Shown here piece by piece: positions 1-18,918 of a stretch of 18,918 bases of DNA. A program made the position numbers and the translations under genes. The notes under the pieces were generated by a model. The model did not search any database. It was not told the DNA's origin and saw only the letters and a list, made by a program, of their open reading frames with translations. The stretch comes from a virus (taxonomy: Duplodnaviria > Heunggongvirae > Uroviricota > Caudoviricetes): IMG/VR virus record IMGVR_UViG_2698536485_000019, positions 1 to 18,918 of that record; one strand, 5' to 3'. Numbering within the stretch: position 1 is the stretch's first letter; the number at the start of each line of letters is the position of its first letter.

Positions 1-225
1 TCGCTTACCTTGTTCGCCTTCGAATATATACACGCTTGTGAATTTGTTAGGGCTAATTGTTTGTTTATTTTCAACTTTTTGCATTGAAGGAAGTTGAATC
101 ACCCCACGCTTTGCCAGACGTTCTATTGATATTCTGACATTACCGTGTTGGCTTCCCACCAACTCAGCGATTTCAATGCTTGTCATTTTGATGGCATTGC
201 TATTTATCAGCTCATTCATTGTCAT
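1..225 (-). CDS. Phage regulatory protein, Rha/AntA-like N-terminal domain (partial; 3' end runs off the window)
   Basis: Minus-strand ATG at 225..223 preceded by AGAGGA; translation MTMNELINSNAIKMTSIEIAELVGSQHGNVRISIERLAKRG resembles N-terminal domains of phage Rha/AntA-type regulators (from memory). Reading frame is open to the window edge. Confidence 0.45.
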   Translation of the reverse strand, partial: MTMNELINSNAIKMTSIEIAELVGSQHGNVRISIERLAKRGVIQLPSMQKVENKQTISPNKFTSVYIFEGEQGKR

Positions 226-293
226 GTCCTCTCACATTGAAAATTCAGCAATAAAAAACCCAGCCGAAGCTGGGTTTGTTAAGTTGTCAATTG

Positions 294-1028
294 TCAGTAG
301 CGATGCAGTGAAGGCGGCAACTCTTTGTTCTTAAGCCTTTCCCATGCCAGAAGGTTCGTCGGCCCGTCAGGCTCATAAATATCTATATCCCGCGTGTGAT
401 TAATTAAAACGCCCCTCGCCCTCCCGATGATATACGAGAACTCATAGCCGTAGTCGTGGCATATGCCGGAATAGCCAGACTGAATCAGTTTTAATGCGGG
501 ATACAACTCACGGAACAATGCCTGTGAGCGGTTGGCATAATCCCACAGCCATACAAGGCTGTCTGTTTCTTTTGCGGAAAGCCCGTTGAGCTTCTTCTCT
601 TGTTTGCCAGTATTTTTCTCGCACTGGCTGAAATAGCAGTCTTCCAGTTTTTCGAACACATCCCACGCCTGATCAGTTTCGAGCATTTTTGCGTGACGGG
701 CTGCGCCTCGTTCTGTCCAGAGTATGAGGGAGCGGGCTTTCGGGGAAATTTGTAACCCTCTTAAAGATGGTTGCAAATTTTGTGAGTTACTTAAAGTAAC
801 CCGCAAATTTTGTGAGTAGTTTAAAGCTACCCGCAATTCTTTAAGGTCATTACCAACAACTTTGAAAAAGTGTTTCCCTTCAACGAAGCGTACTTTGTTC
901 TCATGATGATTCTGGCGAATACGCACCGGCTCAGTGCCGTAAAGCTGCGCCAAAAGTTCGGTGGTAATAACAGGAATCTGGTTATGGGTGATCGGGGAGA
1001 GAGTTTCAACAGAAATTTGAGTTGTCAT
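294..1028 (-). CDS. Roi-like DNA-binding / antirepressor-like protein
   Basis: 244-aa ORF with RBS-like AGAGGG upstream of ATG at 1028. Position after ninE in the nin region and two-domain architecture with an internal repeat linker resemble Roi/antirepressor proteins of lambdoid phages; family assignment is from memory. Confidence 0.55.
745..848. repeat. Tandem ~30-bp direct repeats (about 3.5 copies) inside the Roi-like coding region
   Basis: Copies gcaaattttgtgagttacttaaagtaaccc (773-802) and gcaaattttgtgagtagtttaaagctaccc (803-832), with degenerate flanking copies; they encode the peptide repeats [10 protein letters not shown] / [10 protein letters not shown]. Confidence 0.7.
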
Positions 1029-1185
1029 AATGACGCCCTCTGGTGGTTTCTTAATAACTCACCACCGACGACGCCAATCGTCTGGTGGTGAACTGTGCAG
1101 GGTTGGCGTAACCGGGAAACCGACCGGCGCGGATCTCTCCGCCCCCACACAGCCCACCATAATTCAGATGTGCGCGTGCATACGA

Positions 1186-1211
1186 CAATAAAAAACACGC
1201 TCGCGGCGTGT
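1186..1211 (-). terminator. Rho-independent terminator downstream of ninE
   Basis: Minus-strand hairpin ACACGC-CGCGA-GCGTGT followed by TTTTTTATTG, in a 270-bp gap with no credible ORF. Confidence 0.55.
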
Positions 1212-1302
1212 ATCTGTCGCGGTCTCTATCCAGGACGCCAATCCCGACGCCAGATTTTGCTGGCGCGTGAGGAATATAGCCCCGAATAAATCATCGCGTC
1301 AA

Positions 1303-1485
1303 TCACCTTGTTTTCCTCGCACGATGTCTTAGCCACCGGATATCCCACAGGTGAGCCGTGTAATTGAAGGTTTTTACGTCAGATTCTTTTGGGATTGGCT
1401 TGCGTTTATTTCTGGAGCGTTTCGTTGGAAGGTATTTGCAGTTTTCGCAGATGATGTCGGTGATACTTCGTCGCTGTCGCCTCAT
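1303..1485 (-). CDS. ninE: NinE protein
   Basis: 60-aa translation [60 protein letters not shown] matches lambda NinE as I recall it; its ATG overlaps the upstream gene's stop (ATGA). Confidence 0.8.
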
Positions 1486-2009
1486 GCCGCCCTCCTGACG
1501 CCCTGCCCGATCGCCATCAATGCCGCTTTGGATACAGTAGTAAACATTCGTCGAGGACTGATGAACGGTCGCCAAATCAGCAGCATGGAGCCTTTGCTGT
1601 TTCCCTTCTTCTCCAGCCCTGTCGATGGTTCGATAAAATTAATCCGTCCATCAGTGATGATGCGAACTTCGTCAACACTCTCCAGAGCCTTGCTGAACCA
1701 TCCGACTGACATATCCTCTGGCACAAGCATAACTACCGTCTGTCGCTGTTGTATGCACTGCTCAGCGGCTTTTTCCACCCACGGCCTGATATTGCTGTAC
1801 GGTGGGTTATTCCAGATTGCACCGTGGCTTACCCACTCAGAATTGAGCGCGTCGTCGGCCTCAGTTAGCCAGTGAGCGCACAGAGCATTTTTGTCGCTCG
1901 CAGCTGAATCCAGCCAGAATCCAAACTCAATATCCAGCGCATCAAAAAGCCAAAGCGGCGTTTGCCAGCAGTCCTTGTCGTGTGCTGGTGTATTTGATTT
2001 GATAGTCAT
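1482..2009 (-). CDS. Phage DNA N6-adenine methyltransferase (Dam-like)
   Basis: 175-aa ORF with the amino-methyltransferase motif IV NPPY ([10 protein letters not shown]); start overlaps the ninB stop (ATGA); sits at the ninC position of the nin region. Confidence 0.75.
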
Positions 2010-2458
2010 GCAGCCCTACCTTTTCGTTGTGACCATTCATACTCTCGCCGGGAGTCATCACTCCACCGCACGTTGCGCTCTGAGCCGAACCAAAACATGA
2101 TTTCGATAAGCTCAGTCATGCTGGCCTTTCGCATTTTGCTGGTACGCACGCCAAGCATGACAACGCCACCATCGATACCAGGCACACTTCGTTGCTCCAG
2201 TTTTTTGGTCTTAAGCCACAGGGCAGTGAACAGGTCTTTCCAGTCCTCCGGCGCAAGTCTCTGTCCATGCCAAAGCACCTGACGTGATACGTCCTGCAAT
2301 AACGCCCACATAAGGCGGTTTTGAGGATTGCTCCGCTTTGGTTCTTTAATGTGGACTTCGTGAGGTGACTTGTCGTCGATCGGAAGTGAGAGTATTGCGT
2401 CTATGGCGTTGTTTCTGATTGCTTCGTTGCGAAGCATGTATATTTGCTTCATTGTCAC
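2006..2458 (-). CDS. ninB: NinB (Orf-family recombination protein)
   Basis: 150-aa ORF; motifs ...NPQNRLMWALLQDVSRQVLWHG... and C-terminal ...[20 protein letters not shown] resemble lambda NinB (from memory). Confidence 0.8.
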   Translation of the reverse strand: MTMKQIYMLRNEAIRNNAIDAILSLPIDDKSPHEVHIKEPKRSNPQNRLMWALLQDVSRQVLWHGQRLAPEDWKDLFTALWLKTKKLEQRSVPGIDGGVVMLGVRTSKMRKASMTELIEIMFWFGSERNVRWSDDSRREYEWSQRKGRAA

Positions 2459-2459
2459 C

Positions 2460-2666
2460 TCAACTCACAAAACGCCACGCCATTTTTGCTACAGCGACAG
2501 GCGCAACACCGATAATCACCCACAGGAAAATGCTACCGAAAAGCACACCAACCAGGTCTTTACCTTCGCCTACCAGCCGGACAAAACTGCTGGCAACCAC
2601 AATGAACGTCGCCACCATCCACATAGCACCGAGAATCCTCAATGCAGAAAAAATCAACTCAACCAC
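2460..2666 (-). CDS. Small membrane protein (two predicted hydrophobic helices), function unknown
   Basis: 68-aa ORF with GTG start at 2666 preceded by GGGGGAGAG; strongly hydrophobic translation (MWMVATFIVVASSF..., VLFGSIFLWVIIGVAPVAVA). Confidence 0.45.
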   Translation of the reverse strand: MVELIFSALRILGAMWMVATFIVVASSFVRLVGEGKDLVGVLFGSIFLWVIIGVAPVAVAKMAWRFVS

Positions 2667-2687
2667 GATTTACTCTCCCCCAAATAA

Positions 2688-2715
2688 AAAGGCCTGCGAT
2701 TACCAGCAGGCCTTT
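2688..2715. terminator. Perfect 10-bp stem hairpin at the 3' end of the HNH endonuclease gene (terminator-like, possibly bidirectional)
   Basis: aaaggcctgc (2688-2697) / gcaggccttt (2706-2715), 8-nt loop; T-run on the plus side (tatctgttttt) and TTATTTG on the minus side. Confidence 0.5.
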
Positions 2716-3325
2716 ATCTGTTTTTAACACGCTTTCGAGTCCTTTTAGATTTTTCCTTAAGATATTCCGCAAGTTTATCCTCATCATTATTAAATTGAGA
2801 TAAAAGCTCATGCTCGCAATTAAGTGCTTTACTCGCATAAGTTCCATATAGTTTCTTTCTTGCTAGTGCTGCTATGAATGCTGCATCTTCTTTGCTATCG
2901 AAATACCCTAACGATATTGTCTTATTTTTATAACCAACATAAGACTTCCACCTGCCAGTTGGCTTATACCAAGACACTCCAATTGCACCGGATGTGTTTA
3001 ATCTATTCCCTACAATGTTTCTTGCATTCTGCTCTTCTGTTGCCAGTCTTAGGTTTGAAATCCTATTGTCAAGTCTGTTCCCATTTACATGATCAATAAA
3101 CTTAGGAGGCCATTTTTTGTATACATAGAACCAAGCAAGTCTATGCGCCTTATACAAAACATTATTTATACTAATGCATATATAACCACCACTAACACCT
3201 CCAGCAATACTACCTTTTACTCTTACTACTGAATTTGTTTTTAGCCATTTAAATATTCCTGTTTCTGAGTCATATGATAATGTTGACAGAAGCTCATCGT
3301 GATCAATTAGTTTTTTTATTCGCAT
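2714..3325 (-). CDS. Free-standing HNH homing endonuclease with AP2-type DNA-binding domain
   Basis: 203-aa ORF; HNH motif IDHVNGNRLDNRISNLRLATEEQNARN and AP2-like segment GVSWYKPTGRWKSYVGYKNKTISLGYFDSKEDAAFIAA. The ~700-bp region is visibly AT-rich relative to its neighbours. Confidence 0.75.
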   Translation of the reverse strand: MRIKKLIDHDELLSTLSYDSETGIFKWLKTNSVVRVKGSIAGGVSGGYICISINNVLYKAHRLAWFYVYKKWPPKFIDHVNGNRLDNRISNLRLATEEQNARNIVGNRLNTSGAIGVSWYKPTGRWKSYVGYKNKTISLGYFDSKEDAAFIAALARKKLYGTYASKALNCEHELLSQFNNDEDKLAEYLKEKSKRTRKRVKNR

Positions 3326-3403
3326 AAAGAATATACTTAATAATATATACAGTAAGAACCATTAGTAACGATAACCCTGCTATTAGCTCAGTGATGTAGA
3401 TGG

Positions 3404-3673
3404 TCATTGCTTCATCTCCCTTTCCATTTCATCAATGTCAACGTCATCAGGAAGATGGGAGCAATACGCCGCTATACCATGATGATTTATCTCATACCCT
3501 TTGAACGTTACCATCTGGTGCGTAATCTCAACTTCGTTCAGGAATCCGTCATCGCATAACTGCCTGGCTATTTTCGATTTGGTCTGGATTATTGGTAGTG
3601 CCTGTTCTTTCAAAGCGCATGATATTTGTGCATCCCATGCCTTTTCGAGAATAGCTAATTGTTTTTTATTCAT
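3404..3673 (-). CDS. Hypothetical nin-region protein
   Basis: 89-aa ORF whose ATG (3673..3671) overlaps the helicase stop (ATGA); no family recognised. Confidence 0.45.
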
Positions 3674-6063
3674 ACGTCAGCCCCTTGTGCATATCGTCTG
3701 CCACGCGCAGCAGGTGCATTTGATGCTGTGCAAATCTGTCTGGCTTCATCCTGGTCACATGCAACAAAGTGTCCGTTACAGAACCGCTGGTAAACCGTAC
3801 CAAGTGAGCCAAAACGGTTTTTCGTCACGATGATTTCAGCAAATGGCGCGGCGCTACTGTTCTCGTCATATACCGCTTCCCGATAGAGCATGATGATTGA
3901 GTCTGCGTCCTGTTCAATGCTTCCTGAATCACGCAAATCTGCGTTTGTCGGGCGTTTATTTGGTCGCTTCTCAACATCGCGCGAAAGCTGACTTAGGGAG
4001 ATAACTGGCGTTTTCAGGTCTTTCGCCATCGCCTTCAGGCTTCCGGAGATGTGAGCAATTGCGAGGTCGTTGCGGTCTGCTTTCGGCTTCTCAATCAGGC
4101 CAAGATAATCCGCCATGATGAGTGAGAGGTTTGGATTTTCCTGTTTGTGCCGTTCTGCGATTGAGCGTATTTCTTCGACCGATAACCGCGAGGCATCGAC
4201 TACCCATACATCCAAATCTGCAAGCTGACTCATGCCGTTAGCAACACGTGCCCAGCCTTCGTCATCCATCGATGCAGGATTTCGCAGTACGCTAACCGAC
4301 ATCCTCCCGGCGTTGGCAATGCTTCGCTCTGCAATCTGCAATGCGCTCATTTCCATTGAGAAAATCAATACCCCGCGCCGGACGTCAGAACCAGGAATAA
4401 CACGACTTGCAACGCCTTCGGCAATCTTCAGCGCCAGTTCCGTATTGTGCGTAACGATGTAATCCGTTGTCACATAGAGATGGCTAGGATGGCTTACCAT
4501 GATGCAGAGACACTCTTCTGGCTCAACAACTTCAACCGATTTGATACCCACACCAACGTCGCCAAGCCTGTTAATCCCGAGATTTTTGCGTAAACGTGGT
4601 GAGTGAATTTGCTCTATCAAAGATGATGGCAACTTCATGCTGACCATGTGTGCATCAAGTCCGTCGTGCTTCTCTCCTTTGTACGTGTAAACTATTCCCG
4701 TCCTGCTGGATTCTTTGGCGGTTCCACCTAAAGATCTAACAAGCCTTACTAATCCTTTAGCTAATTTCTGACTGGATGAACTAAAGCGGATGCATCCGGA
4801 CTTCTCAACCCAGCCATCTGTCTCGAGAAGGCCAGTTAAAACACCGGTACGTATTTCTTTGCTAGCACTAAAAATTTCTGCTGGGATTTCCTTCTCGGAC
4901 GCACCTTTCCCGATCACCCCAATGCCACGTAGTTTGTCCAATAGTGGGTTCTTCTGGCCTTTTTGGTTGCTTATCAAATAATCATTCTCTCCTACCTTAA
5001 CCAGTCGCAATGGTGCAATTGCATCACTCATGCGGCTCAGGACATATTCTTCCGAGTTGGTGAATTTGATGCCTTTTATCAACGAACCGTCACCAAGTAG
5101 AGCCCCAATAACCCAACCATCAAGGGGAATATTTTTACCAAAGTCTCCGGTCAAGGATGGCACTCTTATTCTTCCCTGATAACGTGTTTTTTGTAGCATC
5201 CCAGCCAGCGCATCAGTATCAACAACGCGTTTACCAGTAAATCTTGATGATGAAATTTCCCATAAGTGGTTGTCGGCACATTTCACGCTACGTCCGTCTT
5301 CAAAGGTGACTAAATATGTGAATTTCTTCCCTTGTGGGAAGACGCCAATTACCTCCGAAGGAAGCCCGTCTATTGACGCGATGCGATCGCCAATTTTGAC
5401 TTCTCCGTGAGTAGTCCAGGTGCCATCTGCAAGTAAAATCCCTTCGCTTAGCGCCATTGCTTTCCCCATACCAGGACGAGCAGCGATTATCACCAGGTCT
5501 TCTGCGTTCATCCCTCCGGTGATGGCGTCAAGTTCTTCGATTCCGGTCTTCAGGGTATCTGACTCTTCTCCGTTCCTCAGACGCCTGTCAAGCGTGTCAG
5601 TGTAGTCAGTGATGATTTCCCCTAACCGTACAGGTTTAACCTCGTCACGGGGCTTTCTGATGGCTGAGAGACGTTTTACAAGTTCATCCATCGCCTGACT
5701 CGATGCGTCGATGGTTCCGCTTTGGATTGGTTCACGCATTTCATCCATGATTTCCAGCACCAGACGGCGGTGATAGTTATCCGCGACCATTCCGGCATAT
5801 CCCTTCAGGTTTGCGGCACTCGGGCAGTTTTTGCTGGTCATCAGGATTGACGTGAAATGCTCCTCTCCGCACGCCTCGGCAACCATCAGCGCGTCGATTA
5901 GGTTTCTGTTTCGCGCCTGCTTACGGATAACCTCGAAGGCTTTCCGGTAGAGCGGAATTGAAAACGCCTCCGGCTCCAGCGTTGCCAGAACGTCGCTGGC
6001 AGTTGGCGTTAATCCACCAATCAGCAGGCCACCGATAACGCTCGCTTCGATATCCTGTCTCAT
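3670..6063 (-). CDS. DnaB-family replicative helicase (P22 gp12-like) interrupted by an intein
   Basis: 797-aa ORF. N-terminal domain with ...[18 protein letters not shown]..., Walker A AARPGMGK then a ~339-aa insertion, resuming [10 protein letters not shown]... with typical DnaB C-terminal motifs. Start overlaps the O-like gene stop (ATGA). Confidence 0.85.
4444..5460 (-). mobile_element. Intein with LAGLIDADG homing-endonuclease domain inserted at the helicase P-loop (GMGK | T)
   Basis: Helicase residues 202-540. Begins [14 protein letters not shown] (Ala, not Cys/Ser), block B ...[19 protein letters not shown]-like motifs [13 protein letters not shown] and [11 protein letters not shown], block [20 protein letters not shown], block G YIVTHN followed by +1 Thr, which restores GK-T of Walker A after excision. 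Confidence 0.75.
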
Positions 6064-7007
6064 GCAATCCCCCTGTCTGCAAACTTCCCTTCCCGGACTC
6101 CCGTTAACGAGTCTTCTCTCAGCAGGTAATCAAAATCTGCCGTCCAGCCCGTGTCGTTGTCTCCGAAGTAAAACGGCTTGGCCTGATGCACAAACGCCCT
6201 GACATACGCTCTGAAACCGTCCACGTTTGGCGTTTTCAGTTGCGGGATGATTTTCTTCAGGCGGCGTTTGCGTTTCTCGTTGACCGCAACAGCATGTGGA
6301 AGTCTGTCACCGACTTCGGTGTTGTAGGCGTTCAGGAAGGATTCGTAGTCGATTCGTTCTGCCTTGCGACGTTCAGGTTTAACCTGCCCATCGCCTCCCC
6401 CATTGGGGGGTAGGGGGGTATTATTTATATTCTTGTTAATACCTTCTTGTTCATGATGTGCGGTTGTTTGTGCGGCTTCATGTGCGCTTTCATGTGCGGC
6501 ATGTTCGCTGAAATCCGCGCCATTACTGGCTTCGTCATGTGCGGCATCATGTGCGGTCGTTTGTGCGGCTTCATGTGCGGGTGAATCGTCCATTTTTTGA
6601 GCATATTCATGGTAATTTGTGATGGTAATCACACGACCTTTTTGCTTCTCTCCATCAATGGTGATCATCCCCTCTTTCACAAAAACCTGAAGCATCCGCT
6701 CAACCTGATCGCGGCTTGCTGGCTTGCCATGCCTGTCGCATAACTGAAGACCTAAATCAGCTGCTGTCACAACCAGTTGACCGGGTTGCAGATGCCATTC
6801 ATGACCTTTGAAATTCGCTTTGTATGGCTTTCTGGTGGCATTCAGGAGAAGGTTTTCCCACAGGGTGCGAAGATAAACATCTTTCGCCCATGACTGTTTC
6901 AGAATGCTCCGGTACAACGGAATGTAACCAGTTTTCTGGTTCTCCATCCTGTTGCTCCTGCGCTCGTGTGCGGCGCTGAAATCGTAGATTTTTGCTGTAT
7001 TGCTCAT
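6060..7007 (-). CDS. Replication initiator, lambda O / P22 gp18-like, with iteron-containing origin inside the gene
   Basis: 315-aa ORF starting [10 protein letters not shown]... (P22 gp18-like N-terminus, from memory); the central His/Ala-rich repetitive segment is encoded by the iteron array; directly upstream of the helicase gene. Confidence 0.75.
6418..6600. repeat. Putative replication origin: iteron array (about 7 copies of a (T/C)(A/T)TGTGCGG core at ~12-bp spacing) plus adjacent AT-rich segment
   Basis: Repeated catgtgcgg / tttgtgcgg units across 6445-6600; AT-rich stretch ggtattatttatattcttgttaatacc at 6418-6450 on the transcription-downstream side, as in lambda ori. Confidence 0.65.
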
Positions 7008-7009
7008 AA

Positions 7010-7282
7010 CTACCTGCCTTGACGAAAGACCTTAAGAACATCGTTAAACTGACTTACGGATATGTCTTCTTTGAGCAGCTTTTCCAGAAATGCGTTTGGA
7101 ATGAACGTATATCCCTCCTCTTTTGGTAGAGACGGGAGCAACGCCCTCGCCTCAGCCTTCAGAAGCTCAGTTCTGGCAACTTTCACAAAAGAGATTTGAG
7201 TTCTTTCATCAATGGAACGAAGGAAGCGCAAACGCTTAGCTTCTTTGTGTGTATCAGGTGGATTAAAGCCTTTGTTTCGCAT
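7010..7282 (-). CDS. Hypothetical small protein between cII and O
   Basis: 90-aa ORF from the internal ATG at 7282 (RBS GAGGT upstream); stop abuts the O-like start. The longer six-frame call would overlap cII. Confidence 0.5.
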   Translation of the reverse strand: MRNKGFNPPDTHKEAKRLRFLRSIDERTQISFVKVARTELLKAEARALLPSLPKEEGYTFIPNAFLEKLLKEDISVSQFNDVLKVFRQGR

Positions 7283-7304
7283 ATAATTACCTCGCTGGAT
7301 GTTG

Positions 7305-7604
7305 TTAAAATTCCATTTGTATTTGATCAGAACGCTCGGTCTTGCACACCGGGCGTTTTTTATTGGTGAGTCCATCAAGCGCATACTTAAAAGCCCTGCT
7401 AATCGGACTGATGTCTGATGCCATTCCGAAAGCACACAAGACCGAAGCAATAAACCTCCAGTCCGTTCTGCTTATCTTCGATTCATGACAGCCAATCATC
7501 TTTGCCAGACCGCGCTGGGTAAGCGTTGACAGGTTGATGAGTAAATCTGTTTCTGCGCGATCAATTTCTCGCTGTGTTAGCTTGCTGTAACTTGCTTGTG
7601 CCAT
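7305..7604 (-). CDS. cII: CII-family transcriptional activator (P22 C1-like)
   Basis: 99-aa ORF ending ...NKKRPVCKTERSDQIQMEF, like the lambda CII C-terminus ...NKKRPAATERSEQIQMEF (from memory); sits downstream of cro and nutR. Confidence 0.8.
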   Translation of the reverse strand: MAQASYSKLTQREIDRAETDLLINLSTLTQRGLAKMIGCHESKISRTDWRFIASVLCAFGMASDISPISRAFKYALDGLTNKKRPVCKTERSDQIQMEF

Positions 7605-7628
7605 TTGTTAATTTTCCTATATTGATAT

Positions 7629-7657
7629 ATAGCGGCACACCCAGTGGATTTGCCGCT
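7629..7657 (-). terminator. tR1-like hairpin between nutR and cII
   Basis: 7-bp stem agcggca / tgccgct with a 13-nt loop, followed on the minus strand by AUAUAU; weak as an intrinsic terminator, lambda tR1 is Rho-dependent. Confidence 0.3.
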
Positions 7658-7664
7658 GATGTTT

Positions 7665-7706
7665 GCTCACCCGGTTAGAGGTGAAAGGCCAGAACTGTTA
7701 AAGAGC
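7665..7706 (-). promoter_or_regulatory. nutR (boxA + boxB)
   Basis: Minus-strand boxA GCTCTTTAACA (7706..7696) and boxB hairpin TCACCTCTAACCGGGTGA (7684..7665); same boxA and loop CTAACC as the nutL copy. Confidence 0.7.
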
Positions 7707-7713
7707 AATTTAC

Positions 7714-7899
7714 TTATGCCGCTTGGCGGTAAGCACTTTCTTGATACTTCAGGGCGCCAGCTGTAACGATTTCCAATCGATAGGCGTCTTTCTCTGGGAT
7801 AACTTCTTTCCACTGAGAGACTGCTGCATCGCTAATGCCTAGTGCTTTAGCAACAGCACGCTGGGTTCCGAAGTGGTCAATAACATCTTTTTTGTACAT
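7714..7899 (-). CDS. cro: Cro repressor (P22-type)
   Basis: 61-aa translation MYKKDVIDHFGTQRAVAKALGISDAAVSQWKEVIPEKDAYRLEIVTAGALKYQ... matches P22 Cro as I recall it; divergent from the repressor gene. Confidence 0.85.
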   Translation of the reverse strand: MYKKDVIDHFGTQRAVAKALGISDAAVSQWKEVIPEKDAYRLEIVTAGALKYQESAYRQAA

Positions 7900-7913
7900 A
7901 GACTCGCTCCGAA

Positions 7914-7979
7914 ATTAAAGAACACTTAAATTATCCACCAAAGGATTCTTAAGTCAAGTTTATTTAAGATGTCTTAACT
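7914..7979. promoter_or_regulatory. OR region: three 18-bp operators (7914-7931, 7937-7954, 7962-7979) with PR and PRM
   Basis: Three sites fitting ANTNAAG-N4-CTTNANT (attaaagaacacttaaat, accaaaggattcttaagt, atttaagatgtcttaact). PR on the minus strand: -35 TTGACT (7957..7952), 17-bp spacer, -10 ATAATT (7934..7929). Confidence 0.7.
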
Positions 7980-8630
7980 ATGAATACACAACTGATGGGT
8001 GAGCGTATTCGCGCTCGCAGAAAAGAACTCAAGATTAGGCAGGCTGCCCTTGGCAAGATGGTTGGCGTGTCTAATGTTGCTATTTCCCAATGGGAGCGAT
8101 CTGAAACTGAGCCCAATGGCGAAAACCTATTGGCCTTAGCCAAGGCTTTGCAGTGCTCCCCTGATTACCTGTTGAAAGGAGAGGATAGTCTTTCAAACAT
8201 TGCCTATCACAGCAGGCATGATCCAAGAGGTTCGTATCCTCTAATTAGTTGGGTAAGCGCAGGATGTTGGATGGAAGCTGTAGAGCCATATCATAGGCGT
8301 GCAATAGATAACTGGTACGACACAACGGTAGATTGTTCTGAAGACTCTTTTTGGCTCGACGTTAAAGGTGATTCAATGACTGCCCCGGCAGGACTGAGTA
8401 TTCCTGAAGGGATGATTATTCTCGTCGACCCAGAAGTCGAACCACGTAATGGAAAGCTGGTAGTCGCCAAACTTGAAGGAGAAAACGAGGCGACATTCAA
8501 AAAGTTAGTTATTGATGCCGGTAGAAAATTCCTGAAACCACTCAATCCACAATACCCAATGATTGAAATCAATGGGAACTGTAAAATCATTGGCGTTGTC
8601 GTTGATGCCAAGCTAGCAAACCTTCCTTAA
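7980..8630 (+). CDS. cI: Prophage repressor CI (P22 c2-type, HTH + S24 LexA-like autopeptidase domain)
   Basis: 216-aa translation MNTQLMGERIRARRKELKIRQAALGKMVGVSNVAISQWERSETEPNGENLL... with C-terminal S24 motifs (GDSM, KLVVAKL); matches P22 C2 as I recall it. Confidence 0.9.
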   Translation: MNTQLMGERIRARRKELKIRQAALGKMVGVSNVAISQWERSETEPNGENLLALAKALQCSPDYLLKGEDSLSNIAYHSRHDPRGSYPLISWVSAGCWMEAVEPYHRRAIDNWYDTTVDCSEDSFWLDVKGDSMTAPAGLSIPEGMIILVDPEVEPRNGKLVVAKLEGENEATFKKLVIDAGRKFLKPLNPQYPMIEINGNCKIIGVVVDAKLANLP

Positions 8631-8652
8631 GGGGCTTTCGCCCCTTTTTTAT
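8631..8652 (+). terminator. Rho-independent terminator after the repressor gene
   Basis: aggggc-tttc-gcccct followed by tttttta immediately after the cI stop. Confidence 0.6.
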
Positions 8653-8684
8653 TTCCCGTTAAAAATCAAAGACAAACTAAATTC

Positions 8685-8738
8685 GCGCCCATAAAATTAA
8701 GTTTTCTTCAAAAATGCACTTGACCAACAAATTAAGAG
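8685..8738 (+). promoter_or_regulatory. OL operators and pL promoter
   Basis: Operator-like sites aaattaagttttcttcaa (8685-8702) and aattaagaggtcttaaat (8720-8737); -35 TTGACC (8710-8715), 17-bp spacer, -10 TAAATT (8733-8738). Confidence 0.6.
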
Positions 8739-8794
8739 GTCTTAAATTTAAGCCGTCAGCAGGAGGCTGGAAGCCAAACGGAACAGATTGGCAG

Positions 8795-8834
8795 GCTCTT
8801 TAACATCGACGAACTCTCAACCTAACCGTTGAGA
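8795..8834 (+). promoter_or_regulatory. nutL (boxA + boxB)
   Basis: boxA GCTCTTTAACA (8795-8805); boxB hairpin TCTCAAC-CTAACC-GTTGAGA (8815-8834); upstream of N. Confidence 0.7.
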
Positions 8835-8944
8835 CCAGAACTTGAGTGGTTTTGGGGATGGCGCGAATTGCAGCTGCAAGACAGCGATCGAGAAGATAAG
8901 CACCTCGACGCGTCATGCGCCAAAGCCACTTAAAGGAGACCATC

Positions 8945-9250
8945 ATGGTAACCATTGTCTGGAAAGAATCCAAAGGTACGGCAAAAAGCCGCTACAAAGC
9001 TCGCAGAGCAGAACTTATTGCCGAGCGACGCAGTAATGAAGCACTGGCGCGAAAAATTGCGCTAAAGCTCTCTGGTTGCGTCAGAGCAGACAAAGCAGCA
9101 TCACTAGGAAGCCTTTGCTGCAAGAAGAAAGAAGAAGTTGTTCGAAAAAATAGAAGTATTTATTACAAGGATTCAAACCCATTAGGAAACAAAATACATG
9201 CAGTCCAAAAAATAAAATTGTACAGTAAACTACCGTACGGTGCTTATTGA
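8945..9250 (+). CDS. N: Antiterminator N (phage-21-type arginine-rich motif) with a divergent AT-rich 3' end
   Basis: ATG at 8945 after AAGGAG; MVTIVWKESKGTAKSRYKARRAELIAERR... matches the phage 21 N ARM as I recall it; located between nutL and the pL-operon accessory genes. Confidence 0.75.
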   Translation: MVTIVWKESKGTAKSRYKARRAELIAERRSNEALARKIALKLSGCVRADKAASLGSLCCKKKEEVVRKNRSIYYKDSNPLGNKIHAVQKIKLYSKLPYGAY

Positions 9251-9252
9251 GT

Positions 9253-9591
9253 ATGCTTATGGTGAAAAAGACTATTTATGTTAATCCTGACCGCGGACAA
9301 AACAGAAAAGTATCTGATAGAGGTCTTACATCTCGAGACAGGAGGAGAATAGCGAGATGGGAAAAGAGGATAGCATATGCATTAAAAAACGGTGTAACAC
9401 CTGGATTTAATGCTATAGATGACGGTCCTGAATATAAGATTAATGAAGACCCAATGGACAAAGTTGACAAAGCATTAGCAACACCATTTCCTCGCGATGT
9501 CGAAAAAATTGAAGATGAAAAATATGAGGATGTAATGCACAGAGTTGTTAATCACGCTCACCAACGAAATCCAAATAAAAAATGGTCATAG
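9253..9591 (+). CDS. Hypothetical protein (basic N-terminal half, acidic C-terminal half); accessory moron
   Basis: ORF in an AT-rich segment; first ATG 3 nt after the N stop (start uncertain, no clear SD); followed by its own terminator. No family recognised. Confidence 0.45.
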   Translation: MLMVKKTIYVNPDRGQNRKVSDRGLTSRDRRRIARWEKRIAYALKNGVTPGFNAIDDGPEYKINEDPMDKVDKALATPFPRDVEKIEDEKYEDVMHRVVNHAHQRNPNKKWS

Positions 9592-9592
9592 C

Positions 9593-9613
9593 CCACTTCG
9601 GTGGTTTTTTTAT
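9593..9613 (+). terminator. Rho-independent terminator (short stem, UUCG loop, U-run)
   Basis: cccac-ttcg-gtgg followed by ttttttta directly after the 9253-9591 ORF. Confidence 0.5.
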
Positions 9614-9620
9614 TGGCTGA

Positions 9621-9716
9621 ACTAACCGAATTTATTACAGCAAGCCACGCAGTGAAATGGGTGTGACTTGTGTTGGTCGCCAGAAAATGAAATTAGGCAG
9701 CAAACCACTTATTTGA
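9621..9716 (+). pseudogene. Displaced 3' remnant of an N gene (encodes ...NRIYYSKPRSEMGVTCVGRQKMKLGSKPLI-stop)
   Basis: Short open frame with no start codon; it parallels the C-terminus of the intact N gene 400 bp upstream (RSIYY...QKIKLYSKLP) and, as far as I recall it, the phage 21 N C-terminus. Confidence 0.55.
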
Positions 9717-9727
9717 GAGGAATTAAT

Positions 9728-10351
9728 ATGTCATCAATCCGCTTAACTACGAGAATGAAAGAGGAAATCGCTCGTAACGCTTTAATTAAGTCCGGGGTGT
9801 TCACTGAACTTGAAGAAGTAACAAAGTTAAAGAACCAGCTTGCACTTGACGCCAGAGTTATTGCGTTTGGCGGTAAAAAGAAAACTGAGGAAGTGGATCA
9901 GTTATCATCCAAGTTGGTAGCTATAAGTGAAGAACTTGGAAAGATGGGATGTTCATTTTACTCATACGATGTTAGTTCTACTTCAATTTATCTGACTGTA
10001 TCTGGCAGAAGGGTTGGATGGCATTCATATGGGGAAGACGGCAACGGCAAAGATATATTGCTCCCTACTCCGATCAAAGATAAATGCATGTTTGACGCAG
10101 AACACGAAATAACAAAAAGGTTTGATGAAATCTGCGCATTGCAACAAAAACTTGAAGCCAAGAAAAAGGATATCGAATCAAATGTATGGGCTGCTTTGAA
10201 CTCAGTCACAACAGTTAAGCGACTTATTGAAGTTTGGCCTGAAAGCAAAGAATTGCTACCAAAAGAAGCAGATAAAGCAAGTACAGCACTTCCTGCTTTA
10301 CGGGTAGAAGATTTGAATAAGATGATTGGACTTCCTTCCGAGGCCGCATAG
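9728..10351 (+). CDS. Hypothetical soluble protein, 207 aa (accessory gene in the N-cIII slot)
   Basis: ATG at 9728 with GAGAGG RBS at 9715-9720; coherent ORF with no hydrophobic segments; own terminator at the stop. No family recognised. Confidence 0.6.
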   Translation: MSSIRLTTRMKEEIARNALIKSGVFTELEEVTKLKNQLALDARVIAFGGKKKTEEVDQLSSKLVAISEELGKMGCSFYSYDVSSTSIYLTVSGRRVGWHSYGEDGNGKDILLPTPIKDKCMFDAEHEITKRFDEICALQQKLEAKKKDIESNVWAALNSVTTVKRLIEVWPESKELLPKEADKASTALPALRVEDLNKMIGLPSEAA

Positions 10352-10366
10352 TCGGCCTTTATTTTT
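10341..10366 (+). terminator. Rho-independent terminator
   Basis: aggccg-catagt-cggcct followed by ttattttt, overlapping the stop codon of the 9728-10351 ORF. Confidence 0.6.
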
Positions 10367-10485
10367 GGCATAAACAACAGAATAAATACTGCACTGTGTA
10401 TTCATTCCAACGAGTGAATACACGGAGCAATGTCGCTCGTAACTAAACAGGAGCCGACTTGTTCTGATTATTGGAAATCTTCTTT

Positions 10486-10512
10486 GCCCTCCAATGTGAG
10501 GGCGATTTTTTA
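10486..10512 (+). terminator. Rho-independent terminator within the noncoding gap upstream of ea10
   Basis: gccctc-caatgt-gagggc followed by gatttttta. Confidence 0.6.
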
Positions 10513-10531
10513 TCTGTGAGGATATGAACAG

Positions 10532-10900
10532 ATGTCAAACATCAAAAAATACATCATTGATTACGACTGGAAAGCATCAATAGAAATTGAAATCGACCAT
10601 GACGTAATGACAGAGGAAAAACTTCACCAGATTAATAATTTCTGGTCAGACTCTGAACACCGACTCAATAAACACGGCTCTGTATTAAATGCTGTATTAA
10701 TCATGCTGGCGCAACATGCTCTGCTTATAGCAATTTCAAGCGACTTAAATGCATATGGTGTTGTGTGTGAGTTCGACTGGAATGATGGAAATGGTCAGGA
10801 AGGATGGCCTCCAATGGATGGTAGCGAAGGAATAAGAATTACCGATATCGATACATCAGGAATATTTGATTCAGATGATATGACTATCAAAGCCGCCTGA
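10532..10900 (+). CDS. Ea10-like protein (lambda ea10/ssb position), function unknown
   Basis: 122-aa ORF immediately upstream of cIII, the position and length of lambda ea10 as I recall; sequence identity not verified. Confidence 0.55.
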   Translation: MSNIKKYIIDYDWKASIEIEIDHDVMTEEKLHQINNFWSDSEHRLNKHGSVLNAVLIMLAQHALLIAISSDLNAYGVVCEFDWNDGNGQEGWPPMDGSEGIRITDIDTSGIFDSDDMTIKAA

Positions 10901-10972
10901 GCGCGGCGTTACCGCATACCAATAACGCTTCACTCGAGGCGTTTTTCGTTATGTATAAATAAGGAGCACACC

Positions 10973-11113
10973 ATGCAATATGCCATTGCAGGGTGGCCTG
11001 TTGCTGGCTGCCCTTCCGAATCTTTACTTGAGCGAATCACCCGTAAATTACGTGACGGATGGAAACGCCTTATCGACATACTTAATCAGCCAGGAGTTCC
11101 AAAAAATGGATAA
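10973..11113 (+). CDS. cIII: CIII (inhibitor of FtsH-mediated CII degradation)
   Basis: 46-aa ORF (below the six-frame track cutoff) after AAGGAG: MQYAIAGWPVAGCPSESLLERITRKLRDGWKRLIDILNQPGVPKNG, near-identical to lambda CIII as I recall it. Confidence 0.8.
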   Translation: MQYAIAGWPVAGCPSESLLERITRKLRDGWKRLIDILNQPGVPKNG

Positions 11114-11219
11114 AACACTTATGGCTATCCAGACTAAATTCACTATCGCCACTTTTATTGGCGATGAAAAGATGTTTCGTGAAGCCGTAGAAGCCTACAG
11201 AAAATGGAGGTCAAAATGA
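11106..11219 (+). CDS. kil: Kil (host cell-division inhibitor)
   Basis: 37-aa ORF MDKTLMAIQTKFTIATFIGDEKMFREAVEAYRKWRSK overlapping the cIII stop; resembles lambda Kil (from memory). Confidence 0.7.
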   Translation: MDKTLMAIQTKFTIATFIGDEKMFREAVEAYRKWRSK

Positions 11220-11404
11220 TTCCGGTAGAACTGGCGAAAACCCCAGAGTTAAGTCGATTAAAAAGAGAGTATCACATTGCTGAGGCTCGTTACTGGCGTA
11301 AAGCGGGAGATAAATCAAAGAAACAACTTTGCTTATGGCAGGCACAAAGAGAGCGCATGAATGAGCGCGAATTTCTTTCCTCCCCATCCGAATTACCATT
11401 CTGA
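11216..11404 (+). CDS. Hypothetical small basic protein (62 aa)
   Basis: ATG at 11216 overlapping the kil stop (ATGA), GGAGG RBS at 11205-11209; occupies the position lambda gam would take. Confidence 0.45.
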   Translation: MIPVELAKTPELSRLKREYHIAEARYWRKAGDKSKKQLCLWQAQRERMNEREFLSSPSELPF

Positions 11405-11412
11405 GGTGAATT

Positions 11413-12069
11413 ATGGGTACTGCGACATTAATACTCGGTGAGTCTGGCACCGGAAAATCAACCAGTTTAAGAAACTTACCACCAGAAAAAACATTAATCA
11501 TACAGTGCATAAACAAACCGCTACCATTCCCATCAAGTGATTGGGTTAAAATAAGCAAGGAAAACAATAACGGGAACATATACAGAACAGATAATACTGA
11601 AAATATTGTAAGGGCACTAATTAATGCTCCGCATGAAATTGTAGTTATTGATGATTATCAGGCTGTGATGGTTAACGAACTAATGGGTAAATGCAATGAG
11701 AGAGGATATGACAAATTTACCTCGATAGGGAAAAACGCATGGGATGTGTTCAGGGCTGCTGGTGAAGGTGCAGACACTCGGAGAGTTTATATTCTGGCAC
11801 ACACGCAAACTGATGATTTTGGCTATACACGAATGAAAACCGTCGGAAAACTAGTCGATTCGACACTTGTTCCTGAAGGTTATTTCACTATCGTGTTAAG
11901 AACTCACGTACAGAACGGAAAATACTCATTTTCCACCCAGACAAACGGGAGTGATTGTTGTAAAAGTCCGGTTGGGATGTTTGATAGTCAGTTTATTGAT
12001 AATGATTTGTACGAAGTAGATAAAAAAATATGCTCTTACTATGGGTTTGAAAAAAATGAGACGTCTTGA
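11413..12069 (+). CDS. Sak4-like RecA-core ATPase (phage single-strand annealing recombinase family)
   Basis: 218-aa ORF with N-terminal Walker A GESGTGKST and Walker B-like VVIDDY; size and position (replacing exo/bet) fit Sak4-type recombinases of P22-like phages. Confidence 0.6.
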   Translation: MGTATLILGESGTGKSTSLRNLPPEKTLIIQCINKPLPFPSSDWVKISKENNNGNIYRTDNTENIVRALINAPHEIVVIDDYQAVMVNELMGKCNERGYDKFTSIGKNAWDVFRAAGEGADTRRVYILAHTQTDDFGYTRMKTVGKLVDSTLVPEGYFTIVLRTHVQNGKYSFSTQTNGSDCCKSPVGMFDSQFIDNDLYEVDKKICSYYGFEKNETS

Positions 12070-12661
12070 GGTATCCGGCGAGAGATTTGGCAATTTAGTT
12101 GTTATTGGTGATGCAGGAATGCGTGGTACTCAAAGGTTGGTAAACTGTGTGTGTGACTGCGGAGTAGTTTGTGTTAAACAGCTTGGCAACCTCCGTTCAG
12201 GGCACACAAGAAGTTGTGGTTGCTCACGCTCATCTACAACAAAAGCAAGAAAAAACAAACATGGCATGTATGGAACACCAACATACAAGTCATGGTCTTC
12301 AATGTTAACAAGATGCTTCAATGAAAGAAATAGTAAATACAAACACTATGGAGGAAGAGGAATAACTGTTTGTGAACGGTGGCTGAACTTTAAATTATTT
12401 TTCGCTGATATGGGAAAAAGACCTGACGGAACTACATTGGGAAGAATTGATAACAATGGTAATTACGAACCATCAAATTGCGAATGGCAGAAAAGTATCG
12501 AGCAAGCAAGAAATAAGAGTAATACCGTATTATTTAAATTCAATGGAGTGCTGGCAACAATTTCAGAGCACTGCGAAAAAACTGGATTAAACCCAAGCAC
12601 GGTAAGAAGCAGGATTTACACATATCATTGGTCTGTAGACAAGGCCTTATCAAAAGGATAA
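12041..12661 (+). CDS. Cys-rich HNH-family (variant) nuclease-like protein
   Basis: N-terminal Cys cluster CVCDCG...SCGC; C-terminal RIDNNGNYEPSNCEWQKSIEQARN parallels the HNH motif IDHVNGN...NLRLATEEQNARN of the 2714-3325 endonuclease, with the first His replaced by Asn. Start ambiguous (ATG at 12041 or 12056). Confidence 0.5.
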   Translation: MGLKKMRRLEVSGERFGNLVVIGDAGMRGTQRLVNCVCDCGVVCVKQLGNLRSGHTRSCGCSRSSTTKARKNKHGMYGTPTYKSWSSMLTRCFNERNSKYKHYGGRGITVCERWLNFKLFFADMGKRPDGTTLGRIDNNGNYEPSNCEWQKSIEQARNKSNTVLFKFNGVLATISEHCEKTGLNPSTVRSRIYTYHWSVDKALSKG

Positions 12662-12665
12662 AAGC

Positions 12666-13253
12666 ATGAGCAACGTAATTTTTACTTATAACGAAGAAGC
12701 AGCACTGACCGCAGGGCAAGGTGGTTTTATTAACGAAACTGGCGCTCACATAATTACCATTACTGAAGCAGAACTCAAGCAATCAGAAAAAGGAGCCAAA
12801 TTTATTGAGTTTTCTGGAGAATCCGACGACGGACGTAAAATCCAGTATCTTAGCGTCTGTGTTCAGAAAAATGACGGCACGGAAAACAAATTTGGCGCAA
12901 ATGTCGTTCACGCCATGATGGGGTGTGCCGGGATTGGACAATTAACGCAACATATGGTTTCCGCCAGTAAATTTGTTGCACCTGAATTTCATGGAAAGAA
13001 AATCGGGTTAGTGCTCCAGAAAGTATTAACCACAAACAAAAAGACTGGCGCAGACAGCTACCAGATGGAAATACGCATCCCGTTTATTGCACAAACAGGT
13101 CAAACCCTTAAAGAAAAGGCAGAAGGCAAGCAACCAGAAACTATCGCCAACATGGTTGCCAGCCTCAAAGATAAAGACAATCGCTCTAAAAACGTAAGCC
13201 ATAATCATGCAGATGATTATGGTTACAGCCAGAACGATTACCCTCCTTTCTGA
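12666..13253 (+). CDS. SSB-like protein (probable partner of Sak4) with acidic C-terminal tail
   Basis: 195-aa ORF ending ...HADDYGYSQNDYPPF, reminiscent of the SSB C-terminal tail ...DDDIPF; adjacent to the Sak4-like gene. Confidence 0.5.
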   Translation: MSNVIFTYNEEAALTAGQGGFINETGAHIITITEAELKQSEKGAKFIEFSGESDDGRKIQYLSVCVQKNDGTENKFGANVVHAMMGCAGIGQLTQHMVSASKFVAPEFHGKKIGLVLQKVLTTNKKTGADSYQMEIRIPFIAQTGQTLKEKAEGKQPETIANMVASLKDKDNRSKNVSHNHADDYGYSQNDYPPF

Positions 13254-13276
13254 TTACTGAAAATAAGGCTCCCATT

Positions 13277-13573
13277 ATGCCAGCGCCTCTGTATGGTGCG
13301 GATGACCCGCGCAACTGCTCCGGTAGCTCCAAGGCGGAGGTGCTGGAAAATATCAAAAACAATTTCGACGCGTTTCTTGCTCTGACACCAGAAACAAAAG
13401 CAGAACGGATGTACCGACGCGATATACAACTCGCGCTAAAACAGGAGAAGGACCGAACAAACGAAACAGCAATGAGACCGTTGCGAAAAGCGACAATAGA
13501 CAAATTCCCTGAATATATCGACCCGCGCCTGCGTAATTACCGCTCACGCTATGGCGCTATCAGTAATGACTGA
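13277..13573 (+). CDS. Hypothetical protein
   Basis: 98-aa ORF with AAGG upstream; same strand and tight spacing within the pL operon. Confidence 0.5.
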   Translation: MPAPLYGADDPRNCSGSSKAEVLENIKNNFDAFLALTPETKAERMYRRDIQLALKQEKDRTNETAMRPLRKATIDKFPEYIDPRLRNYRSRYGAISND

Positions 13574-13583
13574 GGAATTTACC

Positions 13584-13874
13584 ATGAAAACAATGAAGCT
13601 AAACATCGACCTCGGAAAATACGTTATTACCGGAACCAAACACGACCTGATTCTTAGTGAAAGAGGAATTATCAAAGAAGGCGAGAATGCAGGGAAAGAA
13701 ACACTAAGCCGTATCGGTTATTACAGCAAGTTTGAGCATCTGGTTAAAGAATTATGCAACCGTGAAATCATGTTATCTCAGGCGCAGACGCTACAGGATA
13801 TTCAGCAACATATCGAGAATTTAGGTGTGTCACTTAGCATGGCTATTGACCAGTTCGTGGAGAGTAAATCATGA
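13584..13874 (+). CDS. Hypothetical protein
   Basis: ATG at 13584 preceded by TGAGGAA; 96 aa; stop overlaps the next start (ATGA). Confidence 0.5.
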
Positions 13875-14038
13875 GAGGACTTGCATACAATCCCGGCATT
13901 CTTCCAGCAGAAATGATTATTCGCCAACGCGTAAAGCCAATGCCATCGAGAGAGGAATTGCTTAAGAGAAATTCTTTTCCTTCAGTGAATCAAAACAAAT
14001 ATCTGAATGCGATGTGGCGTAAAGGAGGCAAGCAGTGA
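13871..14038 (+). CDS. Hypothetical small protein (55 aa)
   Basis: Below the six-frame cutoff; ATG overlaps the previous stop and its stop overlaps the GTG start of the next gene (translational coupling pattern). Confidence 0.35.
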
Positions 14039-14493
14039 GCGAAATTAACTATAAAGAACTGCGCGAGGCGGCGAAACAGGCAACGCAAGATGAATGGGTA
14101 GCATATATTTTGCCGGGCCATAACGGCATTTATCCTGCGCGCACGTCTGAGGGTAGGCATTGCGGATACTTTATTGACTGGCCTGGTACTGATGGACAGA
14201 GGAACGCTAGTGCCAATGCCCGTTATATCGCGGCTATCCCACCAAAAGTTGCGCTGGACCTCCTAGGCGAAATTAAGCGCCTGGAGGACAAAAATATTGA
14301 TGCCATGTGCCAAATTGCAGAGCTGGAGAGCAATCGCGCGGCGCTGGCGGCGGAGCATGGTATTCAGATTGCAATAAATGAACTGCTTGCTCTGGCCCCG
14401 CGTCTGGATAAACGAGCGGTGGATGCACTCTCTGTGGCTGTGGAGCACCTGTGTAAACTGATTAAGAAGGAGGCAGTCAGTGAGCAAAATTAA
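14035..14493 (+). CDS. Ead/Ea22-like protein
   Basis: GTG start; N-terminus [16 protein letters not shown]...W and ...[16 protein letters not shown] is paralogous to the next gene; the family name is from memory. Confidence 0.55.
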
Positions 14494-15154
14494 TTACCAG
14501 GCACTGCGTGAGGCGGCAGAGAAAGCAACGTGGGGAGACTGGGACTCATATAAACCACACCGTGGCGCACGTGGTTATGAGGTCCGACTAAGTAGTCAGG
14601 CCATTGCGCAACACGTCCTGAAAAACAACGCTGAATTTATTGCTGCCTTTAATCCAAAGATTGCTTTGGCACTACTGGATGAACGGGAAAGAAACCAGCA
14701 ATACATCAAACGCCGCGACCAGGAGAACGAGGATATTGCGCTAACGGTAGGGAAGCTGCGTGTTGAGCTGGAAGGCAAAGACAGCAAAATAGCCAATCTT
14801 ACCGCCGAACGCGATGCTCTTCGTGAAGGTGAGATGGGCGACGCTAGGCATAGCAACACACGGGCCGCAGCTGATATCTACTTCCAACTGGTCGAGGAGT
14901 GCGAAATTCCTGCTGGCCGTTCTCTGGTCGAGTACGTTGACGATATGCGCGAGAAGCTGGAAGCCGCAGAGAAGCGCATTGCTGAGCTGGAGTTGCGGGA
15001 GGTTGTGCTTCCGCAATGCTATAGCATGTTGCATCGCGTCGATTTTGACGAGCCTTACCACACTGAAATGGTTTACAGGCAGCATCAGGTTCTTGAGGCA
15101 CTGCACAACGCTGGAATAAACGTCACCGAAGCAGGTAAAGGAGAGGCATCATGA
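14480..15154 (+). CDS. Ead/Ea22-like protein with coiled-coil C-terminal region
   Basis: GTG start after AAGGAGG; N-terminus [20 protein letters not shown] and ...AEFIAAFNPKIALALL matches the upstream paralog. Confidence 0.55.
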   Translation: MSKINYQALREAAEKATWGDWDSYKPHRGARGYEVRLSSQAIAQHVLKNNAEFIAAFNPKIALALLDERERNQQYIKRRDQENEDIALTVGKLRVELEGKDSKIANLTAERDALREGEMGDARHSNTRAAADIYFQLVEECEIPAGRSLVEYVDDMREKLEAAEKRIAELELREVVLPQCYSMLHRVDFDEPYHTEMVYRQHQVLEALHNAGINVTEAGKGEAS

Positions 15155-15678
15155 GCACTATCACAAGAGAATGGCTGCAGCAGACTATCAACGATTATGA
15201 AAGCGTTCGTGATGAGCTTCCTTTCGGGCTTGATGATTACCAGGGGAATATCCTGGCTGCCCTGCGTATCGCACTGGCATCGCTGGAAGCAGAGCCGGTG
15301 GCGTGGAAGGTAACATTCACGCAAATTGACCGTGAATATAACACGTTCACTGGTATGTATTCTGACAAAGCAGAAGTCGAACGGTGGGTGCGTCTGCATA
15401 AAGCATGTAATTTTCGGGCAGATATAACACCGCTTTATACCGCCAAGCCAGTGCCGGTAACTCCGGATGGTTGGATAAGCTGTAGTGAGCGAATGCCAGA
15501 AATTAGACAAACAGTTATTGGATGGAATGAATATGCAGTTAGACAATGCGTATATACAAGGAATGAATATGCCAAGACACAGAAAGGCAGAGAGCCAAGG
15601 TTTGAAACCTTAACTGGTATATGGCATGGAGTAACCCACTGGATGCCGCTACCAGAACCGCCGCAGGAGGTTAATTGA
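15151..15678 (+). CDS. DUF551-like prophage protein
   Basis: 175-aa ORF with C-terminal W-x-SCSERMPE...GVTHWMPLPEPP, resembling the DUF551 motif common in lambdoid prophages (from memory); RBS AAGGAGAGG. Confidence 0.55.
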   Translation: MSTITREWLQQTINDYESVRDELPFGLDDYQGNILAALRIALASLEAEPVAWKVTFTQIDREYNTFTGMYSDKAEVERWVRLHKACNFRADITPLYTAKPVPVTPDGWISCSERMPEIRQTVIGWNEYAVRQCVYTRNEYAKTQKGREPRFETLTGIWHGVTHWMPLPEPPQEVN

Positions 15679-15962
15679 TGGACTCCTTCGCGAAATATAC
15701 GATTATTGACTGGATAGCATTCCTTCAGGTTTTGCTCATCTGGTTTTATTTGGCTTATAGGAGTGGACAGTGGATTGTCAGTGTAGCCTGTAGCAAGGGA
15801 TGGCGTTGGTGGAACCGAAAGAATAAAAAAGCACTGGCCTTGGATTCATTTTACGAAGCATTCAATCTTAACAGCCTTCAGCCTGGTTCTGTCGTTGTAG
15901 TCACCACTCAAAGCGGCATGACGATACAAATTCACAAGCCAAAGGAGGAAGGTCGTGGCTAA
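15678..15962 (+). CDS. Small membrane protein
   Basis: ATG at 15678 after AGGAGG; hydrophobic segment YTIIDWIAFLQVLLIWFYLAY. Confidence 0.45.
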   Translation: MDSFAKYTIIDWIAFLQVLLIWFYLAYRSGQWIVSVACSKGWRWWNRKNKKALALDSFYEAFNLNSLQPGSVVVVTTQSGMTIQIHKPKEEGRG

Positions 15963-16239
15963 CCTGCAACTTGCAGTCAAAGGTGAATACTTCGATGCCA
16001 TGATTCGCGGAGAGAAAACAGAAGAGTATCGCCTGTGTAATGACTACTGGAATAAGCGAATTATGTTCCGGGAGTATGACCGCCTGATTATCACAAAGGG
16101 ATATCCGAAGCGCGACGACTCCAGCCGCAGAATTAACGTCCCGTATGACGGATATAAAATCAAGACAATCACACATACACACTTCGGAGATAAACCGGTA
16201 AAGGTGTTCGCGATAAAGGTGAATATCGGCAATGAATAA
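15955..16239 (+). CDS. ASCH/PUA-like domain protein (tentative)
   Basis: GTG start after AAGGAGG; N-terminal pattern LQLAVKGEYFDAMIRGEKTEEYR resembles ASCH-fold proteins; weak assignment. Confidence 0.4.
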   Translation: MANLQLAVKGEYFDAMIRGEKTEEYRLCNDYWNKRIMFREYDRLIITKGYPKRDDSSRRINVPYDGYKIKTITHTHFGDKPVKVFAIKVNIGNE

Positions 16240-16274
16240 CAATCCTCGCACTCGCGGGGATTTCTTTTATCTGA

Positions 16275-16298
16275 ACTCGCTACGGCGAGTTTTGTTTT
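16275..16298 (+). terminator. Rho-independent terminator
   Basis: actcgc-tacg-gcgagt followed by tttgtttt. Confidence 0.55.
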
Positions 16299-16310
16299 AT
16301 GGAGATGATT

Positions 16311-16610
16311 ATGGCCTGTTCAACATTCAACCCTCTAACGTTACAGAAATACCAGCCAGACCCTGAAGATTTATGCTCACTGTGTGGCGGAAATCATGGC
16401 AAAGCCGCCATGATCGAATGTAAAGACAAAATCCACATTTGCCTTAATTGCGTTGATGTCCTCGTTGATATCAAAAATGAGAGAGAAGATAAAAAGCGTA
16501 GCGAGGCTGTTCGCGCCTTAGATTCATGGATGCGAGATGGGTATAGTGCCGCGCAAATTTATGACTTAGCAATATCAAAAGGCGAAATACCAGGAGTGCG
16601 CATCGAATAA
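16311..16610 (+). CDS. Hypothetical Cys-rich (zinc-ribbon-like) protein
   Basis: CSLCGG...CLNC pairs; start taken at the ATG with GGAG 6 nt upstream (in-frame ATGs also at 16299 and 16305). Confidence 0.45.
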   Translation: MACSTFNPLTLQKYQPDPEDLCSLCGGNHGKAAMIECKDKIHICLNCVDVLVDIKNEREDKKRSEAVRALDSWMRDGYSAAQIYDLAISKGEIPGVRIE

Positions 16611-16652
16611 GACGTAACCAATATTCGAATTGAAGAACTGAAAGAACACCAA

Positions 16653-16675
16653 GCCGCCTGATGGCGGTTTTTTCT
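16653..16675 (+). terminator. Rho-independent terminator upstream of xis
   Basis: gccgcc-tgat-ggcggt followed by tttttc. Confidence 0.55.
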
Positions 16676-16680
16676 TACAC

Positions 16681-16980
16681 ATGCAGAGGCAACTTATGCG
16701 CGAGTTAGTAAACCAACATAACCATGGCATTCAGCCAGTCATCACACCTGTTGTACAGATAAATGCGAATGAATGGGTAACACTGGAGCTTTTAATGGCT
16801 GTAACAGGCCTGAGAAAAGGAACAATATTACGCGCCAGGGACAGTGCGTGGATGAACGGCAGAGAATATAAACAAATCGCCCCCGACGGAACGCCAAAGA
16901 AAAACAGCGAATGTCTCTATCATCTTCCTACCATCAACACTTGGATCAAAAACCAACCCTTACCATCTCAGGATGTTTAA
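16681..16980 (+). CDS. xis: Excisionase-like protein (Xis)
   Basis: 99-aa ORF directly upstream of int; segment EWVTLELLMAVTGLRKGTILRARDSAWMNGREYKQ resembles the lambda Xis fold pattern (W..., GREY); start uncertain. Confidence 0.5.
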   Translation: MQRQLMRELVNQHNHGIQPVITPVVQINANEWVTLELLMAVTGLRKGTILRARDSAWMNGREYKQIAPDGTPKKNSECLYHLPTINTWIKNQPLPSQDV

Positions 16981-17032
16981 TTCTTGTCCATAAGAGTATA
17001 ACCTGAGCGTGCTCTTGGACGCAGGAGGAACA

Positions 17033-18343
17033 ATGGCGAATTCAGCCTATCCAGCCGGCGTTGAAAATCACGGAGGAAAACTCCGAATAACGTTTAAGTA
17101 CAGGGGTAAACGAGTGCGCGAAAATCTTCGCGTGCCCGATACACCGAAAAACAGAAAGATCGCTGGTGAGTTAAGGGCTTCGGTCTGCTTTGCAATCAGA
17201 ACAGGAACGTTTGATTATGCCGATCGATTCCCTGACTCACCTAACCTGAAGCTATTTGGCCTGGTAAAAAAAGATATCACCGTCGGTGAACTGGCACAGA
17301 AATGGCTTACTCTGAAAGCAATGGAAATCGGTAGTAACGCCTTAAATCGTTATCAATCAGTGATGAAAAATATGCTACCGAGGCTTGGTCCTGGCAGGCT
17401 GGCGTCATCGATTACAAAAGAAGATCTGCTGTTTATCAGGAAAGATTTACTGACCGGGGAAAAGGGAAGCAGGAAAACCAGCACGTCCCGAAAAGGAAGA
17501 ACCGTACCCACAGTGAACTATTACATGACAACAACAGCCGGAATGTTCAGCTTTGCCGCCGAAAACGGGTATCTGGAGAAAAACCCGTTTAATTCAATAA
17601 CACCGCTGAGGAAATCAAAACCAGTGCCGGATCCACTGACCAGAGATGAGTTTAGCCGTCTCATTGATGCCTGCCATCATCAACAGACCAAAAACCTCTG
17701 GACAGTGGCTGTTTTTACAGGGATGCGACACGGTGAAATTGCCGCACTTGCATGGGAGGATATCGACCTGAAAGCTGGCACGATAACAGTGCGACGAAAT
17801 TTTACAAAAATAGGTGATTTTACGCTACCAAAGACCGACGCAGGCACTAACCGGGTTATACATCTTCTGGCACCAGCAATTGAAGCACTTAAAAACCAGG
17901 CGATGCTTACTCGTCTTAGCAGGCAGCATCAGATCACTGTTCAATTACGCGAGTACGGAAGAACAATTTTGCACGAGTGCACTTTTGTTTTCTGTCCGCA
18001 AATCGTTCGCAAGAATCACAAGGCGGGTATTAACTACGCGGTAAGCTCCATCGGAGCGACATGGGATTCAGCAATAAAAAGAGCGGGTATCCGATCCCGT
18101 AAAGCGTATCAGTCACGCCATACCTATGCGTGCTGGGCTTTATCTTCCGGAGCAAACCCGACATTTATTGCATCACAGATGGGGCACTCCAGCGCCAGCA
18201 TGGTCTACAATGTTTATGGTGCATGGATGCCTGAGTGCAGCGTGACTCAAGTTGCCATGTTGAATAATGTCCTTAATGCCCGTGCCCCAGACGTGCCCCA
18301 AAGTGACCAGGAGGATGAAATAAAATTATATTTTTCAAAATGA
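17033..18343 (+). CDS. int: Tyrosine-family site-specific integrase
   Basis: ATG at 17033 after AGGAGG; catalytic-domain motifs [15 protein letters not shown]...MGHSS...VYNVYGAW (R...HxxR...Y); lies at the prophage-host junction and its stop overlaps the wrbA-frame ATG. Confidence 0.85.
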
Positions 18344-18918
18344 TAAACCATATCCTTAGACATGTTGAAACGATGGCACGCGCAGTCGCTGAGGGTGCAA
18401 GCAAAGTCGATGGCGCAGAAGTTGTCGTTAAGCGTGTACCGGAAACCATGCCGCCGCAATTATTTGAAAAAGCAGGCGGTAAAACGCAAACTGCACCGGT
18501 TGCAACCCCGCAAGAACTGGCCGATTACGACGCCATTATTTTTGGTACACCTACCCGCTTTGGCAACATGTCCGGTCAAATGCGTACCTTCCTCGACCAG
18601 ACGGGCGGCCTGTGGGCTTCCGGCGCACTATACGGAAAACTGGCGAGCGTCTTTAGTTCCACCGGTACTGGCGGCGGTCAGGAACAAACTATTACTTCAA
18701 CCTGGACGACCCTTGCGCATCACGGCATGGTAATTGTCCCCATTGGCTACGCAGCGCAGGAATTATTTGACGTTTCACAGGTTCGCGGCGGTACGCCGTA
18801 CGGCGCAACCACCATCGCAGGCGGTGACGGCTCACGCCAGCCAAGCCAGGAAGAACTGTCTATTGCTCGTTATCAAGGGGAATATGTCGCAGGTCTGGCA
18901 GTTAAACTTAACGGCTAA
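18340..18918 (+). CDS. wrbA: NAD(P)H:quinone oxidoreductase WrbA, 3' portion with a phage-derived replacement N-terminus (host gene disrupted by prophage integration)
   Basis: From [32 protein letters not shown]... to ...[11 protein letters not shown] the translation matches E. coli WrbA as I recall it; the first 8 residues (MINHILRH) replace the native MAKVLVLYYSMYGH, and the frame is closed upstream by a stop at 18316. Confidence 0.8.

Follow-up and report, generated by a model that had tools for sequence, protein, structure and literature searches.

A 658-bp block of AT-rich DNA inserted into the ninA/tR2 module of a lambdoid E. coli prophage is probably a free-standing homing endonuclease gene, encoding an I-HmuI-like HNH nuclease with an AP2 domain, which targets this module and would be expressed with the early right operon. 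The window, that is the whole stretch of DNA that was analysed, comprises 18,918 nucleotides. An earlier note on this DNA had proposed a free-standing HNH/AP2 homing endonuclease gene, and this proposal is supported by the domains of the encoded protein, by a fixed insertion site and by the presence or absence of the gene among relatives, with no intron or intein around it. Homing itself is what we infer from these observations, and we think it rather likely that it is active or was so until recently.

The insertion splits the ninA/tR2 module

Comparison with relatives lacking the gene defined the boundaries of the insertion. In the insert-free alleles of phages TL-2011a and mEp213 the gap is filled by a module of 70 bp (ATGACCATCTACATCACTGAGCTAATAACAGGCCTGCTGGTAATCGCAGGCCTTTTTATTTGGGGGAGAG on the coding strand), which runs from ATGACCATC to GGCCTGCTGGTAATCGCAGGCCTTTTTATTTGGGGGAGAG. 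Lambda carries the same 70 bp between ren and ninB, and in the P22 record M10074 the module is annotated as 'ninA protein'. It holds a ninA ORF of 27 codons with the terminator tR2 inside, the stem of which measures 8 bp in empty alleles. A study of tR2 described the NinA start in the natural sequence before the terminator, with 30 bp from the AUG to the terminator and 16 bp from there to the stop of the NinA ORF (PMC4824070), and the module sequence fits this description exactly. Judged by its sequence, the home of the insert is the lambda ninA/tR2 module, which connects the replication genes with the nin region and hardly varies between lambda and P22. Between the lambda module and the commonest allele there is one synonymous ATC/ATT change, and the resident halves in the window equal the lambda module except for the junction bases.

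Within the first 15 nt of ninA, the variants found among 109 empty modules are, with one exception, synonymous third-position changes (ATC/ATT/ATA, ACC/ACT), in a sample that was chosen by an exact 37-mer and is biased. Such a pattern hints at real translation of the 27-codon ORF. Phage mEp506 (L041 1734-1832) carries a 32-codon 'NinA' variant which has only the first ~32 nt in common with the standard module and may represent another alternative filling of the joint.

The occupied module (2673-3407) measures 735 nt and the empty one 70 nt, which makes a net insertion of 665 bp with the imperfect 8-bp junction repeat counted. The insert entered after ninA codon 9 (...GAG CTA ATA), 1-3 nt ahead of the tR2 stem, which corresponds to ~40,594-40,595 in lambda coordinates, and it splits the module while both halves remain. 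The gene is therefore located inside ninA, the first nin ORF, and not between nin-region genes as had been stated. The coordinates of all parts are given in Table 1.

Table 1. Parts of the insertion, of the encoded protein and of the surrounding operon. Nucleotide positions are those of the window; residue numbers are those of the HNH-AP2 protein.
Feature	Position	Strand	Remarks
Dam methylase	1482-2009	minus	
NinB	2006-2458	minus	
68-aa membrane ORF	2460-2666	minus	downstream neighbour, PHROG 1165
Resident 3' part of ninA/tR2 module	2673-2717	minus	hairpin 2688-2715, U-tract, remnant ninA codons, Shine-Dalgarno of next gene
Left junction repeat copy	2711-2717		CCT-TTAT; imperfect 8-bp direct repeat around insert
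Predicted HNH-AP2 endonuclease ORF	2714-3325	minus	203 aa, own start and stop codons
N-terminal beta region	residues 1-57		
HNH_3 core	residues 58-102		D78-H79, N91/N100/N103
AP2 domain	residues 114-161		
Basic helical tail	residues 169-203		
Core of inserted DNA	2718-3375	minus	missing from empty alleles; GC 0.339
Chimeric ninA' ORF	3303-3407	minus	34 codons
Right junction repeat copy	3376-3383		CCTGCTAT; same imperfect 8-bp direct repeat
orf89	3404-3673	minus	upstream neighbour, PHROG 2239 (function unknown)
DnaB-type helicase with intein	3670-6063	minus	
O-like replication protein	6060-7007	minus	

On the upstream side the ninA ATG is kept and overlaps the stop of orf89 as ATGA. The first nine codons (3381-3407) of the resulting ORF, ninA', are resident and the other 25, which are AT-rich, come from the insert. 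This 34-codon ORF was absent from the earlier account. Its product is hydrophobic, with a hydrophobic tail that is encoded anew by the insert; by reading of the sequences, the similarity of this tail to ninA is weak at both the nucleotide and the residue level. The ninA' ORF and the beginning of the HNH gene overlap by 23 nt, and no Shine-Dalgarno sequence was seen ahead of the HNH ATG on reading the sequence.

On the downstream side the U-tract, the old ninA 3' codons (GLLVIAGLFIWGR...) and the ribosome-binding site of the next gene (GGGGGAGAG) were left in place. The stop codon of the HNH gene, TAA (2714-2716), abuts the tR2 stem and adds two pairs to it, so that 10 bp are formed instead of 8; for local segments of 50-52 nt, the predicted folding energy is -16.8 kcal/mol in the empty and -20.7 kcal/mol in the occupied state. 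The perfect 10-bp hairpin that had been noticed here (2688-2697/2706-2715, with a loop of 8 nt and a T-run after it on the minus strand) is indeed present. However, it is not an end of the element's own, since the 8-bp stem pre-exists in insert-free alleles as lambda tR2.

With a GC content of 0.339, compared to 0.504 (2006-2666) and 0.475 (3404-4100) in the flanks, the core of the insert bears out the earlier description of an AT-rich island (~34% against ~50% GC). It is the 658-nt stretch of lowest GC in the window, 0.07% of such stretches being equally low. As the window also drops to GC 0.35-0.39 between 9.0 and 12.8 kb, AT-richness by itself is not unique to the insert. The neighbouring genes all lie on the minus strand.

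Several other kinds of element were considered and rejected. An IS or a MITE does not fit an insert that lacks terminal inverted repeats (none were found at the ends 2718/3375) as well as a transposase, and of which the sole ORF product is the HNH-AP2 protein. The only transposon-like trait is that the junctions bear an imperfect direct repeat of 8 bp, in place of which empty sites show CCTGTTAT once. Neither was the insert regarded as a moron: no promoter-like site was found on the coding strand within it, and its terminator is the resident tR2 that is already present in empty alleles. An intron-encoded gene was rejected because no group I or group II intron, or any other Rfam family, was matched in 2400-3700. 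That the empty alleles are deletions of the insert is contradicted by their being ~20 times commoner, by their range from lambda to P22 and by their intact ninA, and a deletion between the junction repeats would not regenerate ATAACAGGCC exactly.

The encoded protein combines an HNH nuclease module with an AP2 domain

The 203-aa protein holds the HNH motif IDHVNGNRLDNRISNLRLAT. In Pfam the HNH_3 family was matched with an E-value of 2.9e-15 (56.1 bits, cut-off 24.8), and AP2 with an E-value of 1.6e-6 at 28.7 bits, which is under the cut-off of 33.3; PF00847 is included in the precomputed Pfam list of a cluster representative that is 98% identical. The protein also matched PHROG 99 'HNH endonuclease' (E=1.3e-71). 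An AlphaFold model, for which 62 homologues were used as input, reached a mean pLDDT of 89.1 and a pTM of 0.74. In this model the HNH domain adopts the beta-beta-alpha fold and the AP2 region consists of a helix with a three-stranded sheet packed on it, on which AP2 domains superposed at 1.0-1.3 A in Foldseek. The residues D78-H79...N91...N100/N103 line up with VDH...NLR...N of I-HmuI; in the alignment of the 62 homologues D78, H79, N87, N91 and N103 are invariant and N100 is nearly so.

By profile, residues and predicted fold, the protein belongs to the HNH (His-Me finger) nucleases. The AP2 assignment combines a sub-threshold sequence score with the support of the fold model. Four parts can be distinguished in the protein: the nuclease module at the N-terminus, which resembles I-HmuI, then the DNA-binding AP2 domain, a short helical stretch and a basic tail. 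The HNH motif and AP2-type domain that had been ascribed to this ORF were thus recovered by Pfam, AlphaFold and Foldseek, and the profile searches returned matches for a nuclease and, under the cut-off, for a DNA-binding domain.

Relatives of the protein are found in 2326 phage records, and all but 19 near-identical copies are <60% identical. The nearest other protein in a large protein collection is a 63%-identical chimera. The exact 203-aa protein has been recorded as 'HNH endonuclease' or 'homing endonuclease' on at least 998 contigs, and a Salmonella version that is 99% identical is on record.

The insert is present or absent at a single site in diverse contexts

A query with the empty module matched 411 phage records, including lambda, P22, epsilon34, HK97-like and Stx phages, and ~3018 places in 2058 of 5426 complete E. 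coli genomes. The insert was found in 19 phage records, in 30 IMG/VR contigs and at 138 places in 126 of the complete E. coli genomes. It therefore occupies ~4.6% of the detectable modules, in phages and genomes alike, and the universal presence and lack of a compositional break that would have spoken against a mobile gene were not observed. A scan of one genome per species yielded a single E. coli contig besides two weak, unrelated matches, and says little on host range. Salmonella phages carry the target, yet none of the 19 insert-bearing phage records is from Salmonella.

In every copy examined the insert sits at the same nucleotide position. The tR2-side junction was detected in 126/126 insert-bearing E. 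coli genomes and the ninA-side junction in 115/125, the rest of which include copies truncated at the 5' end. Across the 19 phage records the identity of the 717-bp island is 99.4% or more, while the gene upstream of it differs: Ren in PA28, a P/DnaB-like gene in HK022, and orf89 in the window and in the Stx2a phage F578. Copies of the insert are 97.9-100% identical in all contexts. Among 27 sampled occupied loci we counted at least six upstream and at least seven downstream gene contexts in ~14 combinations, and a single allele, identical throughout its 658 bp, occurs in four flank combinations.

The empty sites are similarly diverse: 109 of them show 29 combinations of flanks, with seven different contexts upstream and 13 downstream. 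When 123 sampled empty loci were compared with the occupied ones, five occupied contexts had an empty counterpart that matched on both flanks. The flanks of an occupied locus (L013) and of empty TL-2011a are 100% identical over 500 and 384 bp, and mEp213 is a further relative without the insert.

Most copies are intact

Of 33 copies sampled, 30 have a full-length, intact ORF, and these represent nine alleles. The distinct codon changes in these copies are nine synonymous and eight non-synonymous ones; although the numbers are small, non-synonymous changes appear rarer than under neutral drift, and this ratio suggests that the protein is under some selection.

Decayed copies, as are expected among such elements, were also found. 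The ORFs of H98 and H99 are annotated as split or partial, one copy (L035) is frameshifted, and another (L040) consists of only the first 105 bp. In E. coli strain 350 (L162 1197-2985) an IS1203 transposase gene lies beside a copy without its 5' part; here 89% of the insert is matched and the HNH gene is annotated as two fragments, the AP2 part and a partial HNH pseudogene. A chimera was detected at 4919-5516 of L007, a contig of the Logan assembly SRR10380363, in which the ninA' leader and the first ~63 codons are identical to the HNH gene. The remainder is a different, GC-richer C-terminal HNH-AP2 half that runs straight into rusA, without tR2. This arrangement suggests recombination between paralogous endonuclease genes.

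Relation to known endonucleases

The combination of HNH and AP2 is a described class of homing endonucleases in phages, cyanobacteria and ciliates (PMC10448857, citing Magnani, Sjolander and Hake 2004). It includes the 'IPA-HNH' genes of Vibrio phage ICP1, which have the same N-terminal HNH and C-terminal AP2 and are likewise free-standing in phage genomes. From these divergent genes the window protein differs by its canonical HNH_3 domain. The lineage of the window is <60% identical to other members of the class, the one 63% chimera excepted, and it stands apart from them by its occurrence in temperate lambdoid phages and by a defined target, ninA/tR2.

I-HmuI of Bacillus phage SPO1 (PDB 1U3E), which nicks one strand only, is an intron-encoded enzyme (group I) with a helix-turn-helix tail, whereas the window protein is free-standing and has an AP2 domain. 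The two share 19% identity, and taken by itself their sequence match lacks significance (E=0.23).

The mob and seg genes of T-even phages are free-standing homing endonuclease genes that spread by 'intronless homing'. They resemble the gene in the window in having an own ORF between or within conserved genes, in being present or absent among relatives and in an expected spread by break repair in mixed infection. They differ from it in belonging to virulent phages and in lacking AP2, and the target in the window is a universal 70-bp module that comprises a micro-ORF as well as a terminator and belongs to temperate phages and resident prophages. The lambda tR2/ninA module is the target of the gene and not its relative; in the window it is split by 665 bp, and the C-terminus of ninA is swapped for codons of the insert.

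A model for homing and its alternatives

The gene has an own ORF outside any intron or intein, an on/off polymorphism at one fixed site and one target position, as a free-standing homing endonuclease gene would have. By analogy to lambda, the pR transcript that terminates at tR2 would have the HNH gene as its last cistron, and the gene would consequently be silent in a repressed prophage. Its translation is probably coupled via ninA', which would itself be ATGA-coupled to the upstream gene. When an insert-free lambdoid genome shares the cell through co-infection or co-induction, the protein would bind the intact module of that genome. The AP2 domain would probably contact the GC-rich DNA of the tR2 stem; a preference of AP2 domains for GC-rich DNA was reported (PMC10448857). 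The protein would then nick or cut near the bound module, and recombinational repair (Red/RecET, NinB-Orf, RecA) off the insert-bearing genome would copy the gene in, with the universal 27 bp and 43 bp as arms, or longer flanks where these are common to both genomes. The insert-bearing allele would be immune, because its site is split into halves that lie 665 bp apart.

Several observations weigh against homing. The AP2 score is under the Pfam gathering threshold, occupancy is only ~4.6% despite an abundant target, and Salmonella phages carry the target but are missing from the 19 insert-bearing phage records, a 99%-identical Salmonella protein nevertheless being on record. Where both flanking genes differ, the arms of homology for repair would be short. 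The imperfect 8-bp junction repeat is not expected as a product of repair-mediated homing and may record a different founding event. Finally, every copy could stem from one insertion that was followed by ordinary homologous recombination.

This last point leads to the strongest alternative, namely that one old insertion into ninA has been carried along as passive cargo by ordinary lambdoid mosaic recombination without the nuclease driving it. The sole difference to homing is whether the nuclease stimulates transfer. The gene may in that case have been retained for a benefit to the phage, for instance by damaging competing lambdoid genomes or by feeding recombination, and the substitution ratio, which hints at some selection on the protein, would agree with this. 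Genes are shuffled around the empty module too, which lies at a mosaic joint with its 29 flank combinations; this favours passive carriage over homing, and so does an occupancy that is low and stable in phages and genomes. SNPs in the downstream 68-aa gene are mosaic without a clear co-conversion tract; while this lacks the clean signal of homing, the comparison does not set the two readings apart. Passive carriage would, however, need many repeats of crossovers within arms of 27 bp and 43 bp. It would also have to place one identical 658-bp allele in four flank combinations, and the architecture of the protein is that of known homing endonucleases. We regard passive carriage as unlikely, although it has to be kept in mind.

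A wider reading, in which the nuclease recognises tR2 DNA through AP2 on the GC-rich palindrome or on an extruded hairpin, would have it break the modules of co-resident lambdoid phages and prophages, create a recombination hot spot between the replication and nin genes and thereby drive the mosaicism of lambdoid and Stx phages. Its second part concerns the terminator. Ribosomes suppress tR2 when a stop codon sits a few bp upstream (PMC4824070), and one may speculate that translation of the HNH gene could lower tR2 termination. With its stop codon in the base of the stem, the gene's own translation would modulate termination and allow N-independent read-through into the nin and Q genes. Taken as a whole this joint reading is doubtful.

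That the protein has been domesticated and now serves chiefly to regulate through DNA binding, or as a cofactor of packaging or replication like the terminase-associated HNH proteins, is improbable. There is a precedent in the HNH protein of HK97-type phages, which acts in packaging, and the gene sits in the replication/nin operon. AP2 modules have also given rise to transcription factors by co-option (PMC10448857, citing Magnani 2004). On the other hand, the catalytic residues are intact, terminase genes are not adjacent and the composition is foreign. The gene is moreover dispensable, as ~95% of otherwise similar phages, isogenic ones included, do without it. A former homing endonuclease that is now inactive and merely persists would account for the truncated, frameshifted, IS-interrupted and chimeric copies and for a start codon without a Shine-Dalgarno sequence, and is very hard to reconcile with 30/33 full-length copies, intact catalytic residues and the under-representation of non-synonymous changes.

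Other elements of the prophage

The earlier note had counted three endonuclease-like selfish elements in this prophage. Besides the HNH-AP2 gene, the intein of the DnaB-type helicase is confirmed. It comprises 339 aa (residues 202-540), follows the P-loop GMGK, starts with Ala (AMALSEG...) and ends with THN before Thr, and it matches LAGLIDADG_3, Hom_end and Hint. In mEp213 the helicase is intein-free (458 aa), and the exteins of the window are 96-100% identical to it. For the third element, a 206-aa protein encoded at 12041-12661 (plus), only membership in the HNH-labelled PHROG 374 'HNH endonuclease' (E=2e-64) could be upheld. It matched no Pfam family, and in its motif RIDNNGN an Asn replaces the catalytic His. 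Its gene sits between genes for an AAA_24 ATPase and an SSB-family protein.

On the minus strand, Rfam matches at gathering level were obtained for a C4 antisense RNA (1081-1164), isrK (1190-1266) and the c4 a1/b1 targets (1227-1279), just upstream of a P22_AR/ORF6N antirepressor ORF (294-1028, minus). Judged by sequence, the C4 RNA and the antirepressor look like an antisense-controlled antirepressor module of the P1/P7 type. The thermoregulator RNA element of lambda cIII was matched in full length at 10960-11018 (plus) with 88.5 bits.

Implications for lambdoid phages

Public records already list the gene as an HNH or homing endonuclease, and the family to which it belongs has been described. 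No account of ninA/tR2 as its home site, or of the rebuilding of ninA with tR2 kept, was found in the literature searched, subscription papers including the HK022 genome paper being outside its scope. What is newly defined is the target site ninA/tR2, which is notable and experimentally convenient. Lambda tR2 is a standard model of an intrinsic terminator, the system is amenable to lambda genetics, and HK022 already has the insert. In the typing of Stx phages the insert is a useful presence/absence marker.

The insertion keeps the logic of the operon, as the ninA start and its coupling are retained, the hydrophobic tail is replaced and the terminator is kept and lengthened. Almost all lambda-like phages have the ninA/tR2 module, which ranks with the best conserved short sequences that lambda, P22, HK97-like and Shiga-toxin phages have in common. 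If homing holds true, the gene could pass between phages that have no other sequence in common at this locus, and it would naturally give rise to breaks at a major boundary of the mosaic. Breaks at this boundary would fit the recent proposal that nuclease genes mark the boundaries of genetic exchange between phages (PMC10448857).

Follow-up and report, generated by a model that had tools for sequence, protein, structure and literature searches.

A probable bifunctional class-3 intein interrupts the Walker A motif of the replicative helicase of Stx2a-type Escherichia coli prophages

The window analysed here is the whole stretch of 18,918 nucleotides of the IMG/VR virus record IMGVR_UViG_2698536485_000019 (positions 1 to 18,918). 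It is a mosaic, of which phage TL-2011a covers only a part; when the whole window was searched, not one complete E. coli genome matched more than 57% of it. On its minus strand lies a 797-aa open reading frame coding for a P22 gp12/DnaB-type helicase, which overlaps the upstream gene for the replication initiator O by 4 nt; because of this overlap at the helicase start, we regard the two genes as a single replication module. A free-standing HNH endonuclease gene lies approximately 350 bp downstream of the helicase locus. The 797-aa protein is 100% identical to the product of a TL-2011a CDS labelled 'hypothetical protein', and the feature described below sits in the own replicative helicase of a Shiga-toxin-type (lambdoid, Stx2a-type) E. 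coli prophage. The main elements of the locus, in window coordinates, are as follows.

6060..7007, minus strand: replication initiator O (Phage_rep_O), partner gene upstream of the helicase
3670..6063, minus strand: helicase precursor with intein, 797 aa, 87.0 kDa (Pfam DnaB N-terminal domain and DnaB_C)
5461..6063, minus strand: N-extein, aa 1-201, Walker A through the invariant Lys (alignment to intein-less alleles)
4444..5460, minus strand: intein, 339 aa, 36.8 kDa, AMALSEG...YIVTHN (residues 202-540 of the 797-aa frame)
3670..4443, minus strand: C-extein, aa 541-797 and stop, beginning with Thr+1 (alignment to intein-less alleles)
4441-4443, minus strand: Thr+1, codon ACG

Besides both DnaB domains, Pfam LAGLIDADG_3 matched the 797-aa protein above its cut-off, and Hom_end and Hom_end_hint gave sub-threshold matches. 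The NCBIfam DnaB and phage_DnaB models scored below their cut-offs because of the insert.

A preliminary description, made from the sequence alone, had proposed that the helicase carries an extra segment of about 340 aa bounded at GK/T, whose excision would restore GMGKT. Alignment with three 458-aa helicases devoid of intein, those of JEP4, Stx2a_F349 and P22 (gp12), bore out both points: a single 339-residue gap opens at GMGK/TELAL, corresponding to window positions 4444-5460, and the exteins are 100, 100 and 90% identical to the three proteins, respectively. At the DNA level, the break falls between the AAA (Lys) codon and the ACC/ACG (Thr) codon, and the insert of 1017 nt (3 × 339) is in frame and placed between two codons. 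The intein-less site in JEP4 or Stx2a_F349 reads ...CGTCCTGGTATGGGGAAAACCGAACTGGCGCTGAAG..., and a 300-nt junction spliced in silico was found contiguous in 672 E. coli genomes as well as in 106 phage records, including P22 gene 12 (95-99% identity in both sets). The GC content of the insert is 45.8%, compared to 52-54% for the exteins. With GMGK upstream and TELALK downstream, removal of the segment yields a normal Walker A motif, in which Thr+1 doubles as the Walker A Thr and as the residue at the +1 splicing nucleophile position. The insert is therefore an in-frame insertion with exact borders that is absent from close orthologues, as inteins are, and the order GMGK, intein, Thr is that of the classic P-loop insertion at DnaB site b (PMC6195587; PMC5050341). 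The calculated masses of the precursor, spliced helicase and free intein, 87.0, 50.1 and 36.8 kDa, bring small corrections to the 88, ~50 and ~38 kDa given earlier.

We also considered an intein start two residues later, at ALSEG, by analogy with the 'CLxxxT' block A of class-1 inteins. This start was rejected: splicing would leave GKAM-T, the family consensus reads GK/AQPLD... with Ala right behind Lys, the Msm DnaBi1 intein likewise begins with ALAL, and only a GK/A border restores GKT. The DNA at the 5′ end of the intein resembles the start of the C-extein. An origin of the junction by duplication or deletion between these repeats was likewise rejected; the resemblance is probably due to chance because a relative of 65% identity, represented by the fragments P0001, P0004 and P0005 of a single helicase type, keeps AMAL even though its C-extein begins with TTLYSQ. 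Moreover, GKT would be lost in a deletion between the repeats.

The insert contains intein blocks A, B, F and G and ends with His-Asn followed by Thr+1. Its two splicing halves and their key residues map as follows.

5146..5460, minus strand: N-terminal Hint half, approximately residues 1-105, blocks A and B (alignment to gp41-1, MchDnaB1 6rix and Msm DnaBi1 6bs8)
5458-5460, minus strand: Ala1, codon GCA
5278-5280, minus strand: Cys61
5266-5268, minus strand: His65 (B:10)
5260-5262, minus strand: Trp67 (B:12)
4444..4566, minus strand: C-terminal Hint half, approximately residues 299-339, blocks F and G
4510-4512, minus strand: Cys317, variable in the family
4504-4506, minus strand: Cys319 (F:4), proposed nucleophile
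4444-4452, minus strand: Thr337-His338-Asn339

Residue 1 is not a nucleophile (Ala1), Trp67 lies two residues past His65, and Cys319 and Thr337 occupy their expected positions, which is the combination that defines class-3 inteins (PMC3196547; PMC6195587; PMC5050341). The motifs NHLW, ECLC and VTHN are all present, as had been noticed. Phmmer comparison with 6rix and 6bs8 placed NHLW on (A/Q)HQW, LCIMV on RCVEV and VTHN on PTHN, so that Ala1 and the WCT residues noticed earlier match those of the solved class-3 DnaB inteins residue by residue. The preliminary description had also singled out a Cys of ECLC in block F; its presence was confirmed, and the nucleophile appears to be the second Cys of this motif, not the first. 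The residues facing Cys319 in the alignment, Cys124 of Mch and Cys118 of Msm, are experimentally established nucleophiles (PMC6195587; PMC7664689). We rejected Cys317 as a candidate since it varies.

Conservation was assessed in 85 homologues, counted per covered position and sharing 27-72% identity with the insert, except for two near-identical E. coli fragments. Nearly all of those covering the splicing blocks carry WCT. Ala1 is found in most of the set, a few members having Ser, Gly or another residue; Trp67 is present in all covering homologues except one; Cys319, Thr-His-Asn and Thr+1 are near-invariant; and Cys317 varies. One departure from Msm DnaBi1 is at B:7, which is Ala62 instead of Asp, with Asp63 shifted by one position. 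Since the class-1 gp41-1 intein failed to splice productively once WCT and Ala1 had been grafted onto it (PMC7664689), the signature alone is no proof of activity.

An AlphaFold (AF2) model of the insert (pLDDT 94.5, pTM 0.93) contains a Hint domain, whose N-terminal half is rich in predicted beta-strand, and a LAGLIDADG endonuclease. The best Foldseek match to this model was PI-SceI (E 3e-18, TM 0.72), and further top matches were other endonuclease-bearing inteins and the class-3 inteins MchDnaB1 and Msm DnaBi1 (TMt ~0.76). Sequence matches in the PDB were gp41-1, MchDnaB1, Msm DnaBi1 and PI-SceI. Together with the profile matches, these results agree with the intein blocks and endonuclease proposed at the outset, including both LAGLIDADG motifs, which map as follows.

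4567..5145, minus strand: LAGLIDADG homing-endonuclease domain, approximately intein residues 106-298 (Pfam LAGLIDADG_3 and Hom_end; PI-SceI alignment and fold match)
5080-5124, minus strand: LAGLIDADG motif 1, with Asp124 at 5089-5091
4891-4893, minus strand: Lys190, aligned to PI-SceI Lys301
4807-4851, minus strand: LAGLIDADG motif 2, with Asp215 at 4816-4818

The LAGLIDADG_3 match has an E-value of 7e-6, and the modelled fold matches PI-SceI, PI-PfuI and I-DmoI. Intein-associated LAGLIDADG endonucleases have two such motifs, each closed by a catalytic acidic residue, in a pseudo-dimer fold of alpha-beta-beta-alpha-beta-beta-alpha type, and the insert conforms to this pattern. Asp124 and Asp215 are kept in all covering homologues bar two Asp-to-Glu replacements and one Arg at the first position, and Lys190 is invariant in a 57-sequence alignment.

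We consider it very likely that the segment is a functional, bifunctional class-3 (WCT) intein inserted between the Walker A Lys and Thr of a prophage DnaB/P22 gp12-type helicase. Splicing competence, class-3 chemistry and endonuclease activity are inferred and would work as follows. The 87-kDa precursor would be translated with a split ATP-binding loop and should therefore lack ATPase activity. Ala1 would rule out an N-S acyl shift at residue 1; instead, Cys319, positioned by His65, Trp67 and Thr337, would attack the Lys201-Ala1 peptide bond to form a block-F thioester branched intermediate, as expected by homology to the class-3 inteins MP-Be, Dra Snf2, MP-Catera, Msm and Mch. The N-extein would then be transferred to the side chain of Thr+1, and cyclisation of Asn339, assisted by His338, would free the 36.8-kDa intein. 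An O-N shift would finally give the 50.1-kDa helicase, its GMGKT loop made whole. The LAGLIDADG domain (Asp124, Lys190, Asp215) is predicted to cut the empty allele at ...GGTATGGGGAAA/ACCGAACTGGCG..., and repair of the cut allele from an intein-bearing copy would spread the intein by homing.

Class-3 inteins in the P-loops of phage and prophage helicases have been described since 2010-2011, and a list of class-3 inteins is reportedly given by Tori and Perler (2011). The closest relative already reported for the helicase intein, with 50% identity across all 339 aa, comes from the Stx phages Min27 and phi24B, where it lies in replication protein P, a TOPRIM primase and gp4-type helicase (PMC3430580). 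It has the same layout (GK/A...HLW...two LAGLIDADG motifs...ECLCIMV...THN/T) and likewise occurs in E. coli Shiga-toxin phages, where it splits the Walker A loop of the replicative helicase that the phage itself encodes. The Min27 intein is presumably the InBase entry 'EP-Min27 Primase'. However, its host protein is a primase-helicase fusion rather than a DnaB/gp12-type helicase, and the flanking target DNA is unrelated, with 13 of the 24 central bases matching. As DNA similarity is confined to one 65-nt stretch, the two inteins are best seen as old paralogues, not as the outcome of a recent jump.

The mycobacterial DnaBi1 mini-inteins (M. smegmatis 6bs8, M. chimaera 6rix/6riy and M. leprae) occupy DnaB site b and share with the prophage intein the insertion point directly ahead of the Mg2+-coordinating Ser/Thr, as well as Ala1, His B:10, Trp B:12, Cys F:4 and Thr-His-Asn (PMC6195587). 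Their Hint fold matches our model (TMt ~0.76). They have lost the endonuclease and reside in chromosomal dnaB, whereas the prophage intein keeps a complete LAGLIDADG domain. Further differences are the +1 residue (Ser in DnaBi1, Thr here), B:7 (Asp in DnaBi1, Ala62 here) and the Msm redox partner Cys48, which is absent from the prophage intein, this one having Cys61 and Cys317 instead.

End-to-end homology (28% identity) extends to the inteins of mycobacteriophages Bethlehem gp11 and Rizal gp206 (E 6e-20 and 1e-28, respectively), which are of similar length and phage origin, carry both LAGLIDADG motifs and align at the Cys and THN. Both lie in other host proteins and at other insertion sites, identity is low, and the Rizal intein begins with Ser. 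We take the Bethlehem gp11 intein to be the MP-Be 'DnaB' intein, whose F:4 Cys would be Cys320 (Cys319 in the prophage intein), and Rizal gp206 to be an orthologue of MP-Catera gp206. The MP-Be 'DnaB' and MP-Catera gp206 inteins are experimentally characterised class-3 inteins with LAGLIDADG domains. On inspection, the DnaB-like gene gp62 of Bethlehem contained no intein, the homologous intein lying in gp11.

Among PDB sequences, the N-terminal half matched gp41-1 best (6qaz; E 5e-8 for the wild type and 6e-11 for the WCT-engineered form), ahead of any class-3 intein. This class-1 split intein of a cyanophage-like gp41 helicase also ends with Thr-His-Asn, but has Cys1, Phe at B:12, Asp at F:4 and class-1 chemistry, is naturally split and lacks an endonuclease. 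PI-SceI, the yeast VMA1 intein, shares the Hint and LAGLIDADG layout and aligns at the Asp, Lys and Asp residues; it differs in being class 1, 454 aa long, of eukaryotic host, equipped with an additional DNA-recognition region and only ~15% identical.

The intein occurs in 24 of 5426 complete E. coli genomes, compared to ~672 with an empty site. The element was found on more than 400 contigs, and an identical 797-aa protein exists in several Salmonella serovars. Among intein-bearing alleles, the inteins diverge by at most 7 of 1017 nt and the exteins by up to 32 of 1377 nt; between the window and E189, the differences amount to 7/1017 nt for the intein and 30/1377 nt for the exteins (Fisher p = 0.004). 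This distribution and the low intein divergence are compatible with homing, and the latter could also stem from ordinary mosaic recombination.

In five prophage backgrounds the 797-aa frame is free of stops and frameshifts, and extein differences across them are nearly all synonymous. One of these backgrounds is a Stx2a prophage at wrbA in a strain named WG5::TT12A. The name implies that the O157:H7 TT12A phage lysogenised E. coli WG5, but we found no paper on the construction of this strain. TT12A-specific prophages are mobilisable by MMC (PMC11052207). The intein is also carried by 48 'Stx2a-converting phage Stx2_*' records, which, judged by their names only, seem to correspond to the O121:H19 Stx2a phage genomes described in PMC8767318. 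O121:H19 lineage-L1 strains show high MMC-induced Stx2 production (4.8-14 µg/ml; PMC8767318). Because the frame is intact in five backgrounds, including a Stx2a phage that, by the strain name, lysogenised WG5 and the high-toxin O121:H19 phages, splicing very probably works. WG5 lysogeny and Stx2 yield are indirect evidence. In polylysogens, the helicase of another prophage could complement. Neither the O121 nor the TT12A paper (PMC8767318; PMC11052207) mentions an intein or the helicase, and a literature search for inteins combined with Stx, prophage, helicase or Shiga returned only the phi24B/Min27 P-protein report.

The feature is real, was missed by database annotation and is of a well-described kind. 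GenBank labels the gene 'hypothetical protein' or 'DNA helicase', and RefSeq PGAP divides the locus into pieces, two or three of them, either truncated or called pseudogenes. Read as separate CDS or pseudogenes, and alongside the HNH gene downstream, these pieces would fit mobile DNA, such as a homing-endonuclease gene standing on its own, that splits the helicase with no protein splicing. We give this reading practically no credence, and the sequence already refutes it: the frame is single and continuous with no internal stop, the insert measures exactly 1017 nt between codons, Hint halves stand on both sides of the endonuclease, the terminal His-Asn is followed by Thr, and the truncated 453-aa 'CDS' (P0002) begins within the endonuclease domain, which is biologically senseless. 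The PGAP pieces would also suit a real intein that splices barely or not at all, leaving the helicase gene effectively dead in a prophage that is a passenger or uses the helicase of another prophage or of the host. There is a documented class-3 intein pseudogene in a prophage remnant, Arsp-FB24 Arth_1007 (PMC3196547), the WCT signature is insufficient for splicing (PMC7664689), and EHEC genomes hold many lambdoid prophages able to complement. We nonetheless judge a dead helicase improbable. Arth_1007 lacks Cys F:4 and His B:10, whereas all catalytic residues are intact here; the five backgrounds are free of stops and frameshifts, with nearly all extein changes synonymous; and the extein protein is identical to the helicases of the complete intein-less phages JEP4 and Stx2a_F349. 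Moreover, WG5::TT12A, by name a WG5 lysogen, carries the intein-bearing Stx2a prophage, Stx2 production by the O121 L1 strains is high, and the pseudogene calls are explained by a pipeline that does not model inteins.

Splicing that does not pass through Cys319 is more doubtful still. Either Thr+1 would attack the N-terminal junction directly, in a class-2-like manner, or Cys317 or Cys61 would initiate. Ala1 by itself fits class 2 (PMC3196547), blocks B and F hold two more cysteines, and the chemistry of the helicase intein is deduced from homology. Against these points, class 2, known from KlbA alone, has no WCT motif (PMC3196547), and direct attack on the amide by the Thr hydroxyl is chemically less likely than attack by the Cys thiol. 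Cys319, for its part, aligns exactly with the nucleophiles Cys118 (Msm) and Cys124 (Mch) and is near-invariant, while Cys317 is variable. Class-3 inteins are described as monophyletic (Tori and Perler 2011, in the summary given by PMC3196547); WCT in nearly all covering homologues and the full-length homology to the Bethlehem gp11 and Rizal gp206 inteins speak for a place of the prophage intein in this clade, and the gp41-1 match of its N-terminal half speaks against it.

The element leaves the known working of class-3 inteins unchanged. Its significance lies in the phages affected, which are clinically important: those of O121:H19 lineage L1, O157:H7 TT12A and F578, and O103:H25 TL-2011a. The RefSeq pieces make their replication module look defective, when it is almost certainly intact. 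Replication of these Stx2a phages is predicted to hinge on one cysteine-dependent autocatalytic step, in a genetically easy host. The sole initiating nucleophile would be the thiol of Cys319, and Cys317 and Cys61 lie close to it. Oxidants, hypochlorite or zinc could therefore halt splicing in a reversible manner, an effect shown for the mycobacterial class-3 DnaBi1 intein at the same P-loop site. It is conceivable, if rather unlikely, that the intein thereby provides EHEC with a post-translational checkpoint for the replication of Stx2a phages, and hence for toxin output; such a checkpoint would couple helicase maturation to the stresses that induce Stx prophages (H2O2, neutrophil products). 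The element might be exploited as a class-3 intein native to E. coli whose endonuclease is intact, or as an attack point on toxin amplification. Finally, the N-terminal half of this natural WCT family is nearer to class-1 gp41-1 than to the mycobacterial class-3 inteins, a point of relevance to the origin of class 3, be it through divergence from phage inteins of class 1 or through convergence.

The window covers a lambdoid prophage's early region, with these genes in and around the helicase precursor:

17009-18343, plus strand: integrase
9668-10351, plus strand: Nmad5 (nucleotide-modification-associated domain 5) protein, between the repressor and recombination genes
7980-8630, plus strand: cI-type repressor
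7305-7604, minus strand: cII
6060-7007, minus strand: O (replication initiator)
3670-6063, minus strand: helicase precursor ORF with the intein, 797 aa
3404-3673, minus strand: 89-aa ORF
2714-3325, minus strand: free-standing HNH-AP2 endonuclease (HNH_3 and AP2 domains, 203 aa)
2006-2458, minus strand: NinB
1482-2009, minus strand: Dam methylase
294-1028, minus strand: antirepressor

Pfam analysis of the 797-aa ORF revealed a DnaB N-terminal domain (aa 3-95) and a DnaB_C domain (aa 540-762, E 4e-71) separated by a LAGLIDADG_3 domain (E 7e-6), together with Hom_end and Hom_end_hint matches that were both under the cut-off. The NCBIfam models DnaB and phage_DnaB also matched, both scoring under the cut-off because the helicase match is split. 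The intein, AMALSEG...YIVTHN, spans aa 202-540, which translates exactly into the interval 4444-5460 originally assigned to it. Its GC content is 45.8%, compared to 52-54% for the flanking helicase sequence, and the calculated masses are 87.0 kDa for the precursor, 50.1 kDa for the spliced helicase and 36.8 kDa for the intein.

The preliminary description placed the insertion cleanly at GK/T and proposed alignment with P22 gp12 as a check. Aligned to the uninterrupted helicases of JEP4, Stx2a_F349 and P22 (gene 12), each 458 aa long and 100%, 100% and 90% identical to the exteins, respectively, the ORF displayed a single 339-residue insertion after ...AARPGMGK, with a codon-exact break in the DNA that separates AAA (Lys) from the codon for Thr, thereby confirming this placement. 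The typical N-terminal junction of the intein family, GK/AQPLD..., likewise confirms that the intein starts immediately after Lys, and its removal restores the Walker A motif GMGKT. The codon of Thr+1, the first C-extein residue, is ACG in all intein-bearing alleles and ACC in the empty alleles examined. Of 5426 complete E. coli genomes, 672 contain the 300-nt in-silico spliced junction without interruption, as do 106 phage records; 24 of the genomes and 51 phage records carry the interrupted allele.

Class-3 inteins are defined by the absence of a nucleophile at position 1, by the WCT triplet (Trp B:12, Cys F:4 and Thr G:5) and by a branched intermediate formed on the block-F Cys (PMC3196547, PMC5050341, PMC6195587). 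Residue 1 of the helicase intein is Ala. Alignment to solved class-3 inteins using phmmer placed NHLW on (A/Q)HQW, E-C-L-C-I-M-V on V-P-V-R-C-V-E-V and VTHN on PTHN, thus identifying His65 as B:10, Trp67 as B:12, Cys319 as F:4 and Thr337 as G:5. Every element of the combination noted earlier (Ala1 and the Trp of NHLW, Cys of ECLC and Thr of VTHN) thereby falls on its class-3 counterpart, and the proposed block-F nucleophile, left at ECLC, can be narrowed to Cys319. Searching a large protein collection yielded 85 homologous inteins, hosted by DnaB-type helicases, PhoH and other ATPases; two are E. coli fragments of near identity, and the rest share 27-72% identity. Among the homologues covering each position, residue 1 is mostly Ala (a few have Ser, Gly or others), Trp67 hardly ever varies, Cys319, Thr-His-Asn and Thr+1 are almost as constant, and the position of Cys317 is variable (C, T, A, V, M and others). 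These comparisons support the interpretation of the insert as a putative class-3 intein with Cys319 as its predicted nucleophile. Cys61 (5278-5280, block B) and Cys317 (4510-4512, block F) are two further cysteines near Cys319; the catalytic Cys of Msm DnaBi1 is regulated through a disulfide bond to a second Cys.

The intein is homologous from end to end to those of mycobacteriophages Bethlehem (gp11) and Rizal (gp206). We take the former to be the MP-Be 'DnaB' intein and the latter to be an orthologue of MP-Catera gp206. Efficient splicing was demonstrated by experiment for three class-3 inteins, two of which are MP-Be and MP-Catera (PMC3196547). The class-3 signature alone is no proof of activity, since gp41-1, a class-1 intein, mainly underwent cleavage and hardly spliced once grafted with Ala1 and WCT (PMC7664689).

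Sequence comparison with the PDB matched the intein to gp41-1, PI-SceI and the DnaB inteins of M. chimaera and M. smegmatis. An AlphaFold model built from a 57-sequence alignment (pLDDT 94.5, pTM 0.93) gave PI-SceI as best structural match (E 3e-18, TM 0.72), followed by other endonuclease-bearing inteins and the class-3 structures 6riy, 6rix and 6bs8 (TMt ~0.76), and the middle domain matched I-DmoI. Asp124 and Asp215, in which the two LAGLIDADG motifs terminate, are conserved in all covering homologues except for two Asp-to-Glu changes and one Arg at the first position; Lys190, invariant in the 57-sequence alignment, aligns with Lys301 of PI-SceI. The insert is thus an intein with a LAGLIDADG homing endonuclease, as first described from its motifs, and its cleavage activity is predicted from sequence and model.

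The helicase intein is novel as an instance, but not a new kind: its P-loop position, after Lys and before Thr/Ser, is the 'classic' one (PMC5050341), and it has described relatives. Mycobacterial class-3 DnaBi1 inteins share its insertion point, DnaB site b (PMC6195587). The closest described relative, 50% identical over its full length, is the replication protein P intein of Stx phages Min27 and phi24B (2501-3526 of the Min27 locus L009), which was reported in 2012 without mechanistic classification (PMC3430580). It reads GHGK/ACPLNE...HLWE...ECLCIMV...ATHN/TEV, with the same Ala1, HLW, ECLC and THN/T signature, whereas its host is a primase with a gp4-type helicase rather than a DnaB/gp12-type protein and its target DNA is unrelated. 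The P-loops of two non-orthologous Stx-phage helicases therefore hold paralogous class-3-type inteins. The family is common in PhoH-like ATPases (P0016-P0068) at two sites, GTGK/A (P-loop) and RGR/A, and many phages carry it in terminases, Snf2 and DarB-like proteins (689 phage records with E < 1e-5). In P0074, a relative of the intein-bearing helicase, the similarity ends just past block B (HLWEI), where a phage head-morphogenesis domain (PF04233) takes over; the protein represents a dead copy produced by rearrangement or else a chimeric assembly.

Like the window, four other backgrounds (O121 RM8352, WG5::TT12A, blood isolate MS20659 and horse isolate E189) have an unbroken 797-aa frame; across these alleles, extein differences are almost all synonymous and only two amino acids of the intein change (V182M and V302L); the repressor and O genes differ between these prophages. 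WG5::TT12A carries the gene within an Stx2a prophage that is complete and sits at wrbA. The strain name implies that E. coli WG5 was lysogenised by a phage of O157:H7 strain TT12A, which would mean that infectious particles were made; our literature search found no publication on the strain's construction. Mitomycin C mobilises TT12A-specific prophages (PMC11052207). Judged by name, 48 intein-carrying records titled 'Stx2a-converting phage Stx2_*' appear to correspond to the O121:H19 Stx2a phage genomes described in PMC8767318. In that study, mitomycin C induced 4.8-14 ug/ml Stx2 in lineage-L1 strains, a higher yield than in those of lineage L3. Neither paper mentions the intein. The intact frames, WG5::TT12A prophage, mobilisation and toxin yields are indirect evidence, which nevertheless makes a dead helicase unlikely.

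Among intein-bearing alleles, the intein differs at no more than 7 of 1017 nt and the exteins at up to 32 of 1377 nt, comparable to their distance from empty alleles (25-37 nt). Between the window and E189, the counts are 7/1017 and 30/1377, respectively (P = 0.004, Fisher test). This pattern, with the ACG codon shared by all intein-bearing alleles at Thr+1, fits a recent spread of the intein into already diverged helicase alleles by homing with co-conversion, and ordinary lambdoid mosaic recombination could also account for the low intein divergence. An intein of 65-72% identity occupies the same GK/T site in a different DnaB-type helicase (P0001, P0004 and P0005). The codons with which the intein begins, GCAATGGCGCTAAGCGAAGG (A-M-A-L-S-E-G; 5440-5460, minus strand), resemble the C-extein start, ACGGAACTGGCGCTGAAGATTGCCGAAGG (4415-4443, minus strand), probably by chance, judging from a 65%-identical relative that keeps AMAL beside an unrelated C-extein. 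About 350 bp downstream of the helicase gene lies the HNH-AP2 endonuclease gene. The Stx2a prophage of WG5::TT12A has it at the equivalent position, where TL-2011a and the O121 phages lack it; this patchy presence indicates a second, independently mobile endonuclease of the same replication module.

None of the annotation sources compared (GenBank and RefSeq PGAP) labels the intein. In GenBank the product is a 'hypothetical protein' (TL-2011a) or a 'DNA helicase', and at four intein-bearing loci (L001, L006, L007 and L008) PGAP breaks up the intact ORF: the N-terminal part is called a 'pseudogene' and the remainder becomes one or two truncated CDS or pseudogenes, among them a 453-aa 'CDS' that starts within the endonuclease domain. 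The exact protein (3673-6063) was found on 408 contigs; in Salmonella, serovars Schwarzengrund and Kentucky have 797-aa members and Hadar a partial one. The presence of unrelated DUF6246 proteins of 217 aa in the same 90% protein cluster is probably an artefact of the clustering. The Nmad5 homologue in the O121 prophage is a truncated gene fragment.

Follow-up and report, generated by a model that had tools for sequence, protein, structure and literature searches.

Evidence for an HK022-type nun cassette within a phage 21-type N gene, with the original end of N displaced downstream

Nun is among the best-studied phage exclusion proteins and blocks superinfecting lambda. In the HK97/HK022 genome comparison of Juhala et al. 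from 2000, a moron is reportedly an extra gene that has its own promoter and terminator and an atypical composition. The nun locus of HK022 (X16093 and AF069308) has no N gene, and put RNA is used instead. Phage 21 (OL657228) differs in the opposite way, as it has a contiguous 99-aa N gene and no nun, and thus represents the empty site. Phages that have both genes are also represented in GenBank; the layout and the genes described below were already known from the records of mEp235, mEpX1, PA28, and Stx1a-converting phages. Our literature searches yielded no paper on a duplicated N 3' end around nun or on the combination of N and Nun in the mEp phages, and neither of the two is described in PMC12315714, PMC12945033, or PMC6391919.

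The DNA analyzed here, referred to as the window, is the whole 18,918-nucleotide stretch of a Caudoviricetes virus record (IMG/VR record IMGVR_UViG_2698536485_000019, positions 1 to 18,918). All features described below are on the plus strand. Positions 8640 to 9798 of the window were 98.5% identical to mEp235 (JQ182731 / NC_019708), with point differences only, and the repressor, nutL, 101-aa N, Nun, and downstream gene were the same; N and Nun are annotated in mEp235. In mEpX1 and PA28, the N tail, nun, the terminator, and a remnant of N behind it were arranged as in the window. The mEpX1 record, in which N and Nun are annotated as well, differed in its immunity region and in having a ...KQRRKSIPAYYD-type remnant, and the PA28-type phages differed by a 1-nt deletion, with an N that was 11 codons longer and overlapped the nun start. 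Kapi1 and the Stx1a-converting phages were also among the closest known N-Nun regions. The remnant is annotated in none of the mEp235, mEpX1, Kapi1, PA28, and Stx1a-converting phage records. Based on the comparisons presented here, we are highly confident that the nun cassette known from HK022-type phages occupies positions 9139 to 9623, within an N gene of the phage 21 type, and that the 3' end of the phage 21 gene (N21) was displaced and persists as the remnant.

A global alignment with phage 21 placed 485 bp of the window (9139 to 9623, containing a replacement N tail, the putative nun promoter PNun, nun, and a terminator) opposite 13 bp of N21 (CGAGCGTAAACAG), which indicated that the difference was a discrete indel. 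The two phages matched from 8640 to 9136 with 12 mismatches in 497 positions, a region that included pL, boxA, boxB, and nearly identical N codons 1 to 65, and the match resumed at 9624 with 3 mismatches in 93 positions. Similar results were observed with the nun-less relatives lambda imm21, DE3, and phiv205-1, which, like phage 21, aligned to the window in two pieces. An earlier reading of this DNA (the sequence-only reading) had proposed that a duplicated N 3' end brackets an AT-rich insertion, and that a cassette acquired within N had swapped the C terminus and brought in an extra gene. Every one of these elements was found at the coordinates given here and below, the relatives lacking the insertion defined its limits as that reading had anticipated, and the discrete indel, the common right junction, and the neutral downstream copy bore out the acquisition within N. 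The predicted shift in local GC content was seen too. Specifically, the N tail (9137 to 9250; 30.7% GC) and nun (37.5%) formed a low-GC stretch between the 5' part of N (47.9%) and the remnant (41.9%), in keeping with the earlier view that intact N ends in divergent AT-rich DNA, and the cassette as a whole had 36.3% GC versus 45.7% for the whole window. The description of the remnant as GC-normal was only roughly right because the downstream genes also have about 40 to 41% GC.

The two junctions could be placed with different precision. On the left, the junction was confined to about 9106 to 9139 and no finer, since N alleles are similar there. On the right, the junction was common to 43 of 43 distinct N-type loci that carry nun; the remnant began 28 to 38 nt past the nun stop codon, at N21 nt 202 to 215. 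This identity in all N-type nun-carrying phages surveyed points to one old event, and the insertion event is widespread and not specific to the window. The HK022 fragment starts at about codon 64, close to where divergence from phage 21 sets in (about codon 66), and this had suggested a discrete cassette end, but we regard such an end as unproven because N alleles are conserved up to that point and the transitions in PA28 and locus L069 are slightly different (VERK versus VVRK). Chance similarity and an assembly artefact were rejected as causes of the arrangement.

The N gene of the window spanned positions 8945 to 9250 (101 aa), counted from the phage 21 start MVTIVW at 8945; the open reading frame listed at 8915 to 9250 was the same frame with an upstream ATG. 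This frame is annotated as N in mEp235, and it matched the N-like profile PHROG 271 (E=4.6e-31), although its Pfam N_peptide score of 18.4 was under the 27.9 cut-off. Codons 1 to about 65 (8945 to about 9138) were of the phage 21 type, with codons 1 to 57 identical to phage 21 N and only R58C and A62K differing up to codon 65. The AT-rich "C2" tail, which extended from about codon 66 to codon 101 (9139 to 9250) and ended in ...KKKEEVVRKNRSIYYKDSNPLGNKIHAVQKIKLYSKLPYGAY, replaced the last 34 codons of the phage 21 gene. The tail lacked the 21-type C-terminal domain and belonged to another class, so the protein was a hybrid N and not an orthologue of phage 21 N throughout. The two tails were nevertheless homologous as proteins (18 of 37 residues identical, or 49%; E=9e-7 for a single BLASTP comparison), whereas the DNA-level match was weak, with a local score that was reached in 15 of 2000 shuffles.

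The tail class was also found elsewhere without nun. A GC-rich form, the NPLGNKIHAVQ-type tail, was present in Salmonella N gene P0096, and Cronobacter N genes had a related tail. The AT-rich tail therefore belonged to a genuine N C-terminal class and was not merely a divergent N end. P0096, which has a C1/C2/C1 mosaic tail and no nun, was considered as a scar of cassette excision; this idea was rejected, as the C2-like segment of P0096 has a high GC content and did not arise from the AT-rich cassette. The hybrid N is probably active, since the same N is present in the plaque-forming isolates mEp235 and mEpX1.

The sequences upstream of N were likewise of the phage 21 type. The nutL site (8795 to 8834) comprised boxA (GCTCTTTA, 8795 to 8802) and a boxB hairpin (TCTCAACCTAACCGTTGAGA, 8815 to 8834) with a predicted 7-bp stem, and both were identical to the boxA-L and nutL features annotated in OL657228. 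A promoter scan identified a pL-like site, TTGACC-17-TAAATT, at 8720 to 8748; the pL transcription start in the phage 21 record is equivalent to about position 8755 of the window. A CI/C2-type prophage repressor gene (imm21/P22-c2-like; Pfam HTH_3 and Peptidase_S24) was located at 7980 to 8630, in the position of the phage 21 and mEp235 repressors.

Downstream of the hybrid N gene, an open reading frame at 9247/9253 to 9591 (114/112 aa) encodes the HK022 Nun protein, the transcription arrest factor that excludes lambda. Annotated start options were the ATG at 9253 (112 aa) and the ATG at 9259 (110 aa), and the stop codon was TAG at 9589 to 9591. The product matched PDB 6ALG chain N at 108 of 109 residues (E=2.5e-71), HK022 Nun at 99.1% in a tblastn search, and PHROG 5632 (E=4.5e-71); a domain search of Pfam returned no family for Nun. 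Residues 22 to 47 corresponded to the Nun peptide (26 residues) in 1HJI, the NMR structure of Nun with boxB (E=5.6e-11), and the N-terminal arginine-rich motif, for which a role in binding lambda boxB RNA is stated (PMC5386594), was present. The C terminus (...HRVVNHAHQRNPNKKWS) was identical to that of 6ALG_N and retained H98, K106, K107, and W108, the residues (in Nun numbering) named as functionally important for arrest (PMC5386594). The sequence-only reading had seen a 112-aa frame followed by a terminator between the two N tails and had called the gene a moron. That an extra gene with its own terminator is present held up, but the gene is not anonymous. As for the attributes of a moron, nun was absent from phage 21, lambda imm21, and DE3, had a lower GC content, and was followed by a terminator, and it had a promoter by annotation only.

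The terminator was predicted at 9593 to 9611 from the sequence, its fold, and an alignment of 49 downstream variants. It consisted of CCAC-UUCG-GUGG followed by U7 (T7 in the DNA). Through a single G>T change, its stem had 4 pairs, one fewer than the CCCAC/GUGGG stem of most relatives, and it was missed by a terminator scan with a 5-pair threshold. Because the stem has only four pairs, the efficiency of the predicted terminator is uncertain.

The putative PNun lies within the N tail at 9198 to 9226. Its -35 element, ATGCAG (9198 to 9203), overlaps N codons H85 to V87, and its -10 element, TACAGT (9221 to 9226), overlaps codons Y93 and S94. This position was taken from the GenBank record of O276 (MH547045), which contains the HK022 immunity region and in which both elements are annotated; the window was identical over that stretch, and a simple sigma-70 consensus scan did not call PNun. 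In HK022, HK75, and O276, an AT-rich N-tail fragment was likewise found upstream of nun, and 126 of 129 nt in a region of about 115 bp that includes the annotated hexamers were identical to the window. The terminator of HK022 was homologous as well. The presence of the annotated nun promoter within the AT-rich tail of HK022-type phages explains why the tail travels together with nun. Since HK022 has no N and uses put RNA, the N-tail sequence that precedes its nun is orphaned, and the mutated stop codon of this sequence (TGA to TGG) is consistent with its being non-coding there. The HK022 locus also differed from the window downstream, where it was replaced after about 15 nt, contained no 21-type remnant, and had IS903 nearby. 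PNun is reportedly the subject of a paper by King, Madsen and Weisberg (2000; J Bacteriol 182:456).

The remnant was located behind the terminator. The frame at 9621 to 9716, which has no start codon, reads TNRIYYSKPRSEMGVTCVGRQKMKLGSKPLI followed by a stop codon, and positions 9624 to 9716 were identical to phage 21 N codons 70 to 99 plus the stop codon at 90 of 93 nt. This identity indicated that the downstream N copy was no chance match, and it agreed with the earlier proposal that the start-less frame is a homologous N C terminus. Variants private to remnants were mostly nonsynonymous (13 nonsynonymous to 4 synonymous) compared to those in 24 intact N tails (0 to 6; Fisher p=0.002), and roughly half of the remnants, but no intact copy, had L, I, or K in place of R71. 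The ratio suggested that the remnant is a decaying, neutrally drifting fragment. The ribosome-binding site of an Nmad5-family gene (9728 to 10351; Pfam Nmad5, E=2.7e-71), the first gene of the downstream early-left module, begins directly after the remnant stop codon.

According to our preferred reading, the cassette consists of a replacement N C-terminal segment (codons about 66 to 101), nun, and a short intrinsic terminator. The replacement tail keeps the N frame open and would hold a constitutive PNun in its last 15 or so codons, and the original N21 3' end (codons 70 to 99) was shifted 485 bp downstream, where it is untranslated and drifts neutrally. In the lysogen, the repressor would shut off pL, and nun would probably be expressed on its own from the putative PNun, the transcript being ended by the predicted terminator. 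The arginine-rich motif of Nun would then bind the lambda-type boxB RNA of a superinfecting lambda, RNA polymerase would be arrested, and lambda-type phages would be excluded, whereas phages of another nut/N specificity would not be. Because the phage's own boxB is of the 21 type, Nun would not be expected to attack the phage's own transcripts; the 21-type nutL of the prophage is consistent with self-immunity to Nun. During lytic growth, the pL transcript would contain the 21-type nutL. The hybrid N, whose arginine-rich motif is of the 21 type, would modify the polymerase, and the modified polymerase would read past the nun terminator into the early-left genes. Regarding its history, one ancient event probably brought together an N allele that carried nun and an N21 allele, with an in-frame left join within the conserved center of N and an illegitimate right join at about N21 codon 69/70, and later lambdoid recombination would have shuffled the surroundings.

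Two homologous N tails in the same orientation, with short common strings such as ATTTATTAC at their starts, might also be left by a local tandem duplication of the N 3' end, after which the upstream copy diverged and nun was inserted between the copies without import of a foreign tail. We consider this very improbable because the upstream tail resembles an independent C-terminal class, seen in Salmonella P0096 and in related form in Cronobacter, far more than it resembles the 21-type tail, its composition fits nun and not N, and the tail-plus-nun block is found in HK022 and HK75 without the N 5' part or a 21-type remnant. The reverse history, in which the nun arrangement is ancestral and phage 21-type N became contiguous by precise loss of the cassette, could draw on the direct orientation of the flanking tails, which could support a deletion, and on a nun homologue that adjoins N in a distant Hafnia phage. 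However, recombination between the tails would yield a chimeric C2/C1 tail, and the phage 21 tail is purely of the 21 type, including codons 66 to 69 (ERKQ), which are absent from the remnant. Cronobacter also has N genes with 21-type tails and no cassette, and the GC content of the cassette is foreign to its surroundings. This history seems extremely improbable, and the missing codons and the pure tail argue for an insertion into an N21-type gene, not a deletion in phage 21.

A different question is whether the remnant has been kept for a function, as a regulatory RNA or DNA element, as a signal for expression of the following gene, or as a selected homology arm for transfer of the cassette among N21-type phages. 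None of the 43 distinct remnants had a frameshift or premature stop codon, and the remnant was 99% identical across cassette lineages in which nun differed by 5% and the N tail by 10% (L069 versus the window). Its allelic forms matched those of intact N tails (...KMKLGSKPLI, ...KQRGKSIPAYYD, and ...PLYEG), and locus L072, which encodes a 67%-identical Nun homologue, also had an N21-like remnant behind the terminator. A simpler explanation of this similarity is that recombination with the intact N genes of other lambdoid prophages continues; such recombination also swaps the downstream module (17 clusters among the relatives), and a homology arm requires no selection on the fragment. In addition, the private substitutions mostly changed amino acids, unlike those in intact copies, nun was found without a remnant in HK022, HK75, and locus L071, and folding of the remnant RNA gave no signal beyond shuffles (z=0.03), so a structured RNA was dropped as a candidate. 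A retained function is thus unlikely, and we favor a displaced N21 end that decays without selection.

The nun gene was found in 221 of 5,426 complete E. coli genomes (about 4%). One cassette cluster was seen with at least 8 immunity clusters and with 17 downstream clusters, and ordinary lambdoid recombination has shuffled the mosaic around the cassette. Distant nun homologues occupied other contexts: behind a lambda-type N and another open reading frame (L072), behind a put site (L075), and immediately downstream of a P22-type N (the Hafnia phage). Given these contexts, the order of events proposed above for the cassette is tentative.

The nun cassette shares with other lambdoid morons a promoter (by annotation), a terminator, a GC content below that of its flanks, and absence from close relatives, and it would also resemble them in being expressed from the repressed prophage for the benefit of the host or prophage. 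Unlike them, it is located inside a gene and not between genes, supplies a substitute 3' end, and has its promoter embedded in coding sequence. Integrating elements at the 3' ends of tRNA genes carry a replacement 3' end. By analogy only, the nun cassette is like these elements in that the target is kept whole by a copy of its end carried by the element, and the old end is left as a downstream remnant. The cassette differs in having no integrase or att site, its joins look like the products of homologous and illegitimate recombination, and its replacement end is only about 49% identical at the protein level.

As a tentative extension of these comparisons, the cassette could be an insertion that is "self-complementing" and, having N homology on both sides, spreads by homologous recombination, and the N-less, put-dependent state of HK022 could derive from an N-bearing ancestor. 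Bordered by the conserved N center on its left side and by the displaced N tail on its right side, the cassette could enter any phage 21-family N gene by a double crossover and leave N active. The nun promoter would have evolved within the coding sequence of the substitute N C terminus, and the orphan N tail upstream of HK022 nun would be a fossil of the N-bearing ancestor. This idea was stated in none of the papers that we found, and older HK022 reviews may mention it.

Because GenBank already contains these genes in this order and Nun is well studied, the window adds no new biology; what it shows is familiar biology that has left a tidy evolutionary trace. There is a consequence for annotation. 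In most sampled records among the 221 E. coli genomes, nun is labeled "hypothetical protein," and the hybrid N is often labeled "regulator" or "hypothetical protein"; the remnant can mislead gene callers. For the lambdoid phages, the locus is a clean natural case of a moron inside an essential regulatory gene, surviving via a spare gene end that doubles as a promoter, and it provides a fossil record that ties the N-less HK022 to N-type ancestors.

The window was a lambdoid immunity region written with the leftward operon forward. It contained cII (7305-7604, minus strand), a P22-type cro gene (7714-7899, minus strand), a CI/C2-type repressor gene (7980-8630, plus strand), a pL-like promoter (8720-8748), and a nutL site whose boxA (8795-8802) and boxB hairpin (8815-8834) were both identical to the annotated phage 21 elements. 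These were followed by the antiterminator gene N (8945-9250; 101 aa), which began with the phage 21 N sequence MVTIVWKESKG..., a 112-aa open reading frame (ORF; 9253-9591), a predicted terminator consisting of a small hairpin and a U7 run (9593-9611), and a start-less N-like frame (9621-9716; translation, TNRIYYSKPRSEMGVTCVGRQKMKLGSKPLI*). The first early-left genes past this frame were an Nmad5-family gene (nucleotide modification associated domain 5, E=2.7e-71; 9728-10351) and a gene for a DUF2528 protein (10532-10900); the corresponding module varied among nun-carrying relatives, forming 17 clusters. A gene for a 797-aa DnaB-type replicative helicase (3670-6063, minus strand) was apparently split by an intein, with DnaB N- and C-terminal domains flanking matches to Hom_end_hint, Hom_end, and LAGLIDADG_3 at about residues 209 to 454. 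This helicase of a lambdoid prophage replication module, with its apparent intein, may merit separate study.

A sequence-only reading had described N, the ORF, the hairpin, and the start-less frame accurately and had taken the last of these to be a second N C-terminus. The alignments bore this out: 90 of 93 nt were identical to codons 70 to 99 and the stop codon of phage 21 N (N21). The two N tails of the window shared 18 of 37 residues (E=9e-7 in a single BLASTP comparison), and their DNA similarity was weak, as the observed local score was reached by 15 of 2000 shuffles. In a global alignment, phage 21 matched the window to 9138 and resumed at 9624; 13 bp of phage 21 (CGAGCGTAAACAG, N21 codons 66 to 69) were replaced by 485 bp (9139-9623). 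The indel was discrete, because the insertion-free relatives phage 21, lambda imm21, DE3, and phiv205-1 all matched in two pieces. The left join was placed within 9106-9139 and no finer, since the N alleles were too alike there. Local GC content was 47.9% in the 5' part of N, 30.7% in the replacement tail, 37.5% in the ORF, 41.9% in the displaced N21 3' end (the remnant, 9624-9716), and 45.7% in the window. The parsimonious direction is insertion into an N21-type gene. Derivation of phage 21 by deletion between the two tails was ruled out: a tail of mixed type would result, and codons 66 to 69, which phage 21 has kept, are absent from the remnant.

The cargo had been read as a moron without a name, but it is a known gene. 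The ORF product was 99.1% identical to HK022 Nun (tblastn), matched 108 of 109 residues of PDB 6ALG chain N, contained the 1HJI arginine-rich boxB-binding peptide and the C-terminal ...NHAHQRNPNKKWS, and matched PHROG 5632 ("Nun-like transcription termination factor"). These matches identify the 9253-9591 ORF as Nun of phage HK022. The arginine-rich motif of Nun binds lambda boxB RNA, and the protein arrests RNA polymerase that is transcribing lambda templates; lambda is thereby excluded by HK022 lysogens (PMC5386594). The nun terminator of the window had a G-to-T change (GGTGGT instead of GGTGGG), which left a stem of 4 pairs (CCAC/GUGG, with a UUCG loop and U7) versus 5 in most relatives; the shortened stem might allow more frequent readthrough of transcripts from the nun promoter, PNun. 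In the E. coli RefSeq genomes, the hybrid N (21-type head and AT-rich tail) was labelled "regulator" or "hypothetical protein," and nun was labelled "hypothetical protein" in almost all sampled nun-carrying genomes, a shortfall in annotation given how well this exclusion gene is characterised.

Phages HK022, HK75, and O276 rely on put RNA and therefore lack an N gene. DNA corresponding to window positions ~9130-9258 nevertheless lay immediately 5' of their nun genes (126 of 129 nt identical) as an orphan N fragment, in which the N stop codon had become TGG in HK022. In the O276 record (HK022 immunity region), the nun promoter is annotated inside this fragment, and the window carried identical hexamers: the -35 element ATGCAG at 9198-9203 (N codons H85-V87) and the -10 element TACAGT at 9221-9226 (N codons Y93-S94). 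King, Madsen, and Weisberg (2000) is reportedly the source for this promoter. We regard PNun as putatively active in the window because its position comes from the O276 annotation and was not called there by a simple consensus promoter scan. An inverted repeat (GTACAGTAAACTACCGTAC, 9220-9238) that was flagged by a terminator scan on the minus strand overlapped the annotated -10 element, possibly by chance.

The N21-family proteins recovered with the hybrid N were mosaics, in which one of a few arginine-rich heads was joined through a conserved centre (LARKIALKLSGCVRADKAASLGSL) to a tail of one of several classes. A GC-rich version of the NPLGNKIHAVQ-type tail was encoded by a Salmonella N gene that was not followed by nun, and Cronobacter N genes without nun carried a related tail. 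These occurrences mark the AT-rich tail as a genuine N domain, and the PNun hexamers fell in codons that were changed relative to the GC-rich homologous tail. The product of this Salmonella gene, N protein P0096 of a Salmonella Anatum prophage (locus L159, 2501-2797), had a three-part tail in the order 21-type NRIYYR, GC-rich DVNPLGNKIHAVQRMRL, and 21-type SSKPLI, a pattern that indicates recombination within the last 30 N codons.

With Nun as the query, we surveyed 69 IMG/VR loci and reference phages. Every N-type nun-carrying locus had a 21-type remnant (43 distinct sequences after de-duplication), and in all 43 it started 28 to 38 nt past the nun stop codon, at N21 nt 202 to 215, which points to the same right junction throughout. 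This junction was common to cassette lineages whose nun genes differed by 5% and whose tails differed by 10%, including L069 and L073 (loci with a different arginine-rich head) and the PA28/Stx1a phages. The immunity regions accompanying one cassette cluster fell into at least 8 clusters, its N heads were of several kinds, and 17 different modules lay downstream; remnants and intact N tails had allelic forms in common (...KMKLGSKPLI, ...KQRGKSIPAYYD, and ...PLYEG). These observations are consistent with a single old insertion, after which ordinary lambdoid recombination acted within and near the remnant. Among 5,426 complete E. coli genomes, 221 carried nun, and 188 covered the nun-terminator-remnant junction at 80% or more; the closest match to the whole region was 99.7% identical.

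The remnant had no start codon, was positioned behind a terminator, and showed no folding advantage as RNA over shuffled sequence (z=0.03). Over codons 70 to 90, we compared the 43 distinct remnants with 24 distinct intact tails. Remnant-private variants were 13 nonsynonymous to 4 synonymous, versus 0 to 6 for intact-private variants (Fisher p=0.002; the counts are small and were classed by distinct minor codons rather than by a full site-count model). About half of the remnants had L, I, or K in place of the conserved R71, a replacement seen in no intact copy. The remnant thus drifts neutrally. None of the 43 contained a frameshift or premature stop, and this open frame and the likeness to intact tails are best explained by recent exchange with intact N, not by selection.

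More distant relatives show that the wider history of nun is not simple. In the Hafnia phage Pocitis76 (L008, 1240-1767), a P22-type N was directly followed by a Nun-like gene (41% identical), which hints that the adjacency is old. Locus L075 (1746-2340) had HK022-like putL sequence directly upstream of a 58%-identical Nun-like gene. In locus L072 (1057-2500), a lambda-type N and then a 147-aa ORF preceded a Nun-like gene (67% identical), after which came a homologous terminator and finally an N21-like remnant (KQPGERGITCSGRQKMKGRSIPLI*). In the PA28/Stx1a-type phages (L004, 1689-2027; L062-L067), a 1-nt deletion near the N end shifted the frame, giving a 112-aa N that extended 11 codons into the start of nun (...PPYGLIEYAYGEKDYLC).

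In a lysogen, pL would be repressed and a short nun transcript would run from PNun to the terminator at 9593-9611, and Nun would arrest polymerase on superinfecting phages with lambda-type nut sites. During lytic growth, the pL transcript would carry the 21-type nutL, and the hybrid N, with its 21-type head, would render polymerase resistant to termination, so that the nun terminator would be read through. The phage's own transcripts would be spared by Nun because their boxB is 21-type. The hybrid N is likely functional, since the identical N is encoded by mEp235 and mEpX1, both of them viable phage isolates.

The nun-in-N element was already known: mEp235, whose record annotates N next to Nun, is 98.5% identical over the region, and mEpX1, Kapi1, PA28, and Stx1a phages have the same architecture. 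In the literature searched, we found no explicit statement that two N 3' ends bracket the cassette or that the upstream one houses PNun, and no statement that the HK022 orphan fragment may be a fossil of an N-bearing ancestor; older HK022 reviews outside that literature may already have noted these points. The two-tail bracketing, the putative promoter within N, and the possible HK022 fossil make up a small, neat evolutionary footnote.

Follow-up and report, generated by a model that had tools for sequence, protein, structure and literature searches.

The slot between N and cIII of lambdoid phages houses accessory genes, and is occupied by ral and sieB in lambda and by sieB/gene 17 in P22. The nun gene of phage HK022 has been the subject of decades of genetics (GenBank X16093 and AF069308 for HK022 Nun), and its product is usually presented as a substitute for N in the N-less HK022. 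In the HK022 prophage, nun reportedly has its own constitutive promoter, P_Nun, a finding attributed to King et al. in 2000, and Nun is said, following Robert et al. in 1987, not to cross-react on the phi21 boxB. The published specificity of Nun is for the nut sites of lambda and lambda imm434 (PMC5386594; PMC4124055). HK022 nun mutants show normal growth and lysogenisation, and no other role is known for the gene (PMC4124055), while high levels of Nun arrest elongation complexes lacking boxB, with a Kd of ~300 nM against an estimated ~100 nM in HK022 lysogens (PMC5386594). A second family relevant to this locus, Nmad5 (nucleotide modification associated domain 5), is found inside a thymidine-hypermodification gene cluster in M6-like phages (PMC9476957). 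The only genetic datum on Nmad5 comes from a Dhillonvirus, in which the substitution K296E led to escape from the defence system Tmn; deletion of the gene left the Tmn phenotype unchanged, whereas the point mutation changed it.

The window analysed here is a stretch of 18,918 nt from a Caudoviricetes virus (IMG/VR record IMGVR_UViG_2698536485_000019). A preliminary description of the interval 9253-10351 reported two unrecognised genes, of 112 and 207 aa, between N and ea10/cIII. Both open reading frames are indeed present on the plus strand, at 9253-9591 and 9728-10351, flanked by N (8945-9250) and by ea10/DUF2528 (10532-10900) followed by cIII (from 10973), with the Rfam cIII thermoregulator at 10960-11018; the Rfam scan returned no RNA family within 9253-10351. 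The left part of the locus contains the following features.

7667-7707, minus strand: nutR, with boxA TGCTCTTTAAC (7707-7697) and boxB UCACCU-CUAACC-GGGUGA (7684-7667)
8720-8748, plus strand: candidate pL, promoter-like by consensus match only (TTGACC, 17 nt, TAAATT)
8795-8834, plus strand: nutL, with boxA GCTCTTTAAC (8795-8804) and a phi21-type boxB hairpin (8815-8834)
8945-9250, plus strand: N antiterminator, 101 aa, with a phi21-type arginine-rich motif
9133-9252, plus strand: conserved 120 bp 5' of nun, overlapping the 3' end of N; expected P_Nun site
9253-9591, plus strand: nun, transcription arrest/lambda exclusion factor, by PDB, PHROG and HK022 matches
9593-9611, plus strand: weak terminator-like hairpin 3' of nun (4-bp CCAC/GUGG stem, UUCG loop, U7)

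The product of the first gene, which begins MLMVKK and includes RDRRRIARWEKRIAYAL, is 112 aa long if translation starts at the ATG; published work uses a 109-aa form, which begins at GTG 9262. It agrees with chain N of PDB 6ALG in 108 of 109 residues and with chain B of 1HJI, the boxB-binding peptide, in 26 of 26, shares 99.1% identity with HK022 Nun, and matches phrog_5632 with an E-value of 4.5e-71. The sole difference from 6ALG chain N is S11R (109-aa numbering), residues 12-109 being identical; this substitution falls outside both the arginine-rich motif (ARM) and the C-terminal arrest segment, and the RNAP-arrest residues listed in PMC5386594 (H93, R94, N97, H98, H100, R102, K106, K107 and the penultimate W108) are all kept. 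By these matches, the first gene encodes HK022 Nun, a well-studied prophage exclusion protein. Profile and PDB searches, the former as recommended in the preliminary description, recovered Nun (6ALG, 1HJI) for the first gene and a full-length Pfam Nmad5 (PF18757) for the second, the structure model of the latter giving no PDB fold match, and neither gene can be called uncharacterised. The suggested basic and acidic halves of the first protein hold for the N-terminal half, with a charge of +9, but the C-terminal half is only mildly acidic (-3) and the whole protein is basic (pI 9.65, net charge +6).

The setting of the gene is that of HK022 nun, which occupies the same pL-operon position left of cI, with the same 120 bp upstream and a hairpin and T-tract downstream. 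The gene order here is cro (minus), cI (plus), nutL, N, nun, which places nun in the pL operon, directly left of the immunity region and in the same direction as cI. The candidate pL, in the oL/pL region, follows the cI terminator (8629-8646) and lies between cI and nutL, a position that agrees with the annotations of mEp235 and HK022. The segment 9133-9252 is near-invariant in the window, mEpX1, PA28, HK022 and HK75, and P_Nun is expected to lie within it. Neither nun nor Nmad5 was preceded by a promoter in a consensus scan, but little weight attaches to this negative result because the scan also misses the experimentally reported P_Nun. The first gene does lie in AT-rich DNA, as had been noted, the GC content of the nun segment (9133-9608) being 0.363, compared with 0.457 over the window as a whole and 0.484 in the 5' portion of N; on the mosaic map, the last ~38 codons of N (from ~9133) are part of this module. 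The hairpin at 9593-9611 folds no better than shuffled sequence (z = -0.14) and went unreported by the terminator scan. However, HK022 has a stronger hairpin, CCCGC-TCAG-GCGGG, at the same position, with one compensatory change (G-C to A-U), so that the element is probably a genuine terminator of low strength.

An N gene is missing from HK022 and HK75, which rely on put RNA; in the window, by contrast, a complete phi21-type N with phi21-type nut sites precedes nun. The N protein matches phrog_271 (E 1e-31) and is annotated as N in mEp235; its ARM agrees with the phi21 N peptide (PDB 1NYB) in 22 of 22 residues. The nutL boxB forms a 7-bp stem with a CUAACC hexaloop (fold -8.0 kcal/mol, z = -2.6), the mEp235 annotation having a boxA at this position, and the same hexaloop is found in nutR, between cro and cII; CUAACC is the phi21 boxB loop of PDB 1NYB (PMC12550061). 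A search of the whole window that allowed up to 3 mismatches detected no lambda-type boxB. With N and both nut sites of the prophage being of phi21 type and a lambda boxB absent, Nun should spare its own phage.

Together, the interval very probably carries two unrelated, independently mobile accessory genes within the early leftward (pL) operon of a lambdoid prophage with phi21-type antitermination, one of which, nun, would exclude lambda. Nun would be made in the lysogen, its source in HK022 being the constitutive promoter just upstream, and the matching 120 bp are conserved here. Its N-terminal arginine-rich helix would bind the lambda-type nut boxB on the nascent RNA of a superinfecting phage, in competition with lambda N, and its C-terminal segment (H93, H98, H100, K106, K107, W108) would wedge into the RNAP elongation complex and block translocation. 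Early transcription of lambda and lambda imm434 would halt a short way beyond the nut sites, with exclusion of the incoming phage, while the resident prophage is predicted from its sequence to escape through its own phi21-type N and nut sites.

The distribution of the two genes was surveyed in 5,426 complete E. coli genomes and does not bear out the idea of a two-gene cassette: nun occurs in 221 genomes and the Nmad5 gene in 211, but no more than 14 genomes have them side by side, each thus also occurring without the other. HK022 and mEpX1 carry nun without Nmad5, and Stx2a phages carry Nmad5 without nun. The segments in common with HK022 are only 9133-9608 and then 10372 onward, and that in common with the Stx2a phage is only 9624-10950. 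Judged by these boundaries and counts, nun and Nmad5 are separate mosaic modules and not a functional unit. The right-hand part of the interval contains the following features.

9621-9716, plus strand: relic of an alternative N 3' end (TNRIYYSKPRSEMGVTCVGRQKMKLGSKPLI, then stop); right-hand joint of the nun insertion
9728-10351, plus strand: Nmad5-family gene, 207 aa (Pfam PF18757, phrog_1965, PGAP name)
10340-10368, plus strand: intrinsic terminator over the Nmad5 stop codon (7-bp GC stem at 10340-10359, -11 kcal/mol, then UUAUUUUU)
10484-10512, plus strand: strong backbone intrinsic terminator (tL-type), upstream of ea10 (hairpin 10484-10505, -12.9 kcal/mol, z = -3.7)

In Stx2a phage LC616032, Nmad5 comes directly after an N gene whose genuine C-terminus has the same residues as the relic between SEMGV and the stop. 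The terminator at 10340-10368 is also a mosaic joint: 10336-10513 is common to mEpX1, which is without Nmad5, and 10372-10513 is common to HK022 and HK75, the terminator at 10484-10512 being annotated in mEpX1 and HK75. The adjacency of nun and Nmad5 would have come about through mosaic recombination at the duplicated N 3' ends and the terminator joints. As the shared segments indicate, the terminators after Nmad5 also serve as lambdoid-backbone tL-type terminators and recombination joints. A terminator had been proposed after each gene and taken as a sign of moron architecture; the one after Nmad5 is convincing (-11 kcal/mol) and the one after nun weak, but the Nmad5-side terminators lie in backbone segments shared with mEpX1 and, for the second of them, with HK022 and HK75, which weakens the architectural argument. 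What stands of the moron-type exclusion proposal concerns the first gene, a prophage exclusion gene placed after N, whereas Nmad5, for which the scan found no promoter, is continuous with N in Stx2a phages. The hairpin at 10484-10505 belongs to a third, stronger terminator, absent from the preliminary description.

The N-nun-Nmad5 arrangement itself is already known. Over the segment 8640-10513, mEp235 (JQ182731 / NC_019708) and Kapi1 (MT813197) keep the gene order and are 97-98% identical to the window (98% in mEp235), and mEp235 was deposited with the annotations 'antitermination protein N', 'transcription termination factor Nun' and 'hypothetical protein'; unlike the window, mEp235 has no ea10 between the terminator region and cIII. 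The finding is therefore essentially ordinary, a classic nun beside an independently inherited Nmad5-family gene, and matters little as a discovery, nun being classic, the Nmad5 family named and the arrangement in GenBank. It does draw attention to a known lambda-exclusion gene that ~4% of complete E. coli genomes carry, STEC with Stx1 prophages among them, and that is invisible in standard annotation because PGAP calls it 'hypothetical protein', as it does in all E. coli genomes listed, and no NCBIfam model matches it. A contiguous phi21-type nutL-N-nun block was found in 211 of the 221 nun-positive E. coli genomes, and HK022 keeps a 38-codon relic of a phi21-type N; that nun lies nearly always behind a phi21-type N, together with this stump, provides an evolutionary footnote on put antitermination replacing N. 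A literature search on nun in N-carrying phages returned nothing.

The Nmad5 gene has a good Shine-Dalgarno sequence, and its product matches PF18757 with an E-value of 2.7e-71 and a score of 240.3 bits, where the cutoff is 27, its residues 4-203 covering profile positions 1-206 of 206; PGAP/NCBI name the gene Nmad5. The NCBIfam scan gave no match for either protein. In keeping with the soluble protein first described, the Nmad5 product has no hydrophobic segment (maximum Kyte-Doolittle 19-residue window 0.61, GRAVY -0.32). The family comprises 70 close and 2,333 distant relatives, the latter being clusters at 50% identity, and most of its proteins stand alone at ~200 aa. Lambdoids of Serratia, of Providencia and from metagenomes likewise have the gene in the early left operon, and virulent phages also carry the family. 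In Stx2a phages the gene is broken by an IS element and is therefore dispensable there. The AlphaFold2 model (pLDDT 85, with residues 184-207 of low confidence) showed no fold match in the PDB and no enzyme-like fold, and a PDB sequence search with the Nmad5 profile gave chance-level matches only (E at least 0.29). No obvious catalytic set stands out among the conserved residues, most of which are W, P, G, L or E; the conserved C-terminal surface reads T162-x-K-R-L-x-x-x-W-P-E ... L-N-x-x-I-G-L-P. The Dhillonvirus Nmad5 (SM_S22 CDS6) has this C-terminal motif too, and its K296, the basic residue at which charge reversal gives escape from Tmn, aligns with R165. The Dhillonvirus protein is, however, 254 aa long (annotated 334 in SM_S22) and encoded antisense inside a head-gene module, whereas the window version, at 207 aa, stands alone as an early gene of a temperate lambdoid and is not accompanied by modification-pathway genes. 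In M6-like Pseudomonas phages, tblastn of the window Nmad5 matches the C-terminal part only (residues 121-207).

As part of the preferred account, Nmad5 would most likely be an early lytic gene, transcribed with N from pL. With rather less than even confidence, it is tentatively suggested that Nmad5 is a non-enzymatic helical protein that works alone via its C-terminal surface, with host defence or the DNA metabolism of phage or host as its target, and that no DNA modification takes place here. A narrower reading, for which we see about one chance in four, makes Nmad5 a non-enzymatic effector of the immediate-early class that shares a transcript with N, upstream of the first strong tL terminators, and whose conserved basic WPE surface (K164/R165 ... 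W170-P171-E172) would engage a host factor or a defence sensor such as Tmn; as a secondary point, the N-nun pairing would be ancestral and prevalent, and the N-less put-RNA system of HK022 derived from an N-nun state. Where nun and Nmad5 do lie together, which is rare, P_Nun transcripts that run on past nun might also give Nmad5 expression in lysogens.

It is unlikely that Nmad5 is an enzyme, or an essential accessory subunit, that modifies phage DNA bases and shields the lambdoid genome from restriction. The family name in Pfam and at NCBI points that way, as does the M6-like hypermodification cluster (PMC9476957), the YuA/M6-like Pseudomonas phages sharing the C-terminal half, but the window contains no aGPT-Pplase, kinase, hydroxymethylase or radical-SAM genes, so that the association behind the name is absent, and such partner genes are likewise missing from three other lambdoid contexts of Nmad5. 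A DNA methylase lies 3-6 kb from Nmad5 in two distant contexts and a Dam gene on the other arm in a third; the Dam methylase of the window likewise maps to the arm opposite Nmad5. The model has no enzyme-like fold, the invariant residues are not a catalytic set, deletion of the Dhillonvirus gene was without the effect on Tmn that the point mutation had, and the literature searched reports no biochemical activity for Nmad5. The name is unsupported by the evidence here, and functional work would be reasonable for this very large phage family (>2,300 clusters at 50% identity).

Somewhat less likely still is the expression of Nmad5 in the lysogen, by P_Nun readthrough across the weak hairpin or from a promoter of its own, as a second anti-phage defence. 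The weakness of the hairpin after nun, the good terminators downstream of Nmad5 and the genetic interaction with the defence system Tmn are consistent with such a role; against it, in most carriers Nmad5 directly follows N or a repressor gene, with no nun or P_Nun upstream, PADLOC gave no match, and the presence of the family in virulent phages fits a phage-side function better than a host-protective one.

It has also been considered, as an improbable addition to lambda exclusion, that Nun in N-carrying phages tunes their own N-dependent transcription, damping pL/pR readthrough in lysogens or timing early expression. This would account for the tight N-nun linkage (the block in 211 of 221), and the N stop and nun start codon are 2 nt apart; boxB-free arrest at high Nun (Kd ~300 nM vs ~100 nM in lysogens; PMC5386594) would offer a route. 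However, the prophage boxB loops are CUAACC and not the lambda target of Nun, HK022 nun mutants are normal in growth and lysogenisation (PMC4124055), and the embedding of P_Nun in the 3' end of N explains the linkage simply, both moving together.

The reading proposed at first, a new two-gene defence/anti-defence cassette whose first protein is a DNA-mimic anti-restriction factor (Ocr/ArdA type), has next to no chance of being right: lambda ral and sieB do share the slot, the segment is AT-rich and a hairpin and T-tract follow each gene, but the first gene is Nun at 108/109, with a pI of 9.65 and a known RNA- and RNAP-directed mechanism, neither protein has a PADLOC match (0 families at E <= 1 in PADLOC-DB 2.0), and nun and Nmad5 are inherited separately. 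The likeness to lambda ral/sieB and P22 sieB/gene 17 is one of position, these being likewise accessory, exchangeable genes between terminators in the same slot; the Pfam, PHROG and PADLOC scans revealed no sequence kinship of ral/sieB/gene 17 to nun or Nmad5, and Nun targets transcription elongation, whereas the ral/sieB/gene 17 types target restriction or the membrane. In PA28, a gp17-like superinfection exclusion gene is found in the N-to-cIII slot.

Minus-strand open reading frames within the interval (9276-9470, 9988-10377 and others) were rejected, being antisense to two strongly supported genes and called in no annotated relative. The closest chromosomal match to the window is E. coli CP062871, at 99.8%.

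The open reading frames at 9253-9591 (112 aa) and 9728-10351 (207 aa), both read as first described, had been presented as an uncharacterised two-gene accessory cassette between N and cIII. The observation is real, but its interpretation is largely superseded: on its sequence, gene 1 is the textbook gene nun, and gene 2 encodes a member of a named family, with a full-length match to PF18757 (240 bits). The arrangement is already known from public records, having been deposited and annotated in complete form in mEp235 (98.2%), and it is also present in Kapi1 (97.1%). The remaining interest lies in the function of Nmad5, the product of gene 2, and in the linkage of nun to N. The window covers the immunity and early region of a lambdoid prophage, whose leftward (pL) operon reads along the + strand:

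7305-7604, - strand: cII (gene order)
7707-7697 (boxA) and 7684-7667 (boxB), - strand: nutR, CUAACC hexaloop
7714-7899, - strand: cro, P22-type (gene order)
7980-8630, + strand: cI, S24/HTH repressor (gene order)
8629-8646: cI terminator
between the cI terminator and nutL: pL-like promoter
8795-8804 (boxA) and 8815-8834 (boxB): nutL, CUAACC hexaloop
8945-9250: N, downstream of nutL and followed by nun and Nmad5
10532-10900: ea10 (DUF2528)
from 10973: cIII, with the Rfam cIII thermoregulator at 10960-11018
farther left than cIII: AAA_24 ATPase, Abc2 and Ead/Ea22 genes
17009-18343: integrase, then a host-like flavoprotein gene

Over its whole length the gene 1 product matched PHROG 5632 ('Nun-like transcription termination factor'; E 4.5e-71), and it was identical at 108/109 positions to Nun in the E. 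coli RNA polymerase (RNAP) elongation complex (PDB 6ALG, chain N), at 26/26 positions to the boxB-binding peptide of 1HJI, and at 99.1% to the HK022 nun products (X16093 and AF069308). The sole difference from 6ALG, S11R, lies outside the arginine-rich motif (ARM) and the C-terminal arrest segment; the 109-residue numbering of the structural literature begins at the GTG at 9262, and the 112-aa reading is also annotated in X16093. [quoted passage not shown] Its sole known role is the exclusion of lambda and lambda imm434, whose nut sites are the same, and nun mutants of HK022 grow and lysogenise normally (PMC4124055). Given the identity to Nun and its published mechanism, the suggestion that gene 1 encodes a DNA mimic is refuted; its 'acidic C-terminal half' does carry a net charge of -3, but the acidity is mild and the pI of the whole protein is 9.65. 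Despite being well characterised, nun represents an annotation gap: PGAP calls it 'hypothetical protein' in every E. coli genome listed (e.g. NZ_CP062871, NZ_AP018808), none of the NCBIfam models matches its product, and the PA28 RefSeq record annotates only a 45-aa 'Nun-like' CDS where tblastn aligns all 112 residues (93.8%).

The ARM of the window N agrees with the phi21 N peptide in PDB 1NYB at 22/22 positions, and both nut sites carry the CUAACC loop that typifies phi21 boxB in 1NYB (PMC12550061). Lambda-type boxB (GCCCTGAARAAGGGC) was absent from the window with up to three mismatches allowed. From these features together it is predicted that Nun should spare its own phage. A contiguous phi21-type nutL-N-nun block (window 8790-9612) was found in 211 of the 221 nun-positive E. 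coli complete genomes. HK022 and HK75 differ from the window, where nun lies directly behind this block, in carrying put RNA and no N, and theirs is therefore the minority arrangement. Directly upstream of nun, HK022 (AF069308 2352-2495; window 9133-9250) still has, as an in-frame relic, the last 38 codons of a window-type N (37/38 identical), with the TGA stop changed to TGG. Together, the linkage and the relic suggest that the HK022 lineage descends from an N-nun phage; a literature search, whose coverage takes in only part of the older HK022 work, found no discussion of these points.

Pairwise mapping of related phages, combined with gene content, showed that nun and Nmad5 do not form a unit. 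Each gene occurs without the other: of 5,426 complete E. coli genomes, 221 carry nun and 211 carry this Nmad5 gene, and the two are contiguous in 14. With HK022 the common stretch is limited to 9133-9608 (the final 38 N codons, nun and the hairpin) and picks up again at 10372, whereas the Stx2a phage LC616032 shares 9624-10950 (N 3' end, Nmad5 and ea10) and lacks nun. In mEpX1, N and nun are present without Nmad5, yet 10336-10513 is retained, including the 'Nmad5' terminator; the segment 10336-10371 (the terminator and the final 16 nt of the Nmad5 ORF) is common to mEpX1, in which a different small gene ends there, and this terminator is a mosaic joint between exchangeable genes. The interval 9621-9716 encodes TNRIYYSKPRSEMGVTCVGRQKMKLGSKPLI*, identical from SEMGV to the stop to the genuine N C-terminus of the Stx2a phage, which there directly abuts Nmad5. 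On either side, nun is therefore flanked by a homologous version of the N 3' end, the footprint of recombination within N. The HK022 region resuming at 10372 carries an IS903 insertion flanked, in AF069308 (2868-2906 and 3964-4075), by a 9-bp duplication of the stretch that corresponds to window 10402-10410, where the site is uninterrupted.

The preliminary description, a moron having a promoter and a terminator of its own, probably holds in its essentials for nun, whose segment is indeed AT-rich (GC 0.363 at 9133-9608 vs 0.457 for the window). The 120 bp upstream of nun, which overlap the N 3' end, are nearly invariant in both N-linked (window, mEpX1 and PA28) and put-linked phages (HK022 and HK75). 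King and colleagues are said to have placed, in 2000, constitutive nun promoters directly upstream of the gene, with termination expected just downstream. The hairpin at 9593-9611 (4-bp stem, UUCG loop, seven U) was missed by a terminator scan and is no more stable than shuffled sequence (z = -0.14), but it is accepted as a weak terminator because HK022 has a stronger hairpin at the equivalent position, with a compensatory G-C to A-U difference. For Nmad5, no promoter-like site was found in a consensus scan that also misses the nun promoter, and in Stx2a phages the gene lies downstream of N with an 11-nt gap. Its terminator is a clear intrinsic one (10340-10359, -11 kcal/mol); this hairpin and a stronger one at 10484-10505, annotated as a terminator in mEpX1 and HK75, sit on backbone segments common to other phages, and the segment 10372-10513 is also found in HK022 and HK75. 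On the simplest reading, N and Nmad5, together with nun in phages that have it, constitute the promoter-proximal pL unit upstream of the first strong tL terminators.

The Nmad5 family is very large: with E <= 0.001 and clustering at 50% identity it falls into 2,333 clusters, and most members are stand-alone proteins of ~200 aa. In 55 diverse members strict invariance is confined to G48, W170, P178 and N197; there is also a near-invariant C-terminal motif (T162..L166...W170-P171-E172..E175-L176 ... L196-N197...G201), and as aligned the conserved residues form no obvious catalytic set. A confident AlphaFold2 model (pLDDT 85.3, pTM 0.70, confidence low past residue 184) predicts three long helices, a beta hairpin (86-100) and small C-terminal helices; no counterpart of this fold was found among solved structures, and a viral structure library returned other Nmad5 proteins only. 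In M6-like phages Nmad5 is accompanied by hypermodification-cluster partners, none of which is present in the window, and in a Serratia prophage, a Providencia prophage and a metagenomic lambdoid it likewise occupies the early left operon, a short distance past the S24 repressor gene. Our best guess, of low confidence, is that Nmad5 acts early and alone as a non-enzymatic protein, whose conserved basic C-terminal surface would be an interaction site; that it is an enzyme, in keeping with its NCBI name ('Nmad5 family putative nucleotide modification protein'), seems improbable.

Dhillonvirus is the sole source of experimental data on Nmad5: K296E (K216E in SM_A8) allows escape from Tmn defence, deletion of the gene gives no escape, and its cloning is toxic (PMC11846954). 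K296 of SM_S22 (PP627283) aligns with window R165, at the centre of the conserved motif TVKRLIEVWPE. The SM_S22 gene (PP627283 5005-6009, - strand) is annotated as 334 aa, including 80 extra N-terminal residues; their coding sequence overlaps the scaffold gene, which runs on the opposite strand, and the 254-aa homologues (BF9 and SM_A8) lack them. The SM_S22 start call is probably over-extended, which would explain the K296/K216 numbering offset. In LC616032 (locus L003, 2045-4041) the Nmad5 gene is split by an IS element with 108-aa and 296-aa transposase ORFs, and other Stx2a records match residues 34-207 only at their best place and have another match elsewhere, as would be expected from the same split. 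The gene therefore appears, from these records, to be dispensable in those phages.

Elsewhere in the window, a Cys-rich 206-aa ORF of the pL operon (12041-12661, + strand), which overlaps the end of the AAA_24 ATPase gene, had no match in a Pfam search. The 797-aa DnaB-like replicative helicase (3670-6063, - strand) has a LAGLIDADG/homing-endonuclease segment (~residues 393-454) between its DnaB N- and C-terminal domains, and therefore probably contains an intein; an HNH_3 and AP2 homing-endonuclease-like gene (2714-3325, - strand) lies between ninB and the helicase. An ORF6N/P22_AR_C antirepressor gene (294-1028, - strand) directly follows a C4 antisense RNA with its a1/b1 target and isrK (Rfam; 1081-1279, - strand); together they make up an antisense-controlled antirepressor module of the P1/P7 type, located in the nin/late region of this lambdoid prophage.

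Follow-up and report, generated by a model that had tools for sequence, protein, structure and literature searches.

What does the stretch between a 207-aa gene and ea10 of this lambdoid phage encode, and what purpose is served by the 12-bp hairpin within it? The window, the whole stretch of DNA analysed here, comprises 18,918 nucleotides (IMG/VR record IMGVR_UViG_2698536485_000019), and its + strand runs in the direction of a lambdoid pL operon. An S24/HTH repressor (7980-8630), an N-like ORF (9247-9591), the 207-aa gene (9728-10351), the gap, ea10 (Pfam DUF2528, 10532-10900) and cIII (10973-11113) follow one another, all on the + strand, an order that puts the gap where the lambda small RNA PreS is found. 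The 207-aa product, encoded in the ral position, matches Nmad5 (Pfam, E = 2.7e-71), the nucleotide modification associated domain 5, and the Lambda cIII thermoregulator element (Rfam RF01804, 88.5 bits; 10960-11018, +) spans the cIII start. Two intrinsic terminators had been predicted here, and the terminator scan finds both. The first belongs to the 207-aa gene (10340-10366, +), its stem (10340-10359, followed by a T-run) overlapping the stop codon at 10349-10351; the second lies just ahead of ea10 and is discussed below. A further terminator reported between ea10 and cIII (10924-10943) is probably tL2b.

Judged by its sequence, the gap is the ral-ea10 intergenic module of the early leftward (pL) operon of lambda. 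It is 98% identical to that region, with similarity beginning at about 10354-10358; the left arm of the 10340-10359 terminator is missing in lambda. The interval is common to more than 300 annotated lambdoid phages and is 100% identical in Stx2a phages, and well-annotated phage records mark nothing in it but a terminator. Folding of 10360-10515 gives -50 kcal/mol (z = -5.9), a value that none of 200 shuffles equals. No Rfam family matches the gap at the gathering score, the best permissive E values of 0.45-0.66 being spurious, and the P22-type loci described below match no family either; rliE, RyhB and P14, which surfaced at E of about 0.5 for the gap and the P22-type loci, were rejected as noise. 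PreS is absent from Rfam 15. Elsewhere in the window, Rfam matches to isrK (75.5 bits), C4 antisense RNA (66.7 bits) and the a1/b1 targets (50.5 bits) at 1081-1279 on the - strand reveal a P1/P7-type c4-ant immunity RNA module within a lambdoid phage.

The sequence of positions 10425-10512 (+) is almost certainly that of PreS (LPR1). Over these 88 nt, 87 bases are identical to lambda complement(33924..34011), the lone difference being a terminator loop base, A here and G in lambda. Exact matches to primers that Silverman et al. used for cloning, in vitro transcription and probing fall at 10425, 10441 and 10452, and their two Northern probes match exactly too. The cloned 5' end, GAGCAATGTCGCTCGTAACT, matches at 10425, although this published end derives from cloning primers and band sizes and may be a few bases off, and the 3' primer corresponds to positions ending at 10512, with one mismatch to the window, in the terminator loop. 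The small RNA suspected in the gap is therefore already known, as PreS with tL2a, and its detection here is a rediscovery: the original prediction was right about an sRNA ending at the second terminator but wrong about its architecture.

LPR1, since renamed PreS, was located between ea10 and ral by Silverman, Nashef, Bruner, Noy and Melamed (bioRxiv 10.1101/2024.10.31.621285) and has been reviewed (PMC12197685). The lambda RNA is strongly enriched with Hfq, runs on Northern blots as a band of ~88 nt and a stronger one of ~68 nt, and ends in a stem rich in GC followed by poly-U, which the authors equate with tL2a; it belongs to the lytic cycle only, being absent in lysogens and present 10 min after induction (bioRxiv 10.1101/2024.10.31.621285). 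By pairing with the dnaA 3' end just upstream of dnaN, it opens the dnaN ribosome-binding site and raises DnaN; it also represses alaS, and its net effect is to favour phage DNA replication in the lytic cycle (bioRxiv 10.1101/2024.10.31.621285). Full phage yield needs PreS, acting through Hfq, and the phenotype of a seed deletion likewise requires Hfq; across E. coli, PreS was counted in 2,537 genomes (bioRxiv 10.1101/2024.10.31.621285). The main text of Tree et al. 2014 makes no mention of the PreS locus. EHEC prophage sRNAs of the AgvB/AsxR/HnrS type were rejected as the identity of the RNA, HnrS (EcOnc10-12) being a different RNA of 66 nt. The invariant 5' block of PreS, which is removed in the 68-nt form, holds CGCUCGUAAC (10434-10443), which we take to resemble the boxA element (CGCUCUUA) of nut sites.

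Within PreS, a small stem-loop (AACAGG / CUUGUU, 10446-10463, +) lies 5' of the seed and overlaps its start; across the family 99% of its cells are paired, and two of its pairs change on both sides. The seed, or target-pairing region, UUGUUCUGAUUAUUGGAAAUCUUCUUUG (10459-10486, +, placed from the primer table), is identical to that of lambda, as are the mutated sites M1 (10464-10466) and M2 (10474-10476); the published seed deletion covers about 10460-10476. With M1 and M2 included, the seed is complementary to the dnaA 3' end / dnaN leader of E. coli over two blocks, CAAAGAAGA and TAATCAGAACA, separated by a middle with gaps and mismatches, and the duplex of the lambda-type seed with the E. 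coli dnaA 3' end has a predicted dG of -34.2 (z -4.4), with 0 of 300 shuffles as good. The minimum-energy fold also contains an 8-bp pairing of CAGAAUAA (10378-10385) with the seed start UUGUUCUG (10459-10466); the flank carrying CAGAAUAA is present only in the class comprising lambda and the window and is missing from most others, and we rejected the pairing as probably incidental. On the target side, the dnaA-end stretch GATTTTTCNAAYYTNATCAGAAC, with its rare AGA codon, keeps its nucleotide sequence across more than 120 species of Enterobacterales, ranging from Klebsiella to Xenorhabdus and Proteus. This conservation suggests a constraint beyond coding, possibly a structure for dnaN translation control that PreS exploits.

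PreS ends at tL2a (10484-10511, +), the second of the predicted terminators, with a stem at 10484-10505, whose GC-rich part is 10486-10491 / 10498-10503, and a U-run at 10506-10511 (6 T). A GC-rich stem with a U-tail is the usual module bound by the Hfq proximal face, and from its sequence tL2a would also be the 3' Hfq-binding module of PreS. A mosaic boundary follows directly after its T-run.

How, then, does the hairpin relate to this RNA? It occupies 10396-10423 (+), one base above the coordinates first assigned to it, and consists of the arms gtgtattcattc (10396-10407) and gagtgaatacac (10412-10423) around the loop CAAC. All 12 pairs form, one of them U·G, and read as a DNA palindrome the arms agree at 11 of 12 positions, in keeping with its description as near-perfect. 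On average, 0.04 hairpins of this kind (at least 12 pairs, at most one G·U, loop of 3-8) arise when the whole window is shuffled by dinucleotides, against two on the + strand and none on the - strand in the real sequence. The other, GCCATAATCATG-CAGA-TGATTATGGTT (13197-13224, +, one G·U), falls in the 3' end of the ORF at 12666-13253. The gap hairpin was considered as an intrinsic terminator and rejected: its stem is AU-rich and followed by GGAGCAAUG, and the terminator scan does not report it. Nor is it part of the sRNA, as the original prediction had it, since it ends one base before PreS +1 (10425) and thus outside the published mature species; the authors' full PreS deletion (Δlpr1) leaves it in place (primer table, bioRxiv 10.1101/2024.10.31.621285). 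The word "hairpin" is absent from the preprint, which does not address biogenesis or the origin of the 5' end (bioRxiv 10.1101/2024.10.31.621285). Folds and alignment further point to a conserved "foot", GCAC (10391-10394, +), invariant or nearly so in each of the 40 representatives despite belonging neither to the mature sRNA nor to the ORFs upstream. In the predicted folds, three foot bases can find partners in PreS (G91 at +4, C92 at +3 and C94 at +1), with +2 in an A·A mismatch, so that the stem extends to 10390-10429 and the hairpin reaches into the first bases of PreS.

The hairpin had been expected to be conserved among related phages, and it is, as a structure. Our comparison drew on 120 IMG/VR loci with the PreS seed, 120 with a Salmonella-type 5' block, and a panel of annotated phages; as the loci were gathered with PreS sequence as bait, finding the PreS 5' block conserved is in part circular. 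The conserved feet GAAUAAGCAC(Y) and (N)GAGCAAU enclose, in one and the same register, at least five stem sequences that are unrelated to each other, namely the lambda type (GUGUAUUCAUUC/GAGUGAAUACAC), the type of P22, ST64T and mEp043 (UAUAGCAGAUU/AGUCUGCUAUG), that of BTP1 and epsilon34 (UAAUGACCAUU/AGUGGUCAUUG), that of S107 (UAAUGCGGA/UCCGCAUUG) and a fifth (UUAUCGACUUUC/GAGAGUCGAUAG), and the loops are hypervariable across types. In a 40-sequence alignment, 9 of the 12 helix pairs change on both sides and 97.9% of cells are paired, a covariation that rests on five stem lineages, and so on a few events passed down to many sequences. Hairpin, foot and seed-proximal stem were scored together, without the terminator, whose types align in registers that differ; this combined structure has a covariation score of 0.532, compared with 0.172 in shuffles (none of 500 reach 0.532), and sliding the partner leaves only 25-45% of cells paired. 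G·U pairs make up 59 of 469 cells and hold only for the transcribed (+) strand: if the other strand or DNA is read instead, the paired share falls from 97.9% to 85.3%. There is very little doubt that the hairpin is a selected RNA structure.

The structure also travels with PreS. The invariant core is 10391-10511, embedded within at least eight unrelated left flanks, which join at or just before the foot GCAC, and several right flanks (ea10, the cIII leader, gene 17 and others), which begin right after the T-run. Lambda-type hairpins are followed by PreS in 129 of 130 cases; in the lone exception (L379) the hairpin is intact and a clean deletion from PreS +9 joins +8 to the cIII leader. Conversely, HK022 has lost the left arm of the hairpin to IS903 and keeps PreS intact. 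In mEp213 there are two N genes and two PreS copies (~2590-2713 and ~3990-4110), the first with a P22-type hairpin and a degenerate-looking terminator, the second with a lambda-type hairpin. The linkage and the mosaic structure speak against a function bound to one particular gene upstream.

A divergent PreS homologue occupies the same operon position in P22, ST64T, BTP1, epsilon34, S107 and many IMG/VR contigs. It shares the 5' block GAGCAAUAUCGCUCGUAAC and the covarying small stem 5' of the seed, and has a variant seed, CGUUCUGGUUAAUCGAAAAAUC, an extra small hairpin and different terminators; hairpin, body and terminator types recombine freely among the relatives. These homologues would not be found by the BLAST criterion of the preprint, at least 92% identity (bioRxiv 10.1101/2024.10.31.621285). 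The dnaA-dnaN junction reads GATTTTTCAAATTTAATCAGAACATTGTCATCG in E. coli and GATTTTTCGAATTTAATCAGAACATTGTCGTCG in Salmonella, and over ~45 nt the body of the ST64T type is the antisense of the Salmonella dnaA 3' end, with 36 of 39 ungapped positions matching, both Salmonella-specific bases among them. Its predicted pairing has a dG of -50.6 (z -7.3) with Salmonella and a weaker -40.5 with E. coli. From the Salmonella-type seed we had predicted that Salmonella dnaA uses TCG (Ser), which is correct, and ACG (Thr), which is wrong, the codon being ACA. On these sequence comparisons, the Salmonella relatives support dnaN-leader targeting as a conserved function, and an origin of the sRNA by antisense capture of the host dnaA-dnaN junction may be considered, as a hypothesis only. 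With rather less than even confidence, we further suggest that the hairpin and its GC.C foot act as an obligatory, structure-only 5'-end signal, and that PreS belongs to a wider modular lambdoid/P22-like family whose bodies track their own host's dnaA 3' end / dnaN leader. The structure-only signal, the modular family and the antisense capture appear in neither the preprint (bioRxiv 10.1101/2024.10.31.621285) nor the review (PMC12197685).

How might the 5' end of PreS arise? A promoter scan finds nothing on the + strand between 8748 and 11500, and the appearance of PreS only after prophage induction fits transcription from pL. We propose the following model. PreS would have no promoter of its own and would be cut from the pL read-through transcript, the hairpin and foot presenting the -1/+1 junction to an endonuclease. 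As E. coli is not known to have a 5'-to-3' exonuclease, an endonucleolytic cut at this junction would be required. The cut would create the PreS 5' end and leave the upstream message with a 3' hairpin cap; the 88-nt PreS is itself trimmed to ~68 nt. All hairpin types share one junction geometry: beyond the last stem base at -2 comes a single spacer base, then the +1 G paired with a foot C, a purine mismatch at +2, and +3/+4 paired with the foot GC. Pairing of the foot with PreS +1 to +4 would compete with an internal GAGC/GCUC stem of PreS, and the junction would thus sit in a helical, mismatch-flanked context. We consider it on balance probable that the pL module encodes PreS ending at tL2a, that the hairpin is selected, and that PreS is excised from the pL transcript by way of hairpin and foot; taken by itself, a role of the hairpin in forming the PreS 5' end is an even bet. 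A difficulty for the model lies at the PreS 3' end, since N-modified polymerase should read through tL2a.

Which nuclease could make such a cut? RNase III would be the first candidate, by a single cut on the 3' side within a mismatch-flanked helix, as at phage T7 sites, and on this analogy we regard RNase III specifically as possible, if doubtful. The enzyme accommodates ~22 bp, and the scoring of its sites in vivo took in 11 duplex positions to either side of the cut; around the -1/+1 junction there are 12-14 rungs toward the loop and only 4-5 toward the foot. At the positions that predicted staggered cuts would enclose, the lambda type offers a U·G and a G-C pair, and types 2-5 offer a mismatch and a U·G where RNase III substrates usually have G-C-containing pairs. 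As a textbook substrate the hairpin fits imperfectly; a single 3'-side cut could still be made.

It is conceivable that the hairpin serves the upstream message alone, as a barrier to 3' exonucleases or a folding insulator, while another activity, such as RNase E, sets the PreS 5' end. The ORF upstream does stop 5-6 nt before the hairpin in many classes (TAA in GAATAA), 3' hairpins are classic stabilisers, and some endonuclease cuts PreS further to ~68 nt in any case. RNase E prefers an A/U-rich context with U at +2, however, and the junctions CG/GAGC and GU/GAGC (the slash marking the junction) appear to lack that context; the hairpin, moreover, segregates with PreS through its many unrelated upstream flanks and not with an upstream gene, and its invariant foot pairs into PreS itself. 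We therefore judge an exclusively upstream function unlikely.

Similar weighing applies to the terminator end. The interval could be mainly cis-regulatory, with tL2a, possibly together with the hairpin, acting as an N-sensitive attenuator of ea10, cIII, kil, gam, bet and exo and the sRNA arising as a by-product. tL2a has been described as a termination site in the early left operon of lambda, it stands 20 nt before ea10, and terminator types are swapped freely, as expected of a generic stop signal. A by-product would hardly have a strongly conserved seed whose deletion gives an Hfq-requiring phage phenotype, or one that in Salmonella phages tracks the Salmonella target, and phages without ea10 keep the unit before cIII or gene 17. 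An attenuator as the main function is improbable in our view, although attenuation and an sRNA role can coexist.

The remaining readings fare worse against the same data. The original prediction favoured an autonomous sRNA gene, a sigma-70 promoter near 10365 driving a 100-150-nt transcript that contains the hairpin and ends at 10512; this layout is common among sRNA genes, the unit folds very stably, and the -35-like TTGGCA is indeed present at 10365-10370. Yet this hexamer lacks an acceptable -10 at usable spacing, the stretch where it would fall is the hypervariable right arm of the hairpin, and the TTGGCA flank is missing in most phages that keep hairpin and PreS. Coupled with published species of ~88 and ~68 nt that start after the hairpin, and with an RNA that lysogens lack and that shows up 10 min after induction, this makes an autonomous promoter-hairpin-terminator unit very improbable. 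Equally, the dyad symmetry, near-perfect over 28 bp, had raised the possibility of a DNA operator for CI, Cro or a host regulator, a reading that is now hardly credible. Five unrelated stems interchange at one position with self-complementarity kept, which a sequence-specific site would not tolerate; the phages concerned differ in their immunity regions; and the G·U pairs would be mismatches in DNA and on the other strand. That the hairpin travels with PreS, that its stems are replaced with pairing kept, and that its G·U pairs are strand-specific together exclude a sequence-specific operator. Finally, the claim that no ORF precedes ea10 is essentially true, the mechanically called 29-aa ORF at 10430-10519 (+) having next to no chance of being a small protein gene, for its ATG, preceded by GGAG at a spacing of just 2 nt, is ATA in all Salmonella-type homologues, and indels break its frame.

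What do these observations add? To what is known of PreS, a real regulatory RNA that went unnoticed in the best-studied phage until 2024 and was flagged here from raw sequence, they contribute two modest points: the covarying hairpin on its 5' flank and the homologues in Salmonella phages. The homologues in P22, ST64T, BTP1 and epsilon34 extend the PreS family to another host, and seed changes that fit the Salmonella target provide independent comparative support for dnaN as the selected target. The covarying hairpin, with its five interchangeable stems, HK022 and L379, supplies ready-made experiments on PreS biogenesis. The present phage, of Stx2a type, has an intact PreS and so presumably raises host DnaN on induction as well, which bears on the replication of Shiga-toxin phages.

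Among known systems, PreS of lambda is the closest, with the same locus between the gene in the ral position and ea10, an identical seed and the same terminator, tL2a. In lambda the upstream gene is ral, whereas here it encodes an Nmad5 domain; the present phage is a Stx2a-type lambdoid, and its PreS is known from sequence, while expression and Hfq binding were shown for lambda. The lambda terminator tL2a, first of the tL2 cluster of pL-operon terminators (reference 47 of the preprint), has the same sequence and the same position before ea10, with no difference of substance, and is now understood as the 3' module of an sRNA. VpdS of vibriophage VP882 is likewise an Hfq-dependent, lytic-cycle sRNA of a temperate phage that acts on host mRNAs, but its sequence, host and targets are unrelated (bioRxiv 10.1101/2024.10.31.621285). 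Small RNAs processed by RNase III exist, ManS (PMC11745405) and CJnc190 (PMC8687705) among them, and they resemble the route proposed for PreS in having no promoter of their own, an endonucleolytic 5' end and a helix beside the cut. They differ in that RNase III acts there, and the helix at PreS is shorter than in usual RNase III substrates. DicF of the Qin prophage is an sRNA cut out of a longer prophage transcript, an excision like that envisaged for PreS. In the early region of phage T7, RNase III sites of the R1.1 type consist of an intercistronic hairpin cut on its 3' side within a mismatch-flanked helix, and the upstream product keeps a 3' hairpin; although the lower stem at PreS has just 3-4 pairs, these sites resemble the predicted PreS cut in both its 3'-side position and the hairpin-capped upstream product it would leave.

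Follow-up and report, generated by a model that had tools for sequence, protein, structure and literature searches.

A probable 933W/VT2-Sakai-type lambdoid prophage junction within the wrbA gene of Escherichia coli

Gene content of the window

The window, by which we mean the whole 18,918-nucleotide stretch of DNA that was analysed, closes with three co-oriented plus strand frames in its last 2.3 kb: xis, int and a 192-codon open reading frame (ORF) that ends with a TAA at 18918. The excisionase gene xis (16681..16980, plus strand) matches PHROG 539 (E 8e-37) and the Pfam family DUF1233 (105 bits), is annotated as xis in the VT2-Sakai record AP000422, and is preceded just upstream by a terminator-like hairpin (16651-16670). 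The adjoining int gene (17033..18343, plus strand) encodes a heterobivalent tyrosine integrase of 436 aa, with an Arm-DNA-bind_2 domain (PF12167, residues 7-70, 90.6 bits) followed by a Phage_integrase domain (PF00589, residues 202-395, 64 bits). Its ATG at 17033 has an AGGAGG 5 nt upstream. An alternative GTG start at 17009 gives a 444-aa protein; RefSeq annotates the 436-aa form and VT2-Sakai the 444-aa form, and the frame stops at the TGA at 18341-18343.

Everything else in the window belongs to the early region of a lambdoid prophage. On the minus strand are ant, a DNA methylase gene, ninB, an HNH endonuclease gene, a gene for a 797-aa primase-helicase, an O-like initiator gene and cII. 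The plus strand carries cI, N, genes for a Sak4-like annealing protein, a second HNH endonuclease and a single-stranded DNA-binding protein (SSB), several small ORFs, and then xis and int. Since the plus strand order runs from cI and N to xis and int, the interrupted wrbA gene lies downstream of the pL operon and is co-oriented with it. The absence of stx from the window, remarked on in the initial annotation, agrees with this content, which extends from ant, by way of the genes for replication, immunity and recombination, as far as xis-int; any stx genes of this prophage would sit downstream of Q, outside the window on its left. No record contains the window as one contiguous piece, the best coverage being 57% among complete E. 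coli genomes and 54% among phage records. Such mosaicism is normal for lambdoid phages.

The prophage-host junction

The third frame (18340..18918, plus strand) is a fusion. Its first nine codons, MINHILRHV, are phage sequence, codons 10 and 11 fall in the common core described below, and the rest corresponds to wrbA codons 17-198 and the stop; the 192-aa product ends in ...KLNG. The start codon at 18340-18342 overlaps the int stop at 18341-18343 in the tetranucleotide ATGA (18340..18343, plus strand; context aaaATGAtaa), so that a phage-supplied ATG lying over the int stop, as initially described, can be read directly from the DNA. The same description had WrbA beginning at codon 9 with HVETMARAV, after eight phage codons. 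That the ORF is WrbA, and that its ATG and start come from the phage, is borne out; however, the histidine is codon 8 and the valine codon 9, and the phage codons number nine, V9 carrying the phage allele.

When positions 18100-18918 are compared by megablast with 5,426 complete E. coli genomes, almost every genome proves to contain wrbA. Uninterrupted wrbA identity begins at 18359, and from there onward the window is 99.8% identical to the intact wrbA of many E. coli genomes. Among 50,697 phage records, identity to free-phage attP (e.g. that of Stx2 converting phage I) runs from int in the other direction and stops at 18375. The claim that a prophage-host junction lies inside wrbA is thus substantiated by attP identity up to 18375, attB identity from 18359, and a shared core between them. 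This extended, imperfect core (18359..18375), GACAT(G/A)TTGAAAC(G/C)ATG, is the same in attP and attB at 15 of its 17 positions. The junction flanks are 99-100% identical to known attP or attB over hundreds of bases, which excludes a chance pattern.

The crossover was located by a four-way att alignment of the window junction (AGACATgTTGAAACgATGGCAC), intact wrbA from strain NIPH17_0020 as attB (GGACATaTTGAAACgATGGCAC), the attP of Stx2 phage I (AGACATgTTGAAACcATGAAGC) and the distal junction of strain 2014C-3061 (GGACATaTTGAAACcATGAAGC). The window has the phage allele, G, at 18364 and the host allele, also G, at 18372, and strand exchange therefore falls within the 7-bp identity TTGAAAC (18365..18371). 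These limits lie close to the first estimate of 18358-18370. Positions 18372..18918 (plus strand) are host chromosomal DNA, running from the last base of wrbA codon 17 to the stop.

The whole junction is spanned in 216 genomes by megablast and in 217 of the 5,426 complete E. coli genomes (about 4%) by a second search. Strain 2014C-3061 is 100% identical to the window over 819 bases of the int-wrbA junction, and the distal end of its prophage carries the matching core and a wrbA 5' stub, MAKVLVLYYSMYGHIETMKH* (L005 7372-7434), which together form the reciprocal junction. This reciprocal junction was read in 2014C-3061 as a proxy with an identical int-proximal junction, the window itself ending before the distal end of its own prophage; in the source genome, the other prophage end would read ...ATGGCTAAAGTTCTGGTGCTTTATTATTCCATGTACGGACATATTGAAAC and then CATGAAGCATTAA. 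Two patterns had been named beforehand as speaking against an insertion, a wrbA alignment running further upstream and a distal end with no matching core. What was found is that no intact wrbA alignment among the 5,426 complete genomes reaches upstream of 18359, and that core and stub are both present at the distal end in 2014C-3061.

It is therefore very likely that the end of the window is the integrase-proximal att junction of a 933W/VT2-Sakai-type (Sepvirinae) lambdoid prophage in E. coli wrbA, and that wrbA is functionally disrupted by it. In the chromosome orientation of Sakai and EDL933, this junction is attL by the lambda convention, although it lies on the right in this window.

A junction of this kind is ordinary biology, already known for the 933W/VT2-Sakai family. 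Stx phages of the 933W/VT2-Sakai type have been known since 1999 to attach at wrbA, and the use of this gene by lambdoid and Stx phages, also put forward in the initial annotation, is documented for Stx1, Stx2 and non-Stx lambdoid phages alike. Scoring of wrbA occupancy is routine in the typing of Shiga toxin-producing E. coli (STEC), and wrbA appears in the literature on lists of genes that integrating phages disrupt. The GenBank records of VT2-Sakai (AP000422) and Stx2 phage I (AP004402) annotate TTGAAAC as an "attachment site", and the former describes the wrbA coding sequence as "divided by the insertion of prophage". For prophages at wrbA, an att length of 7 bp is given in a recent Stx phage survey. 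Integration of 933W in K-12 has been reported at CATCGTTTCAATATGTC, of which the 17-bp stretch at 18359-18375 is the reverse complement.

Integrase recognition sites

On this reading, the heterobivalent tyrosine integrase recombined attP with attB inside wrbA codons 15-17, with exchange within TTGAAAC. The elements that flank this overlap, CAT(G/A) on one side and (C/G)ATG on the other, are probably core-type Int sites.

Candidate arm-type sites occur close by. Two direct TGCCCCA repeats lie in the 3' end of int (18283..18300, plus strand; copies at 18283-18289 and 18294-18300), and an inverted copy is found at 18180-18186 on the minus strand. These three are the only copies in the 18.9-kb window, and all are within 190 bp of the core. 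In the attP of Stx2 phage I, six more copies are arranged in three tandem 31-bp repeats located 125-210 bp beyond the core. The count in the window is not enriched (3 versus 2.4 expected), and the heptamer therefore gains meaning only through its clustering beside the core and the six further copies in attP. Following the lambda paradigm, and given an integrase with an arm-binding domain, we take these heptamers to be putative arm-type Int sites.

Comparison with related integration systems

The closest relatives are 933W in EDL933, VT2-Sakai (Sp5) in Sakai, and the Stx1a, Stx2a and non-Stx prophages at wrbA known as PPwrbA, whose xis-int-att modules are 99-100% identical to that of the window. 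They have the TTGAAAC core in common with it, occupy the same place in wrbA and face the same way, int being directed into the wrbA 3' fragment, after which come yccJ and agp. Where the early regions are compared, however, the window is another mosaic: it includes the 797-aa primase-helicase, and has the Sak4-like annealing protein, HNH endonuclease and SSB in place of Bet, Exo and Gam.

Lambda itself provides a more distant but useful model. As in the lambda Int/Xis system, a heterobivalent tyrosine integrase with an arm-binding N-terminal domain is encoded next to an excisionase, and, as in POP' x BOB', a core of 7-bp overlap size is flanked by imperfect inverted CATG-like elements. In both cases, the core has repeated (here candidate) arm sites to its left and right, and int is transcribed toward att in the pL direction. 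Unlike in lambda, the target is inside a protein-coding gene rather than intergenic, and the binding sites here are predicted from sequence. The int stop in the window is also just 21 nt from the core, a further departure from lambda, so that one of the putative arms would lie inside the int coding sequence.

Integrations that preserve the target gene, such as those of phage 21 and e14 at icd, those in tRNA genes and those of relatives at the 3' end of fliE, are also intragenic and also bring phage codons up against the core. The phages in question carry a close copy of the gene end that they displace, which leaves the product the same or almost the same; the integrase relatives at the fliE 3' end (about 62% identity), for example, restore its last codons, ...MQV-stop. 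In wrbA, by contrast, it is the 5' end and the promoter that are displaced, and the phage codons bear no relation to that end. Integrases of the yecE-type Stx phages found in Citrobacter, Enterobacter, Kluyvera and Pseudescherichia belong to the same family (about 67-70% identical) and use a similar core (CATGTTAAC, versus CATGTTGAAAC for the wrbA type). The yecE gene is also disrupted in its 5' part, but the target gene is a different one and the phage supplies no in-frame ATG.

The fusion product

The prophage parts the first 16-17 wrbA codons and the native RpoS-dependent promoter from the rest of the gene. In the fusion, the 15 native residues MAKVLVLYYSMYGHI are exchanged for the nine phage-encoded residues MINHILRHV. 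Only a histidine aligns between the two, H8 matching native His14, along with a valine for an isoleucine: at 18364, V9 (GTT) shows the phage allele, the native codon being ATT for Ile15. These two correspondences follow from the imperfect homology of the extended core, and the phage codons do not reproduce the displaced end of wrbA as an end-duplicating integration would.

Profile matches delimit what this type IV NAD(P)H:quinone oxidoreductase has lost. The NCBIfam WrbA equivalogs match the fusion only from profile position 12/13 to the end, and Pfam FMN_red begins at profile position 17 in the fusion and at position 2 in native WrbA. Positions 1-12 of the former and 1-16 of the latter are thus gone, in keeping with the initial proposal that the missing N-terminus is the start of the flavodoxin-type fold. 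The Flavodoxin_1 score drops from 40.7 bits in native WrbA to 22.8 bits in the fusion, under the gathering score of 25, and weak flavodoxin NCBIfam matches to native residues 1-45 vanish. Going by the flavodoxin-like fold, we take the deleted 12-16 profile positions to be strand beta1, which lies at the centre of the sheet, and the loop that holds the FMN phosphate. The fusion consequently has no complete flavodoxin-like domain, beta1 and the flavin-phosphate loop being located in native residues 1-15. The flavin phosphate is bound by the loop after beta1 in flavodoxin-like quinone reductases (PMC4274662), and the missing segment includes Tyr12, a residue lining the active site of WrbA (PMC10302398). 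In the WrbA tetramer, which is the working form, each active site is assembled from three subunits (PMC3430622), which makes it unlikely that a misfolded fusion subunit would be rescued. Because the first beta-strand and the flavin-phosphate loop are missing, the fusion product is very probably inactive or unstable.

A polypeptide may be made from the fusion nonetheless: the ORF is intact in all junction copies inspected, its NCBIfam score is high, and the corresponding RNA is abundant in EDL933. How its translation would begin is less evident from the surrounding sequence. There is no Shine-Dalgarno sequence at a working distance from the fusion ATG, the nearby AGGAGG ending 25 nt upstream, and the RNA fold predicted around the start (18295-18400) is no better than that of shuffled sequences (z = -1.26). 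The ATGA overlap would, however, allow termination-reinitiation by ribosomes finishing int. The wrbA frame is closed by a TGA at 18316-18318, which leaves no more than seven open codons ahead of the ATG, itself the first start after that stop. With so short an upstream open frame, an in-frame start could easily be accidental; the ATG over the int stop would then be an accident of phage sequence that makes a 192-codon ORF with the wrbA 3' part. In free-phage attP, the same ATG opens an ORF of only 14 codons.

Transcription of the wrbA fragments

The wrbA 5' stub, of about 16-20 codons (MAKVLVLYYSMYGHIETMKH-stop in 2014C-3061), keeps the native promoter a prophage length away from the remainder of the gene. 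The fusion is not on this RpoS-dependent promoter, which sits at the distal junction. Stationary-phase arrays of EDL933, with log2 values on a scale from about 2.2 to about 15 (PMC2907692, Additional file 1), cover both fragments. Z1504, the N-terminal fragment, has a 93-fold RpoS dependence (PMC2907692). Z1423, the 3' fragment, is at 12.9 in the wild type and 11.4 in the rpoS mutant (2.9-fold), and Z1422 (yccJ) at 12.3 and 10.7, respectively (3.1-fold; PMC2907692). The difference between 93-fold and 2.9-fold indicates that the two halves of wrbA are transcriptionally uncoupled in EDL933. The 3' half and yccJ are well transcribed there from some RpoS-independent source, and the fusion may thus be made, even if it should be inactive.

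One candidate source is a weak sigma-70-like match, GTGACC-18 nt-TATATT (18303..18332, plus strand; 9/12 matches), with a predicted transcription start at about 18339-18340. It is the only plus strand hit between 16400 and 18918, and it points into the fusion ORF. The scan of this region returned three hits where 3.5 are expected from shuffled sequences, and the match can therefore not be called as a promoter.

A literature search found no paper joining wrbA, lysogen, disruption and oxidative stress, and a published O157 proteome that lists WrbA is uninformative on the fusion, the strain used being 933D, which is without stx2 and presumably without the 933W prophage. A suitable proteomic marker would be the tryptic peptide HVETMAR of the fusion, the native WrbA counterpart of which is VLVLYYSMYGHIETMAR.

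Alternative readings of the junction

That no integration took place, and that the junction is instead a chimera of the assembly or a naturally divergent allele of wrbA, has a negligible probability. We found no support for it, and it is ruled out by the identical junction in 217 independent complete genomes and many prophage records, by the presence of the reciprocal junction, and by a breakpoint that falls on the core shared by attP and attB. A different possibility is that the junction is genuine but that the prophage is no longer an active phage, having decayed to a remnant unable to excise. The lack of any complete E. coli genome or phage record in which the window is contiguous (at most 57% and 54% coverage) would fit such a remnant, as would the wrbA prophage of 2014C-3061, which carries IS elements and frameshifted genes and has no stx annotated in the interval from the tRNA genes that follow Q to the esterase gene beyond them. 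However, ant, the methylase gene, ninB, the replication genes, cII, cI, N, the recombination module, xis, int and att all look intact in the window, the mosaic coverage is of a kind usual in lambdoid phages, and the window does not reach the late region. Decay is therefore an unlikely reading, if one that keeps some weight.

Two further proposals accept the integration and concern its consequences. It may be that a promoter at the phage end (the candidate at 18303-18332), reinitiation at the ATGA, or both shift wrbA'-yccJ in lysogens from RpoS control to largely constitutive control, so that yccJ is expressed or a partly active truncated WrbA is made. If true, a host operon would be rewired by integration rather than simply knocked out, but we consider this improbable. 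About as improbable is that the fusion is selected, with the phage start codon, and perhaps a promoter or coupling to int, keeping a shortened but working WrbA or protecting yccJ from polarity. The ATGA overlap, which permits termination-reinitiation, is compatible with selection, as are the abundant and nearly RpoS-independent wrbA' (Z1423) and yccJ (Z1422) RNAs of EDL933, a sigma-70-like match that would start transcription at the ATG, and an ORF that is intact in every junction copy examined. That intactness is weightless, though, in junction copies that are at least 99% identical, and the promoter match is no better than those in shuffled sequences. The nine phage residues do not mimic the fifteen that they replace beyond the histidine and the valine for isoleucine that come from core homology, and they cannot rebuild the beta1 strand and phosphate loop; one natural variant, R7S, alters this phage-derived part. 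The 14-codon ORF of attP has no evident role, only seven codons are open upstream of the ATG, and where related integrases have entered the 5' part of yecE, the phage provides no ATG in frame. A test for selection on the ATG is powerless with the available sequences, 212 of the 219 full-length junction copies in complete E. coli genomes being at least 99% identical, and none of 75 integrase homologues in other species (at most 70% identity) adjoins wrbA.

Consequences for annotation

With the junction read as a 933W/VT2-Sakai-type integration that disrupts wrbA, the naming of the fusion deserves attention. In the records examined, RefSeq names it wrbA (NAD(P)H:quinone oxidoreductase, WP_000607018.1) with no pseudogene flag. 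This naming follows from scores far above the NCBIfam cut-offs for WrbA (325.6 bits for NF002999, with a cut-off of 141, and 323 bits for TIGR01755, with a cut-off of 132.5). Unflagged, and present in about 4% of the complete E. coli genomes, such a fusion can lead pan-genome and mutation analyses astray. A preprint, for example, reports a wrbA "G25A (V9I) mutation" in EDL933 clones that lost 933W. This change is the switch from the phage to the host allele at 18364, as precise excision restoring attB requires.

The wrbA allele at the prophage junction

In EDL933 clones that have lost the Stx2 prophage 933W, a wrbA point mutation (G25A, Val9Ile) has been reported, and it was suggested in the same preprint that this change alters attB (bioRxiv 10.1101/2022.08.08.503262). 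Position 25, in codon 9 of the annotated fusion ORF (18340-18918), corresponds to window position 18364, where the phage allele carries G. Precise excision brings the native A, belonging to Ile15 of intact WrbA, back to this position. The reported mutation is therefore an artefact, arising because the reference for the comparison was the fusion ORF, which carries the annotation wrbA. Two of the examined junction copies, L082 and L083 (O157:H7 ATCC 35150 and PNUSAE147328), have T at 18451 and hence Pro38Ser in the fusion ORF (ETMSPQ versus ETMPPQ); the two further differences from the window's wrbA allele are both silent.

Transcription across the junction

In arrays of the lysogen EDL933, the log2 signal of the wrbA 3' fragment (Z1423) is 12.9 for the wild type and 11.4 for the rpoS mutant; for yccJ (Z1422) the corresponding values are 12.3 and 10.7, and the RpoS dependence of the wrbA 5' fragment (Z1504) is 93-fold (PMC2907692, Additional file 1). 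The yccJ gene lies 3' of the fusion ORF, beyond the end of the window. Directly 5' of xis, at 16651-16670, there is a terminator-like site, a G+C-rich hairpin with a run of T on its 3' side (AAGCCGCCTGATGGCGGTTT TTTCTT). Transcripts from pL that have not been antiterminated would need to read through this site en route to xis, int and the wrbA 3' part.

Candidate arm-type sites and the attP arm

The att core is flanked on either side by clusters of the heptamer TGCCCCA. On the int side, three copies fall inside the 3' end of int, at 18180-18186 (- strand), 18283-18289 (+) and 18294-18300 (+); in the other attP arm, as represented by the attP region of Stx2 phage I (L002), six copies are contained in three tandem 31-bp repeats (L002 3092-3184). 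These heptamers are probably arm-type Int-binding sites. The sequence (A/G)TGCCCCA also directly precedes the stop codon in many distant int homologues.

The attP of Stx2 phage I additionally includes a 22-nt inverted repeat, 86% complementary and with a 3-nt loop, approximately 240 bp past the core (L002 3204-3250). Its position downstream of int and across attP recalls that of lambda sib, whose control of int mRNA is confined to phage that has not integrated. Once the phage has become a prophage, the inverted repeat lands at the distal junction.

Mosaic structure and related prophages

The window is a new mosaic made of known lambdoid modules. Neither a set of 5,426 complete E. coli genomes nor one of 50,697 phage records contains it in one piece; the highest coverage was 57% among the genomes (O157:H7 TT12A) and 54% among the phage records. 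The recombination module (11413-13253) consists of a Sak4-like annealing protein, an HNH endonuclease and SSB, whereas 933W-type phages and the proxy strain 2014C-3061 have Gam/Bet/Exo in its place. A second HNH endonuclease (2714-3325) and a replication protein, a 797-aa primase-helicase fusion (3670-6063), are both encoded on the - strand.

Strain 2014C-3061 (NZ_CP027548.1) has an int-wrbA junction 100% identical to that of the window. Its wrbA prophage, in which several genes are frameshifted and an insertion of the IS110 family is present, encodes Q, three tRNAs and a nanS-p-like esterase, with no annotated stx genes between the Q/tRNA genes and the esterase gene (L005 47582-48113), and is of the stx-negative "PPwrbA" type.

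More distant integrase relatives use other targets, with junctions 30-60 bp past the int stop. For those at 67-70% identity (L006-L013) the target is yecE, which is entered in its 5' part at ...HFNCVEGNTT... (core CATGTTAAC). Those at approximately 62% (L014-L047) are found at the 3' end of fliE, which lies on the opposite strand; there the final ...MQV-stop is rebuilt from phage sequence. Gene-disrupting and gene-preserving insertions thus occur within one integrase family. Finally, a 455-bp contig of the Xanthomonas pisi DSM 18956 assembly (NZ_JPLE01000249.1) encodes integrase residues 1-105 at 100% identity; this fragment most likely represents E. coli/Stx-phage contamination of that assembly.
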